From Laetmonice hystrix (Eukaryota): DNA of 64,000 bases. Location of the stretch: assembly GCA_965235115.1 (NCBI GenBank), contig OZ249436.1, forward strand, positions 10,728,001 through 10,792,000. Direction: 5' to 3'. The notes under the pieces were generated by a model, which was given only the letters and a program-made list of their open reading frames with translations, searched no databases and was not told the DNA's origin. Positions 1 to 64,000 of the stretch are shown here, one piece after another (the first letter of the stretch is position 1; each line of letters opens with the position of its first letter). The translations under genes and the position numbers were made by a program.

Positions 1-1337
1 CAATTTATTTGCCTTTCACATTGTACAGTTGATCATTGAGTTTTTTATATATCACTAGAGTGAGCTCTTGATATACTAGTGTCATCTAAGTAGTTAAGGA
101 AATTCGCATGAAGAGGCTCTTAATATGTAGTAATGAGGCCGAAATATAACTTATCTGGCTTAGGAAGGCCATTAAAACTACAAGAGAATTGAGTTTGAGT
201 TTTTTCACTGACATTTTTCGACCCCCCAAAAAAGAAAGCAAATAATAGTTTACTACATTGTATATGCCCTTTACGCTTGATGTATGCGTTTAGCCTACAT
301 TAACGTAGCGGCTTCACTGTCCGACGAGTATATGCGAGAGTATGATAAAACACGACATGACGCAGCACATCCTGTTATAATCGTCCATTGAGTGAAGCCA
401 TCTCCGCCTAGTGTCGAGCTTGGGACAGTCAGTTTCCCGATTATATCAACTCTTGGATGGCATCCCCAACTACGACAAAATACCCCACGTTACCTGACTG
501 GGTGGGATAAGCTACCCTGGCGATGGTGGTCACATCCAATCTCACTTGGGCCTAGGTATTTGACACTGCCTAATAAGTTTTATAATAGCTCATGCAGGTT
601 TCCTTGGGAAGTATGGACACCTAGAGCGACACTGTCACTCGTGAGCCCCAAGCGATAAGAGGGTCCACTTGAAGGTGACTGGAATACGACACTAGATGGC
701 CTGGAGCATGTTCTAACGGATGACAGTCTTGTGGCGTTAATGATAACCGACGTCATGATGCCAATCTGATCAACTTACTTTTTCAGGCGGTATTATCTGA
801 TAGTGGCTTCGAAGTTGAGGAAAATAGACGCTAGATGCTTGATTCACAAACGCAGCCAGTGCAGTTCTATGTGGTTGTATTGTTTACATTTCCAAATCTT
901 TCTTTGATTTGCTGTCAGATCAGGATGTATGCCAACGTATTTATAAATACGTTAGAACTGCATGTGATTTAGACCCTGGTTGTTACCGGGTACGGTATGT
1001 TGATTTAATAAGCTTTATCGATCTATATGTCTATACTTTTTGTGTCACTTTAAAGCTACATGACACTGGCCCGGTGGTTCCCACAAAATAACCATCGTGG
1101 TACAACAAACATGTTTTCACCAAATATTATTTCCGTTCAGAAAATCGGAAAGGATGTTTAAAGTAGAAAATACATAGATTCAATGGGGGTTGTGTTTTTT
1201 TTCTCGGGCTAACGAGATCATGCCTCCGCTAGACTTTCCTTCGTCTTGGTTTCCCTGCTGCTAGCAGCTGCGGTGGTGGATCCGCATAAGTTAGCTTCAT
1301 TTGAGGCCATGAGATGGCAATGTAGCAGGAGCCTATA

Positions 1338-3607
1338 CTCTGTCCGCGCTAACTTGAGCTCGAGGCGGGGTCTCATTACCGGTGGGGGTTGGCCCAGTGC
1401 TGACGTAACCCAGTACCAGCCAATGGGGGCAGGGAGGGGCCCGTCGGTCAAGCCATTAGCAGCAATACTCATATAAACAAAATAAAGCCACGTGTGGCCA
1501 CTGTGCATGAGCTGAGATGTAGATCTCTATGCATGTTTCCAGCTGTTTTTATGCCAGTCGATTGATTACTTTCATGTGTTATACAATCACCTCTCTTAAC
1601 CAAGGGATATCTGGGATATCATGTACACACAGTAAGGGTTCTTTTTTGTGCTACCTCAGAGGTAGATCACAGAATTTCACACATCAGCATATCTTATTAC
1701 GTGGTGTTCTCGTCGTCATTTTATCGCAAATATCCGGTTTTAATTTGGAAAGAGAGGAGGTGTAAATTGATCCAGTCAGGAGAATTGAATAATAAAATGG
1801 GGTGGTTTACATCAAAGAAATGTGTTCATTAACTAGCAACCACACAGAAGGAGTGGGAATAACGATTAAATGAACCATCAGGACCATGCCCTCACTTGTT
1901 ATCAGACAGCTACTGAATACAAAGCTCAGACTTCGCAACTTCTATCCAACATGTCTGCATCTAAAATAAGGAAAGGCAAGGCTTTAGGAAGTCAAGCAAG
2001 AGAGCTGGTGTTTAATGCTATTCAATATTTTAAGAAAGAAACCCAAGAAAGTGGAGGTAGTTGGATCAACAAGACTGCTGAGTGCCTTGGAATAGGTAAA
2101 GCCAGTGTGAAGAGGATCCAGAAGGAAGGAACCACCCAAACCGTCTTCTCCACACCTGGTAAGAAGAGGAAAATCAGGAAGCCCAGGGTAGTGGAACTGG
2201 ACGACTTTGATAAGTGTGTCACAAGGAGGCTGGTTCACAATTACTACATGGACAAGACCAAAGGATTACCTACTGTCAGGAAATTACTCCCTATCGTAAA
2301 GCGAGAAACACAGTTTACTGGAGAAAAAACCTCACTTCACCAAGTTTTGCTTCGTATGGGATTTAGGTGTACACGTTCGAATGGCAGGAGGTTCTTGCTT
2401 GAACGATCTGATATCATCAGTGCCAGGCATTCATTCCTACGCAAGATGAGGGAAAATAGGAACTCTCCCAACCCAAGGCCTGTTATTTATCAAGATGAGA
2501 CATGGCTTAATGCACATCACAGTATGTCGAAATCATGGCAGCTCCCAGATGAACCCACAGCAGAAAGGCAACTTGGGTTAAAGATTCCAGAAGGACAAGG
2601 AAGCAGGCTCATCATCAGTCATGCAGGAGGTGAGCAGGGATTTGTTGCCAACGGGTTGCTTCTCTTCAGGGCCAAGCAGAAATCCGGAGATTACCATGAC
2701 GAGATGAATGGCGACAACTTTAAAAAATGGTTTCGGGAGAAACTTCTACCCAATATTCCACCCAACTCACTCATTGTAATGGACAATGCTTCTTATCATA
2801 GTATGCAACTTGACAAAGCTCCAACCTCCAACAGCAGAAAGAGTGAGATGCTTAAGTGGCTAGAAGATAAAAATGTTGCTCTCCAGCCTGGTATGTTAAA
2901 AGCTGAACTGTATGAAATGATTAAGTTTGTAAAGCCCAGGGAATTAAAATATGAGATCGATGAAATGGCACGTCACCATGGACACACTGTCGTAAGAACA
3001 CCACCGTACCACTGTGACCTAAATCCTATTGAACTGATATGGGCAAATATCAAAGGACAAGTGGCTAGAAGAAACAAGACTTTCAAGATTGCTGATATTG
3101 AAAGACTCTGTCTTGAAGCAACATCTTCCATCACACCAACTGACTGGCAGAATGCTATCAGGCATGTAAGGAAACTGGAAGATGATTACTGGAAGAGCGA
3201 TAATCTCATGGAGGAAAGGGTCGAGGAACTAATTATCTCCATAGATGACACAAGCAGTGACTCGGATTTATCTGACACAGGATCAGAGACAGATACCTCA
3301 GAGGATCAGGATGACATGGGAGTCTACCCCCTTTCATTGTAATTTACGTGAGTTAAATATTTATTTATTTTACCATGTGCATGTATGCTCTAAATGCAAT
3401 ATTGTGTGTCAGGACTAAATCGTGGTAGAGTGTACAGGTTTAGTTACCGTGACCGGCAGCTGGATGCCTGTGGTCAAACCATGTGCTGCCCCCTACACGT
3501 GGGTAGTCTCCAGCACCCCACTCACCCATTGGCCGGCAGCCGGCAGTAAACAAAGATGACCCTGCATATCATGAATATGTATTAGGCTCAAGTTAGCGCG
3601 GACAGAC
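1338..3607 (+). mobile_element. Full-length IS630-Tc1-mariner DNA transposon, Sailor (DD82E) type
   Basis: Left end TATA|CTCTGTCCGCGCTAACTTGAGC (1338-1359) and right end GCTCAAGTTAGCGCGGACAGAC|TATA (3586-3607): 22-bp TIR differing only at the terminal base. TATA on both sides; a single DDE transposase ORF inside. Confidence 0.92.
1870..3342 (+). CDS. DDE transposase, DD82E (IS630/Tc1/mariner group, Sailor); true start may be the ATG at 1951 (MSASKIRKGK)
   Basis: Uninterrupted 490-aa ORF. N-terminal HTH-like region (KTAECLGIGKASVKRI) and basic NLS-like PGKKRKIRKPR. Catalytic motifs IYQDETW, IVMDNASYH and PPYHCDLNPIELIW, with 82 residues counted between the second D and the E. Acidic C-terminal tail. 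Confidence 0.93.
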   Translation: MNHQDHALTCYQTATEYKAQTSQLLSNMSASKIRKGKALGSQARELVFNAIQYFKKETQESGGSWINKTAECLGIGKASVKRIQKEGTTQTVFSTPGKKRKIRKPRVVELDDFDKCVTRRLVHNYYMDKTKGLPTVRKLLPIVKRETQFTGEKTSLHQVLLRMGFRCTRSNGRRFLLERSDIISARHSFLRKMRENRNSPNPRPVIYQDETWLNAHHSMSKSWQLPDEPTAERQLGLKIPEGQGSRLIISHAGGEQGFVANGLLLFRAKQKSGDYHDEMNGDNFKKWFREKLLPNIPPNSLIVMDNASYHSMQLDKAPTSNSRKSEMLKWLEDKNVALQPGMLKAELYEMIKFVKPRELKYEIDEMARHHGHTVVRTPPYHCDLNPIELIWANIKGQVARRNKTFKIADIERLCLEATSSITPTDWQNAIRHVRKLEDDYWKSDNLMEERVEELIISIDDTSSDSDLSDTGSETDTSEDQDDMGVYPLSL

Positions 3608-4282
3608 TATAGACGAATATCCCAACCGTGCATGCATTTTACTTACCGTCCTTACCTTGATGACACTTGGCGCCCCGACCCCTATAGAAACCCCTCTCTG
3701 TCAATTCGGGTACTTGTATTATGTGGCCCATCTAAACGTACCAACTCTTGCCAGTGGCTGCATTGATCAGGCCGATGGGTCACAATGAGAAAATGTAATG
3801 AGAAATTGTATCTTGAAGGGATCATAGATGAGAACGGTACGTCAGGAAGGCATGGCACGTACAGTGTATATAATAGGTTGTTGGCTCGCAAGCATCAGAT
3901 ATTGGTTAACCCATCTTTGCTCACGAAATCCCGGCACCTATATTCAAAGAAACAAGTCGACTAAGAAATGAAAGTAGAGATCAGGATTGAGGTGTGGGCG
4001 GATAATGTATGGCTTTCATTTCTTTATTTCTACATCTGAGGTTCAATAAACGAGTTAGCGTCGAGTACATGGATGAATTTAAACAACCAATAACCGTTCT
4101 TAATTCGAAAGACATGTTTTCTACTTTACCAGCCTATAATGTGATCTTCCACCAAGTGTAAAGTTGCGTGTTGCGTAGCTCTACTTCGATATATTTCCAA
4201 TTATTTATGGCTGCCGCACTTTCCCTGTCCTGATTGGTCAGTTCCCTGTCACGTGATCACAGGTAAAAACTAATATTGCACG

Positions 4283-4318
4283 GAAAGAGTAATATTGACC
4301 AGTCAATATTACTTTTTC
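4283..4318. repeat. AT-rich palindrome, probably the core of a decayed non-autonomous DNA element
   Basis: GAAAGAGTAATATTGAC-CA-GTCAATATTACTTTTTC: 17-bp arms with one mismatch. Confidence 0.55.
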
Positions 4319-5686
4319 ACTGCCGTCAAGTGTTCTCACCCCCGCGTGCAAATAGGCTCTTAGGCATTCTTAACGTAAGTTTAATATAACAGCCTGGAGG
4401 GGTGACAGCGTATGATAGACAGGAAAAGTGCGATAGTCATAAAATAAAACAAATATGGCACTTGGTATCGTGCAATATGAAAGTTTATGGCACTCTGGAA
4501 ACTGATATTGCACGACGCGAATTTGTATAATATTTTGTATATATGTCAACATCACCTTTCCAGTTTCACAAGGCTAAATAAATGCTTTAAGGTGTAAATT
4601 TCACTTTAAGAAGTTCTTTACTACAAGTAAGAACAACTTCTGATATCGAGGTTTTGCGGCGGAAAGGGTTAAGATCTAGTGGAGACGTCAGGCAACAGGA
4701 CTGGATACTGGGACAGGGACCGCCAAACAGTGGCTGTAATTACTTACATACACATCCTGTAAACACTGGTCGAGTTGCACGATTGGTGAGCACAGGGCCA
4801 TTGGCTGAAGCCGCGACTACTCAGTTGTTGGTATAGTAGACCTCCATCCGTAGTACACCACTGGTAAATAGAGACATTCTACAATTGCATTGATCAAAGA
4901 CCACGATAACCTTCACGTTTTAACGAATCAACAATCTAGCCAGTTTTGTAGCCAATATGCATTTGTTGAATATTTAGAAAGAAGCTATATAAAATTCCTA
5001 ACCTAAAATAATTCAAACGTTGAACAGCCTCTGAGATATGTCCCGTTATAATGAACTACGTCATTCTAGAATGATCATTATATTTAAAAGGTCAAAACTC
5101 TATCTCATTTTGTTTCTCTCAATGAGATGATAACCTGTGTTTCCTTACCGCTATCCCCTTTCCCTGATATCGGTGGGTCGTCTGGGTTGTTTGGTTGTCA
5201 TTCAGATCGCTGTTTACCTCCGGACTCTAGTTATGACCGTCATAAGTTGTCATTCCACCACGCACAGCCTCTGTAGGGACCCTGCATACATAGAGGCATA
5301 AAGTCTTTTATTGTATAAAAAGGTTTGCATATTGTGTTCTCCTGCGTACTTTGTTCTCCTTGTTCTCCTGCATGTACTTTGTTCTCCTGCATGTACTTCT
5401 TATTAAACCCATAGAAAGTCTCGTTCCTATTCCCTTTTATGGTACTGTGTGCATTAGCTCTTTTCGTTATTGCCTGGCTTGCTTTCTTACTGTTTTCATT
5501 TTTTCATTTGCAGAATTTGAGATTTCTTTGTTCCAACCCGTTTGTTAAACAGACCTTCAAACTACAGTTATTAACCCTTCCAGCCTTTCCTGTGCGGTGG
5601 CTCGTTTGTTGGGTTGAGTTCCTACAATACTGTTTATTTTTCCAATGACAACTCTACCTGGTGCCCGCAGCCGAAGAGTTCTCTTA

Positions 5687-8600
5687 AGTAGGCCACACAC
5701 AGGACGCGTGCGTGCGTGCGTCTCAAATCCTTGACGCGTGGCTGACGCACGCGAGCTTGACGCAGGCGTTTTACCTGCCCAGACAGAGGCGTTTAGTTCG
5801 CGCGCGTTAAAACGAATATGTAGCGCAAAGCTAACTAGCCCTCTTCAAAGGTTGGCACATAGACTAGATGTTCATCTGAGCAACATGGTTGATCAGACGA
5901 AGACGTTGGCGTTTCTTGGCGTTGCTTTGGCGGTATCGGGAGTTGTTTTGCTTCAATTTAGAAGAAAAAGACTGTGAAGATGACTGACCAGGGAAGCAAT
6001 TCCCGACTGAAGTTCTATCGCGAGCTTCTCGATGTAACAGTGGACCCGACCCGACCCCGATCCCGACCCAAGTGGACCCGACCCCGACCCTGATATTGAG
6101 CTAGAGGACCCAACCCCAAAGAAAGGAAATGACATTTAATTACTAGTATTTTTTAAGCGTCACCTCTAAACTCGTAAAAAATACGGCCTGTGTTTAAAAT
6201 TCACTAAATGACTGTTTATCCCTATGTTTGACAAACATTGATGCTTTATATCTAAATCTGTATGACTAATTAATGGGAATCTCGCGCCTTCCTTGGCCCA
6301 GAAATTCAAAGATTCTAATGAAACACCTAGACTAGAATAATAACATTGTATTGTGACTGACACAGTAGCCTAGCCCGGGTTCTAAAAATTCTAAACGTCG
6401 CTGACTTGCCCTGCATGGGCAAGTGACTTGGAAACTTTTACTTGTTTTGGCCCATGGATTTTTTTCTACCTCAGCTTTAAATTGCAAGTTTGTGAAGTTT
6501 TTAAGGTTAGGCTAAGGTCAGTCTCAAGGTTACAGCTAGGTCACAGACGAGGCCTCCATTAATGTTCTTCTTTCCTATTAGTGGTCACTTTAGTACGCCC
6601 ATGAGCGTCCCCCCATCTGAAATTGCTTCCGCCGTGCCTGCGGAACGAGTACGGGCACCCCGTTCAGTCAAACTTCCATGATGGCCACAGTGCGGGCTCA
6701 ATGTACCCGCGATGCAATGCTCAAAATTGCGCTGAATTCACCCGAGGCTACTTTCGAAGAAATGGCCGACGATTCCCGATTGCCCGTTAAGTCAGTGTAG
6801 GGTCTTCTTTCGAGAAAATAATTTCATAATGGCTTTAATATTAATTTTGACAAAACCCACTCTGGCCCCCTATCTGAATCTATTGATCCCCCCCCCCCAA
6901 CCTTACGTCCCCCCAACATTGTACTGTTTTCTCCTGAATCGTCCCCCCCCGATGTCACTCTTACCTCACGTTTTGAACGATTGGAACTAGATTCGTTGTG
7001 GCGATACCACAATGGATCCCACACCTAGGGGGTCCCGTCCAACATGTTCTGAGTAGGGATAACTATGGTGCTATCTTGCAGGACTTATAAGCCCTAGAAG
7101 ATGCCAATTCCGTCAATGACTTCCTATTTGTGTTCACTAGTAACTATCGGTCCATCTAGCACCGTTTAGCAGTTACAGGCCTCTGAAAATCCTCAAAAGA
7201 TGTCAGTGACGTTATTACGATGTCACACCACGCCATGGAACTTGGAGTCAATTCAAAGAGCATATATTTCTTCCTATTCGTGTTTAATAATGGCCCTTTC
7301 TTGCCCCGTTTAGGCCTATCAGTTACAGGCCTGTGGAAAATCTTAGAAGATGGCAATGACGTCAATACAACGCCATACGTCACGGTCTGTCATGACACTT
7401 GATGTCAATTGAAAGAGAATCTTCGACTTCCTATTCATGTTCAATAGTAACCATGGCTTTATCTCCCACCGTTTAGAAGTTATAGGCCATAGAAAATATT
7501 GATGACGTCATTATGACGTCATCCGTCACGCTACATCCTTCAACTTGGTGTCAATGGAAAGAGCCTGTATGACTTTCTACTCGTGTCCAATGCTAGGCCT
7601 ACTTATGACCCTACCTTGCACCGTACCTTAGACCATAAGAAATGCCAATGACGTCATTATGACGTCATACGTCACGCTATATAATATATGTTGGTGTCAA
7701 TTGAAAGAGCATGTATGATTTCCTATTCATGTTCAATAGTAACCATGGCTTTATCTCATACCATTTAGGAGTTATAGGCCTTAAAATATTGATGATGTCA
7801 TTTTGACGTTATACGTCACACTACATCCTAAATTTTGGTGTCAATGAAAAGATCATGTATGACTTCCTATTCGTGTTCAATGGTCACTATGACCCTATCT
7901 TGCACCGTTTTAGAGTTATAGGCCATAGAAGATACCAATGACGTTATTATGACGTCATACGTCACGCTACGTCATCAAACTTGGCCTCAATTGAAAGAGC
8001 ATGTATGACTTCCTAGCCATGTTTAATAGTAACCATGGCTTTATCTCCCACCGTTTAGAAGTTATAGGCCTTAGAAAATATTGATGACGTCATTATGACG
8101 TCATCCGTCAAGCTACATCGTTCAACTTGGTGTCAATGGAAAGAGCCTGTATGACTTCCTATTCGTGTTCAATGGTAGGCCTACTTATGACCCTACCTTG
8201 CACCGTTTTCGAGTTATAAACCATAAGAAATGCCAATGACGTCATTATGACGTCATACGTCGCGCTATATAATATATGTTGGTGTCAATTGAAAGAGCAT
8301 GTATGATTTCCTATTCATGTTCAATCGTAACCATGGCTTTATCTCATACCATTTAGGAGTTATAGGCCTTAAAATATTGATGATGTCATTTTGACGTTAT
8401 ACGTCACACTACAACCTACATTTTGGTGTCAATGAAAAGATCATGTATGACTTCCTATTCATGTTCAATGGTCACTATGACCCTATCTTGCACCGTTTTA
8501 GAGTTATAGGCCATAGAAGATACCAATGACGTTATTATGACGTCATACGTCACGCTACGTCATCAAACTTGGCCTCAATTGAAAGAGCATGTATGACTTC

Positions 8601-9502
8601 CTAGCCATGTTTAATAGTAACCATGGCTTTATCTCTCACTGTTTAGGAGTTATAGGCCTTAGCAAATATTAATGACGTCATTATGACATCATACGTCACC
8701 CTACGTCATCAAACTTGGCGTCAAATGAAAGAGCATGCATGACTTCCTATTAGTGTTCAATAGTAACTATGGCCCTATCTGGCACCGTATCTTAGTTATA
8801 GCCATCTATATTGACCACTGTTCAAAACTTTTAGGTCACGTGACTCAGCGAATATAGGTCAAATTATTTTAGCAAAGCGGATTCCTTTTAAGTTCTCGTT
8901 AGAGACAATCTCTCTGCAATTTCATAAAATTTTAATGAAAATTGAAAAAGAAGTAGGGATTTAAGCATTTTCTGACCTTTGACCCAGTTTTCAGACATGT
9001 CAAAGGTCAAAGTTCAAAATATTTGCAAATTATGAATTAGGTTCTTGCCCGCGGGTCCAGTTTATGGGCACGCCACTGCTGGTAGGCATATTCCTGGTCC
9101 TACATATTTGTTTTGATCAACATCATAATATTCATCGTCAGCCTCAAAGTCAAACCGATCTGACGCATGCGGCAGGCGAAATATCAAACTGTTTTGATAT
9201 CGACGCTAGACGTAGGCGTCAGCCGTTTCTGACGCGCGCGTTGACTTTTCACGCGCGTGACTGGCCCAGACAGGCGCGTTTCGAGGCGCGTTCGAGACGC
9301 GTCGGCCATTTTTATGCACGCCTCGTGATTCACGCGTCCTGTGTGGGTCGCTAATCACGCAGGCGTCAGCCGTTTCTGACGCACGCGTCGACTTTTTCGC
9401 GCGCGTGACTGGCCCAGACAGGCGCGTTTCAAGGCGCGTCGCCCATTTTGACGCAGGCCTCTTGACGCACGCACGCACGCACGCCCCTGTGTGTCCCCGG
9501 CT
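5687..9502 (+). mobile_element. PIF/Harbinger-like non-autonomous element, apparently split by nested insertions
   Basis: Left end ...CACACACAGGACGCGTGCGTGCGTGCGTC (about 5694-5722) is the imperfect inverse of GACGCACGCACGCACGCACGCCCCTGTGTGT (about 9464-9494) and of CACGCGTCCTGTGTG (9331-9345). GACGC/CAGACAGGCG subterminal motifs at both ends. TSD not resolvable. Confidence 0.5.
7050..8810. repeat. About 146-bp satellite array (about 12 monomers) with a 4-mer higher-order duplication; resembles the internal repeats of Helitron/Helentron-type non-autonomous elements
   Basis: GACTTCCTATT-like motif at 7425, 7571, 7717, 7861, 8007, 8153, 8305, 8449, 8595 and 8741 (spacing 144-152). Monomers four apart are nearly identical. 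TGACCTTTGACC and AAGGTCAA motifs lie just downstream (about 8973-9010). Confidence 0.88.
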
Positions 9503-9607
9503 ATACGTTAATGACCTCATGAAAACAAGACTTTCCAGTGCCTACTCGCGGGACTGGAGTGGCTCACGGAGCCTCGGGCCGGTAATCACAGGGGCTCTAA
9601 GCCATAT

Positions 9608-10775
9608 AAGCCATTTCGGTATCTCAGCTGGCGCGGTGCATTGTGGGATTGGGATTGGGGTTTAGAACCCAAACAAACGCACGTGGTCACCGCTGGTATG
9701 CGAATAAGGTAAGATGGCGGAGGTGAATTTGAAGATCGACGGAGAAACTTGCAAGTTAGAGGATTTTGAGAGATCGAAGGTGGAAGATTTGACGCCATAT
9801 TGTTGAAGGAGAGGTCTAACTGACAGCCTGAGGCAGAAGAAAGAATTTTCTGCCCCTAGTTAATCCAGCAGCAGTAGAGAAAGTACCGCTTGTCATGACG
9901 CGATAAGAGGAGAGGCTTTCCTTGAGCTGTCAACTGTCGACACTGCATGGTCATTGCATTAAAATGTTAGGCTTAGACCCGAACAATGAGTTGAATCATG
10001 GATGGTTTGACGAAGATTTAGGATTATCAATTGTTTATCCCGTTTTTGTGTCCGCTAGGTTCCGTTTTTTTTCAATTGGAAAGGGGAAGTTAGCTCAAAC
10101 CTCAGACCGACGCAGTGAGTGAAGCCACAGCACAGGCATAGGCGGGCTTTGGCGCACGGCTGGCCGGGCGGGTGTGCGGTTAGGAGCTCGGTAGTCGTCC
10201 GTTAGGCCATAGACTATGGTTAGGCCTAGGTCCATGCCTTTCTCCCCGCGCAAAGCTTGCCGGCGATGCTCGGCCCCACCCTCCCGCAGCCGATTTCAGC
10301 CATAAATCTCATACATTTTGGAGCAGTAGTTTGCCAAGACTTCCCTAGTCGAAAACAATAGGCCTATGAAATGACAAGAAGACGAGACAGGGCGAGCCTG
10401 GGGCACTGACAGAAGGCAGTGTTGACGGGCCTGAGCTCACTTGCTCCCCGGCTCGCAGGTCGGTCATGCGTGCGCGGCGAACGACACTGTCTGCCGGGAG
10501 TCTGAGTCGGTGTATCCAAAGTCATATTTAATAAACTTAGCAATAAATCATTATCAAATTTGCCATGCCTAAAGGTTAATATGTTCTACCGCTACGAAAA
10601 ATATTTTTAGTGATTGGGCCCGATAAATTTTGATGAAATGCGCGAATAAGTAGGATAAAGTAGGATTGACACTCGTTGAACATGCTTCCCTGGCCGTTTG
10701 TTTGGGTTCCGTCAGTCGTGACCTTGGTCAAGGTCGAATCGCCGAGCATGCGCACTCGTAACTCCGAAATGGCTT
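9608..10775 (+). mobile_element. ISL2EU/PIF-like deleted DNA transposon with AT target duplication
   Basis: AT|AAGCCATTTCGG (9608-9619) and CCGAAATGGCTT|AT (10764-10775). A second subterminal inverted repeat GAACCCAAACAAACG (9665-9679) / CGTTTGTTTGGGTTC (10695-10709). Contains a decayed ORF. Confidence 0.7.
9714..10053 (+). pseudogene. Decayed 5' fragment of a transposon gene: SAP-like N-terminus, as seen in ISL2EU-associated YqaJ-exonuclease proteins
   Basis: AAGATGGCGG start context. Reads MAEVNLKIDGETCKLEDFERSKVEDLTPYC*RRGLTDSLRQKKEF (SAP-like KVxxLxxYxxxRGL), then a frameshift to ALVNPAAVEKVPLVMTR*...LDPNNELNHGWFDEDLGLSIVYPVFVS. Two stops and one frameshift. Family identity is recalled from the motif pattern, not searched. 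Confidence 0.5.
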
Positions 10776-11471
10776 ATTCCAATACCTTTCGTGCCTGTCT
10801 TGGGAACGTTCGTCAGATTCTTGTTGCCAAAGTAATGTTTTTCCCCCGGGTAGGCTACTCCAGTTCCCCAAACAGTAAAACATACCGCGCCTAATATGAC
10901 TGGCTGTTGCCGAGGGGCTGAGATGTAATCAGCGAGTGTGAACCCAGTCTGAGGTGGCATTGAGATAGGTCGATAAGTGCATCAAATTGACTTCTTCATG
11001 AAATTAATTTCGAAAAATAAAAAAAACCTCCATCGTAATGCGCCAGGGACGTGTCTTGGGTGCAGTAGTCTACAGCAATGCTCATAAACAAACGTCTACT
11101 GCGAATACAATCCATCTACTTTATGAATTATAGTACATTATCCCTCTGGGGTATCAAAACATTGCTGAAATCTGTTTGCATGCAACTTGAGAGTTCAGCA
11201 CACGTATCTCTAAAATTGGGCTCATGTAATTCGGCTGATCTAATACACATGAACGAACTCCTTGATGGTACCTCTCCAATCCACAAACTCGCCACGTCTG
11301 ATTGGCGCAATTGTTTTGTCCTACAACAGTGATGATTGTCACGGATAGTTTCTTCTGAGGAGGTGATGTATTGGCACGCTCGACCATTTCACGATCGATG
11401 CGCTTCATTCTCCACAAAAAAGAATTCGAAAATTCTACCAATCTTTCAAGCCCGCGTCAGGTACCGCCAAA

Positions 11472-11656
11472 GTTAGTTCTGGCCACTGGTAGCCTTCAAT
11501 GAGCCTTCAGGCGTGCTTCAGTGAGTGATGTGCGTTAGTTCTGGCCACTGGTAGCCTTCAATGAGCCTTCAGGCGTGCTTCAGTGAGTGATGTGCGTTAG
11601 TTCTGGCTACTGGTAGCCTTCAATGAGCCTTCAGGCGTGCTTCAGTGAATGATGTG
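11472..11656. repeat. 62-bp tandem repeat, 3 copies
   Basis: GTTAGTTCTGGCCACTGGTAGCCTTCAATGAGCCTTCAGGCGTGCTTCAGTGAGTGATGTGC at 11472, 11534 and 11596. Confidence 0.95.
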
Positions 11657-14600
11657 TCTGTACTCCCTCTTCAAGAATAGGACACATATCTGCGCAGTGG
11701 TAATGGGTCTATGCTTATACCCCTGACTTCCCCTAAAAAACGCCCTCCAAAAACGAATGGTCATATAATAGTAATACTTCTGGATAAGCAATCTTCTCCC
11801 GAGTAACAGCGTGGGTGTACAATCGCCTTCAATTACAGGTATACAGATTAAGGTATACAGATTAAACGATTTTCCTCCGAGATTAACGTTGTCTAGCGTT
11901 GTCGTCTGCCACTATAGATCTATGGTCTCACACTTGTCCTGACTCTCCTTTCAGTGAAATTATTGGATGCAAGTTACTATCTACTGAATCTTCTACCACA
12001 TCTCACCGACTTCATAATGGTATTAAGTCGTACACCGATGGGAAACCATCGCTAGCCTGGGATCCGCGTGTCTTCCGTTTGGTTAAATAAGCGGCGAGGA
12101 TGTCCTCAAAGTTCATTATCAGAGGGATATCACAAGCGTATATCAGAGAGCCAGTGGTCATTATGGCTCTCTCTGAGGTTGAGGTGTCTATTACAGAGTA
12201 ATTCCAACCACTGACAACACCACCGTTCTTCATGCATACCGAGTGGTATTGCGAATTCACGGCATATAATTAGAAGGTCAATCAATATCCAACCCCGGTA
12301 CATTACGGGGCCATGGTGGGTGGCCAATGAATGCTGGTTAGTTTGGTATTGTCAGGGCTCCTAACTAACCACTTCTCACATTTCCGGGACACTCCAACTT
12401 GGAGTGGGGCACCCAGGCAGCAAGTACCCGCCAGGCATTCACCACACATGGGGTACACTGCAATTATGGTTTGCTAGGCCTAAGGTTCTGTCCAGGATAT
12501 AGACAAAACATTCATCTTTCAGCCTTCCGCTATGTCCAGGCTACCTCTCTGCTCCAGCCATTCATTGATGGTAAATATAAATTAATGAAAACATAATTCA
12601 GTAAGGGTGGGGCAGGGAGATAATCAGTGTGGGCACTTGGATTGTAAAGGGTAGCTGTGCTCGCAGGGCATTCATCCCAAAAAGCTAGTGTCGAGCCTTG
12701 TTGAGTCGTGCAAATCATAACGAAAGATGAGAACGTGATTCCTGCTAGGCAGGTTCAACGATCTGCACAGAGGGAAAACGGCAGTTCGTGAACGACATTT
12801 GAAGCATGCTGGGAATACCTCTGGCGCTAGTTTTAAGTGTCGCATCTAAGCCTACATGTTTGAAATCGGCCACTTTACGCCAAGACACCATTGGAACAAG
12901 TTGTTGCTAACCAACATGTACCCCATCGCCTCCTGTTCTTCAGGAGCGTCCTTTGTGGGGCGGTCGGGCCCAACTACTAGATAAGTTGACGTGAGATCCG
13001 CCTTCAAGACTGTCCCTGATTATTAGACGTCATTCATGATTGTGGAGGACTTGTTATTATGTTGTTGTCCATGCCCGAAGTATCGGGAGGACAACCTCTA
13101 GTCCAAACTTCAATATGTAAACTTGGTTTAAAATCATTGTGAAAAAAGGGCCTAAAATTTCTATAAAATGGACATTCGCGTTTGTCTGACTAACAGGAGG
13201 TTCTGTGTGTCCTTCACTGCCCACGTCGCCCACGAATTGGAAATTACTGCCGAATGCACAGCGTCACTTGCTTGTAATTTCCACTGTAAAGTGGGAACAG
13301 CTGAAGAGGTTGGCCTGACTTGGTCGTCTCATCTGTCGGTGAACGTGAGCTTTATTAGGACATCACAACCAATTATCGGAACGCGCACGTTGCCGCACCA
13401 GCAGTTTGTAAGACAGACACATGGGCTGGCATTTCTTTACCCAACGTGATCCGTCTGTCAACAACTATTCCCTGATGTCATTGTCCTTGTTTGAAAACAT
13501 AGACATCGATATCTTACGCCTTTTATGGAATCAAAAATATGATAATGATGTACGATTTTTTTCCCTAAGAAGCCCTAACTGTGACCGTGAATTCAATTAT
13601 TTGAAAACAATTCTTCCCATTTAACGAAAATGTCAATGGTGTAATTAAACATCGCTTTTACACATACAAAAAGCCGTTTTGGAAATCCAATACTCTAGTC
13701 CGTGGGTTTCTATTTGCCAATAGATCTTCAGAACAAGTCATGATCCATTACTAATGCTTTCCTTGCGGTTGGCTTGTTACATATTTATCGCAAGGTGGAT
13801 CCGGATCAAAGGTTGCCACTTTTTGGAAATCCTTAATCTTCCAGTTTAGAAAATTGTCGAAGGTGATTTAAGGCCAAAATCTCGCTGCGACCAATCCGAG
13901 CCTCAATGCAGAGAGAGGTCATCGAGAGTTGATAAAATATTTACATAGCATGTAGAAGGTGGACCGCGTTCAAAAAAAGGCTATACAGTGTTTAAGTCAG
14001 TATAGTGGCTGTCACATGGACGGATGAGTCCCATAATGCCAGGGGAAGGCCCGACTTGTTTGTAGCAACATGGCGATAGTCTGGGCGAGCCTTGGCTGTG
14101 CACGTGGGCATATATAGATATATATGGCACACCATTCGAGCCCGACAAAATCGCAGGGTATATTGATCTTAACGGTGAATGTCGGTACACACAGCTCGGA
14201 CTATAAGCCTTCTTCTTTGTCTGTTAAAGCCTGAGGGAACTGAACATGAAATTCCCCGATAACAAGTGCGAACACTGGCTCTGCAGAACACCATTCACTT
14301 ATCGAGATAATGTCTGGTAGTAACCTTGGGAATTATTGTTTCTGACAAGGTCTAATAATACTGGTGCACTGTTCAAATATTGAATTTATAAAAGACATGT
14401 GAATACAGTTTTCTTCATTCTTTACTCTCGACATTTAGCTTGGATGTAAAACTCCTTTAAAAGAGCTAAACGGGATGTTGAAATGCTACTTTGTGTACTC
14501 ACATGCCGTTGTATACACAGAAGCAGAAAAGCCTGACATAGCATTCGTATATGTTGTATAGCTTGAAGACTGAAGCGAGTAGCCCTACAAAATGCTCATC

Positions 14601-14854
14601 AGCACGCAGCTGGCTATACAAAGAATGGAAGCTGGTTAAATATACGTAGCACAAATTGATGTTAGCTCTGATGTTCGCCGAGTGGTTGTGAATCTGAGAT
14701 CCAAACTGGCCTCTCAAGTTGCACCATGGGTATCTACTGAAGTTTGAGTGAGACGTGTCAGTTCATTTTCACTGAAACTTTTTTAGCAAAGGAACGGAAC
14801 GTAAAGGAACGTAAATGGGTAGCCTAGTTCATGAGCGGATTTCGAGGGGTCCTG

Positions 14855-14967
14855 GGGGTGTTTCAATAAGCGAGTCCGACCGGCGACGGACCAAAAATTA
14901 CAGGCCCTAACCAAGCGACAGACTGTCCGTCGCCAGTCGGACGGTCCGACGCGTTTATTGGGTACCC
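14855..14967. mobile_element. Small degenerate MITE (Harbinger-like), inserted in another short repeat element
   Basis: Imperfect TIRs GGGGTGTTTCAATAAGCG / CGTTTATTGGGTACCC; internal inverted repeat GTCCGACCGGCGACGGAC / GTCCGTCGCCAGTCGGAC. Confidence 0.5.
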
Positions 14968-17900
14968 CTAGGGTACGGACCCCCTTTAAGCATCCTTTGC
15001 AAATTCCTAGACACCCTCAGGTGTAATTGGATGGATATCCTCATGAAAAATTCTTTTCATGCAACGTTTTGTTAAACTTTAGAAAGAGAAAGACCACATA
15101 ATACTCAAACGGGCTTTTCGGACACGTGGAAAACGCATGTACGACTGTATTGGCAGACAAATCAGCTCTTCCTGTAACCCACGGCGTACTGCTCTAAGTA
15201 TAATGACAGCCTCATATTGCGGAGTATGAACAAATAGAGTCAAGGCCCACGTTTACTATACTACATCCCGGACCAACCGCTCTCAAGTGCCTCTGAGACT
15301 AATATTGGTCTGAACGGTATATAAATTTGGGAATTATCCAGTCCGTTGCACGGGAGAATGAAATAGCAACCAGCAGCAATAGCTTCCAGTGATGTGATAT
15401 ACACCCGGATGGACTACGGCGCCAATGAGAATTCTGTATTAACATACTTCTGTTTATATATGCAAACCAGTCACTGTGATCTAACTTAATCATCCCTGAG
15501 GATCCGGCTAGACTTACATTCTACAATAACAGTGTGTTTTATACAAAGATGGTTTTTCGGGAGCTATATCAACACAACACGGATCTGCATGAAGCAGAGA
15601 TGGTACTTTCAGACCTTTCCTACTATTAAGTACGGCCTAATCCGTGTTTTATCGGGGGGGGGGGGGATGTGGTCCGATCGCCAAATTATGTTTGAAACTG
15701 GAAATCTGCCTAGATAGATCTAATAGGAAACAGGTCTTTCTCGAGGTGGAAGTTCTAAGATGATATATAATTTCTCCCTCCAGTGGCTCGCATACATACA
15801 TGCGGAGCATATAAAAGGACGAGGGTGGAGAAGGTCGTTATATCAACATCCGGTCTGACTGTTGCCAGATTCTCGACAAAGACATGATCACGCGCCCATT
15901 GTGACACCGACGACACTGCCGGCCGACCTTGCGTGTCACTTTCAGATCTTCCGACAGCCCTGCGTCACTTAGTGTGGTTGTCAAGGGTTGCAAGGTAGAA
16001 ATACTCCTACGCATGTATTCCTGCAGTCTGATGAAAAGCCGGGGGATGTTTGTGGACTATCCTCGAGGTCTACAGCTCTCGCAACTCACGGAGATTTTCT
16101 AGCCACAGTAGGCCCTGACCCTACTTAGATCTAAGTCTCTTTGAAGATCGGCTGGGATACCAAAACTGTATGATATTGATCAGAGCTACAGATCAGGTTA
16201 TTGAGTGTTAGGCTTGTTAGAATTGTCTACGTGTCTGTTTGTAAGGTGTGTAATGATTGGCTCTCCCTGCCTGTAAAACTACTTTCATGTTCACTCCCAC
16301 TAGATTTGTTTGCTCCCATGTCTACATCTACTAATCGAAGGGGAGAAGCCAATCATTACATTTTGAGAAAAAAAAAGAAATATCGTAAATGAAACTACCT
16401 TTCTAGTCCCCACAGGCCTACTCTTCTTAACCTGGCTACGAGTGCATCTCTGCCCCATGAGCACCAAGAGCGACTAGTTCTTGATGGTCAAACTGTCACG
16501 AGATGACTACGTATGTATACAGACACCATCGCGAACTCTTCAGGGAATCATTCATTCTGAATACCAATACAAGCTGCGACTGCTGGACCATCCTCACTCA
16601 GGGTTAGGCCATCGTTCACACATCTGTATGCCAAAGGTTCGCATTCATATTGACGATTCTGCTGACACGAAAGGCTTGCACCCCTACAGTATGTGTGATA
16701 ACAATGAATTAACGCCTTTCTCAATATGAACCAGAAACGTCAAAAATGTAATTCTAAAGTTTTAAAGAGAATGCTGAAAGAAGATAAGGCGCCGCCCATC
16801 GCCTCAAACATTATAGGCACGGCCCTAATCTAAGGAATCGCCTGCCATAATGTTGTGATCGTATTTTCGTCTTTTGCTAAAACCTGTCTCTGAAAATAAT
16901 TTATAGTTTTATAGTGTATAGGCTGTAGGCCATATATCGGTTGGGCATAAAAAAAAAACTTGTCGAACTGTAACGTTAACTATTTCAAAAATACACACGT
17001 CGATGCTCTTAATATCTGGTGACATTTTCAAGTTGATATCTCAAATGGGCCTTACATGAGACCAAAATAAAACTTGTGTGTCAAAAATTTATAGTTGTCA
17101 AAATTGCTGTTCCAGACTTAGTTCTAATAACGTCGTAACTGGTATTACTTGAACAGGTAGTCATTTTGACAGACTTTTAATTTATATAATAAACGTAAGA
17201 CGAGCCCCTTTATTGCGTCATGGCCTTCGTGCAACGCAATGATTACAAATTCTCCTCTGAGCGGTTGTAAAAGCAAAGGTCAGGGAGGTGGCAGTTAGTA
17301 CTGCGTGGACAACATGATTAACTACCTGGCCCTGACCTGAAATTAGTTTTGTTCACGCCTCTCTCTACAAGCTAATTTTGTGGTCCTTGTTGAATATTTA
17401 TTGGATTCGTACATTGGACATGGCAGTGAGCATCCCCGGTGTTTGGACGTCGACGTTTTAGGGACCCCAACTGGCAGACCCAGCTAATGGTCATCGATCT
17501 TCACTGAGGTACTACAAGACAGAGGAGTCCAGTTCACTGCTTGGTTTGGGCATAATCCCCCTGTGGCCGCTCCTCATTCATTTGTGGACACTTTACTATA
17601 CAGGGGTGCCTATAATTAAGAATAACATGAAAACATACGTATTGATTTGGTAGTTTTACGCACAACATTTGGCTCTTAATTGACACTCGACTTGGCCTGC
17701 ATGATCAACATAATATTCGTAACATTTCTTCCACCAACATGATCTAGTTTTAGTTCTATTATAGGGCAGTACTGGATATTCCCTGCTAAATCTCGTTTTT
17801 TACAGTATTTCCCTTGACCTCCCCCCTTCCAAAATCCTGGACCCCCCTTATCTATCTGAGTGGACCGCTAACGGGAGACAATTTATAAGGGTGGCTTAGA

Positions 17901-17999
17901 GTCGGGGCTAGCCATCGGCCAAGGCCCCCGACACTCGAGATGGGGTTCTCTCCATGCTATTTAGATCTTCTAGGTTTTAGGGAAGTTGTAGCCGTCTAA

Positions 18000-18200
18000 A
18001 GCCGGGTTTCCATGTACATACGTTTCCCTTATTCGTTATCCGTTTTCATTATCCGGTTCCGACTCAATCGTTTATACCTATGGGATCGTTTCCATGTATA
18101 CAATCGGACTACAAAACGTGCACATGGAAACGCTCCCATAGAAAATAGACAAAATAAACGATCGAAACGGATAACGGAAACGGATAACGGAAATGTTTTT
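18000..18200. mobile_element. Harbinger-like MITE remnant
   Basis: Starts TAA|AGCCGGGTTTCCATGTA; internal inverted motifs CGTTATCCGTTT / AAACGGATAACG and GTTTCCATG / CATGGAAAC. Confidence 0.45.
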
Positions 18201-21200
18201 TGACCCGACGATCGAATGAAATCGGTATGCTGGACGGATAGCCTTGTTGACTCTCGTGCGCTTCTCCTGAAGGTAAACTCTTCTTTTAAAGGCTAAAAGT
18301 TACTTTTGAAACAATGTCTAGATTCATTTTGGATGACTTCCTTTTCTTGTGTTGGTCCTCGTCAAGGCTGATTAGTTCTAAACTCATACGGCAGGTTTGG
18401 TTAAAGACACACTCTGTATAGAAAAATGAGAATATCTTTTTGGAAACAGTTTATTCTCTTTTAGATACCCTCTGCTTTCTTTTCTATTATTGCTCCCTCT
18501 TATACTAATTCAACATATATATTATTGACAGAAATATAATATTAACCTAATTTCAATCTTTAGTTCAGCTTTAGCATTGCCACATGCCTCTTTTCGCCAT
18601 ATATCTCTAGTCCCTGAAGAAGCTATGGGAGGCGTATACTTCTGAGCAAACTAATCTTGTCAACGATGAACTCAAGAGACACAGTGTGCAATCTTAAGCC
18701 CAATGGTTGAAGATTTCCGACGCTTTTCGCTCGAGTTGGATGGCAATGGAGCCGTTATGGCCCTGTGTCTTTATTGAATGCCGCCTGAAAGGTTTGATGC
18801 GACCGGAAGCAATTCTGTGAGTTGTGTGGTATTTCCCGCGTGAACCACTCTATCAGCATGCCGTATCAGTACGGGCTGGGCACAGTCTATGTGACCTTGA
18901 CATGCCATGGTACCGGGCAGGGCATCAGGGCCGCATTGATTGTAACGTCTTCATCCACTTCAGTCGATATAATACACTGCCCTTTGCACGATTCTTTCCT
19001 CCCATATAGTAGGCATATGTTAGCGTGCAGCAACCCCATTCAAATTACTTTTTTGACCTGGGTGAAAAGTTAATAAATGGGGTATCCGATGCTTTAACTA
19101 CAAGGAAATTTCGCAAAAAAACTTTTGGGGTTATCTTTCGAATTTAAAGTTTCTTGGTTCCGAGCGAGGATGACCTATTTCGTCAAATTTATGCTAATGA
19201 CAAAATTTTCCAATTTCCCCTTCTGATTCTGTGTTATATGCCCCTCCACCCATGATTTTTGTGCCGTGTAAAGTTCGATTTATAAAATGTGTAAGCGTAT
19301 AGATGTAGCTCTGGCAATTGCATGGTTTATTAGTAGATTAGGGCAGATTAGTAGAGGGGAGCGTGTAGTAACATGAACGACTGCATTGGAAATGTAACTG
19401 ACACTTACATGGAAGACGCTCGCAAAAGTATAAAAAAAAATTGAATCACAAGGGTAAGCAGATCATCAGTATAAAACGTATTTTATAGTGCTGCAAGCTA
19501 CTGTCAACTCAGAAAGATCAACTCTGCATCCGCTATGCACACTCTGTCGTTAAGTAGCTTAAAAACGATTATGTGATGAAATATAAATAGCAGGTGAAAG
19601 GTTGTTGCAGTAACTTCATCAAGGTAAGCGAAACTTCGGCCATATTTATTGAAACCTACTATTTCTGTACAGATACAACATACTTCTCCTGCACAGTACA
19701 CCTCCAGTGTCAGCTCTTTTTTCTTCATTCCCTGAACTCATGCTGGCTTACAGCAGCACGAGGATAAGAGCTGCACCGCTGAGTGTCCTGAGGGCGAGCG
19801 CCTATAAGCCAGTGACATCACATCCGGTTTCAATATATTTATGTTATTATCACTATATAAGTCACCGTAAATTTTGTAATACTAGTATTATGTAAAAAGT
19901 ATGTATTTAGAATTTTAAATCATTCCCTTGCCAGTTCAAGCATATTTGTGCACACTGAAGAAGGTAGCAATGACATTCATAGGAAAGATTTCAAGGTGGC
20001 ACACACTCTCAGCTCCCCAAAGCAGACCGAAACGTGGAGATGTTGGTAAAAAACCTGCTATTTCTGTACCATAATATTTAAAAAGCACACGATATTTACA
20101 CAATGCCAACAGATGGGGGTAGTCATATTACATGGTTTTGATATAGAAATACTTCGATGCCCCTTAAACGGCGAAGACTGAAGTGCTCTCTTTTCCACGA
20201 GCGAACGTACGTGACGAATACCTTGCAAAAATTCCACTAGCGAATTACAATACCAGATATATACACTTTTCTATTGTTGCGACAGAAAGGAGGCTGGTGT
20301 TATCCGACACGGGAAGATGCCTGGTATGATCTATAGGCCTTCCTAACATACAGCTAGATACATCTACCAAACTTTGTTGTATTATGTACCAGGTTAAAGG
20401 CTCCTGCCCCTATTATTCTGCCTTCATACACCGCTATGCATTGCGATAGCAAACTAGAACGGAGGTTGGTAGGAAGAGCTTTGAGTAACATTGACACAGT
20501 TCCTGTAATATTAATATGCAGGCTTGTGAAAGCCTGAGAGGATTGACTCTATAGTCGATCAGCCAAATGGAGGCAGAATAATATATATACAGAGTAAATA
20601 TGTGCGGACGAATTGTTGTAGTAAACATCGTCTGGCTGATGTGCAATTCTGTCTCCATGCACGAGCAGTTGTGAATTCATGTTATTATATCAAAGCACTG
20701 CCACTGTAGTCCGTACTCGCCATGAAGCCCGCGAGGAAGACGCTTTCTTATATATACCTGGGCACCATTATGTTTCTCACGTTATTGCCGACAAACTTGA
20801 TTGCATGTCCGCGTTACAGGCACCATCACGTTTATCGGTTCCTGGGCTGTAAACATTTTTTGAACACTGTTAGAACGACTATATTATCTCCTTAGACAGT
20901 TCTGTTATATATGACTTCTGGAACAGACATTGACATTTAGTGGAAGAGATTGCTTTCAGATTGTTACAATTGATTTTCATATATTAAGAGAAAGAGAGTT
21001 CTATAAGAAACGTCTGCCAAATTTAAGTTGGGGGGGGGGGCGGGTTCTCGCAGGAATGTGCCCACTGACTGCCGCGAGGAATCGAGAGCGAATGTGAAGG
21101 TTTTTGTTGATGGTAATATGATATGATAATTGATATGCCTTATGTTATGTCGTATACGAAATACTGCCATGCCCAATACCCAATTCAAATGAACGTCTCG

Positions 21201-21365
21201 GAATCTGTGGAACTTCAGCGCGCGATAGGCTCTATACGATACGATTTTCATTTTGTCGTGAGGGTCGTACCAGTATAGGATTGTTTCCACTAAGGCGATT
21301 TTCCTTGCGACGTCCATGATATTTTGACATCGCCCTTTTATTTTACTTTGATTTTGAGATTAAAG

Positions 21366-21570
21366 TACGGAGCCCTGTTGGGGACTTGAAAAGAAAAAAA
21401 TATCGTTTCAGAGAAAAAAAAGTGTGGTGATCTCGCAATTACCACATAGTGACGTCATTAACTCGTTATTACGACTTAATGACGTCACTAAGTGGTAATT
21501 TCGAGATCACCACAAAATGTTTTCTCTGAAACGAATTTTTCTTTCTTCATGTCCCCAACAGGGCTCCGTA
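21366..21570. mobile_element. IS3EU-like MITE (TACGG...CCGTA), almost entirely palindromic
   Basis: TACGGAGCCCTGTTGGGGAC ... GTCCCCAACAGGGCTCCGTA; the interior folds back (GTGGTGATCTCG..AATTACCAC..AGTGACGTCATTAA and its inverse). Flanking 6-mers TTAAAG and GGAAAT do not match, so no TSD is seen. Confidence 0.75.
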
Positions 21571-22394
21571 GGAAATCGCCTAAGTGGAAACAGTTCTTAT
21601 ATATATGGTGTATCACCGAGGGCTATCTATATAATTAGGACCAATCTTTCGGACAGAAGAATTCTAGGTCTGCTGGAATTTCACAACAAATGGTCAGTTT
21701 ATTAAGGCGGGATACATGCGACAGCCTGTTGACTCCTTCACCACAAATGATCGTTAGGCGTACGTTCATCATCCCCTGCTCAGCGAAACGCGCCCCAGAA
21801 TTATTCTCATGAGACGTGAGTCGACGTCCGCAGTAACTTACGTAGAATTGGTATCCACGTCGTCGGTTCGAGTCCCCTGTAGAATTTTGTAGTGTTGGCG
21901 ACACAGTAGGAGCTTTAGTACTCAAACACCGTCAAGTGGCAACTCTGCCAGGAGGCATGAAAAGGAATTCATCTCAGGAAAGGGGCAGTACGGTAAGGAG
22001 AAGGCGTTGGTGTAAAGGGTACACTACAAACATCTAAACGGCATGGCAAAACCGGGAAAACCACAGATGGACAGCGCTGGGGCTGTCTTCATTTACACAG
22101 CGGTCGCCAGATTATAAAAAACAACATCAGGCTCAAGTCGTAGGATGGAGATGAAATGGGAACGCGTGTGTGTCATACAATGACGTATTGGTGACATAAT
22201 TAACGGTGCGTCTGCTCATGTATGCATTACGATGATCTTTAATGTATATATTTACCAAGGTGAGAGGGTAGAACCCATGTCCTTGTAGCCATAATAAGAC
22301 TAATGTATAGTGATAGGCAAAATCTTTCGTACGCAAAATGAAGCTACATATTTGTTATACCCCCAATATGCCTCGAGGACAAATAAATGAAAAT

Positions 22395-22565
22395 GAAGAA
22401 AGAAAGAAAGAAAGAAAGAATGAAAGAAAGAAAGAAGAAGAAGAAGAAGAAGAAGAAGAAGAAGAAGAAGAAGAAGAAGAAGAAGAAGAAGAAGGTGCAG
22501 AAGAAGAAGGTGCAGAAGAAGAAGAAAAAAGAAGAAAAGAGAAAAAGAAAAAAGAAGAAAAACTT

Positions 22566-22610
<45 letters not shown>

Positions 22611-22628
22611 AAGAGAGATATAGAGAGA
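22395..22628. repeat. Compound purine microsatellite (GAAA)n/(GAA)n/(GA)n
   Basis: Read directly; explains the poly-E, poly-K and poly-F ORFs here. Confidence 0.97.
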
Positions 22629-22974
22629 GGTCGCAGGTGTTACATTGTTATTTCCCAAAGAGTGTATTTGTGTGTCTGCATTCTTAAATTTCAACCCAAA
22701 CACCTTTACAGGGTCATAAAAAGATGGCGAGTCCATCAGACGATTGGTTTGGCAGAAGATTTGCCGGAGGGCTCTGAGTGAAAAGATGGAAGTGGAAGAG
22801 GCTACAAAGCCGATCGAACCCGTTAACTATTTTGTACGGTCGTAAAATGAAATTGATTACAGCTTGTGAGACGGCATTCTCTTTGGATGGGACAACCAGA
22901 ATACCAATCAAACAAATTACTAAAGAAAAAGGTTAGAACGAAACTGGGTTCAATTTAAAAATGAATTTTTACTT

Positions 22975-24224
22975 CATGAACTATCCGTCTGCAGCTGTCA
23001 GGGAAGGAGTGACCGGTCACTGCATGAACTATCCGTCTGTAGCTGTCAGGGAAGGAGTGACCGGCCACTGCATGAACTATCCGTCTGTAGCTGTCAGGGA
23101 AGGAGTGATCGGTCACTGCATGAACTATCCGTCTGTAGCTGTCAGGGAAGGAGTGGCCGGTCACTGCATGAACTATCCGTCTGTAGCTGTCAGGGAAGGA
23201 GTGACCGGTCACTGCATGAACTATCCGTCTGTAGCTGTCCGGGAAGGAGTGGCCGGTCACTGCATGAACTATCCGTCTGTAGCTGTCAGGGAAGGAGTGA
23301 CCGGTCACTGCATGAACTATCCGTCTGTAGCTGTCAGGGAAGGAATGGCCGGTCACTGCATGAACTATCCGTCTGCAGCTGTCAGGGAAGGAGTGACCGG
23401 CCACTGCATGAACTATCCGTCTGTTGCTGTCAGGGAAGGAATGGCCGGTCACTGCATGAACTATCCGTCTGTTGCTGTCAGGGAAGGAATGGCCGGTCAC
23501 TGCATGAACTATCCGTCTGCTGCTGTCAGGGAAGGAGTGACCGGTCACTGCATGAACTATCCGTCTGTTGCTGTCAGGGAAGGAGTGACCGGTCACTGCA
23601 TGAACTATCCGTCTGTAGCTGTCAGGGAAGGAGTAACCGGTCAATGCATGAACTATCCGTCTGTAGCTGTCAGGGAAGGAGACCGGCCACTGCATGAACT
23701 ATCCGTCTGTAGCTGTGAGGGAAGGAGTGGCCGATCACTGCATGAACTATCCGTCTGTAGCTGTCAGGGAAGGAGTGGCCGATCACTGCATGAACTATCC
23801 GTCTGTAGCTGTCAGGGAAGGAATGACCGGTCACTGCATGAACTATCCGTCTGTAGCTGTCAGGGAAGGAGTGACCGGTCACTGCATGAACTATCCGTCT
23901 GTAGCTGTCAGGGAAGGAGTGGCCGGTCACTGCATGAACTATCCGTCTGCTGCTGTCAGGGAAGGAGTGACCGGTCACTGCATGAACTATCCGTCTGTAG
24001 CTGTCAGGGAAGGAGTGACCGGTCACTGCATGAACTATCCGTCTGTTGCTGTCAGGGAAGGAGTGACCGGTCACTGCATGAACTATCCGACTGTAGCTGC
24101 AGGGAAGGAGTGACCGGTCACTGCATGAACTATCCGTCTGTAGCTGTCAGAGAAGGAGACCGGCCACTGCATGAACTATCCGTTTGTAGCTGTCAGGGAA
24201 GGAGTGACTGGTCACTGTATGAAC
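22975..24224. repeat. 48-bp minisatellite, about 26 copies
   Basis: Unit CATGAACTATCCGTCTGTAGCTGTCAGGGAAGGAGTGACCGGTCACTG, containing the perfect 14-bp palindrome AGTGACCGGTCACT. Two units carry a 2-bp deletion. Confidence 0.97.
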
Positions 24225-25154
24225 TTCCCATCCGGCAGACGGAGCTCTGGAGTGTCTTGAAGACATCGACGAGAGACCACCTCCCATCTCCCCAAGCCCA
24301 CCCCAGTCCACCCAATTATGACGAGTCCATACCGAGGGATCACTCAAAGCCGTTCATTTCTGGTCCATGTATTTCTTTTACGACTCCCTCTCCAGGTCCT
24401 GATTTAAGGGGGTTACTTCAAAGGGGAGATAGACACTCGAGAGTGCAGTAGAAGACAGCAAAGACGACGCATCCCTGTGTGTTGATTACCCAGAATTTAC
24501 CCACGATACCATGTATATGAGAAAGACCCCAAATGTGACCTATCTTCCTGCTGGCCAGTCTAACTATAAGCCTGTTCTGGGGATAAGAACTTCCATATTT
24601 CGGAAGAAAAAGTTTTTTTGATACTTCGTATGTCATATTGAGTAGACATTATATAATTCGTAATGCTTCCTCTAGTTTTATGCGTGTATCAATGTACTCC
24701 AGGCATAGAACCCGTCCAGACGGCCCGGAAATAAAATAATCGGAATCTAACATCAGATGTCATTATCTTCGCCATTTTTCGCTTTATTCTTTATACAAAA
24801 ACATGTCACTGCAACCTGGGGGTCGTTTCACTAAGAGCTCGTTTTGTGCGAGCTAAAATCCCTGGTAAATAGTAAGCAAACTCCCGTAGCTACATATATA
24901 CAAGGTCATATACGAGGAAATGTTGGGGATACGAGCTCGTATGAAACGGGTCCGACGCAGTCTTACTTCAGTACGCATGACAAGCGTCTCGCCCCAAAAT
25001 ATGCGTCAAATTGGAGGGGGTAACCATAATTTTGCCATATTTCGGCGGTTTTATTCCGGAATATGATGCTAAAGAGGCATTAAATTTTCTCTACCCATTG
25101 TCCCAGCAACCGAAATTAATAAATTCTACAAAAACTTTTGAAACATATACTTAA

Positions 25155-26620
25155 AGTAACGCAGCCATGAACTCAAAATGTGCATATATCTTAAAGAAAA
25201 GACCATCGCCAGTCTGTACAGGCCAGGCACACATGCCGTGATATTCTAAGCAAGTTAAAAAATATTTAAACACAATTGGTGCTCAGATAGTTAAGATATA
25301 GGCACTTTAGTGCCGGAGGCTTCTTACATCCTGCTCAGCTGCATGGTGAAGGCCGCCATTCACCGTCTGCTCCTTGGGCTAATCTCAAACTGCGCATGGT
25401 CGCCCTAGGCGAGCATGCGCAGCACGACTGCTCTCCAGTTTGGGAGGAACTAAAAACTGACGCACCTGTTGCGTTGATCGATTTGGAAGGCAGCGAACGT
25501 TGACAGCTTATAAGCAAAATTTGTTAGAACATAGACGAAAACCATCGATAGTGATGAGGAATGGCTAGAAAAAGCCTACCGATGTCCGGGGACATATCAG
25601 GGTGGACACGGATCTGGGCAGCCGTGGGTTTCGGCCGCCTGCATTCGTCCCACTCGGATTCGTGTCATGTTGACGGGAGCTCATGGGCCCTGAGGCCCGG
25701 CGCCACTCTGGCTACGACCGCGAGCAATGGCAGCTAGTGTCAGCATGGTCAGCACAGACCTGCTGCGTTTAGTTGTGACTGTGACTGTGACTGTGGGACT
25801 GACCCCCGTCGATTTGCCACCCGCCTCGGCTGCCTTTAGCCTAGTATAGCCTAGCCCTGGCATGCAAAAGATTAGCCCTGGAACGTCACTTCCGGTCAGC
25901 CCAATAGCAACAAATGGCTGCGCTGCTGAAGCCAGTGATTTTGACACGGTTGTCATGTTCAACATATGACTTCTTGGAATAGGGCGACATTTATTTCCAA
26001 CCACTACTCTGAAAGGTGAGTATATATAGAGGCCTTGCAGCTGTCCAAATGTGATTTTTGACTGGACTTCTCCTAAACTAGATGTCACCGTGTTCGTTTT
26101 TGAGTTATTACCTGAGAAAAAAAGTGTGTTTCGTGAAAAATTGTAATTTTTGATCATTTTTATTTTTTGATACTGTGTCACAAAAACGATAGAAAAATAG
26201 AAGAAAATACTTTGTATTGTTGCGTTAGAACCTAGTTACCTTTATAACGCTGGTAAAAAATACATTAAGAAAGATTTGTGCCACCTAGCGACTAGTTTCC
26301 GGGTGACAAGTGAAGTGAGTGAAATATTTCATGAACATTGAAAAAATTCAGATTAAATTGGCTCCAACAGTTTTTCTTATTTTTTCTGTCTCCTTACACA
26401 ATGCCAGATTGGTATGCAAAATTCCATCATGCCTTTCCGACCTACTTTTTTCAAAAAAATGCCTTGAAATTAAAAAAAAAATCACGGTTTTACCTTTTCA
26501 AGCTAGTAACCGATTTAAAATAATCCTTCTTCGCCATCAAAACATATGCCATCTAACTCCTAATCCGAAATCGTCGCACATGCGCGAACAGGATACGCGC
26601 AAAACCATGGATCCATTACC
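25155..26620. mobile_element. Older TTAA-flanked (Kolobok-like) non-autonomous element hosting a nested insertion
   Basis: TTAA|AGTAACGCAGCCATG at left and CATGGATCCATTACC|TTAA at right (imperfect TIR, RR...YY termini); interrupted at 25195-26074. Confidence 0.55.
25195..26074 (-). mobile_element. About 880-bp Kolobok-like non-autonomous element, copy 1
   Basis: Near-identical reverse complement of 47185-48067. Ends TTAA|AGAAAAGACCA and TGGACTTCTCCT (right TTAA degenerate). Confidence 0.88.
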
Positions 26621-28695
26621 TTAACTGTGTCTTGTATTATGTAAAATATTGAATGTATACATGTTTATAAGATAAGGCCGACGCAGACATGATAAACAAA
26701 GGTAACTCCGGAAAGGCGCTCACAAAACATGACTGATGTTTTATTTCGTTATCGCTACTTCCGGCGACCATTTTGTACAGAAGCGTCCGCTCAAACATTA
26801 AGACCTCAGCTGCGCCCTACGGGGCTGTTGACAGACACACGGACACGACCTAGATATATATAGGTGGCGTCACCAGCCACTGCAAGTCTCACACATGGAT
26901 CTCTTCCTCCTGTGTGGGACAGACGGTATGATTTTCGATATGATTTCTCAGACGTTGCGTTGAAAAGTTAGCGGCGTCCAATTAAAGTCACCCGTATGCA
27001 AACGCAAGGTTAAAACCTTCAAGTCCGGATGTCAGATAGGAAGACCTACAGAACAATCCTGCGCGACTGCTTTTAAAGGCGACACACCTTACTGTTCGGA
27101 TTTCTTCATACGAGACCCATAACAACATCACCTCACGTACGCTGTGGCATTTACCTTTAAAATGATTGAAAGAACATAACCATACGAATTTCTGAAATGG
27201 CTCACTCGTGTTGATCCTCACAGTGGCCTTCGTCTTAAATAATCTGTATTTGATATTTTAGAAGTGGTCGTGAATCTGAACAGAAGAAATCCATATGTGG
27301 TGTGAATAGAAACAAAAACAGACCTGTGACTTATGCTAACGTATGTCCTATTCATAAGCAAAATGACTACGATTACATGTCTGACTTCAGTTGTGTTTTG
27401 GTTGATTGCTGGACATTAATTCTTCACGCCCCTCTAAGTAGAGGTTTGTCCTCGGTCTTGGCTGGTCCACCCTGCATCCGAACAGCAGCCATAATCCGCA
27501 GATGGACTGAAGATCAAAACAGCTTTTCCTAACACGAATGTGTCAGCCCATCAGTACTCGCGTTGACGTGAAAAGGTCAGAGTCAAGAGTTCCGTGACCT
27601 CACGCGAGACTCAGGGGCCTGGCGGAGAGGTCGCAGCAGCTAATCCACTTGTAGTTCGCTCTCTGACCACAGGCGGAGCTGTGATGACACTCAGGGACAA
27701 TTGTTCTGGAGTCTCTGGTCTATCTGTAGGTAGAAATGGTCACTGGTGTATAAAAGACGCCCTAAAACAAGGCCACACACAGACGCACTCAATGCATTCA
27801 TTCGCAGCATAATGTCCAAACCGTTGGGTCCTTTCACGTCTGTCGACTGTCGTCTGTGATCTTCGTCTGTATAATATTATAATGCTACCTGCCTACGAAC
27901 TGTAGAGCTTGGGACCAGCTACGTGGACAAAGAGGAAGACATTGTTCTACAAACTTTAACATGATATCAACAACGCAATTCTTGTTGTAATACATCAGCT
28001 ACAAGCACCTGCTTGAACATCGTGGCATTCATGGGACATCTTATTTACACTGTTCATATAGAAGTATATTCAGCTAGTATATCACACACTATTGCTCAGT
28101 TATATATAGTTAACATTGAATGACACAAAGTACTGATGGCCTAAAAATATTAATATGATCAGCTGAACGGGACGTGTAAAGGTGGGGGTGGGGGGGGGGG
28201 GGCGAAGTGAGCACAACGCGTAGCAATATTTTCAGTATTGGATCTTGCCAAAACGTCTTCCTGACTTTGGGTCACATGCCCTTTCTGCCGGGGGCGGTTC
28301 GACGGTCGGAGATGGATGTACAGTGGACAGATCTGTGCAGATAGATATTCCGAGGTCCAAAGTCGGCTGGAGGGTCAGTACAATGGGAATGGCCGCAGGG
28401 CCGGGCGTGATGCCTGTCTAGGGTTCGACTATTCATCAACATCCATGGACATTCCAACACCGACACTGTACTGACGGGGCACTTGATGGACTGGCGAATC
28501 GTGGCTTAAAGTAAGGAAACTTCTCAACGCGTGGAAGTTGAAAGGACGCGTGACTTCTATTCCCGGCAGTCGGTTTCAAGTGAGCTACCCGAGTGGAGTG
28601 GACGTTGTCCGTTGCATTTTTTGTCAGCATCTTGATAGGGACATGGACTAAGATGAATGGGGGCATTCACAGTAGTCCGCACATCTTCATATGAA

Positions 28696-30456
28696 TCACA
28701 CTGCTGTGAGTCTATCTATTTCGCACTGCATTTCGACGTCCTTCTCGGGTACTCGGTCCATTCTCCTCTCGCCCACAGCACGACCTTTGGCGGTCAGAAA
28801 GCGGCAGACATCGGCCATCAATTGGACGACCTCAAAGAGGGTCATCACCGAGATGCCGATCCACAACCCCAGCTGGCCTCCAATATCGGAGATCAACCGA
28901 ATGGCTTCGTAGTCGGGCGCTTCTGTAGTTTTAATGACGTTACTGTCAGCTATGTGGACGTTTAGTCGTGAAATGTGATCGGCCAGTTCGTTTTGGGTAC
29001 CATTGGCAAACTTCTTTTTCAATAACCTTTTCTTCTTCTTTGGCATCAACTCGAGAAATGCCGTGATGGTTGTGTAAAAGGCTGTGTGCTCTTCGGACTT
29101 TTCCGGGATGGTGGACAGACTGTAGGAGGAGTCGTAGACAATATCATTACACGGTGGGTAACAATTACATCTGTCCATGGCATCCGGGTCTCGTGTTGTC
29201 ATGTTATCATAGACGCCTTTTCGGCATTTCAGCTTGTTGCTCCATGTTCGTATAGGTTCCATACACTGCGTTATATTGTAGTCCACCATGCACTCATCAG
29301 GCATCCTCGGTAGTTCAAAGCAGTATGGGTGATTTTTCAGTTTTTTCGGCACAGAAATCCTGTTATCAATACATCCACACGTGTTGATTATGTTAGTTTG
29401 CAGGCAGTCATTCTGACACCCAATCAACGTGTAAAGATGTTCTCCATCATGTTCCGAGCTGGAGCAGTTCCCATGGGGGTGAGATATTCGCGAGTTTTCT
29501 CGCGCTTTGACGCCTATTGTTACAGAAAAGCCTGGCGCAATGTCAAATCCTTCAGCAGTAGGGTGTGGTAGGGTGTTTGGGGAGTGAATGACTACTCTTG
29601 CTCCTCTCCCACTGGCCAAGGCCGAGTCGGATTCCTCTACACCAGGGACCAAGTAGTCGTAATTCGAGTCAATTGTCAATTGGCCTGCACTTCCAGTGAA
29701 GAGCAGCAGCGAGAGCCCATATTCTATTCCTTGAAGCCGATTTGATGTTGACCGTTGCATGAGATTGGGTTTGAAGGTAAAGCAATTGAAATAGTAAGGG
29801 TCAAACAATTTCGCAAAAACGTGGGATATATTGCATTTTTCATTCATAAAAGTGCAGCTAACAATAAAATCTCTCAGTTGAATTCCACCTTTTGAAGCCA
29901 TATCAGGTCCTAGGTTGGCAATAAGGCCTAACCTTGAATATACTTCTAACATGTCCTCGCTTGTCTTCTCCCATGGAATATTCATCATTAGATACTGCTG
30001 AAAGAAGAACGAAGAGTACTCCCAGAACATTTCGTATTTTCTTTGGAAGGCGCCCAAGAATTCGTCGTCGTCTTCATCCTCAGTGATATTGCCTGCGACA
30101 TCTAGTATACTTTCAAGACGCTCTACAATGAGAACGTCGAGGTGTTTAGTGTTACATACAGACACCCAGGGAAACTGCACGGGCCTCTGTACGATTTGCA
30201 CGTTCACTTTCTTCGGGTAGCTGTAGTAGCGCTGGAGGAGTATAGCCGTCTGCCAGAAGAACATCCCGAAGGCCGCGAAGCAGATGATGGACCAGAAGAT
30301 GCGAGCAGGAACCGACTGGGCATTGATAATTCGAGGAACGCCATGCATGGACGTTGCGTAGGCGAACTCGCGGAAAACCCTGTGAACGTCGGTCCCCCGT
30401 CGGCGACGGTTGTTGTCGGCCAGGCCTCCGCGGGCGCTGTTGTGCATGTTCGACAT
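28696..30456 (-). CDS. DEG/ENaC (amiloride-sensitive Na+ channel family) subunit, FaNaC/MGIC-like; 586 aa, single coding exon
   Basis: Pre-TM1 HG motif (ATSMHGVPRII), TM1 (IFWSIICFAAFGMFFWQ), FPWVSVCN, FDPYYFNCFTF, GLSLLL, GARVVIH..P, Cys-rich thumb (CQNDCLQ..IINTCGC, CNCYPPC) and TM2 LISDIGGQLGLWIGISVMTLFE with a GxS filter. The track's start at 30483 is a non-ATG codon inside a splice acceptor; the first ATG is at 30456. Confidence 0.93.
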   Translation of the reverse strand: MSNMHNSARGGLADNNRRRRGTDVHRVFREFAYATSMHGVPRIINAQSVPARIFWSIICFAAFGMFFWQTAILLQRYYSYPKKVNVQIVQRPVQFPWVSVCNTKHLDVLIVERLESILDVAGNITEDEDDDEFLGAFQRKYEMFWEYSSFFFQQYLMMNIPWEKTSEDMLEVYSRLGLIANLGPDMASKGGIQLRDFIVSCTFMNEKCNISHVFAKLFDPYYFNCFTFKPNLMQRSTSNRLQGIEYGLSLLLFTGSAGQLTIDSNYDYLVPGVEESDSALASGRGARVVIHSPNTLPHPTAEGFDIAPGFSVTIGVKARENSRISHPHGNCSSSEHDGEHLYTLIGCQNDCLQTNIINTCGCIDNRISVPKKLKNHPYCFELPRMPDECMVDYNITQCMEPIRTWSNKLKCRKGVYDNMTTRDPDAMDRCNCYPPCNDIVYDSSYSLSTIPEKSEEHTAFYTTITAFLELMPKKKKRLLKKKFANGTQNELADHISRLNVHIADSNVIKTTEAPDYEAIRLISDIGGQLGLWIGISVMTLFEVVQLMADVCRFLTAKGRAVGERRMDRVPEKDVEMQCEIDRLTAV

Positions 30457-30468
30457 GGATGCTGCTGC

Positions 30469-30490
30469 CTGCAAGAATAACAACGATAAA
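30469..30490 (-). other. 3' splice acceptor 12 nt upstream of the channel ATG
   Basis: Minus strand TTTATCGTTGTTATTCTTGCAG|GCAGCAGCATCCATGTCG: pyrimidine-rich tract plus CAG. Confidence 0.7.
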
Positions 30491-33400
30491 TATTTATAGG
30501 TTCGCTAACAGCCGACAGAGATATAACTGGAGGCAATTCTCTAATTATATGCGCAGTGTATAGGCCCATTATTGCATTTTTGTCATTTGTTCTTTCGTTT
30601 CCTTGAATTGCGACCTCGCACGTGGAACTTCCCGAAAGAAAGTGAGGGGGAGGGAAAAAACAACGTTCAGGCTATAATGTACTTCAGGGTAATAACCGTT
30701 ATGGATATGATAATTTACAATGTTATAAACGCTGACTGTCGATAAGTGAACCGTGATCAATGGCGTTAACCGTGTTGCTATAACATCAACTATAAAATAG
30801 TGGTCTAACTCAACTGTTTCTATCTTCGTAGACAGTGCCGACAAATAATCTTAGATTGGAAAGTTGGGGCCAAACATTGAGAAAATAAGCAATCAATCTG
30901 AGGGTCTGGCACGGAGATCGATGGACTGAGAGATTTTTTGTGGAGTTTCCGTCTCAATGAATTAGATTTCATACCCGATACATATTGGTGAACGTCAGTT
31001 TTGTTATAAGCCAGCTACTTCTCTCGGTTTGACAATAACGCTTGCAGCATTCTCTAACGTATCTAAGACCATCGAAGCAATGAGGTCCCAACTGAATCGA
31101 CAGAGATCTGCTTCCTTCACAATTCAGTCGTTGTGTATGTGCCTGGTTATGAAGGATAGCTACCACCAATTCGGGGCTAGGGCGACGATAACTTTATCAC
31201 AGTAACCTGCCTAATCTCCCTCACTCTCGACAATCAGCTGAAAGTGTTTTTGGTGTGACATATGCACGATTTGGCCGTCGCGGTGCATTTGGTACATTTA
31301 GATGTGTTGGTGGCAGCTCGAAGGGTCTATAGATGTATAAAACTTTACTCAAGAATAGTTGCATAAATCATCGCGTTAATCATATCCGCGGACGTCATGG
31401 CCTTTCAGAATTCCGGATCCCGGCCCTATGAGTCATAGAAAAATAAATACCATTTTCGCGCCAATATTGACAGAAACTATAAGCTTAAGAGTGTTTTTTT
31501 TCAGGAAGGCCGGCAATTTGATGCAGTTTCTTGCTAGAAGTTACCGTCGGTATTCGATTAGTGCTTGGGGTTGGCAGTGAAACGTCCGACTCGAGACGAC
31601 TGTCTGAAGGAGTTATCCATCTTGTTCCGTGGCACAAGTCTTGGAAAAGAACCCAGTTAACTTGTGTGATCGATTCCAGGCAGGGATACTGTACCGCGGT
31701 GCCTCCCCCATCGATCATGATTCACGGACTACCATCTTTATGCTGCCCTTCATCTAACCGAAAAGTCTGAGAGAGGATACATGCTATTATTGGGTTAGTT
31801 TGCCTATTGTTCTTGAGGTGAAGAATACCACTCAACTATATCCACAGGAGTTTCTTATGATTACAAATCCCGGATCCGCCCCTGAGTTGTAACTATAAGA
31901 TCAACAATACGACTGCCGATTGAAGAAAGACTTGTCCAAATCAAATTCCGTAACATCGTAAACTGCTGTCTTGAAAGTATTACTACAACTACTTTATTCA
32001 GTTCTCAAAGACTCATATGTGTGGGTTATAATCTTTTCGTTTCGAAGGTGCACCTCCGTTTAACATTGAGACAAACAGTGCAAACATAGCATGCGTAACT
32101 TGTGCTTGATGAGAACAACCATCTGGAGAAATTTGCTATAATAGAAGCATTAGCGCCATGTAGGTATAGGCTTATATATTACTGATACATTTGACAAATA
32201 TATATGTACCACTAATTATTCCAAACCTGCAACAGTTGTGCAAGCAGCTCATTTAGACACAGGAAAAATGCAGATTTAGAAACCTGCCATAGACAAACAT
32301 TTCTTAACTATGGTTCGGTGGAGCCGTTACATGAAAGATTAATTTCACTCCATCTTTTGCAGCTAGTGTATTTTATGGTATCAATAGGAGCGATTTCCGG
32401 CAATATATCGAATTTAATCTCAGAGTCACACATAAGATGATTTATGAGCATGCCTTTTGTGAGTCCTCAAATGAAATAGAACCAATCTGAATATTGCTCA
32501 TATTAAAATGCATTGTGAAACATTAATATTCACCTTATAAACATTGGCGATAAGCAGTGTGATTTCCAGTTACGTGCAGATAGACTGGGCTGTATCTTGC
32601 CGATGGATTTAATTAAATTAATTTCTTCAAGGTGAACCAGATACTTGCAGACTTGGAAGTTATTTGTATAAATGATGGATATAGTTTCAGTTAAAACACC
32701 TTCATACAGTTTTTTTCATATTATATCACTATTTTACCACAGCGGACGTCCTCCTGCACTCTGACTAAGATTTCCATCGACTTTTATAAATCTCGACATC
32801 TAATTTATGTAATGCGAAATTGACAGGACACAGTTGAATGTGCGACTCTAGTATTACTGAGAACTTCTAAAGAGGGCATGTTGTAATTCTTTTGTCTAGT
32901 GAATGATATCGTCCTTAAGTCGCCTCGTGTGAAAGACGATCACATATAGGGTCTAAATCTCTTCAGAACAACATGTTTTACACGTGACTGGAACATCTTT
33001 TGGTGAACATCCAGTGAAGCCCTTCTCTGGCTGATAAACATATCTTCTTTTCCCAATTGCGCGTCGACTTTCACAAAATGATAAGCTGATACTCTCGGCA
33101 ATGATGTAACATTCGCCGAGCAAAGATAATATAGATATATTCAAACAGAAAATGAGGCAAAATACGACACGGAGATATCTCGACAGAAAACGTATAATAT
33201 ACATGTATATAAAATATACGTATACTCGAACTTGGATGGGTGAGTGTGAATGATGACTAATTCAGTATAGTAACGGGAGCAGTCTTTATACAGTAATCCT
33301 GTATAAGGATAATACTATACAGTATTAACCAAACACCTCTTCTAATACATATGTTAAATTCCATACCATTTAGAAATCCTCCTTTCAATTGTATTACCGT

Positions 33401-34562
33401 ATCCAAGTATGTGTAATGGGATTTTGATTTCAGAAAGGGATTGCCATTTCTTCTTGCCGTCTGTCTGTCCAATGACCATCACTAGCACCAACTGCTTAAA
33501 AGCATATCAAGGATGCATTGATATGGTGCCTTCATGCCGTAAGCAGCGCCTGCATGAGGCGATGATTTGTTCGTTATTTTAACCATTGGTATTCTCGTTC
33601 AATTATCTCTGCTATGACATGTTCCCATGTGTACGCCTTTAGTACAGCGATGTGGAGAGTCCAAGTCCTAGGATAGCTGGGACTGCACGACGCTGGGCGC
33701 GGTCGTTTAGAAAATAGCCGCGGCAAGTTGTGTTTAAAAAGATACGCAATGTAAACTGAGTCCTCCATGTGAGTGGCTACGACCACCCAACCTCATATTA
33801 CTGTGTATCACCAACGTAGGCCCTACAACCGAACAGTTAACTTGGTACAGTCATTTACAGAAAGCGCCCAAAGATATTATGTTGTAGCGGGAGATATGGT
33901 GTGTCTTTCCCGTAGACATAGAGGCCATGTGGGGCTCAGCAAATGCATCTTTCATGAGAGATGGATTCTGGAGGCGCCGCCTTTCTAAATGGTTGCCGTG
34001 GGAACGACGGAGTTTCGCCATTAATTGGTCCGCTGCTGCGAGATCACCTCTTGCCATGTCTGTATATTAGGACCAATGGTACAGAGCTTTTAAATGTAAC
34101 GTTCGGCTCATGCTATGCATAATGCCTGACAAGGACGATCATTTCTTGACGAAGATTAAATGGCAACTGTCTCGTTTCCTCTTTGAAGAATGGGCAAGGA
34201 GTCAAAACATGCACCACCAGTATCACATATTGCTTGGTTGATTCTCGTCTTACCTATAGATTTGTTTCTTTAGATTCGGGAGGTTTCTCCGCGAGAGACT
34301 CTGTTAATCAAGTTTAGAAAGACAATGAAATTACACAATCGGCAGCTCCCATTTGCAAATCGTTACAATTGTGCCTTCCCCTTCGGCTTCCTAATGGTTC
34401 TTCTGTTGGTATACTGCTATCTTATCGCTCGCTTCGATTTCAAACAATATAAATGCACATTTCAGACGACCTTTGCCACTGAATCCAATCGTTCTGATTT
34501 CCTTTCGGTTACTGTGAACAATTAAGGATAAAGATTAATTAATATTCTCGGCATCATTCGGA

Positions 34563-34753
34563 CAGTGATGTCGGAAGGGAATCACAAGGGTCACGCTCCC
34601 TTACCAAAGAAACTGAATGGGGCAAACTATGTCCTCCGACGATTCATGGTTCAGTGGGTCTATTTTACCGCTGCCGCGTACACAACATAAAATGCTCTTG
34701 GAACAGGGCCTAGCCCCCCCCCCCCCCCCACAAATTTGCTTCCGACATCACTG
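34563..34753. mobile_element. hAT-like MITE (CAGTG termini)
   Basis: Perfect 15-bp TIR CAGTGATGTCGGAAG / CTTCCGACATCACTG; no 8-bp TSD visible. Confidence 0.65.
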
Positions 34754-37700
34754 TATATAGATACGGATATAGATCTCGACATGTAGATCTACGTTTACAA
34801 TGATTCTGTTCAACTGGATCAGTGCATTACATATTATGCCGGAAAGTCTTAATGTTCAGTATGCACATATAAAATGTATTTTTATTTAATTTGTTCCATG
34901 AAGAACGATGGAGTATCACGACCCATGCATAGATATTTCAGGGTATAGATATCAGCAACCTTCTTGGTATATTATACGTTTCAAATGACATCGGAACTAG
35001 TCAGCGGTTCATCTTTATCATGGCAGAAGGCCATCGCAATCACGTGAGCGCTATATGAGAAACGATCAATCCTATCTTATTAAAGTTAAAAGGTGTTCCT
35101 CTGATGCATGGATACATAAAAGTATTCACTACCGAAAACCTGATTTATTCATTTTTTAAATAACTGTAATCCTCAACAACTTACATGACTCATACACTGG
35201 ACGACCGCTATACTGATTAATACCTATTGTAATAATGCATAGTGAATGTTTTTTCGAAATAGGATTATATTTGACAGATAAACACATCAGGACTATGCAT
35301 CATATTAGTGTTAAATAGAGAGAAAAAATTAATATGCTTTTACAGATAAAAAGACTTTGCTATATTATAATCTTACGAGTCTAAAAATTGGCACCAAAGA
35401 TTTCTCAAATACTTAGCGTTGAATCCCAGGGACACCTTGTTAACATTTCAGGTTAAGCGAAACATGAATTATGTTAGGTTTCCGAGTTACCCTACCACCC
35501 GCCCGCTATTTCTTCCAGCGCGGGCTGGCAACTATAGTGGTAATCTATTTTATAGAACACAGACTATTGCAGCGGAATCGGCGTGGAAGTCAATATGGAC
35601 ATTATTTTTCCATTACGCTTTTAACATACTTTCCTTTATCGCTCGACCCTGAAATTTTAATATGGTGCTCCTGGGGTTCAAAGGCAATTAACCGATGAAT
35701 TTTTTATGCAACTTTAAATCTGAAAACTGCATTTAATCATAGTCATCATGGTCGCTTTTTCACCACTTGTCCCAATGATTACATAATATTCGTAGACTGT
35801 ATCATGATGAAATTGAATTCCGTTCGAGCCAGTTCTGTCGAATAATCACCAGCCAGGTCTTGTGTATCGTGGGAGTGTGGTTATAACAGACCAGTTACAA
35901 CACGTTCCAGCGTTACTAGAATCCCCTCCCCGCGCCCACTACCTCAGCACCGTAAAATAAGCTCTTTGAAAAATACATTCAGAACATTGTCAAGGTGCTT
36001 CTTTTGATTAAATATATCCCTGGCCAGTTTCAATGAAGCGTCCATTAAGAGGACTGGCCCACATCCTGTCAGATTTACCTATAGGGAAATGACTTATCTA
36101 CGACAGCTCAACCGCACTTAAAATCCGGGAACAGTTTTCTTCCCTCCACATTACTGATCTCCTAAGTAGCGCTTTTATATATTACCGGCAATGAACCGGC
36201 GAGAGCTATATCACTCTATAGGCCTGTAACGAGTCACGTGATGGGATTCCGCATAAGCTTCTCATCAGCTGTAGTATACTCCGAGGAAAAAGGAAACGCA
36301 ACACGAGACTTATGGACAATCATTGTTAATGTCTACTTTGGATGGCTGTTTTCATTTGATTACTGCTTGAATTATTGAATGAAGGTTGAAATTCAGTCCA
36401 ACAAATTGTATTGCGTTTCTTTTTGCCATCAGTATTGTAAACCTAGAAATTGTATATAAGTCTTACGTCACTTGTAGTTTTCACGATTTTATGTAGTGAA
36501 CCTTTCACCGCACTAGATTTAAAAAAAAATATTCCAGGTATAGGAAAGCATAAAGGCAGGGCCTGGGCCTATCCTGCACTCGGGAAAAAGTCCATAGTCC
36601 ATTGTCGTTCCAGTTTGATCTGGTAAACTCCGTTTGGTAAACCTGTCCAGATAAAGCAGAGAAGGAGACTCTTAACTGAGGTGTCTCTTTTTGATTTGAA
36701 GGATGTTTATGTTACAACGGAGCTAGGAGGTTTCATTATGTATTAAGGCTCACGGGAGTTAAGGGCGATTTGAAGCCAGTAAGGTTCCTTCAGACTTGCA
36801 TTCAAATTTCACCAATAATAACTTCCATTCGTCAAAAATCAATAAAACGTCTACACGGAATACAACTGAGATCTGTTATTTGGGTTGCGGGCTACATGTA
36901 CTACTCTAATATAAGGATAATATCCTCATTCTTTCCTAAAATAAACATGTATGAAAGTCAATCATGAAGTTAATCTTCCCCCGGATGTAACACTTTTATA
37001 GTTATATTTGCTTTCAGTATATAGTTGACAAGTTAATCTACCAAATGGTGAGAAATATAAAATATTTCTCCCTAAAATTATTTGTCTAAATATATTAGTC
37101 TTGAAACCTACAAATCGAGTTTAATTTCAACCATGGACCCGGTTTCCATACGTTGGTGTGGTAGCATAGGAACTTTGAACGATGTGGGTATAGATTTACT
37201 AACAATGATGGATTGATGCTCCTCGATTTCTCCACCTACCATTGAAACCCAGCCCATGTGGTCCGTACGTTGGTGAGGGTATTGGTTGTCGCTCAGCATC
37301 ATGCATTATTTACCGTTGTTTTCCTACTCAATTTCCGCGCACTAGCTTACATTTCTACTTCTGACGTAAGACCGCGATTCAGACCCATCTTTCACACACG
37401 TTCCTTCGTCCTCAAGCTCACGCAATTACGCCAATATCGATTGGACCGTTCGTCAACTGTCAAACCGATCCTTTGCTCGCGGCTAACCAGTACGAACAAT
37501 GATCTGAGCAGTGGTCGGACCGAACCCAGGGCTAATTGTATGGGGGTAGGCAGAGCTTTAATTTGCTCCGCCAAACCTCAGAATCCAACAAATTAATGCT
37601 TCAAAGACATGGGTAATGTGAGACCGAGTTCAAGGAAAAAAATGTGATGAACCGGGGAGATTATATCCATGCACGTTAAAAATGAGCATCGACCCTACAT

Positions 37701-37977
37701 ATATTGATTTCCTTTCGCTATAATAACACATCAGATTTAGATTTATATTATAATGGTATCCATGGCAGTCATACCAAGGCACTGACTGTCTGGCAGGCTG
37801 TAACTTTTTTTTAAATTTGGTGACCCCCAATTTTTTTTTTGTCTTAAATTGTTAGTCCTGATCCACTTTATCTTGTCACCGAGTTTCAGGAGAAAATCAG
37901 TGGTCGTTTTTTTAACTATTAGTATTAGCAAGGATTATAGATTATTATTATAATGTCTGAAAAATCCCATTGAAATC

Positions 37978-38351
37978 TATGGAGCCCCGGAGGTGACATG
38001 CTGAAAATATTTTTTTTTAATCCGTGCGCACGGATTACTAAACCGTGCGCACGGATTACTAAACCGTGCGCACGGATTACTAAACCGTGCGCATGGATTA
38101 CTAAACCGTGGCCACGGTCTAGTAATTCGTGGCCACGAATTACTAAACCGTGCCCACGAATTATTAATTCGTGGCCACAAATTAATAAACCGTGCCCACG
38201 GTTTAGTAATCCGTGCGCACGGTTTAGTATTAGTAAACCTTGCGCATGGATTACTAAACCGTGCGCACGGATTACTAAACGGTTTACTAATTCGTGGCCA
38301 CAAATTAATAACAATAAATTATTTTCAGCATGTCACCTCCGGGGCTCCATA
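37978..38351. mobile_element. IS3EU-like MITE, copy 1, with internal 21-bp repeats
   Basis: GAAATC|TATGGAGCCCCGGAGGTGACATGCTGAAAATA ... TATTTTCAGCATGTCACCTCCGGGGCTCCATA|GAAATC: 32-bp TIR and 6-bp TSD. Interior is a CCGTGCGCACGGATTACTAAA array. Confidence 0.9.
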
Positions 38352-38363
38352 GAAATCTATATA

Positions 38364-38571
38364 GTCTGTTCGCTCTAAGAAGAGCTCGACCTCGGCCTCA
38401 TTAAAGCTCTGACCTGCCCCCCTCCTCCCGTCTACCCGCAGCTGGCGTATCACAAGTCATCACCGCCTGTCATTCAAGAATATGACCAAATTTCACGTGG
38501 TTCTGTATTACCCCAAATGAACTAACAGCTTTAATGAGGCCGAGGTCGAGCTCTTCTTAGAGCGAACAGAC
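38364..38571. mobile_element. 208-bp MITE with TATA TSD and Sailor-like TIRs
   Basis: TATA|GTCTGTTCGCTCTAAGAAGAGCTCGACCTCGGCCTCATTAAAGCT (45 bp) and its perfect inverse at 38527-38571, followed by TATA. Confidence 0.9.
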
Positions 38572-39043
38572 TATAGTAAAGACCCATTTTTTACGGAGGC
38601 GTGTATAAAAAAATCTAATTCGGTGAAATAATGATTTTTTTTGTTTCTTTGTACTCCTAAGGACAAAGGCTATCCCCCATAAAAATATTTTGAAAATTCT
38701 AGTGGTCAATCAAATTCCGTCGAACACTCACATTTCCCTTTAAAAGTACTTCTCACCTCTTCCGTGCACCTGCACCGCGTATACAGAAACATGCACTCAT
38801 TACTGTCGTCATATAACTTTTATATCATAATATCGTGACTGACTGACTCTTGGGAAGGACTTCCTTCATCACCTAATAAGACATTAACTGGTTTTAAAGT
38901 CGTATCGGCAGCCATAATGTTGTCTTCAGTTTGGGCGAGGAGCCGGCGCAGACGAATGACGGACTATTCGTGGTGTATGTAATTTAATAAAACAGCTTTA
39001 TTCTCTAGGCGTAAATATTTTGCCATATATGGTATGTTAAATA

Positions 39044-39488
39044 TATGGAGCCCCGGAGGTGACATGCTGAAAATATTTTTTTTAATCCGTGCGCACGGAT
39101 TACTAAACCGTGCACACGGATTACTAAACCGTGGCCATGGTTTAGTAATTCGTGGCCACGAATTACTAAACCGTGCCCACGAATTATTAATTCGTGGCCA
39201 CAAATTAATAAACCGTGCCCACGGTTTAGTAATCCGTGCGCACGGTTTAGTATTAGTAAACCGTGCGCACGGATTACTAAACCATTCACACGGATTACTA
39301 AACCGTGCGCACGGATTACTAAACCGTGCGCACGGATTACTAAACCGTGCGCACGGATTAGTAATTCGTGGCCACGGATTAGTAATCCGTGGCCATGGTT
39401 TAGTAATTCGTGGCCACGGTTTAGTAATTCGTGGCCACAAATTAATAATAATAAATTATTTTCAGCATGTCACCTCCGGGGCTCCATA
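39044..39488. mobile_element. IS3EU-like MITE, copy 2
   Basis: TAAATA|TATGGAGCCCCGGAGG ... CCTCCGGGGCTCCATA|TAAATA: same TIRs as 37978-38351, a different 6-bp TSD and more internal 21-bp units. Confidence 0.9.
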
Positions 39489-39685
39489 TAAATATGTCTC
39501 AGCGTAAGTAATTGTCCACCTCATCACGTCTGCGGTTCAGCAGGTCCCAAACATTTAATGTATAATTACAAGGTAAGTTCAATCGAGGCTAATGAAGTAG
39601 GTTGTAGCACTCGTGTCTTAATAATACATGCAGGCTTGACCTGGTCAGATACATACGGATAGAGTACAAGATACTTTATTCATAC

Positions 39686-39793
39686 CTGCATTACACAGTA
39701 CACAGCCTCGAGAACAAAGACAATACTTGGAAAGAACCAATTTCTTTCAGAACATATAGAAGCGCCAAGGCTGAGTTTCCACCAGCCTTTATA
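39686..39793 (-). promoter_or_regulatory. Candidate TATA box plus short non-coding first exon (possibly of the channel gene)
   Basis: Minus strand TATAAA at 39793-39788, followed about 100 nt later by the donor-like TGCAG|GTATGA at 39686/39685. Motif evidence only. Confidence 0.3.
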
Positions 39794-40506
39794 TGCACAC
39801 AGTCATGGTCCAAAAACAGTTAGCATAGAATCAACGCAGGGGAGAGCGAGAAAAAGTGAGAAAGAGAACGTGTTAGTAAAAAGATTCCTCCCTTGTTCGC
39901 ACAATCAACGCTACTTAGGATAGAATTCCACTTCAGTCCCTGAGACAAGCAGTAAAGACAGCACTGACGTCGGTCCCCGGCGACCTTAGACAACCCGGCA
40001 GAACCACAAATTGTATTATGGACGGGAATGTAAAATGTAATATTACATTGTACGGCGGCCGGCGCAGCCTGTATATGTCTCTGTATTTGATCCAATCTAT
40101 ATGTGAATTAGATTTTTTGTCCTCTGGGCCCTAAATGCCGCCCCCTACAAGGTAAGCATAAATGATGAAATGATACAATGAGGAGTGTCATTTCTGTTAG
40201 CTGTTTTAACGTTTGACGGTCACATCCGGTATTCATGGACCAAATACCTCATGGAAACATGGATGTAGATTACGTGTACGCCCATACGGAGGACATTCAT
40301 CTGTCCCATGTACAATTTGGCTCTGACGAGCTTTTGTCACTGTCATTACGTTAATGTAATTAAATGCGTTTCCATGGCAGGAAAATAGAACTCTAGATCC
40401 CCAGACTTCGGGCGTGATACTCAATTACGCAATTGCGAGATAATCTGTAGTTCCTTTGAAAAAATATCAGAAATAAATAATTTTATCTGCCATTTAATTA
40501 CTGTAG

Positions 40507-40650
40507 GGCCCGGTCTCTGGAAAATACTTAAGTCTGAGTTTCACTCAAATCTACTCAACTCAGGAAATGGAGGATTCACATTGACTAAAAACGTTCTTTT
40601 GAGTAGATTTGAGCGAAACTCAGACTTAAGTATTTTCGAGAAACTGGGCC
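40507..40650. mobile_element. PIF/Harbinger-like hairpin MITE with 3-bp TAG TSD
   Basis: TAG|GGCCCGGTCTCTGGAAAATACTTAAGTCTGAGTTTCACTCAAATCTACTCAA ... TTGAGTAGATTTGAGCGAAACTCAGACTTAAGTATTTTCGAGAAACTGGGCC|TAG. Confidence 0.85.
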
Positions 40651-41138
40651 TAGCAGATACATTGAAATAATTTGAATTAAAGCATCAACGGCATCTCATG
40701 TCCGTTAGTGAGGTTTTCTATGCGACTTCCTTGCGATTTTTGCTTCACTGCTCTATCCGACTTCGAACTCAAATAATGAAACCCATTCTTAGAATTAGGT
40801 GCGAATAACAAGCACAGCGTGGATTCCGTTCTTTAACCCCAGAATCGCACGGAGATCGCAGGGCAAATCGCACCAATGGACAAGATCCTTTATAAGGAAC
40901 TATTAATATCGGCATTCATACCACTTATGGCGTAGTATTAACAAGGTCTAATTATCCCCGGCGGCAGTCTGGTCTCCCAATATTAAACGATAAAGCATTG
41001 CACGCGTGTCTGGCCACAGCGCGTCAGGTCACCAGCTTTGTAATCTAGATGGCTTTAACTTGGCCGGCGGGAAACCACTTGGAGTGCAAGGCCTCGGCTC
41101 CATCTCATTCCGAGAATCCCAGTGAGATCATAAAATAT

Positions 41139-42259
41139 TCCTCGCTACACCGAGGACTGCTGGGCCAGCATGCGCAATGACCCAGCTACAGAACCATCAC
41201 CAGGACCAGATAATTGAAGTAAATAAATTCTCGATACACCAAGGACTGCTGGCCCAGCATGCGCAATGACCCAGCTACAGAACCATCACCAGGACCAGAT
41301 AATTGAAGTAAATAAATTCTCGATACACCGAGGACTGCTGGGCCAGCATGCGCAATGACCCAGCTACAGAACCATCACCAGGACCAGATAATTGAAGTAA
41401 ATAAATTCTCGATACACCGAGGACTGCTGGGCCAGCATGCGCAATGACCCAGCTACAGAACCATCACCAGGACCAGATAATTGAAGTAAATAAATTCTCG
41501 ATACACCAAGGACTGCTGGCCCAGCATGCGCAATGACCCAGCTACAGAACCATCACCAGGACCAGATAATTGAAGTAAATAAATTCTCGATACACCGAGG
41601 ACTGCTGGGCCATCATGCGCAATGACCCAGTTACAGAACCATCACCAGGACCAGATAATTGAAGTAAATAAATTCTCGATACACCAAGGACTGCTGGCCC
41701 AGCATGCGCAATGACCCAGCTACAGAACCATCACCAGGACCAGATAATTAAAGTAAATAAATCCTCGATACACCGAGGACTGCTGGGCCAGCATGCGCAA
41801 TGACCCAGCTACAGAACCATCACCAGGACCAGATAATTGAAGTAAATAAATTCTCGATACACCGAGGACTGCTGGGCCAGCATGCGCAATGACCCAGCTA
41901 CAGAACCATCACCAGGACCAGATAATTGAAGTAAATAAATTCTCGATACACCGAGGACTGCTGGGCCAGCATGCGCAATGACCCAGCTACAGAACCATCA
42001 CCAGGACCAGATAATTGAAGTAAATAAATTCTCGATACACCAAGGACTGCTGGCCCAGCATGCGCAATGACCCAGCTACAGAACCATCACCAGGACCAGA
42101 TAATTGAAGTAAATAAATTCTCGATACACCAAGGACTGCTGGCCCAGCATGCGGAATGACCCAGCTACAGAACCATCACCAGGACCAGATAATTGAGGTA
42201 AATAAATGAACCAGCTACAGAACCATCACCAGGACCAGATAATTGAAGTAAATAAATTC
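41139..42259. repeat. 89-bp tandem array, about 12.5 copies
   Basis: Unit ACACCRAGGACTGCTGGSCCAGCATGCGCAATGACCCAGCTACAGAACCATCACCAGGACCAGATAATTGAAGTAAATAAATTCTCGAT, starting at 41147 + 89n. Confidence 0.97.
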
Positions 42260-43037
42260 AAGCATCGTCATGTTTATAATATTGTTTTTATAATTACAGA
42301 TTACGTCTCACTATCACTGATATTCTCGTGCGCGGATCTTTGGAGGTCAATAATTATTATTATTTGGACCTTAGTGTCAAGCTTATTTCATACGTATTAC
42401 AAACACACAATGGAGACCTCTAAGTATAGCGAGTAATGGTTATACGAGTCCTTGAAGCTCATTTCAGCCCATTGTACATACGTTCACCTGACACGTAGTT
42501 GCTGCATTTTTTTTCATTGTGATTTGAGTAATATGCGCTGCGACTGCTCAGGCTGTGCACAGCCTTTTACATTCTTTAAACGTCTTTGCTTTGTATTGTT
42601 TAAACGCCTTGGCTTGTATTGTTTAAACGCCTTGGCTTGTATTGTTAGAAGAGGCGTTTTTATCCTCCTCAGGAGAGTTTACTTGGGGGAAACATGAGGC
42701 ATAGTTTTCATCTGTTCTCCTCTCCAGGGTGATATTCTCTTGCAGAACCTTCTTAGTGTCCGTGACGTCACACGACCCTCCCTTTGCGCGTAAACTACAT
42801 AAAACCCTGCCCCCACCTACCACGACACAACCACGACACAACTGCGACAGGAATAGGACACGAAACAATCCCATGTTCCACAACAGGGGGCATCACAACA
42901 TGTCAGCAATGATGAGCCTATATTTTAATGCATTTAAAGATAGATTTTTGCCAAATAATAATTATTGTCGTGAACAATACTTATTTTTGTTGTTTTATAT
43001 TGGACAAGACAGGGAGGCTGGGGTTGGGGGGGGGGTG

Positions 43038-43120
43038 CTTCTGCTTCTTCTTCTGCTTCTTCTTCTTCTTCTTCTTCTTCTTCTTCTTCTTCTTCTTCTT
43101 CTTCTTCGTCTTCCTCTTCT
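43038..43120. repeat. (CTT)n microsatellite next to a G run
   Basis: Read directly; explains the poly-L, poly-F and poly-E ORFs. Confidence 0.95.
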
Positions 43121-43900
43121 AACATTGTTTTGGGCTCCCTGTCAGTCTCCCGTCCCGACGGTCTGATATTATGTCTGCCATGGTGTTCTGTCTATCTGTC
43201 GGTCCAGTGTCCTGTCGGAGATGTCTCGGTCTCGTACCGGTCAGACTTTTATAGGAGGTGACAAGGAAAAAATAGTCATTCAGGAGCAAAATACTAGGCG
43301 GAAACTATCCAGGGACAAATAACAGAACTCACTGAAACGCTTATTCACCCATCCCTATAGTGACATTTACTAACATGAAAATTCAACCCTGTACAACAAA
43401 GCCACCAGGGTTCTAGAAACATATTGCAGTCGTCTAGTCCGAAATTATATGAAATATATAGGCTACTTATTGTTTTAGATTCCAGACTCACACTGTGGTT
43501 CTTTGAGGACGGACATTTTACAACTTCTTTTTTTTTTGGGGGGGGGGGGGGGGTTCCTAAGGAGGTTGCAGCCCCCACAACGACATCTACAATTCTACAT
43601 GGATGTATCCGTTTGACCCTGCTGTAACTGTCCATTTACTTGTGACATTTATTGTGCCACAGCCTGCCTAAAAAGTGCTCGGACGGGTTTCCCGATAGCG
43701 CATCAGTTTACTGAGATCAGGCATTAGTTTTCATGGCTTTGTTATCCGCGCTCCTGATGCTGCATGTCCTTTCTGTGGCTGAACCTGTTCCGACCGTTCT
43801 CAGTGTAGCAATAAGCGAGTATTACATTTAGTCCCGGACTGTATGGCACTACAACACGCTTTTAAAAAGCTTCTAATTTGGTGGTTGAAATACTACTTAA

Positions 43901-44393
43901 AGGGGCATGCTATGGAACACGTTTTTGAGGATTTCCGGCAATTATCCAACATGACCGTGTACTAGGGATCCAAGTAAATAATCCTACCACAGCATTTTGT
44001 CCTCCGACGTGTTTTCGCTGCGTATGCAGCACAAGTAGGTTCTATACGACCAAACCTATAGATTTCTCCCGATAGCACATCTCTCGCCATAATTTGGTAG
44101 ACAACCTCCCACCAACCCGTCTAATTGCACACTGTGTGCACTCTCTGCATGTGCTTAGTCACGTGCTTTGTTTAGCTGTAAACAATTCAGCAGTTGCACT
44201 TGACCCAAAAAATATTTTACGAAATCGGCAGAGAAGCGGGCAAGGGAGCTTTATAAACTTCGATTTCTCACGAAAAATGAAACTGATAAGTCTTTTTTTG
44301 TTTACCAAGCAATTTTAATGAAGGATCACTTTATGAAAACAGCAAAAGTTCTTTGAAATACAGATTTTTCACGTTTCCTCATAATATGCCCCT
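43901..44393. mobile_element. Kolobok-like non-autonomous element
   Basis: TTAA|AGGGGCATGCTATG ... CATAATATGCCCCT|TTAA. Confidence 0.78.
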
Positions 44394-44758
44394 TTAAAGC
44401 AAATGACGAATATCTCTTATTTCAGTGACTCCAACATGAAGACGTGGGCTGTTAGGTTAGATAAGGCCTTAGACAGGTAGAAAATGGCGACGTAAAGAAG
44501 ATCTGGAATGAGGAGACTTGAGCGGTGATCCAGGGAAAGTGTTGATATTCCTTACATTGGTGATTCCTAGGGTGCTAATGCCTCTACACAGATTAAGGTT
44601 GATTTTACTTTTAGATATTCGTGATTTGTTTTAAAGTCAAGGCCAGCCAGTGAGTGGCAACTTTAGAATAGCTCCATCAAATCGTCAGATCATTTACGGA
44701 ATCAAAGGACGATAAAAATATAGTCTTGCGACTTAGCATAGTTGCAATCTATCATTAA

Positions 44759-45104
44759 AGGTGCTATTCGTGGGAAAAAGTTTAATTTTTTTATTTTTTA
44801 TTTTGTTGACGTTTATGTGATCCCGCCTATCATGGAAATAGATTCACAACCAAGGAAATTCAAATTTTTCATGGATAACGGCACAAATGGCTCTCTCAGA
44901 AGGGCTGTGGAGACCCTGACATGCCCCCTAGACTCAACCACGGGAGATGGCTCTATCTCGGTGTGCACCGAGATAGGTTTCAAATGCTGCACACAAACTA
45001 ATAGAAGGTTTATCAGGCCAATGGTATCGGTAGGAATTATTTCTAGTACTATGTGCATAATGTATGATAGGAGAAATGCCATTCTGAGCGAGACGAATAG
45101 CCCT
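44759..45104. mobile_element. Kolobok-like non-autonomous element
   Basis: TTAA|AGGTGCTATTCGT ... ACGAATAGCCCT|TTAA. Confidence 0.72.
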
Positions 45105-47184
45105 TTAAAGTAAAAGTATTCGGAAGGAAATGTTGACCTAGAGACGTATTTGAATAAAGAGTTGAGTATGTTATTTTTGGATAACTTGAAACATACATTG
45201 ATGCCTATACTACACACCTTGCAAAGATGATTCTTTGAACAGGATGCCCAAATCCCAAATCCAGTGTGTAAGACGTCCGCATATGTTCATTTGTTGCAGA
45301 AACAGTCTCTAAGACGCTGTCCAGCTGCAAACTGTGCCAACATGCCCATGGCAAACACTTCTTGTTGTCATACACTGACGGGGTTATATCTTATCAATGC
45401 ATGTACTTTTAACAACTATGCATGGAAATTTGAGTCGACCATATACTTGAATATATAATAATTGGCATTTCGAGTGGGGGGGGGGGGGCTTACTGTAGAG
45501 TGCTGATATACGATTCATCCTGGAAATGTTCAAATCATAGACGTACAGGGTATATGTATCACACATATCGGGTACCGCTATTGTTTCAATAGTCTATCGC
45601 CAGGATCATCGCACTCTGGGTATAGGGTTTACAGAAGATCTAATATACGTGGAGGCTCTAGCAAAGAACGGTAATATAATAACATATTATAGGTATATAT
45701 TATATTATATATTATAGTTATATTAGTAAAACATGTAGTAAGAGAACAGTCTAGGTGGGGCGGCACATTATATGTAAACGAGACAAGTTGACCGAGCATT
45801 TATTTGATAGCACATCACAGCCAAGGGCATTATATTGAGTGTGCAGACCACGTCGGCCACAACCAGGGGCATCCTGAGCGGCACCGTGGCTACCACTAAA
45901 CGACCTAAAGTTAATTGACACAATAAGTCGGGAATTCTCAATTGTTACGAGTTCTAACATTGAATTTGGGCGGCGAGACTGTGTGTATACATTGTTCTCG
46001 GGCGACATTTGCGACCCCAATCGCAGGTAATTGACTCCGATACAAACGAGAGCATCCATCACCCAGTCTGAATGCAACCAAGCGATATCTGATTAGTATC
46101 TTCCGCCCGACCTCGGGGGAAGGGGCGTCTAAGCCTTAATATCAGAACCTTTCTTTTCGTAGTCGCTCAGTTGTAAGGGAAACGGAGTCAATAGGACGTC
46201 CTGCTATGACCTTAGTCAGCAAAGTCAGAGATGTATCATTCATACGACAGCAAAAGGCCGGTGCACCTGCCAATTCAAGTCCTTATATGAGGATGAATCA
46301 GGTACCCGAGCAGCGGAAGGTCTGTCTTCAGTCCGGCAAATGCTCCTTTGGACGCACAGGCCATTCACATCTCCGTCTGAAAGGCCGTCAATAGGTGTCG
46401 CCTACGGCACTTCAGACGGAGATAGCGATAGGAGGAGTGGCATGGGTGCTGGGGGCATTCTGAAGACGCTTTAGCCAGAAAGGCCACTGCTATAGTAAAT
46501 GGGCGGGAAAGCATGCTTATTATCTTATTGTTGAGAATTTGAGATTATTTTTCCTGGAAATAGATACGTAGGATATTTATTATTACATCATAGATTAGAG
46601 TCTATAAAAAGTAATCCGATATTGTCGGCCTACGTATATACTATGGCTTTACAGAAGTACTGTTTTTAATGCAGTTGATGACAATACGAAATTATTGGAA
46701 TCTTTAAAATTTAATGGCCCACTGTATACTTGCCGAAGAGAGTGATTATAGCTGTATAGCTGTTTGGGTCACGTAATATACTGATGTGGGGAACTATTAT
46801 GTTCTGTGCGTAGGTACACAATAGTCCGGGCCAACACGGCGTTCAAATATACAGTGGACCTTTAAAATTTGTCGGTGGCATTATTTCACAAGAACCTTAC
46901 TAATATGGGCCGTAAACTTGTGACCGTGGCGAAGACTCAGAATGACTGATCACTAGGCTCAGTCCCGAGGTTACAAACAATTATTGAAAGTGCTGTTCGA
47001 AGTCAAATGTCTACATTTCCAAGGTGTTATTGTAGGCTCTTCCTTTTCCCCAACGCCTAAAACAATATATTTGAATTTTTTGTTTTGTTTTGTTTGCTGG
47101 TTGACCATGTTTCTTGGGTAAAACCATCAACCATTCACAAATCAGTAAACCACCCTTAATATGCCTATCACAAACCTCATTTAA

Positions 47185-48067
47185 AGGAGAAGACCAGTCA
47201 AAAATCACATTTGGACAGCTGCAAGGCCTCTATATATACTCACCTTTCAGAGTAGTGGTTGGAAATAAATGTCCCTCTATTCCAAGAAGTCATATATTGA
47301 ACATGACAACCGTGTCAAAATCACTGGCTTCAGCAGCGCAGCCATTTGTTGCTATTGGGCTGACCGGAAGTGACGTTCCAGGGCTAATCTATTGCGTGCC
47401 AGGGCTAGGCTATACTAGGCTAAAGGCAGCCGAGGCGGGTGGCAAATCGACGGGGGTCAGTCCCACAGTCACAGTCACAGTCACAACTAAACGCAGCAGG
47501 TCTGTGCTGACCATGCTGACACTAGCTGCCATTGCTCGCGGTCGTAGTCAGAGTGGCGCCGGGCCTCAGGGGCCAAGCTCCCGTCAACATCACACGCATG
47601 CACCAATCCAAGTGGGACGAATGCAGGCGGCCGAAACCCACGGCTGCCCAGATCCGTGTCCACCCTGATATGTCCCCTGACATTAGTAGGCTTTTCCTAG
47701 CCATTCCTCATCACTATCGATGGTTTTCGTCTATGTTCTAACAAAGTTTGCTTATAAGTTGTCAACGTTCGCTGCCTTCCAAATCGATCAACGCAACAGG
47801 TGCGTCAGCTTTTAGTTCCTCCCAAACTGGAGAGCAGTCGTGCTGCGCATGCTCGCCTAGGGCGAGCATGCGAACTTTGAGATTAGCCCAAGGAGCAGAC
47901 GGTGAATGGCGGCCTTCACCAGCTGAGCAGGTTGTAAGAAGCCTCCGGCACTAAAGTGCCTATATCTTAACCATCTGAGCACCAATTGTGTTCAAATATT
48001 TTTTAACTTGCTTAGAATATCACGGCATGTGTGCCTGGCCTGTACAGACTGGCGATGGTCTTTTCTT
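47185..48067 (+). mobile_element. 883-bp Kolobok-like non-autonomous element, copy 2
   Basis: TTAA|AGGAGAAGACCA ... TGGTCTTTTCTT|TTAA; near-identical inverted copy at 25195-26074. Confidence 0.9.
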
Positions 48068-48423
48068 TTAAAGTGATGCAAAATCATTTTGATGAGGATT
48101 CTTCCCACTGCAAATCAAGCGATGAATGTGTAGATCAATAGAAAATCGTCAAACGATGATCAGCCACCCTTCTATTGGGCCGTAGTGACCGTGGTCCCGA
48201 GCCAGCTGTGGATTAGATCTCGGTGTTAAGTCTCTGACAGTCTGTGGGAGACGCAGCCACCAAAAGAAATGTGGTAAACCAGGCAGCAGGTGTCTACAAC
48301 CTCCCTACTCCTGCTACAGGTCATTCCCTGCCATTACCAACGCCTGGACAGATTATAACACTTAACAGACCTAGTACGACCCACTCATCGACTGACGTAG
48401 TAGTACACGGCGACCAGACGGGT

Positions 48424-48979
48424 ACGAGACAATAAAATACACGTAATTCCGGTGCAAATATTTCACTGCGTGGTTGCGTGTTGGTTGACGTATACAAGAC
48501 AATAAAACACACGCACTTCCGGTGTGAATATTTCACAACGTGGTTGCGTGTTGGTTGACGTATACGAGACAATAAAACACACGTACTTCATGTGTGAATA
48601 TTTCACAACGTGGTTGCGTGTTGGTTGACGTATACGAGACAATAAAACACACGCACTTCATGTGTGAATATTTCACTGCGTGGTTGCGTGTTGGTTGACG
48701 TATACGAGACAATAAAACACACGCACTTCCTGTGTGAATATTTCACTCCGTGGTTGCGTGTTGGTTGACGTATACGAGACAATAAAACACACGTACTTCA
48801 TGTGTGAATATTTCACTGCGTGGTTGCGTGTTGGTTGACGTATACGAGACAATAAAACACACGTACTTCCTGTGTGAATATTTCACAGCGTGGTTGCGTG
48901 TTGGTTGACGTATACGAGACAATAAAACACACGTACTTCCTGTGTGAATATTTCACTCCGTGGTTGCGTGTTGGTTGAC
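48424..48979. repeat. 70-bp tandem array, about 8 copies
   Basis: Unit TACGAGACAATAAAACACACGYACTTCMTGTGTGAATATTTCACWNCGTGGTTGCGTGTTGGTTGACGTA; period 70 (TTGGTTGACG at 48481, 48551, 48621 and onward). Confidence 0.96.
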
Positions 48980-50480
48980 ACACGCGCATAGATCCGCATC
49001 CTCACACATTTTGACATACAGCCGACACAAGGACGGAGACAGAGGGAGGGTCACGTGACTCCAACATTTTGTTTGATCCGTGTTGTAAGCGGTCTCGGCC
49101 TATGTCCGCCACTTGATTCATGATTGAACGCTTGAGTTCTCTCGCCATATGGTTCCGACCCAGACACATTTAAAACCGAGTCTAAATTCGAATCAGTGAA
49201 GACGATGCGGATGAAGATGCGGATCGGCGGAGGGGTTCAAAGGGGCAAGAACCCCATAGTTCTTTCTCCTGTCTTCATAATAATTGAGACTTGGATGCCT
49301 TTTTGCAATGTTTTCCTGGTGGAAGCCCTCTATCGGGTATCCTGGACCCGCCTTGGGATTTACTGTACTACAGAATTCCCGGAATTTAGCACACGGAATT
49401 TAGTGCAGTGAAGTTTGACTTCACCTCATAATGAAGTGGTGGCATGTGTAACTATGAATATTTCATAACCATTATAATCTGATTTAATTTTCAATGAATC
49501 TTCGCAACGATGTTTAAAAAATAGACTCTGATAATAATTAGCATACTAATGATAACCGTTTTAATAATTAACTAATAGTTATTTATTTCGTTTCGGTCGT
49601 CAATTTCTCCGATCTAAGCTAGCCAAAAATATTACGGGTTGGATTTCCAGACCTTGTAAGCTCAATGCTGCGTGCCAAGCTTGATTTCTTTGTCCATATA
49701 GTAATTCAAAATTCTTAGTTTTGGCGAGGACTTTATCAACCTGAAAAATCTTCTCTCAGATGAAATTATTCATAATTAGGCCTATTGTGTTAAAACACTT
49801 CCGTGTGAATGAAGCTGTAATACAATATGAGAACTATTCTTGTTAAATTCTGAACAAAATTATTCTCTGCTGTAAGCTCTCAGCTCGAATAAAGTTGGTC
49901 GAAAGGGGCTAGGCCTCTCATTTGGCATTTCTTGTACATACTACGTGTATGTATATAGTAGTTGCGAAAATTAGGCCTACGTCTGGCATGCTAAACTAAT
50001 GATCTAAATCACTGGCATTCTTTTACGTTCTTTACAGGATATTATCCCCATTCATTTTGTCCCTCGGTTGGCAGCTCAGATTTTCTTATCCCTGATTAGA
50101 TGGACGCATGCAAAATATGCCACGAGACTATTGATATGAATAACACCTCCCCATATACCCTCGGTCAAAGCATTAAGCTAAAAATCTATACTTGAAAAGA
50201 CATGGGGATATTTTTAGTGGGGCCATGTCTCCTATTCGCGCCCCGAGATTGCCATGGAGGATGACAGAGAGGGTTGTGGGTAATCAGAATTGTGCGCGAC
50301 ATGAACGCCATCCCAAGTCGCACGGGGACTGTCTGATCATGGGACCAAGGCAGGTTGTCAGTCGCATATACGACAATGCCGTAATAAGATGCAGCACAGT
50401 TATTTGATACTGAATCGATTGTCATGCGGGTCCCAGAGGAAGGCTGGCACGGCGGGCTCAGCAGAGCTGTGCTCGGCCAA

Positions 50481-52493
50481 AGTAGCTGTGTGTGTACTGG
50501 CGGGACGCTCGGCCATGGTAGCCGTGTGTGTAGTGGCGGGACGCTCGGCCATGGTAGCCGTGTGTGTACTGGCGGGACGCTCGGCCATGGTAGCCGTGTG
50601 TGTAGTGGCGGGACGCTCGGCCATGGTAGCCGTGTGTGTGTAGTGGCGGGACGCTCGGCCATGGTAGCCGTGTGTGTGTAGTGGCGGGACGTTCGGCCAT
50701 AGTAGCCGTGTGTGTGTAGTGGCGGGACGCTCGGCCATGGTAGCCGTGTGTGTGTTGTGGTAGGACGCTCGGCCATGGTAGCCGTGTGTGTAGTGGCGGG
50801 ACGCTCGGCCATGGTAGCCGTGTGTGTGTTGTAGTAGGACGCTCGGCCATGGTAGCCGTGTGTGTAGTGGCGGGACGCTCGGCCATGGTAGCCGTGTGTG
50901 TAGTGGCGGGACGCTCGGCCATGGTAGCCGTGTGTGTGTAGTGGCGGGACGCTCGGCCATGGTAGCCGTGTGTGTGTAGTGGCGGGACGCTCGGCCATGG
51001 TAGCCGTGTGTGTGTAGTGGCGGGACGCTCGGCCATGGTAGCCGTGTGTGTGTAGTGGCGGGACGCTCGGCCATGGTAGCCGTGTGTGTGTGTGGGTGTG
51101 TGTGTGTAGTGGCGGGACGCTCGGTGTGTGTGTAGTGGCGGGACGCTCGGCCATGGTAGCCGTGTGTGTGTAGTGGCGGGACGCTCGGCCATGGTAGCCG
51201 TGTGTGTGTAGTGGCGGGACGTTCGGCAATGGTAGCCGTGTGTGTGTAGTGGCGGGACGCTCGGCCATGGTAGCCGTGTGTGTGTTGTGGCGGGACGCTC
51301 GGCCATGGTAGCCGTGTGTGTAGTGGCGGGACGCTCGGCCATGGTAGCCGTGTGTGTACTGGCGGGACGCTCGGCCATGGTAGCCGTGTGTGTGTGTGTA
51401 GTGGCGGGACGCTCGGCCATGGTAGCCGTGTGTGTGTAGTGGCGGGACGCTCGGCCATGGTAGCCGTGTGTGTAGTGGCGGGACGCTCGGCCATGGTAGC
51501 CGTGTGTGTACTGGCGGGACGCTCGGCCATGGTAGCCGTGTGTGTGTTGTGGCGGGACGCTCGGCCATGGTAGCCGTGTGTGTAGTGGCGGGACGCTCGG
51601 CCATGGTAGCCGTGTGTGTGTAGTGGCGGGACGCTCGGCCATGGTAGCCGTGGGTGTGTAGTGGCGGGACGCTCGGCCATGGTAGCCGTGTGTGTGTGTA
51701 GTGGCGGGACGCTCGGCCATGGTAGCCGTGTGTGTGTAGTGGCGGGACGCTCGGCCATGGTAGCCGTGTGTGTGTAGTGGCGGGACGCTCGGCCATGGTA
51801 GCCGTGTGTGTGTAGTGGCGGGACGCTCGGCCATGGTAGCCGTGTGTGTGTGTGTGTAGTGGCGGGACGCTCGGCCATGGTAGCCGTGTGTGTAGTGGCG
51901 GGACGCTCGGCCATGGTAGCCGTGTGTGTGTAGTGGCGGGACGCTCGGCCATGGTAGCCGTGTGTGTACTGGCGGGACGCTCGGCCATGGTAGCCGTGTG
52001 TGTGTGTAGTGGCGGGACGCTCGGCCATGGTAGCCGTGTGTGTGTAGTGGCGGGACGCTCGGCCATGGTAGCCGTGTGTGTGTAGTGGCGGGACGCTCGG
52101 CCATGGTAGCCGTGTGTGTGTGTAGTGGCGGGACGCTCGGCCATGGTAGCCGTGTGTGTGTAGTGGCGGGACGCTCGGCCATGGTAGCCGTGTGTGTAGT
52201 GGCGGGACGCTCGGCCATGGTAGCCGTGTGTGTAGTGGCGGGACGCTCGGCCATGGTAGCCGTGTGTAGTGGCGGGACGCTCGGCCATGGTAGCCGTGTG
52301 TGTGTAGTGGCGGGACGCTCGGCCATGGTAGCCGTGTGTGTGTAGTGGCGGGATGCTCGGCCATGGTAGCCGTGTGTGTAGTGGCGGGACGCTCGGCCAT
52401 GGTAGCCGTGTGTGTGTAGTGGCGGGACGCTCGGCCATGGTAGCCGTGTGTGTTTAGTGGCGGGACGCTCGGCCATGGTAGCCGTGGCGGGAC
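50481..52493. repeat. Compound minisatellite: near-constant 28-bp core plus variable (GT)n, roughly 50-55 units
   Basis: AGTGGCGGGACGCTCGGCCATGGTAGCC followed mostly by (GT)4-5, range about 3-8, with one longer run near 51082. Confidence 0.97.
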
Positions 52494-52992
52494 ACTCCAC
52501 ATGCCACTTTCGATGTGACTGCCTTGCAGAGACTACATCTCGTGTAGTTTTATGTATTGCCATTGTGTTACAATAAATTAAAAAAAAGTTTTGGCGTGTG
52601 CCTACCCTGGGATGGGGCTGAGGGTGGGGGTAGCATTCCTGCGGCGGAGAACGGGGGGGGGGGGTCGCATTTCATGCGCTGAGAAGACCCTGAGACGCTA
52701 TACATATTCTGTCATATTAAAAAAAACTCAAGAGAATGAATTCGGTCAGGCATTTGGAAGAAGCAGCTGATGCCAGCTAGCGTATTTCATTATTTATTAA
52801 AGTTCCAGACTGGTAATTGATAAATTGAATCAGCACAACCCATCACGTGTGCATTATTAAGTGAGGCTATGACGTCTGCTTTGAGGCACCAACTATAGAT
52901 TTAATACGGGCGTTGTCCCGCGAGTTCTACTGATGTACTATTCCACAGTCCTGCAGTGTACCGCCCCACAGAACTGCAGGCACGGATCCAGC

Positions 52993-53218
52993 CCAGATTT
53001 TTATTTACTTTCAACCGTGAGCAAGGGTGAGCATGAGCTCATTCTCACCGTTTTCGTGTTGTTTTTTATTGGTTGCTTTTTTCCATGAGGCGTGCTCATG
53101 GTGAGCAAGCTCGCGGAAAAACACCCCAGTGAGCAAAATGGTGAGCATGAGCTTTTGCTCACCCTTGCTCAGCTCAGCTTACCCTTGCTTACGGTGGAAA
53201 AGTAAACAAAAAAACCGG
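52993..53218. mobile_element. MITE with GTGAGCA/TGCTCAC subterminal repeats
   Basis: TTTACTTTCAACCGTGAGCAAGGGTGAGC ... GCTTACCCTTGCTTACGGTGGAAAAGTAAA, an imperfect TIR of about 30 bp; family not assigned. Confidence 0.7.
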
Positions 53219-55196
53219 CCTCTGGGGGCACGGGGGCACATGCTTCCCTTCAGTTAGCCGAGCATAGTTTTTTCTTGATCAGATGGTTACGATTGTTCAC
53301 TAATGACCAAGCCTTTCGTTTTTAAATTTTCCTTTTATGTACACCCTGTAGTGTATATAAATGTAAATCGTCCAGCTTTCGAGATATCTGGAAATAACTT
53401 CCGTGTCGTTCAGCGCCATCCCTCGGGGGAAGTTTGCTGATCCAGTCTGTCTCCTGGCAGTTTTAGCCCATGAACCAATATCATCTTGATTGACCTTCCT
53501 CCACGGGCTGACATTAAGATGTAAGAAGAAAAATAAATGATTGTCGATGTAGTCCGGAGAAAAGATGCCAAGGCCGATGTCTTAAGGAAACACTGCTGTG
53601 GATGGAACCCTAGGGAAAGAACAACTCAGACCCCGCTATCTCCGTTAGTTCAGTCTGGTAATCCTACAGAAAGTTTGAACCACCCCTCTCTTCCCAATCA
53701 ATGTTTTATGTTGACAGTCGTTAGGCTTACCATTACGATTATTATGATATTATCAAAGTCATGGCTTTTGTTATCATATTGATCGTAGTCAGTTTAGGAG
53801 TTAACCCAAGGAATACACGAGTAGCCTATAGCGCTGAAGGCCTCAACCGGAATCTTTTTTATTGATCTCGATTCATCCCAGGCGGGTAGATCCTGCGGGG
53901 ATAGAAGAGATATCGGTTCTAAATACAGTGTCAGTTCCCCGCTCGAGTTCCCCGTTATCATGTCTTTGTAACTTGTTTCTTCCAGGGAAAGATCGCTGGC
54001 AAGTACTTCACGATGCTGACTGGATGGACTGGTGACGCGACCCGATCCGATCTTAATATGTGTAGCATTTAGGACTGGGGACTAGTCTACTAACCGGACT
54101 ACTGGAGGCGTGGGAACCGGGGGGGGGGGGGGATTGCCCCCCAACTTTAATGTTTGGGAGCGGGAGCAATAGTATAGTCCCCCCATTTTTACATACATAT
54201 GAACATTCCAGTTACCTGCTGTCGCTTAAGGCTAGTTGTTTACAAAATGGTTGACCTGGCATTGACTTGAAAAGCCAATAAAATTGATCGAGCAAGGAAC
54301 CAATGAATATCATTGGCTCAAGCCAATGCCAGTTCAAGAACCAGCCATAAGCCGATCGCTTCATAGCGACAACAGGCAACTGGAATGTTGAATTTCATTA
54401 GATTTTTCCATTTCTCTGGGTATACATTTATTGATTTATGTAGCCTAATGCCATAACTAACCTAACATCCCACGTCTGTATTTTGGAGCAATTGAAATAA
54501 GAGATAGTGTTTGCTTTAAGAGTCGGGTGAAAGAAAGGTCAGCCAATAAATCTAAAGTAACTTAACAAGAGTATATGTCCTGTTTACAGTAATACCGTGT
54601 AATAAAATATTATTTAGTGCGCGAATAATCGCAACACTGGCTGTCTTTTATAGCCTCCTGAATATAAGGTTATTAATGCTCTGCTTCATGCATTTCTTTA
54701 TTTTCTGGGCTCAACGAAAATATATTTTACCCTATTTTTAACGAGGCTTACACAAACTATGGAGAAGAGTCTAATCTTATTGTCTTCCAAAGGGGTACAG
54801 GCTCACAGTATAAGCCTACATAGGATCACTGCTCGTTCTCCAAGGAGAGGGTGTTCAATTAAAGCCTTTGATACAAAGTGAGCGAGCGCCTACTGAAGCC
54901 GTTTTACAGCATCGAAAAGATTCGCGGGACTCTAAAAATAGCTCCGGTTAAAACAAAGTCATTGCCATGTCCCTTTAATTTATCGGCCCACACAGTCTAA
55001 GATAGCAACATTTCGTTTGTCTGGTAGATGTTGACTGCATGGCGACGTTATAACGCGTGTCAACGGTACAAGCATATATTAATCATGAAGCCAATTATGG
55101 TGCGCATGCCCACAATGTCAACGAACCACTCAGCAGATTAGGGAGCCGGGGCGGAAGTAACAATTAGTGGTCTCTCCGGGGACACGATCGAGACGA

Positions 55197-55880
55197 CCGT
55201 GTCTCTGGCGACCACTAAACCCTCACCCACGACCGTGGGCGTCAATACTAAACTGAAGGTCATCGTTTTCTGTTCAAATTACCTTGTCTCTGGCGACCAC
55301 TGAACCCTCACCCACGACAGTGGACGTCAATACCAAACTGAAGGTCATCGTTTTCTGTTCAAATTACCGTGTCTCTGGCGACCACTGAACCCTCACCCAC
55401 GACTGTGGGCGTCAATACTAAACTGAACGGTCATCGTTTTCTGTTCAAATTACCGTGTCTCTGGCGACCACTCAACCCTCACCCACGACCGTGGGCGTCA
55501 ATACTAAACTGAAGGTCATCGTTTTCTCTTCAAATTATCGTGTCTCTGGCGACCACTGAACCCTCATCCACGACCGTGGGCGTCAATACTAAACTGAAGG
55601 TCATCGTTTTCTCTTCAAATTACCGTGTCTCTGGCGACCACTGAACCCTCATCCACGACCGTGGGCGTCAATACTAAACTGAAGGTCATCGTTTTCTTTT
55701 CAAATTACCGTGTCTCTGGCGACCACTAAACCCTCACCCACGACCGTGGGCGTCAATACTAAACTGAAGGGTCATCGTTTTCTGTTCAAATTATCGTGTC
55801 TCTGGCGACCACTGAACCCTCATCCACGACCGTGGGCGTCAATACTAAACTGAAGGGTCATCGTTTTCTGTTCAAATTAC
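55197..55880. repeat. 85/86-bp tandem array, 8 copies
   Basis: Unit CCGTGTCTCTGGCGACCACTGAACCCTCACCCACGACCGTGGGCGTCAATACTAAACTGAAGGTCATCGTTTTCTGTTCAAATTA, with the internal hairpin CCCACG-AC-CGTGGG. Confidence 0.96.
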
Positions 55881-56439
55881 AGGTTCATCTAAGGAGGTCC
55901 ATCATTTGGGAATGGTGCGGCCCGTGTTCTCCTCGATACATTACAACTGTTCCCTGTCTGCCTGACAGAAACTGCTAATAACGACCAGGTTGTTATTGTT
56001 ACAGCTCTATGTCCTTGATGCGGCAACACAGCGCCTCTTGCGAGGGTTCATACTGTGGCGGGACAAGACTAAATGACAGACATATTGTAATTTCCCTCTG
56101 ATCAGACCTACTGGGAAAACCGGAGAACACTTTATATAATACTCTATATTCGCCCTTTTATAATCTATCCGGAGAAAATAAGTCCGTCCCTACAGTTTCT
56201 CTCGGTAAGGCAGTAACACGATACGACTGTAGATATAACGGCCGTGCACAACCTCTTGAAAGGTCCTTTTATGGTGCATGATCGACGATAGCCATCAGTT
56301 TTGGTCTTTATTAATCGTTCGGTATTTGTTAGGGCCACTGCCTTCACAAAGGGCAATGTACAAGCCCACCTGCCGGTGATTTGTAACAGGATTCATGCAC
56401 CAAGTATGCAGACTCATATCTTGACTTTCTCTCCACATT

Positions 56440-56661
56440 GCCCGATTTTATCGGCTGACTTATTAGTCGGGCGATAAAATCTAAAAATCGGCCTATTTTG
56501 GGGGGAAATCGGTCAGTGTGAGACATCCGGTGACCCGATTTAATCGGTGTCGGAAAAAAATCGGCGTCGCCAAAAGTCTGACCAATACTTTTATCGAGCG
56601 ACTTTGTTGGCCGATCCTGTAATCGGCCTACTTTTAAAAATCGGTCAATGTGAGGCCGGCT
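56440..56661. mobile_element. Truncated Harbinger-like MITE
   Basis: Clustered CCGATTTT/AAAATCGG motifs ending in GTGAGGCCGGCT; the left TIR is missing. Confidence 0.45.
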
Positions 56662-58867
56662 TGGTAAAGGGCGTATACATACACTCACAGAACCTAGACT
56701 GAATGCAGGCTCACCTTTTGTAAGGGCGCTTATATAAGGGTTGAAAGAGACGGATTGATATAGCTACAGGCTTGTCTCTGAGGCAGCTCCCATATAGCCA
56801 AACTATGGAAAAAGGTTAAAGAGCGAGTTTTTTTGCGAGTCTAGATCCAGCTCTGACGGAATTTTAGGGGCAAGTCCATTTTGTTAGGGTTGGAAAAATG
56901 TTAATTAATATCCTAGATTACAGTTTAAAGATGGATGTATCCCTAGAAGATTCCTGATTCCGATCTCGGCCCCTACGTCATCACCAGGCTGGAAACAATA
57001 CATTATGGTGTTTATGATAATGCGCGCGGTTCAGATTACCGTTACACCCATATCTTCCTAACGAGAAGTACGAAATCATCCGAGAGAATGATAACTAAGC
57101 TTATCTTGATTTCTGTGTATCCTAATTGTTCAGTCCGAGATGTGATGTTCGGGAACAGCGTAAGACCTATCGCCATTCTTAGTTGCTTGGGCAGGGTACT
57201 CAATCAGTGCTTGTAATAAAGGCCCTCTTATCTATCCCTGTCCAGACTAAAAACACGTAGCGCACCATCGTGCACACCCCACTCCACCAATGACATGCAC
57301 ACATTAGAACCGTAGCCAACCCCTGTTCTCGAAGACGAACTGGCTCATTTGTTAAGATAAATGACTCCTCTTTTTGTTAACCCAGTGTCTGGTCCACTAG
57401 CAAAGTCAAAGTAAATTGCGCACAACGAATCAGATTCAAAGTGTAACTGGTTTCAAGTTCATCGTAAATGACTTGACTTTATGAGGCGGGAGAAGGTCCA
57501 GCAGTCTGAACGGAAGTGAACGGAAATCACATGAAGACTCAGCAAACAAGCCGAGACCTTGGCAATCTCTCTTAGCATAGCCTGCGCCATATTCAAGCGG
57601 AATCCAGGCTAAATGGCGGGGATCGACGGTGGTGGAGTCGGCTTGCCAGCCCGGCTAATCTTAGCAGAGGGCAAACACAGGCGGCGACTTGTCGCCAGCG
57701 TCAACTGTCCAAGACTGAGTAACTGACGCCCGGAGCCTGAAATCCGGCCAGATAAGTGTGTTGGTAGGCCGTGATAATTCAGGGACATGACCGCTTTGAC
57801 TGAGTACAATGAACATCTTCTATTCCCGGCGTGCGTCAGAGAAAGGAAGCACGTTGGGGATGGCTGCATCCAGAATAGATCCTCAAAGAATTGTTCTGGC
57901 GTGGTCTTTTGTAGATGGATCAGTGGGAGATCAAACGTAGGCAACCGCGGCCAAACCTGCCGCGGCGATAAGATTGCCGGGAAACGGGCTGAGCTGCCCG
58001 TCCTTTCAGATGTAAAAACAGGACAAACAACAGATAGAACAGTACTTGCTTCTCTGACCCATAGTCGTATAGAGGCCAACGCCTCTACAATCAGAATAAC
58101 CCTTGGGGTGATAGATGTATCGGTATTATATTCCCGATGGGCCATATCACTTCATACTGTTACTCTGAATATCCAGACTGTCCAATACTCGCTGTCTATG
58201 GTGGTCGGTACACATTCCCGCATTCCCACGACCTTAAATCAACTGTGATGTCAATGGGGATGGCATAGTTGCATGATGTCTCTCTTGTCTATTGGATTCA
58301 AGATGACATATAGTGTTCATTAGTAGGAGGCTGCGGTATAGAATCGTTGATGGAATAAGTCTGTTGGGACACTATATCACATATTAAATTACTGCGAAAT
58401 GTTCTCCTAGGCAATCAGATTTTGCATTAAAAAATAATAATTGAACGAGTAGAATATGATTATGCAGAGGTATTAATTAATCAATGAATATAGATGCGAA
58501 TGTAGTAAGTACGATACGTATTGCACGATGTATTAATTGGTGCCCTTTCTAAAAATGGCATGACATCATTCTGAAACTTGTAACTATTTAAAAATCACAT
58601 GGGAAGAGAAGACATGTTTCAGTGCGAAAAGGTGAAGACCATTTCACCTGCAGCAATAATTTTCTCCGGTGACTTCGGTTTCCTACACCAGTTCCTAAAA
58701 CCGACCGCCTCCACATGCCACTTGTTGCTGGTAATACGTAAAACCCAAACCCAAACGCTGTTGTATACTGTCCAATTACCAGGTTTATTACCTGAACGAC
58801 AGTCATGAAATATCTGCTAAATATCTCTCATAGAACTGGTATAATTATGAAAAGGGGAAGGGATTTA

Positions 58868-59383
58868 TGTAACGAAAAATGTCTCAAACGCGCAAAATGT
58901 TGCAACCAGAGATTTTGAGACATTTTTCGTTCCACACGTAGGACAATACTACAACCTCTTTATGAGCTTCCATTTACCACAATATGCCATGACGTATCAA
59001 GACGTAATTAGATCGAATGGCTGTATCTCCGAAAATATGAGACATAAGTACATAACTTGAATGGGATATCATTAGTAACAATGTTCACCGTTTTAAAGAT
59101 ATGTCCCGATTGGTATATAGTCATTCTAAGTGACCGCAAATAGTGCCATATGAAAGACCATTATAGGACTTCCTATTCCAGTTGAAAGTAACTATTAGGA
59201 CATTTTTCGTTGCAACTGCCGGACGAAAAATGTCTCACTTGCAAAATTGGGACCTTTTTCTCCTCCAGTGGACGAAAAATGCCCCAACCAGAGATTTGAA
59301 GATATTTTTAGTGCGAGTAGAACGAAAAATGTCTCAAATTGTCTAGTTGGGACATTGTTCGCGTTTGAGACATTTTTCGCTCC
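58868..59383. mobile_element. TIR element with ACGAAAAATGTCTC subterminal repeats, interrupted by a satellite-like fragment
   Basis: About 60-bp imperfect inverted ends: ACGAAAAATGTCTCAAACGCG...TTTGAGACATTTTTCGTTC and GAACGAAAAATGTCTCAAA...CGCGTTTGAGACATTTTTCG. Confidence 0.6.
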
Positions 59384-59704
59384 CGCGGGGACTTCAAAAT
59401 GTGTCGCCTCTTTCCAAATAACATGACTGACGTACAAACTTCTTGTCAATATAAAGTCCACCGGGGATTCTTTTTACCGTTTGGCATCGTATCACGTTGC
59501 ATCGCGTTCTGTTTTTAGTCTAACATCTCTTGGCTCAGACAAATGAGCAGAAACCCAATTAGTGAGGTACCAAACAGGGGAGTGCTTGTCTTCTGATTTT
59601 ACAAATAGCATTGGACAGAGCGGCTGTTAGCATGGAAATTCGTCTGCATAAAAAATAGTTAACAAGATTTTAGGGAGTCCATTCTGGCCAACCCTGACAC
59701 CTTG

Positions 59705-60583
59705 GGGCCTGTTTCTCGAAAGCGTCGTACGAGTTACGCCATGCGTATCTTATCGTTGGTGTTTCTCAACGGCTGCGCAACTTTGCGCCGTTGCGTAAAT
59801 CAGGTCTAAAGTTACGACGACCAGTGATTCTGAGTGGTTTGTGGAAAGTGACCATTGACCAGTGAAGCAGGAAAACATTGGGTAGGTTAAAAGACATGTA
59901 TACTCAATATAAGTCCAAATTATGGGTAGAAAAGTGCTAGCAGTAAACTTGATTTTACTTTGATTTTCCTCAATGTAGCATCATTTGCTACACTGAAAAA
60001 CGATGAACATTATTGTCATGAATCTGACGTAATCGAACATAAACTATACATAGAACAGGAAAATGAGAGAGATATAAATTTATCGCTTTACTGATAACGA
60101 CATTTGGTACCGTATTAATGAATTTGTATCATTTGAATGCACTATCGTACCCCTAGTTTCACTATGGGCTACTCTTGTTCAAAATAATGAACAAACATCT
60201 TAATATGTCAGAGACAATTCTTATGTTCATTTCTAATGTGTACCTCTGATTTTCCCCAGAAAGATAATATGCACCACCACGTCACTGATTTTTATACACC
60301 TCTATCCCCTGTCCTTAGACCTCCCTCTCATGTGTTGGCCACTTCGAACTGGTGAAGCTATTTCAATGACAATAGATTGCCATGGAAACGCACTTATTTG
60401 ACCTCTTTTTTGACGCCACCTAGTGTGTCATTACAGTACCCTGTTATGCCCAAGTCCTCAGGTTAGGTCTTGCGTAAGTACCTCTCTAGAAACCATCTTA
60501 CGCCATGACTTATGCCATTCGTAATGCCTTGCGTAAATTCTTGCGTAAGTGTTGAACTTACGACACCTTCGAGAAACAGGCCC
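59705..60583. mobile_element. PIF/Harbinger-like non-autonomous element (CWG-type target)
   Basis: TTG|GGGCCTGTTTCTCGAA ... TTCGAGAAACAGGCCC|CTG; subterminal TTACG/CGTAA repeats at both ends. Confidence 0.8.
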
Positions 60584-60595
60584 CTGGTCGTTACA

Positions 60596-61050
60596 ACACA
60601 GGCTGCATGTACATGGGTCCTAACAGGGGCTGTCACATAGGCCGTATGTACATGGGCCCTAACAGGGGCTGTCACACGGGCCACAACACAGGCCGTGTGT
60701 ACATAGGCCCTAACAGGGGCTGTCACATAGGCCGTATGTACATGGGCCCTACCAGGGGCTGTCACACGGGCCACAACACAGGCCGTTTGTACATGGGCCC
60801 TAACAGGGGCTGTCACACAGGCCGTATGTTCATGGGCCCTAACAGGGGCTGTCACACAGGCCGTATGTACATGGGCCCTAACAGGGGCTGTCACACGGGC
60901 CACAACACAGGCCGTGTGTACATGGGCCCTAACAGGGGCTGTCACACAGGCCGTATGTTCATGGGCCCTAACAGGGGCTGTCACACGGGACACAACACAG
61001 GCTGTATGTACATGGGCCCTAACAGGGGCTGTCACACGGGCCACAACACG
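60596..61050. repeat. 39/51-bp minisatellite, about 10 units
   Basis: Unit CACAGGCCGTATGTACATGGGCCCTAACAGGGGCTGTCA, with an optional 12-bp module CACGGGCCACAA. Confidence 0.95.
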
Positions 61051-61954
61051 GGTTGTCATACGTGTGGACCGTAACACTGCCAGCTGTCATAGTTACGCCG
61101 ACAGTACCGCACCGTCCATTATAAATATCTCAAGTAACATCCCAGCAGAAATTGTGAGAACTCGCTTAAACCCCGGGGACAAAGAAGTCCGTAATGTTCT
61201 AGCTGTATATCCTATATGGCGAATGCAGGGGTATGTGTGGGGATGGGGGTTGGGGGGGGGGGGGGTGTGGGTGGGTGGAGGTTTAATCTGTGTAGCAGCT
61301 AATACAACCTGCCGTCAGGTGCGGTATTAGAAATAATCCATCATCTATGGGACTGCAATCATCTTGGACACGACAAGGCAAAATGTGATCGATATCCAAC
61401 TCCGTGTTTTGAAATAACTTTGTTTTGAGTTTGGGAACCCAAGAAAATCACTGTCGTTCCCAAACTTAGGAAGACACAGCTACGGAGAAAGCTTAATACG
61501 TTCAAAAAGAAATGCCTATTCTCATTTATAGACCCACCTTTTCTGAGACAATTCTTTCCCGTGTCTCTGGGCATCTAACATTATCTGCAGGGTCCCTCAA
61601 GGAGTCTGCATAATGAAGTAAAGCCGTTTACACAAAGCAACTGTAGATTATGTTTGAAAGGTCATGCTCAAAGCGTCTTTCGATTAATCTCCCGACAGGT
61701 TAGGGCTAATCGTTCCTGAAAGCACTCACTGAGGCGGTATAATTTCACGACTTTAAGTCATTACGACCCACCCCCCTTCCCTCACATGTGGGAAAGCTTG
61801 TAGTTTGGACCCGAATCTGTATCTGTATCTGTACCAGGATAAGATCATGAACTCTTCTCGCACGTAAATTTGATATAATTATAAATTTATATAGTTAAAT
61901 AGAGACCTTCTAACAGCGGGAGACAGGCGGAAGGGAACGGTTTCAGGAACACAT

Positions 61955-62046
61955 CAGTTGTATGGAATGTCCACCCATGGCAATGATTATAGAATACATA
62001 CAGTTGTATGGAATGTCCGCCCATGGCAATGATTATAGAATACACA
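61955..62046. repeat. 46-bp tandem duplication
   Basis: CAGTTGTATGGAATGTCCRCCCATGGCAATGATTATAGAATACA at 61955 and 62001. Confidence 0.9.
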
Positions 62047-63467
62047 CATGTACAGCAATGCTGTATCTACGTTTAGCTGCATACTCATGTCCATGCCGAC
62101 GAAAGCCGAGATCCTAGGGTCCCGTATACATGCGATACCTTGCACCAATTCATCGTCGACGACCTTCTAGGTTCTCATTTTTATACATGGCAAGTTCTCG
62201 CTAGGCAAACCTAGTCTTGCATTCGAGCTTTCTCAACTGCCCTTATAGACAGAGATGTAATTTTAGCCCCACGAATCGAACGATCTTTCAGCATTTGAAT
62301 GCCCTTCTCTGAATCGCGGGGTCTCGGGGTAGAAATAATATTTGAAGATGGTTTTCGTGAGAACGCATCAGCTAGACCAACACAAACGATATTTAGTCCT
62401 CACGCTGGCCAATTTATTCTGCCCGGACCAGTTCAATACGTGTGCCTTCCCGCATGAGACTGACTTATAATCGAGAAACATAGCACCGACGAACAGTATC
62501 CATATTCTAGATACGACTGCATGCAACTCGGCTTCGATTCTTTTGGCAAAACATTGTGAGAGCAAGAAGACTCTGTGCTCATCTATATAGTAGGTCTACA
62601 GACCGGAATGGCGCGACATATTATCAGCGTGCATTATTTTCATATCACATGGGATCTCCATATTTACCTCTACATCTAAGCCAGCATACATAACACAATA
62701 TTGCAGCAGTACATAATGTCGGTGGTAGCCGATTTCCACCAGATTCTCATTTATTGCCAATAATTTGGCTGATATATTACTAACCAACCAGCATGGTTGC
62801 GTCATAATGAAATTTATCTTGAGACCAATTCTGAATCCAATGGCAATATACTTTCAAAACATCGACATGGAAAGGGATGGATATTTCTGCAGAGACTTAA
62901 AATCGGTGTTCTATCCAGATAACTAGAATTTATGATCCATAAAAAGTGCAAACTCATTTTACGAGGTATGGGGCTAAAACTGTTAACATGATAGGGATAA
63001 GTTCTTAAGGATTACACATATTCATAAGATGCAAATTGTCCACAACCAAGATAAAATGATTATCAATGGTTGGTGCAATACCTTTTTAAATACCTGATAG
63101 AATGTTTTATAATTGGTACTTTATAAATGTACCTCAGTGCCATTGTGATTCTGATGGTGATGAGTATAAAACTATATTTCGTTATCCACTTCTCATGCTT
63201 ATCTAATAGCAACAGCGTCGGATACCGGCTCTTCAACCTATAATTATATACTGGATGTCATTCTTAGCTCTATGCTTACTTAGTTAAAAGGAAAATTTCG
63301 AGAAGTTCAGATTTCATTGGCGGGAGGGGGGTATTTTGGAAAGTGTAAATCGTCTGTAATTGCGAATCCTGGGCGTGAACCAATGCTGACTGGGTTGTTG
63401 TCACAGCAAATGCAATAAAGGAAGGTATCATTCACGAAGGCTGGTCATGTCTTTAATGTGGTTAACA

Positions 63468-63535
63468 GCTCTCATTGTATAGACAAAAAGCTCTCATTGT
63501 ATGGACAAAAAGCTCTCATTGTATGGACAAAAAGC
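63468..63535. repeat. 22-bp tandem repeat, 3 copies
   Basis: AGCTCTCATTGTATRGACAAAA x3. Confidence 0.9.
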
Positions 63536-64000
63536 CTGATATATTAAATGACCTTAATGTCTCTCCCTTTGTTACCAAAGGAGTGAAAAATATTCTTTCT
63601 TGGCGATTTTAAAAACTTAAATAATAAAACACAAAAGGAAAGCCATGTGCTAAATTTGTTTTAAACGGGGATGGATGTCCGCATACAAGCTGCACTTCCG
63701 AGGCGATGTCGGCGCGATAATCGGCGCCAACAAGATACAAAAAAATACAAGTAAAAAATCAACAGCGAAAAGCAAAATAACCATGAAGTAACTTTTACAG
63801 GAAGGCGACTGAAGTACAACGCCCTCTGGCGCAATTATAACAATAAAAAGTGAAAACCTTCGGCCTTCACACGAGGAGTGCGTGCGGACTTTTCATCACG
63901 CCCATCTACATCCAACTAAACATAATATTCATCGGATTCTCACGTTTATAGTTTGGGGATCAGCAGCAGCATTCATATCTGTTGTATTTTAAAAAAATTC

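Follow-up and report, generated by a model that had tools for sequence, protein, structure and literature searches.

Sailor elements are the closest described relatives of the transposon studied here. Shi et al. (2021; PMC8533490) assigned to this group a 4-bp TATA target-site duplication (TSD) on the basis of sequence logos, regarded it as a main difference from Tc1/mariner, and built upon it a changed TSD-binding motif and a smaller number of target sites. Their table also includes the pairs TACA/TACA, TATT/TATT, TAGA/TAGA, and TACT/TACT. In the accessible part of that source, no domain was found in the spacer between the second catalytic aspartate and the glutamate (D2-E spacer), and no empty sites, such as those examined in this study, are described. 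A second informative system is ISY100, which has the end ta|TAGT, 24-bp terminal inverted repeats (TIRs), and a TA duplication in vitro, and leaves TATATA upon excision (Feng and Colloms 2007; PMC2170065). These three features of its ends are shared with the element described below; its host is bacterial and its transposase is described as smaller than those of eukaryotic members (PMC2170065). A literature search, including the accessible parts of PMC11544213, PMC10045372, and PMC10379824, returned neither an experimental study of Sailor nor a corrected TSD; its scope did not extend to subscription journals and Repbase, where TA may already be in use.

In this study, a Sailor element was analysed in a window of Laetmonice hystrix DNA (the whole stretch under analysis, 64,000 nucleotides), where an initial annotation had placed an intact, possibly active copy flanked by a TATA duplication. 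With a probability of roughly 0.88, the locus holds a Sailor (DD82E) cut-and-paste DNA transposon of 2274 bp that is intact, was likely mobile until recently, targets TA, and duplicates TA alone, the inner TA of the flanking TATA being the first two bases of the TIR. The element itself belongs to a known group; what is new is the corrected TSD and the corrected ends for Sailor. As TA is the default for ITm elements, the result is not surprising, but it is useful as a correction.

Structure of the element

The features of the locus are as follows (window coordinates).

1334-1335, no strand: left target-site duplication, TA (a single TA lies between 1333 and 3612 in the empty allele)
1336-3609, plus strand: complete Sailor (DD82E) transposon, 2274 bp (the joint of the empty allele skips 2276 bases, i.e., 2274 plus one TA; six near-full-length copies in the genome)
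1336-1359, plus strand: left TIR, 24 bp, starting TAC, with C at position 3 (1338) versus G in the right TIR
1360-1520, plus strand: subterminal region retained by deletion derivatives, holding TGACGTAA at 1401, CCAAT at 1420, and TATAAA at 1472
1870-3342, plus strand: open reading frame (ORF) of 490 codons, with a likely start at 1951 giving a 463-aa transposase (Pfam DDE_3, AF2 model, fold matches)
2494-3033, plus strand: catalytic triad D209, D305, and E388 (490-aa numbering), with a D2-E spacer of 82 aa
2812-2952, plus strand: D2-E spacer insertion, predicted to form two helices joined by an extended linker, possibly HeH/LEM-like
3586-3609, minus strand: right TIR, 24 bp, starting TAG when read inward
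3610-3611, no strand: right target-site duplication, TA (empty allele)

Under the published boundary convention, TATA is indeed present at both flanks, as had been annotated. By the empty allele, the element runs from 1336 to 3609; the earlier boundaries of 1338 and 3607 were 2 bp short at each end, and the TIRs, previously given as 22 bp, are 24 bp long. The inverted arms at 1333-1359 and 3586-3612 have a complementarity of 96%.

Most structural features agree with those of Sailor, i.e., a single ORF of 323-676 aa (here 463 or 490), short TIRs (24 bp), a total length of 1.4-7 kb (2274 bp), a D2-E spacer of 78-111 residues, mostly 82 (82), and a low copy number (PMC8533490). The published consensus motifs around D1, D2, and E, namely I/VVYLDET, VIIMDNA, and HCELNPIEL (PMC8533490), are matched by IYQDET, LIVMDNA, and HCDLNPIEL. 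The spacer and these motifs bear out the assignment to Sailor (DD82E). What differs from the published description is the 4-bp duplication, as empty sites hold one TA, and the position of the TIRs, which start with TA(C/G), two bases farther out than in the published convention (PMC8533490). Because the TATA rule also fails in prokaryotic Sailors and in the Timema records of Shi et al., it is read as a mis-stated family feature and not as a reason to exclude the element. The empty sites give the TA target and TA duplication typical of ITm elements, and the protein has the corresponding N-terminal helix-turn-helix region (helical N-terminus; HTH_33 in 25 of 100 homologues) and RNase H-like DDE domain (DDE_3; Mos1 and Sleeping Beauty folds). 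Its 82-residue spacer places it outside Tc1/mariner sensu stricto, in which the spacer is DD34-41E/D.

An asymmetry of the terminal base had been noted earlier. The bases are correct, C at 1338 and, read inward, G at 3607, but they occupy position 3 of the TIR and not its terminus. The TAC start is common to the left ends of L001, L002, L004-L006, L012-L014, and L087. More generally, young full-length and 890-bp copies have C at TIR base 3 on the left and G on the right, and older derivatives mostly have G at both ends. The difference arose once and was then passed on through further insertions; since it was carried through later jumps, the transposase likely tolerates it.

The promoter-like motifs in the subterminal region occur where they had been reported, but their pairings are no commoner than chance: in the window, CCAAT-N35-65-TATAAA was found twice (2.26 expected) and TGACGT-N5-35-CCAAT once (1.17 expected). 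The motifs were therefore rejected as evidence.

Transposase and D2-E spacer

The uninterrupted ORF, the residues D209 (in QDE), D305 (MDN), and E388 (PIE), and the exact distance of 82 residues between the second aspartate and the glutamate were all confirmed. DDE_3 was recognized in the protein (Pfam, E 1.8e-11). In 116 of 121 aligned rows, the query included, fewer than 10 residues precede the column of the second ATG, and the protein therefore likely starts at 1951, as judged from this alignment. The D2-E spacer measures 81-84 residues in 120 of the 121 rows and exactly 82 in 87; one row has DNE. Among the best 120 of 1287 database matches, DDE_3 is present in all, the named proteins are from insects, and the closest are 59-64% identical. 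The absence of a near-identical homologue among these 120 gives no support to the suggestion that the element could serve as a marker of horizontal transfer.

In a quick tree, of which the sole outgroups are six IS630 rows on very long branches and which holds no Tc1, pogo, or Gambol rows, the protein groups with L102, P0001, and P0003 among DD81-82E proteins, together with the published record L145. The latter transposase (contig JAACPN010000008.1, Table S6 of Shi et al.) is 34% identical to the window protein over 418 aa. The AF2 model has a mean pLDDT of 89.8, and its best Foldseek matches are Mos1 (E 7.5e-9) and Sleeping Beauty (E 3e-8). Sequence identity to these Tc1/mariner transposases is 11-16%, their spacer is of the DD34E/D type versus DD82E here, and the two-helix insertion is an addition in the present protein. 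In the IS630 elements sampled, the spacer has 37 residues. All invariant family residues are present in the protein; differences from the homologue consensus that characterize the family occur at C72, Q243, V336, and T377, and R103 is private to the window copy (K in L003, L004, and L005).

In the AF2 model, the spacer contains helices at 297-306 and 317-327 (463-aa numbering) connected by a 10-residue linker. Of 100 homologues, 24 gave sub-cutoff matches to HeH (PF12949; best E 3.9e-6), which fell at the insertion in the cases inspected, and 12 gave such matches to Ish1; PF12949 did not match the present transposase. When inserts were isolated, 5 of 31 had a sub-cutoff HeH match and 11 a match to Gemin6_C. 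A Foldseek search with the insert (single-sequence model, pLDDT 69) gave no match at E 0.001, the best Z score in the fold search was 3.4, to unrelated chains, a PDB sequence search with an insert profile gave nothing below E 0.26, an Atlas search gave no usable match, and a literature search for a SAP or insertion domain found nothing. The spacer insertion is tentatively predicted to be a two-helix module, possibly HeH/LEM-like, the HeH reading being based on the sub-cutoff matches. A HeH/SAP-like module that contacts DNA is a lead with roughly even odds.

Copies in the genome

A DNA search of the genome (G000) gave at least 62 matches, with 40 of 155 candidates scored. These include at least six near-full-length copies, several truncated copies, and derivatives that internal deletions have shortened to about 890 and about 300 bp. 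Compared with the window copy, L004, L003, and L002 carry 5, 7, and 8 substitutions, and L005 and L006 carry 45 and 79. The 490-codon frame is open in four of the six full-length copies (L001, L003, L004, and L005), is interrupted in L002 by a stop (codon 208) and by two inserted bases, and is broken in L006. In a seventh copy (L007/L087), the frame is open and two LINE-type insertions lie upstream of it. The copies differ in their flanks. The family is young, dispersed, multi-copy, and mobile, and is not a domesticated gene. The proposed check of genome-wide copy number and identity thus found a multi-copy family, and the view of the window copy as young holds, given the 5-8 substitutions to three other copies and the polymorphic insertion.

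Several further observations were made on individual copies. In L087 (G000:C5:35103000-35112999), itself a young copy, the interrupting sequences are a LINE-type element of 5.6 kb, which has frames of 1218 and 480 aa, and a 506-bp piece that shares its start. L008 and L009 (G000:C18) share the same truncation and right flank and lie 585 kb apart; they are a segmental or assembly duplicate and not independent insertions. In L031 (1510-1660), a segment made up of an old derivative's right end and the adjoining flank occurs in at least five tandem repeats. A second Sailor family is represented in the window by a 212-bp MITE (38362-38573) with TA flanks and ends starting TAG, also seen at L091:848-1053. 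Its long relative L102 (G000:C21:16668354-16672025) has a DD82E frame with 63% identity in the catalytic region, and its two ends both read TA|CAG.

Target-site duplication

Empty-site alleles, the search for which had been recommended, exist at the element's own locus. They were obtained from contigs, not reads, of four public runs that represent one sample, possibly the source of the assembly itself; one run (X4) barely spans the region. In the other three (X1, X2, and X3), 1333 is joined to 3610 with 2276 bases skipped and two ambiguous letters. This implies a single TA in the empty allele, and thus an insertion of 2274 bases plus one TA. For L004, a TA duplication predicts 2266 skipped bases with two ambiguous letters and a TATA duplication predicts 2264 with four; the empty joint, found in one of three runs, skips 2266 with two ambiguous letters, its short side being just 23 letters and its source a high-depth repeat. 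Flank comparison among the fetched loci yielded empty paralogues for L002 and L012 alone out of 28 insertions tried. L002 lies in a repeated unit, and both uninserted neighbouring units have one TA; L012 lies in a minisatellite, in which all 10 listed uninserted units have one TA. All four insertions with an empty site thus agree on a single TA, and the TATA duplication of the initial annotation is wrong.

The ends of the copies were collected by the TIR core alone. In 45 of the 57 distinct ends, the outer dinucleotide is TA, and the inner dinucleotide is TA in 27 and CA in 26; this inner pair is passed on as part of the element. In old derivatives, the sequence is TA|CAG...CTG|TA. The older copies here start with CAGT, as do the ends of Tc1. 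Since a pyrimidine precedes the target TA in 40 of the 45 ends, the target is Y-TA-R, which resembles the CTAG preference reportedly shown by IS630. The outer dinucleotides match in 22 of 34 two-ended copies, a set that includes many old copies and was partly selected for TACAG. The left flank of L006 is TC, an exception to TA. The junctions of L003 fit neither the TA nor the TATA model, as the left lacks one T and the right lacks one TA (L003:1495-1502, 3766-3772). Aberrant insertions are reported for ISY100 (PMC2170065), and this near-identical, intact copy may be a similar case.

Likely TA duplication across the Sailor group

The published records were considered as well. In Data S1 of Shi et al., four Timema records begin with TACACCTAA, and the records preceding three Timema headers end with TTAGGTGTA (PMC8533490); the Timema 'TACA/TACA' is an inverted repeat and not a direct duplication. 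In addition, a scan of GTDB genomes yielded 80 prokaryotic Sailor loci, including the published contig of L145. A pyrimidine precedes 106 of 114 prokaryotic ends, and TAGA...TCTA is found in two of the two-ended loci.

For 35 of the 80 loci, the host reading frame across the insertion was assessed; those left out had no clear TIR pair, flanks shorter than 300 bases, or doubtful pairs (L143, L148, L156, L167, and L190). A frame open for at least 100 codons on both sides was obtained five times with TA, twice with TATA, and never with the controls (no spacer or TATATA), most of the 35 loci being uninformative. One of the five TA cases, L198, was dropped because it joins two unrelated genes. TA fits six loci whose halves look like one gene, and TATA clearly fits none. 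With TA, the frame gives an ADP-ribosylglycohydrolase in L183 (profile positions 2-116, then 128-286), CHASE4 followed by HAMP in L176, an IS4 transposase in L178, two HTH halves in L210, IS66 in L151, and 906 followed by 182 codons in L189; in L151 and L189, one half lacks a Pfam match. L158 could be assigned to neither TA nor TATA, and no cross-locus empty site was found among the prokaryotic loci.

For Sailor as a whole, the 4-bp TSD of the literature likely reflects a boundary error, and TA is likely the group-wide rule. A more encompassing reading is that all Sailors duplicate TA at Y-TA-R, that the TATA hallmark is a boundary error, that the real hallmark is a HeH/SAP-like DNA-binding module in the catalytic spacer, and that the window copy is naturally active; taken jointly, this is tentative and rather improbable. 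The single-TA empty sites remove the TATA contrast that set Sailor apart from Tc1/mariner. In practice, a Sailor donor cloned by the published boundaries would have its two terminal bases, at which the cut is expected, mis-assigned.

Some further properties of the prokaryotic Sailors (L143-L222) were observed: one record is archaeal, and several elements reach 2-7 copies in a genome. The quick tree shows them as a single long branch nested within the other homologues, a placement that would be at odds with a prokaryote-first history, but its root is unreliable.

Mobility and alternative explanations

By analogy with the biochemistry of Tc1/mariner and ISY100, binding of the 24-bp TIRs would fall to the N-terminal helix-turn-helix region, and the DDE domain would make its cuts precisely at the 3' ends and, at the 5' ends, 2-3 bases within the element. 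TA would then be attacked by the 3' ends at a 2-base stagger, and host repair (fill-in) would produce the TA duplication. The predicted two-helix module of the spacer may contact DNA. As contigs of one public sample lack the insertion, it is polymorphic and likely recent. The element may still be active today. For a first Sailor activity test, a use that had been envisaged for the locus from the start, it offers an intact frame between corrected ends, an insertion that is polymorphic, and a natural variant of the TIR.

Three other explanations were weighed. TATA could be duplicated as published (PMC8533490), the single-TA empty sites being later deletions or precise excisions that collapsed TATA. 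TATA does stand on both sides, as a 4-base direct repeat, in 9 of the 34 two-ended copies (partly selected for TACAG) and in 51 of 57 two-ended prokaryotic loci, and two of the 35 prokaryotic loci have long open frames with TATA. Such a collapse is nevertheless hard to reconcile with 12 uninserted tandem units and a high-copy repeat that all carry one TA, or with the 8 of 34 copies from the same set that read TACA...TGTA and so have no direct repeat. The frames with TATA also lose weight: in L204, an ATG in the TA frame precedes the insertion by three codons, and in L216, neither half matches Pfam and an ATG closely follows the insertion. A true TATA duplication is accordingly considered very improbable.

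With a TA duplication, the boundaries may be right and the copy or family may still be immobile at present, e.g., when the burst is over or the protein is unexpressed or impaired. The small number of full-length copies, the broken frames in two of six, the private K103R in a basic linker, and the chance-level promoter motifs would agree with this. The polymorphic insertion, the divergence of only 0.2-0.4% among four copies, and the presence of every invariant family residue argue for recent mobility instead, as does the excess of synonymous over non-synonymous differences (5/2, 2/2, 14/7, and 6/3; not independent). Immobility is unlikely on balance. The same synonymous excess and the intact frame could also be expected of a domesticated transposase gene used by the host. 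That the copies are multiple and dispersed, have intact TIRs, and lie in differing flanks makes this exceedingly improbable, and for the locus itself it is refuted by the empty allele.

Other features of the window

On the minus strand, positions 28696-30504 contain an uninterrupted DEG/ENaC channel frame of 602 codons with the FMRFamide-gated FaNaC1 as best match (E 2.6e-126); FaNaC1 (8ON7) is a far better match than the other FaNaC (7YVB), which points to a host that is probably an annelid. A very high-depth repeat at about 4204-4400, with many different loose ends at 4204-4216, is probably the end of another abundant mobile element. The same sequence occurs in opposite orientations at 25681-26235 (minus strand) and 47105-47668 (plus strand), with near-identical translations. 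Lastly, minisatellite arrays at 22924-24451, 38964-39507, 50186-52671, and 60463-61330 give rise to long repetitive open frames.
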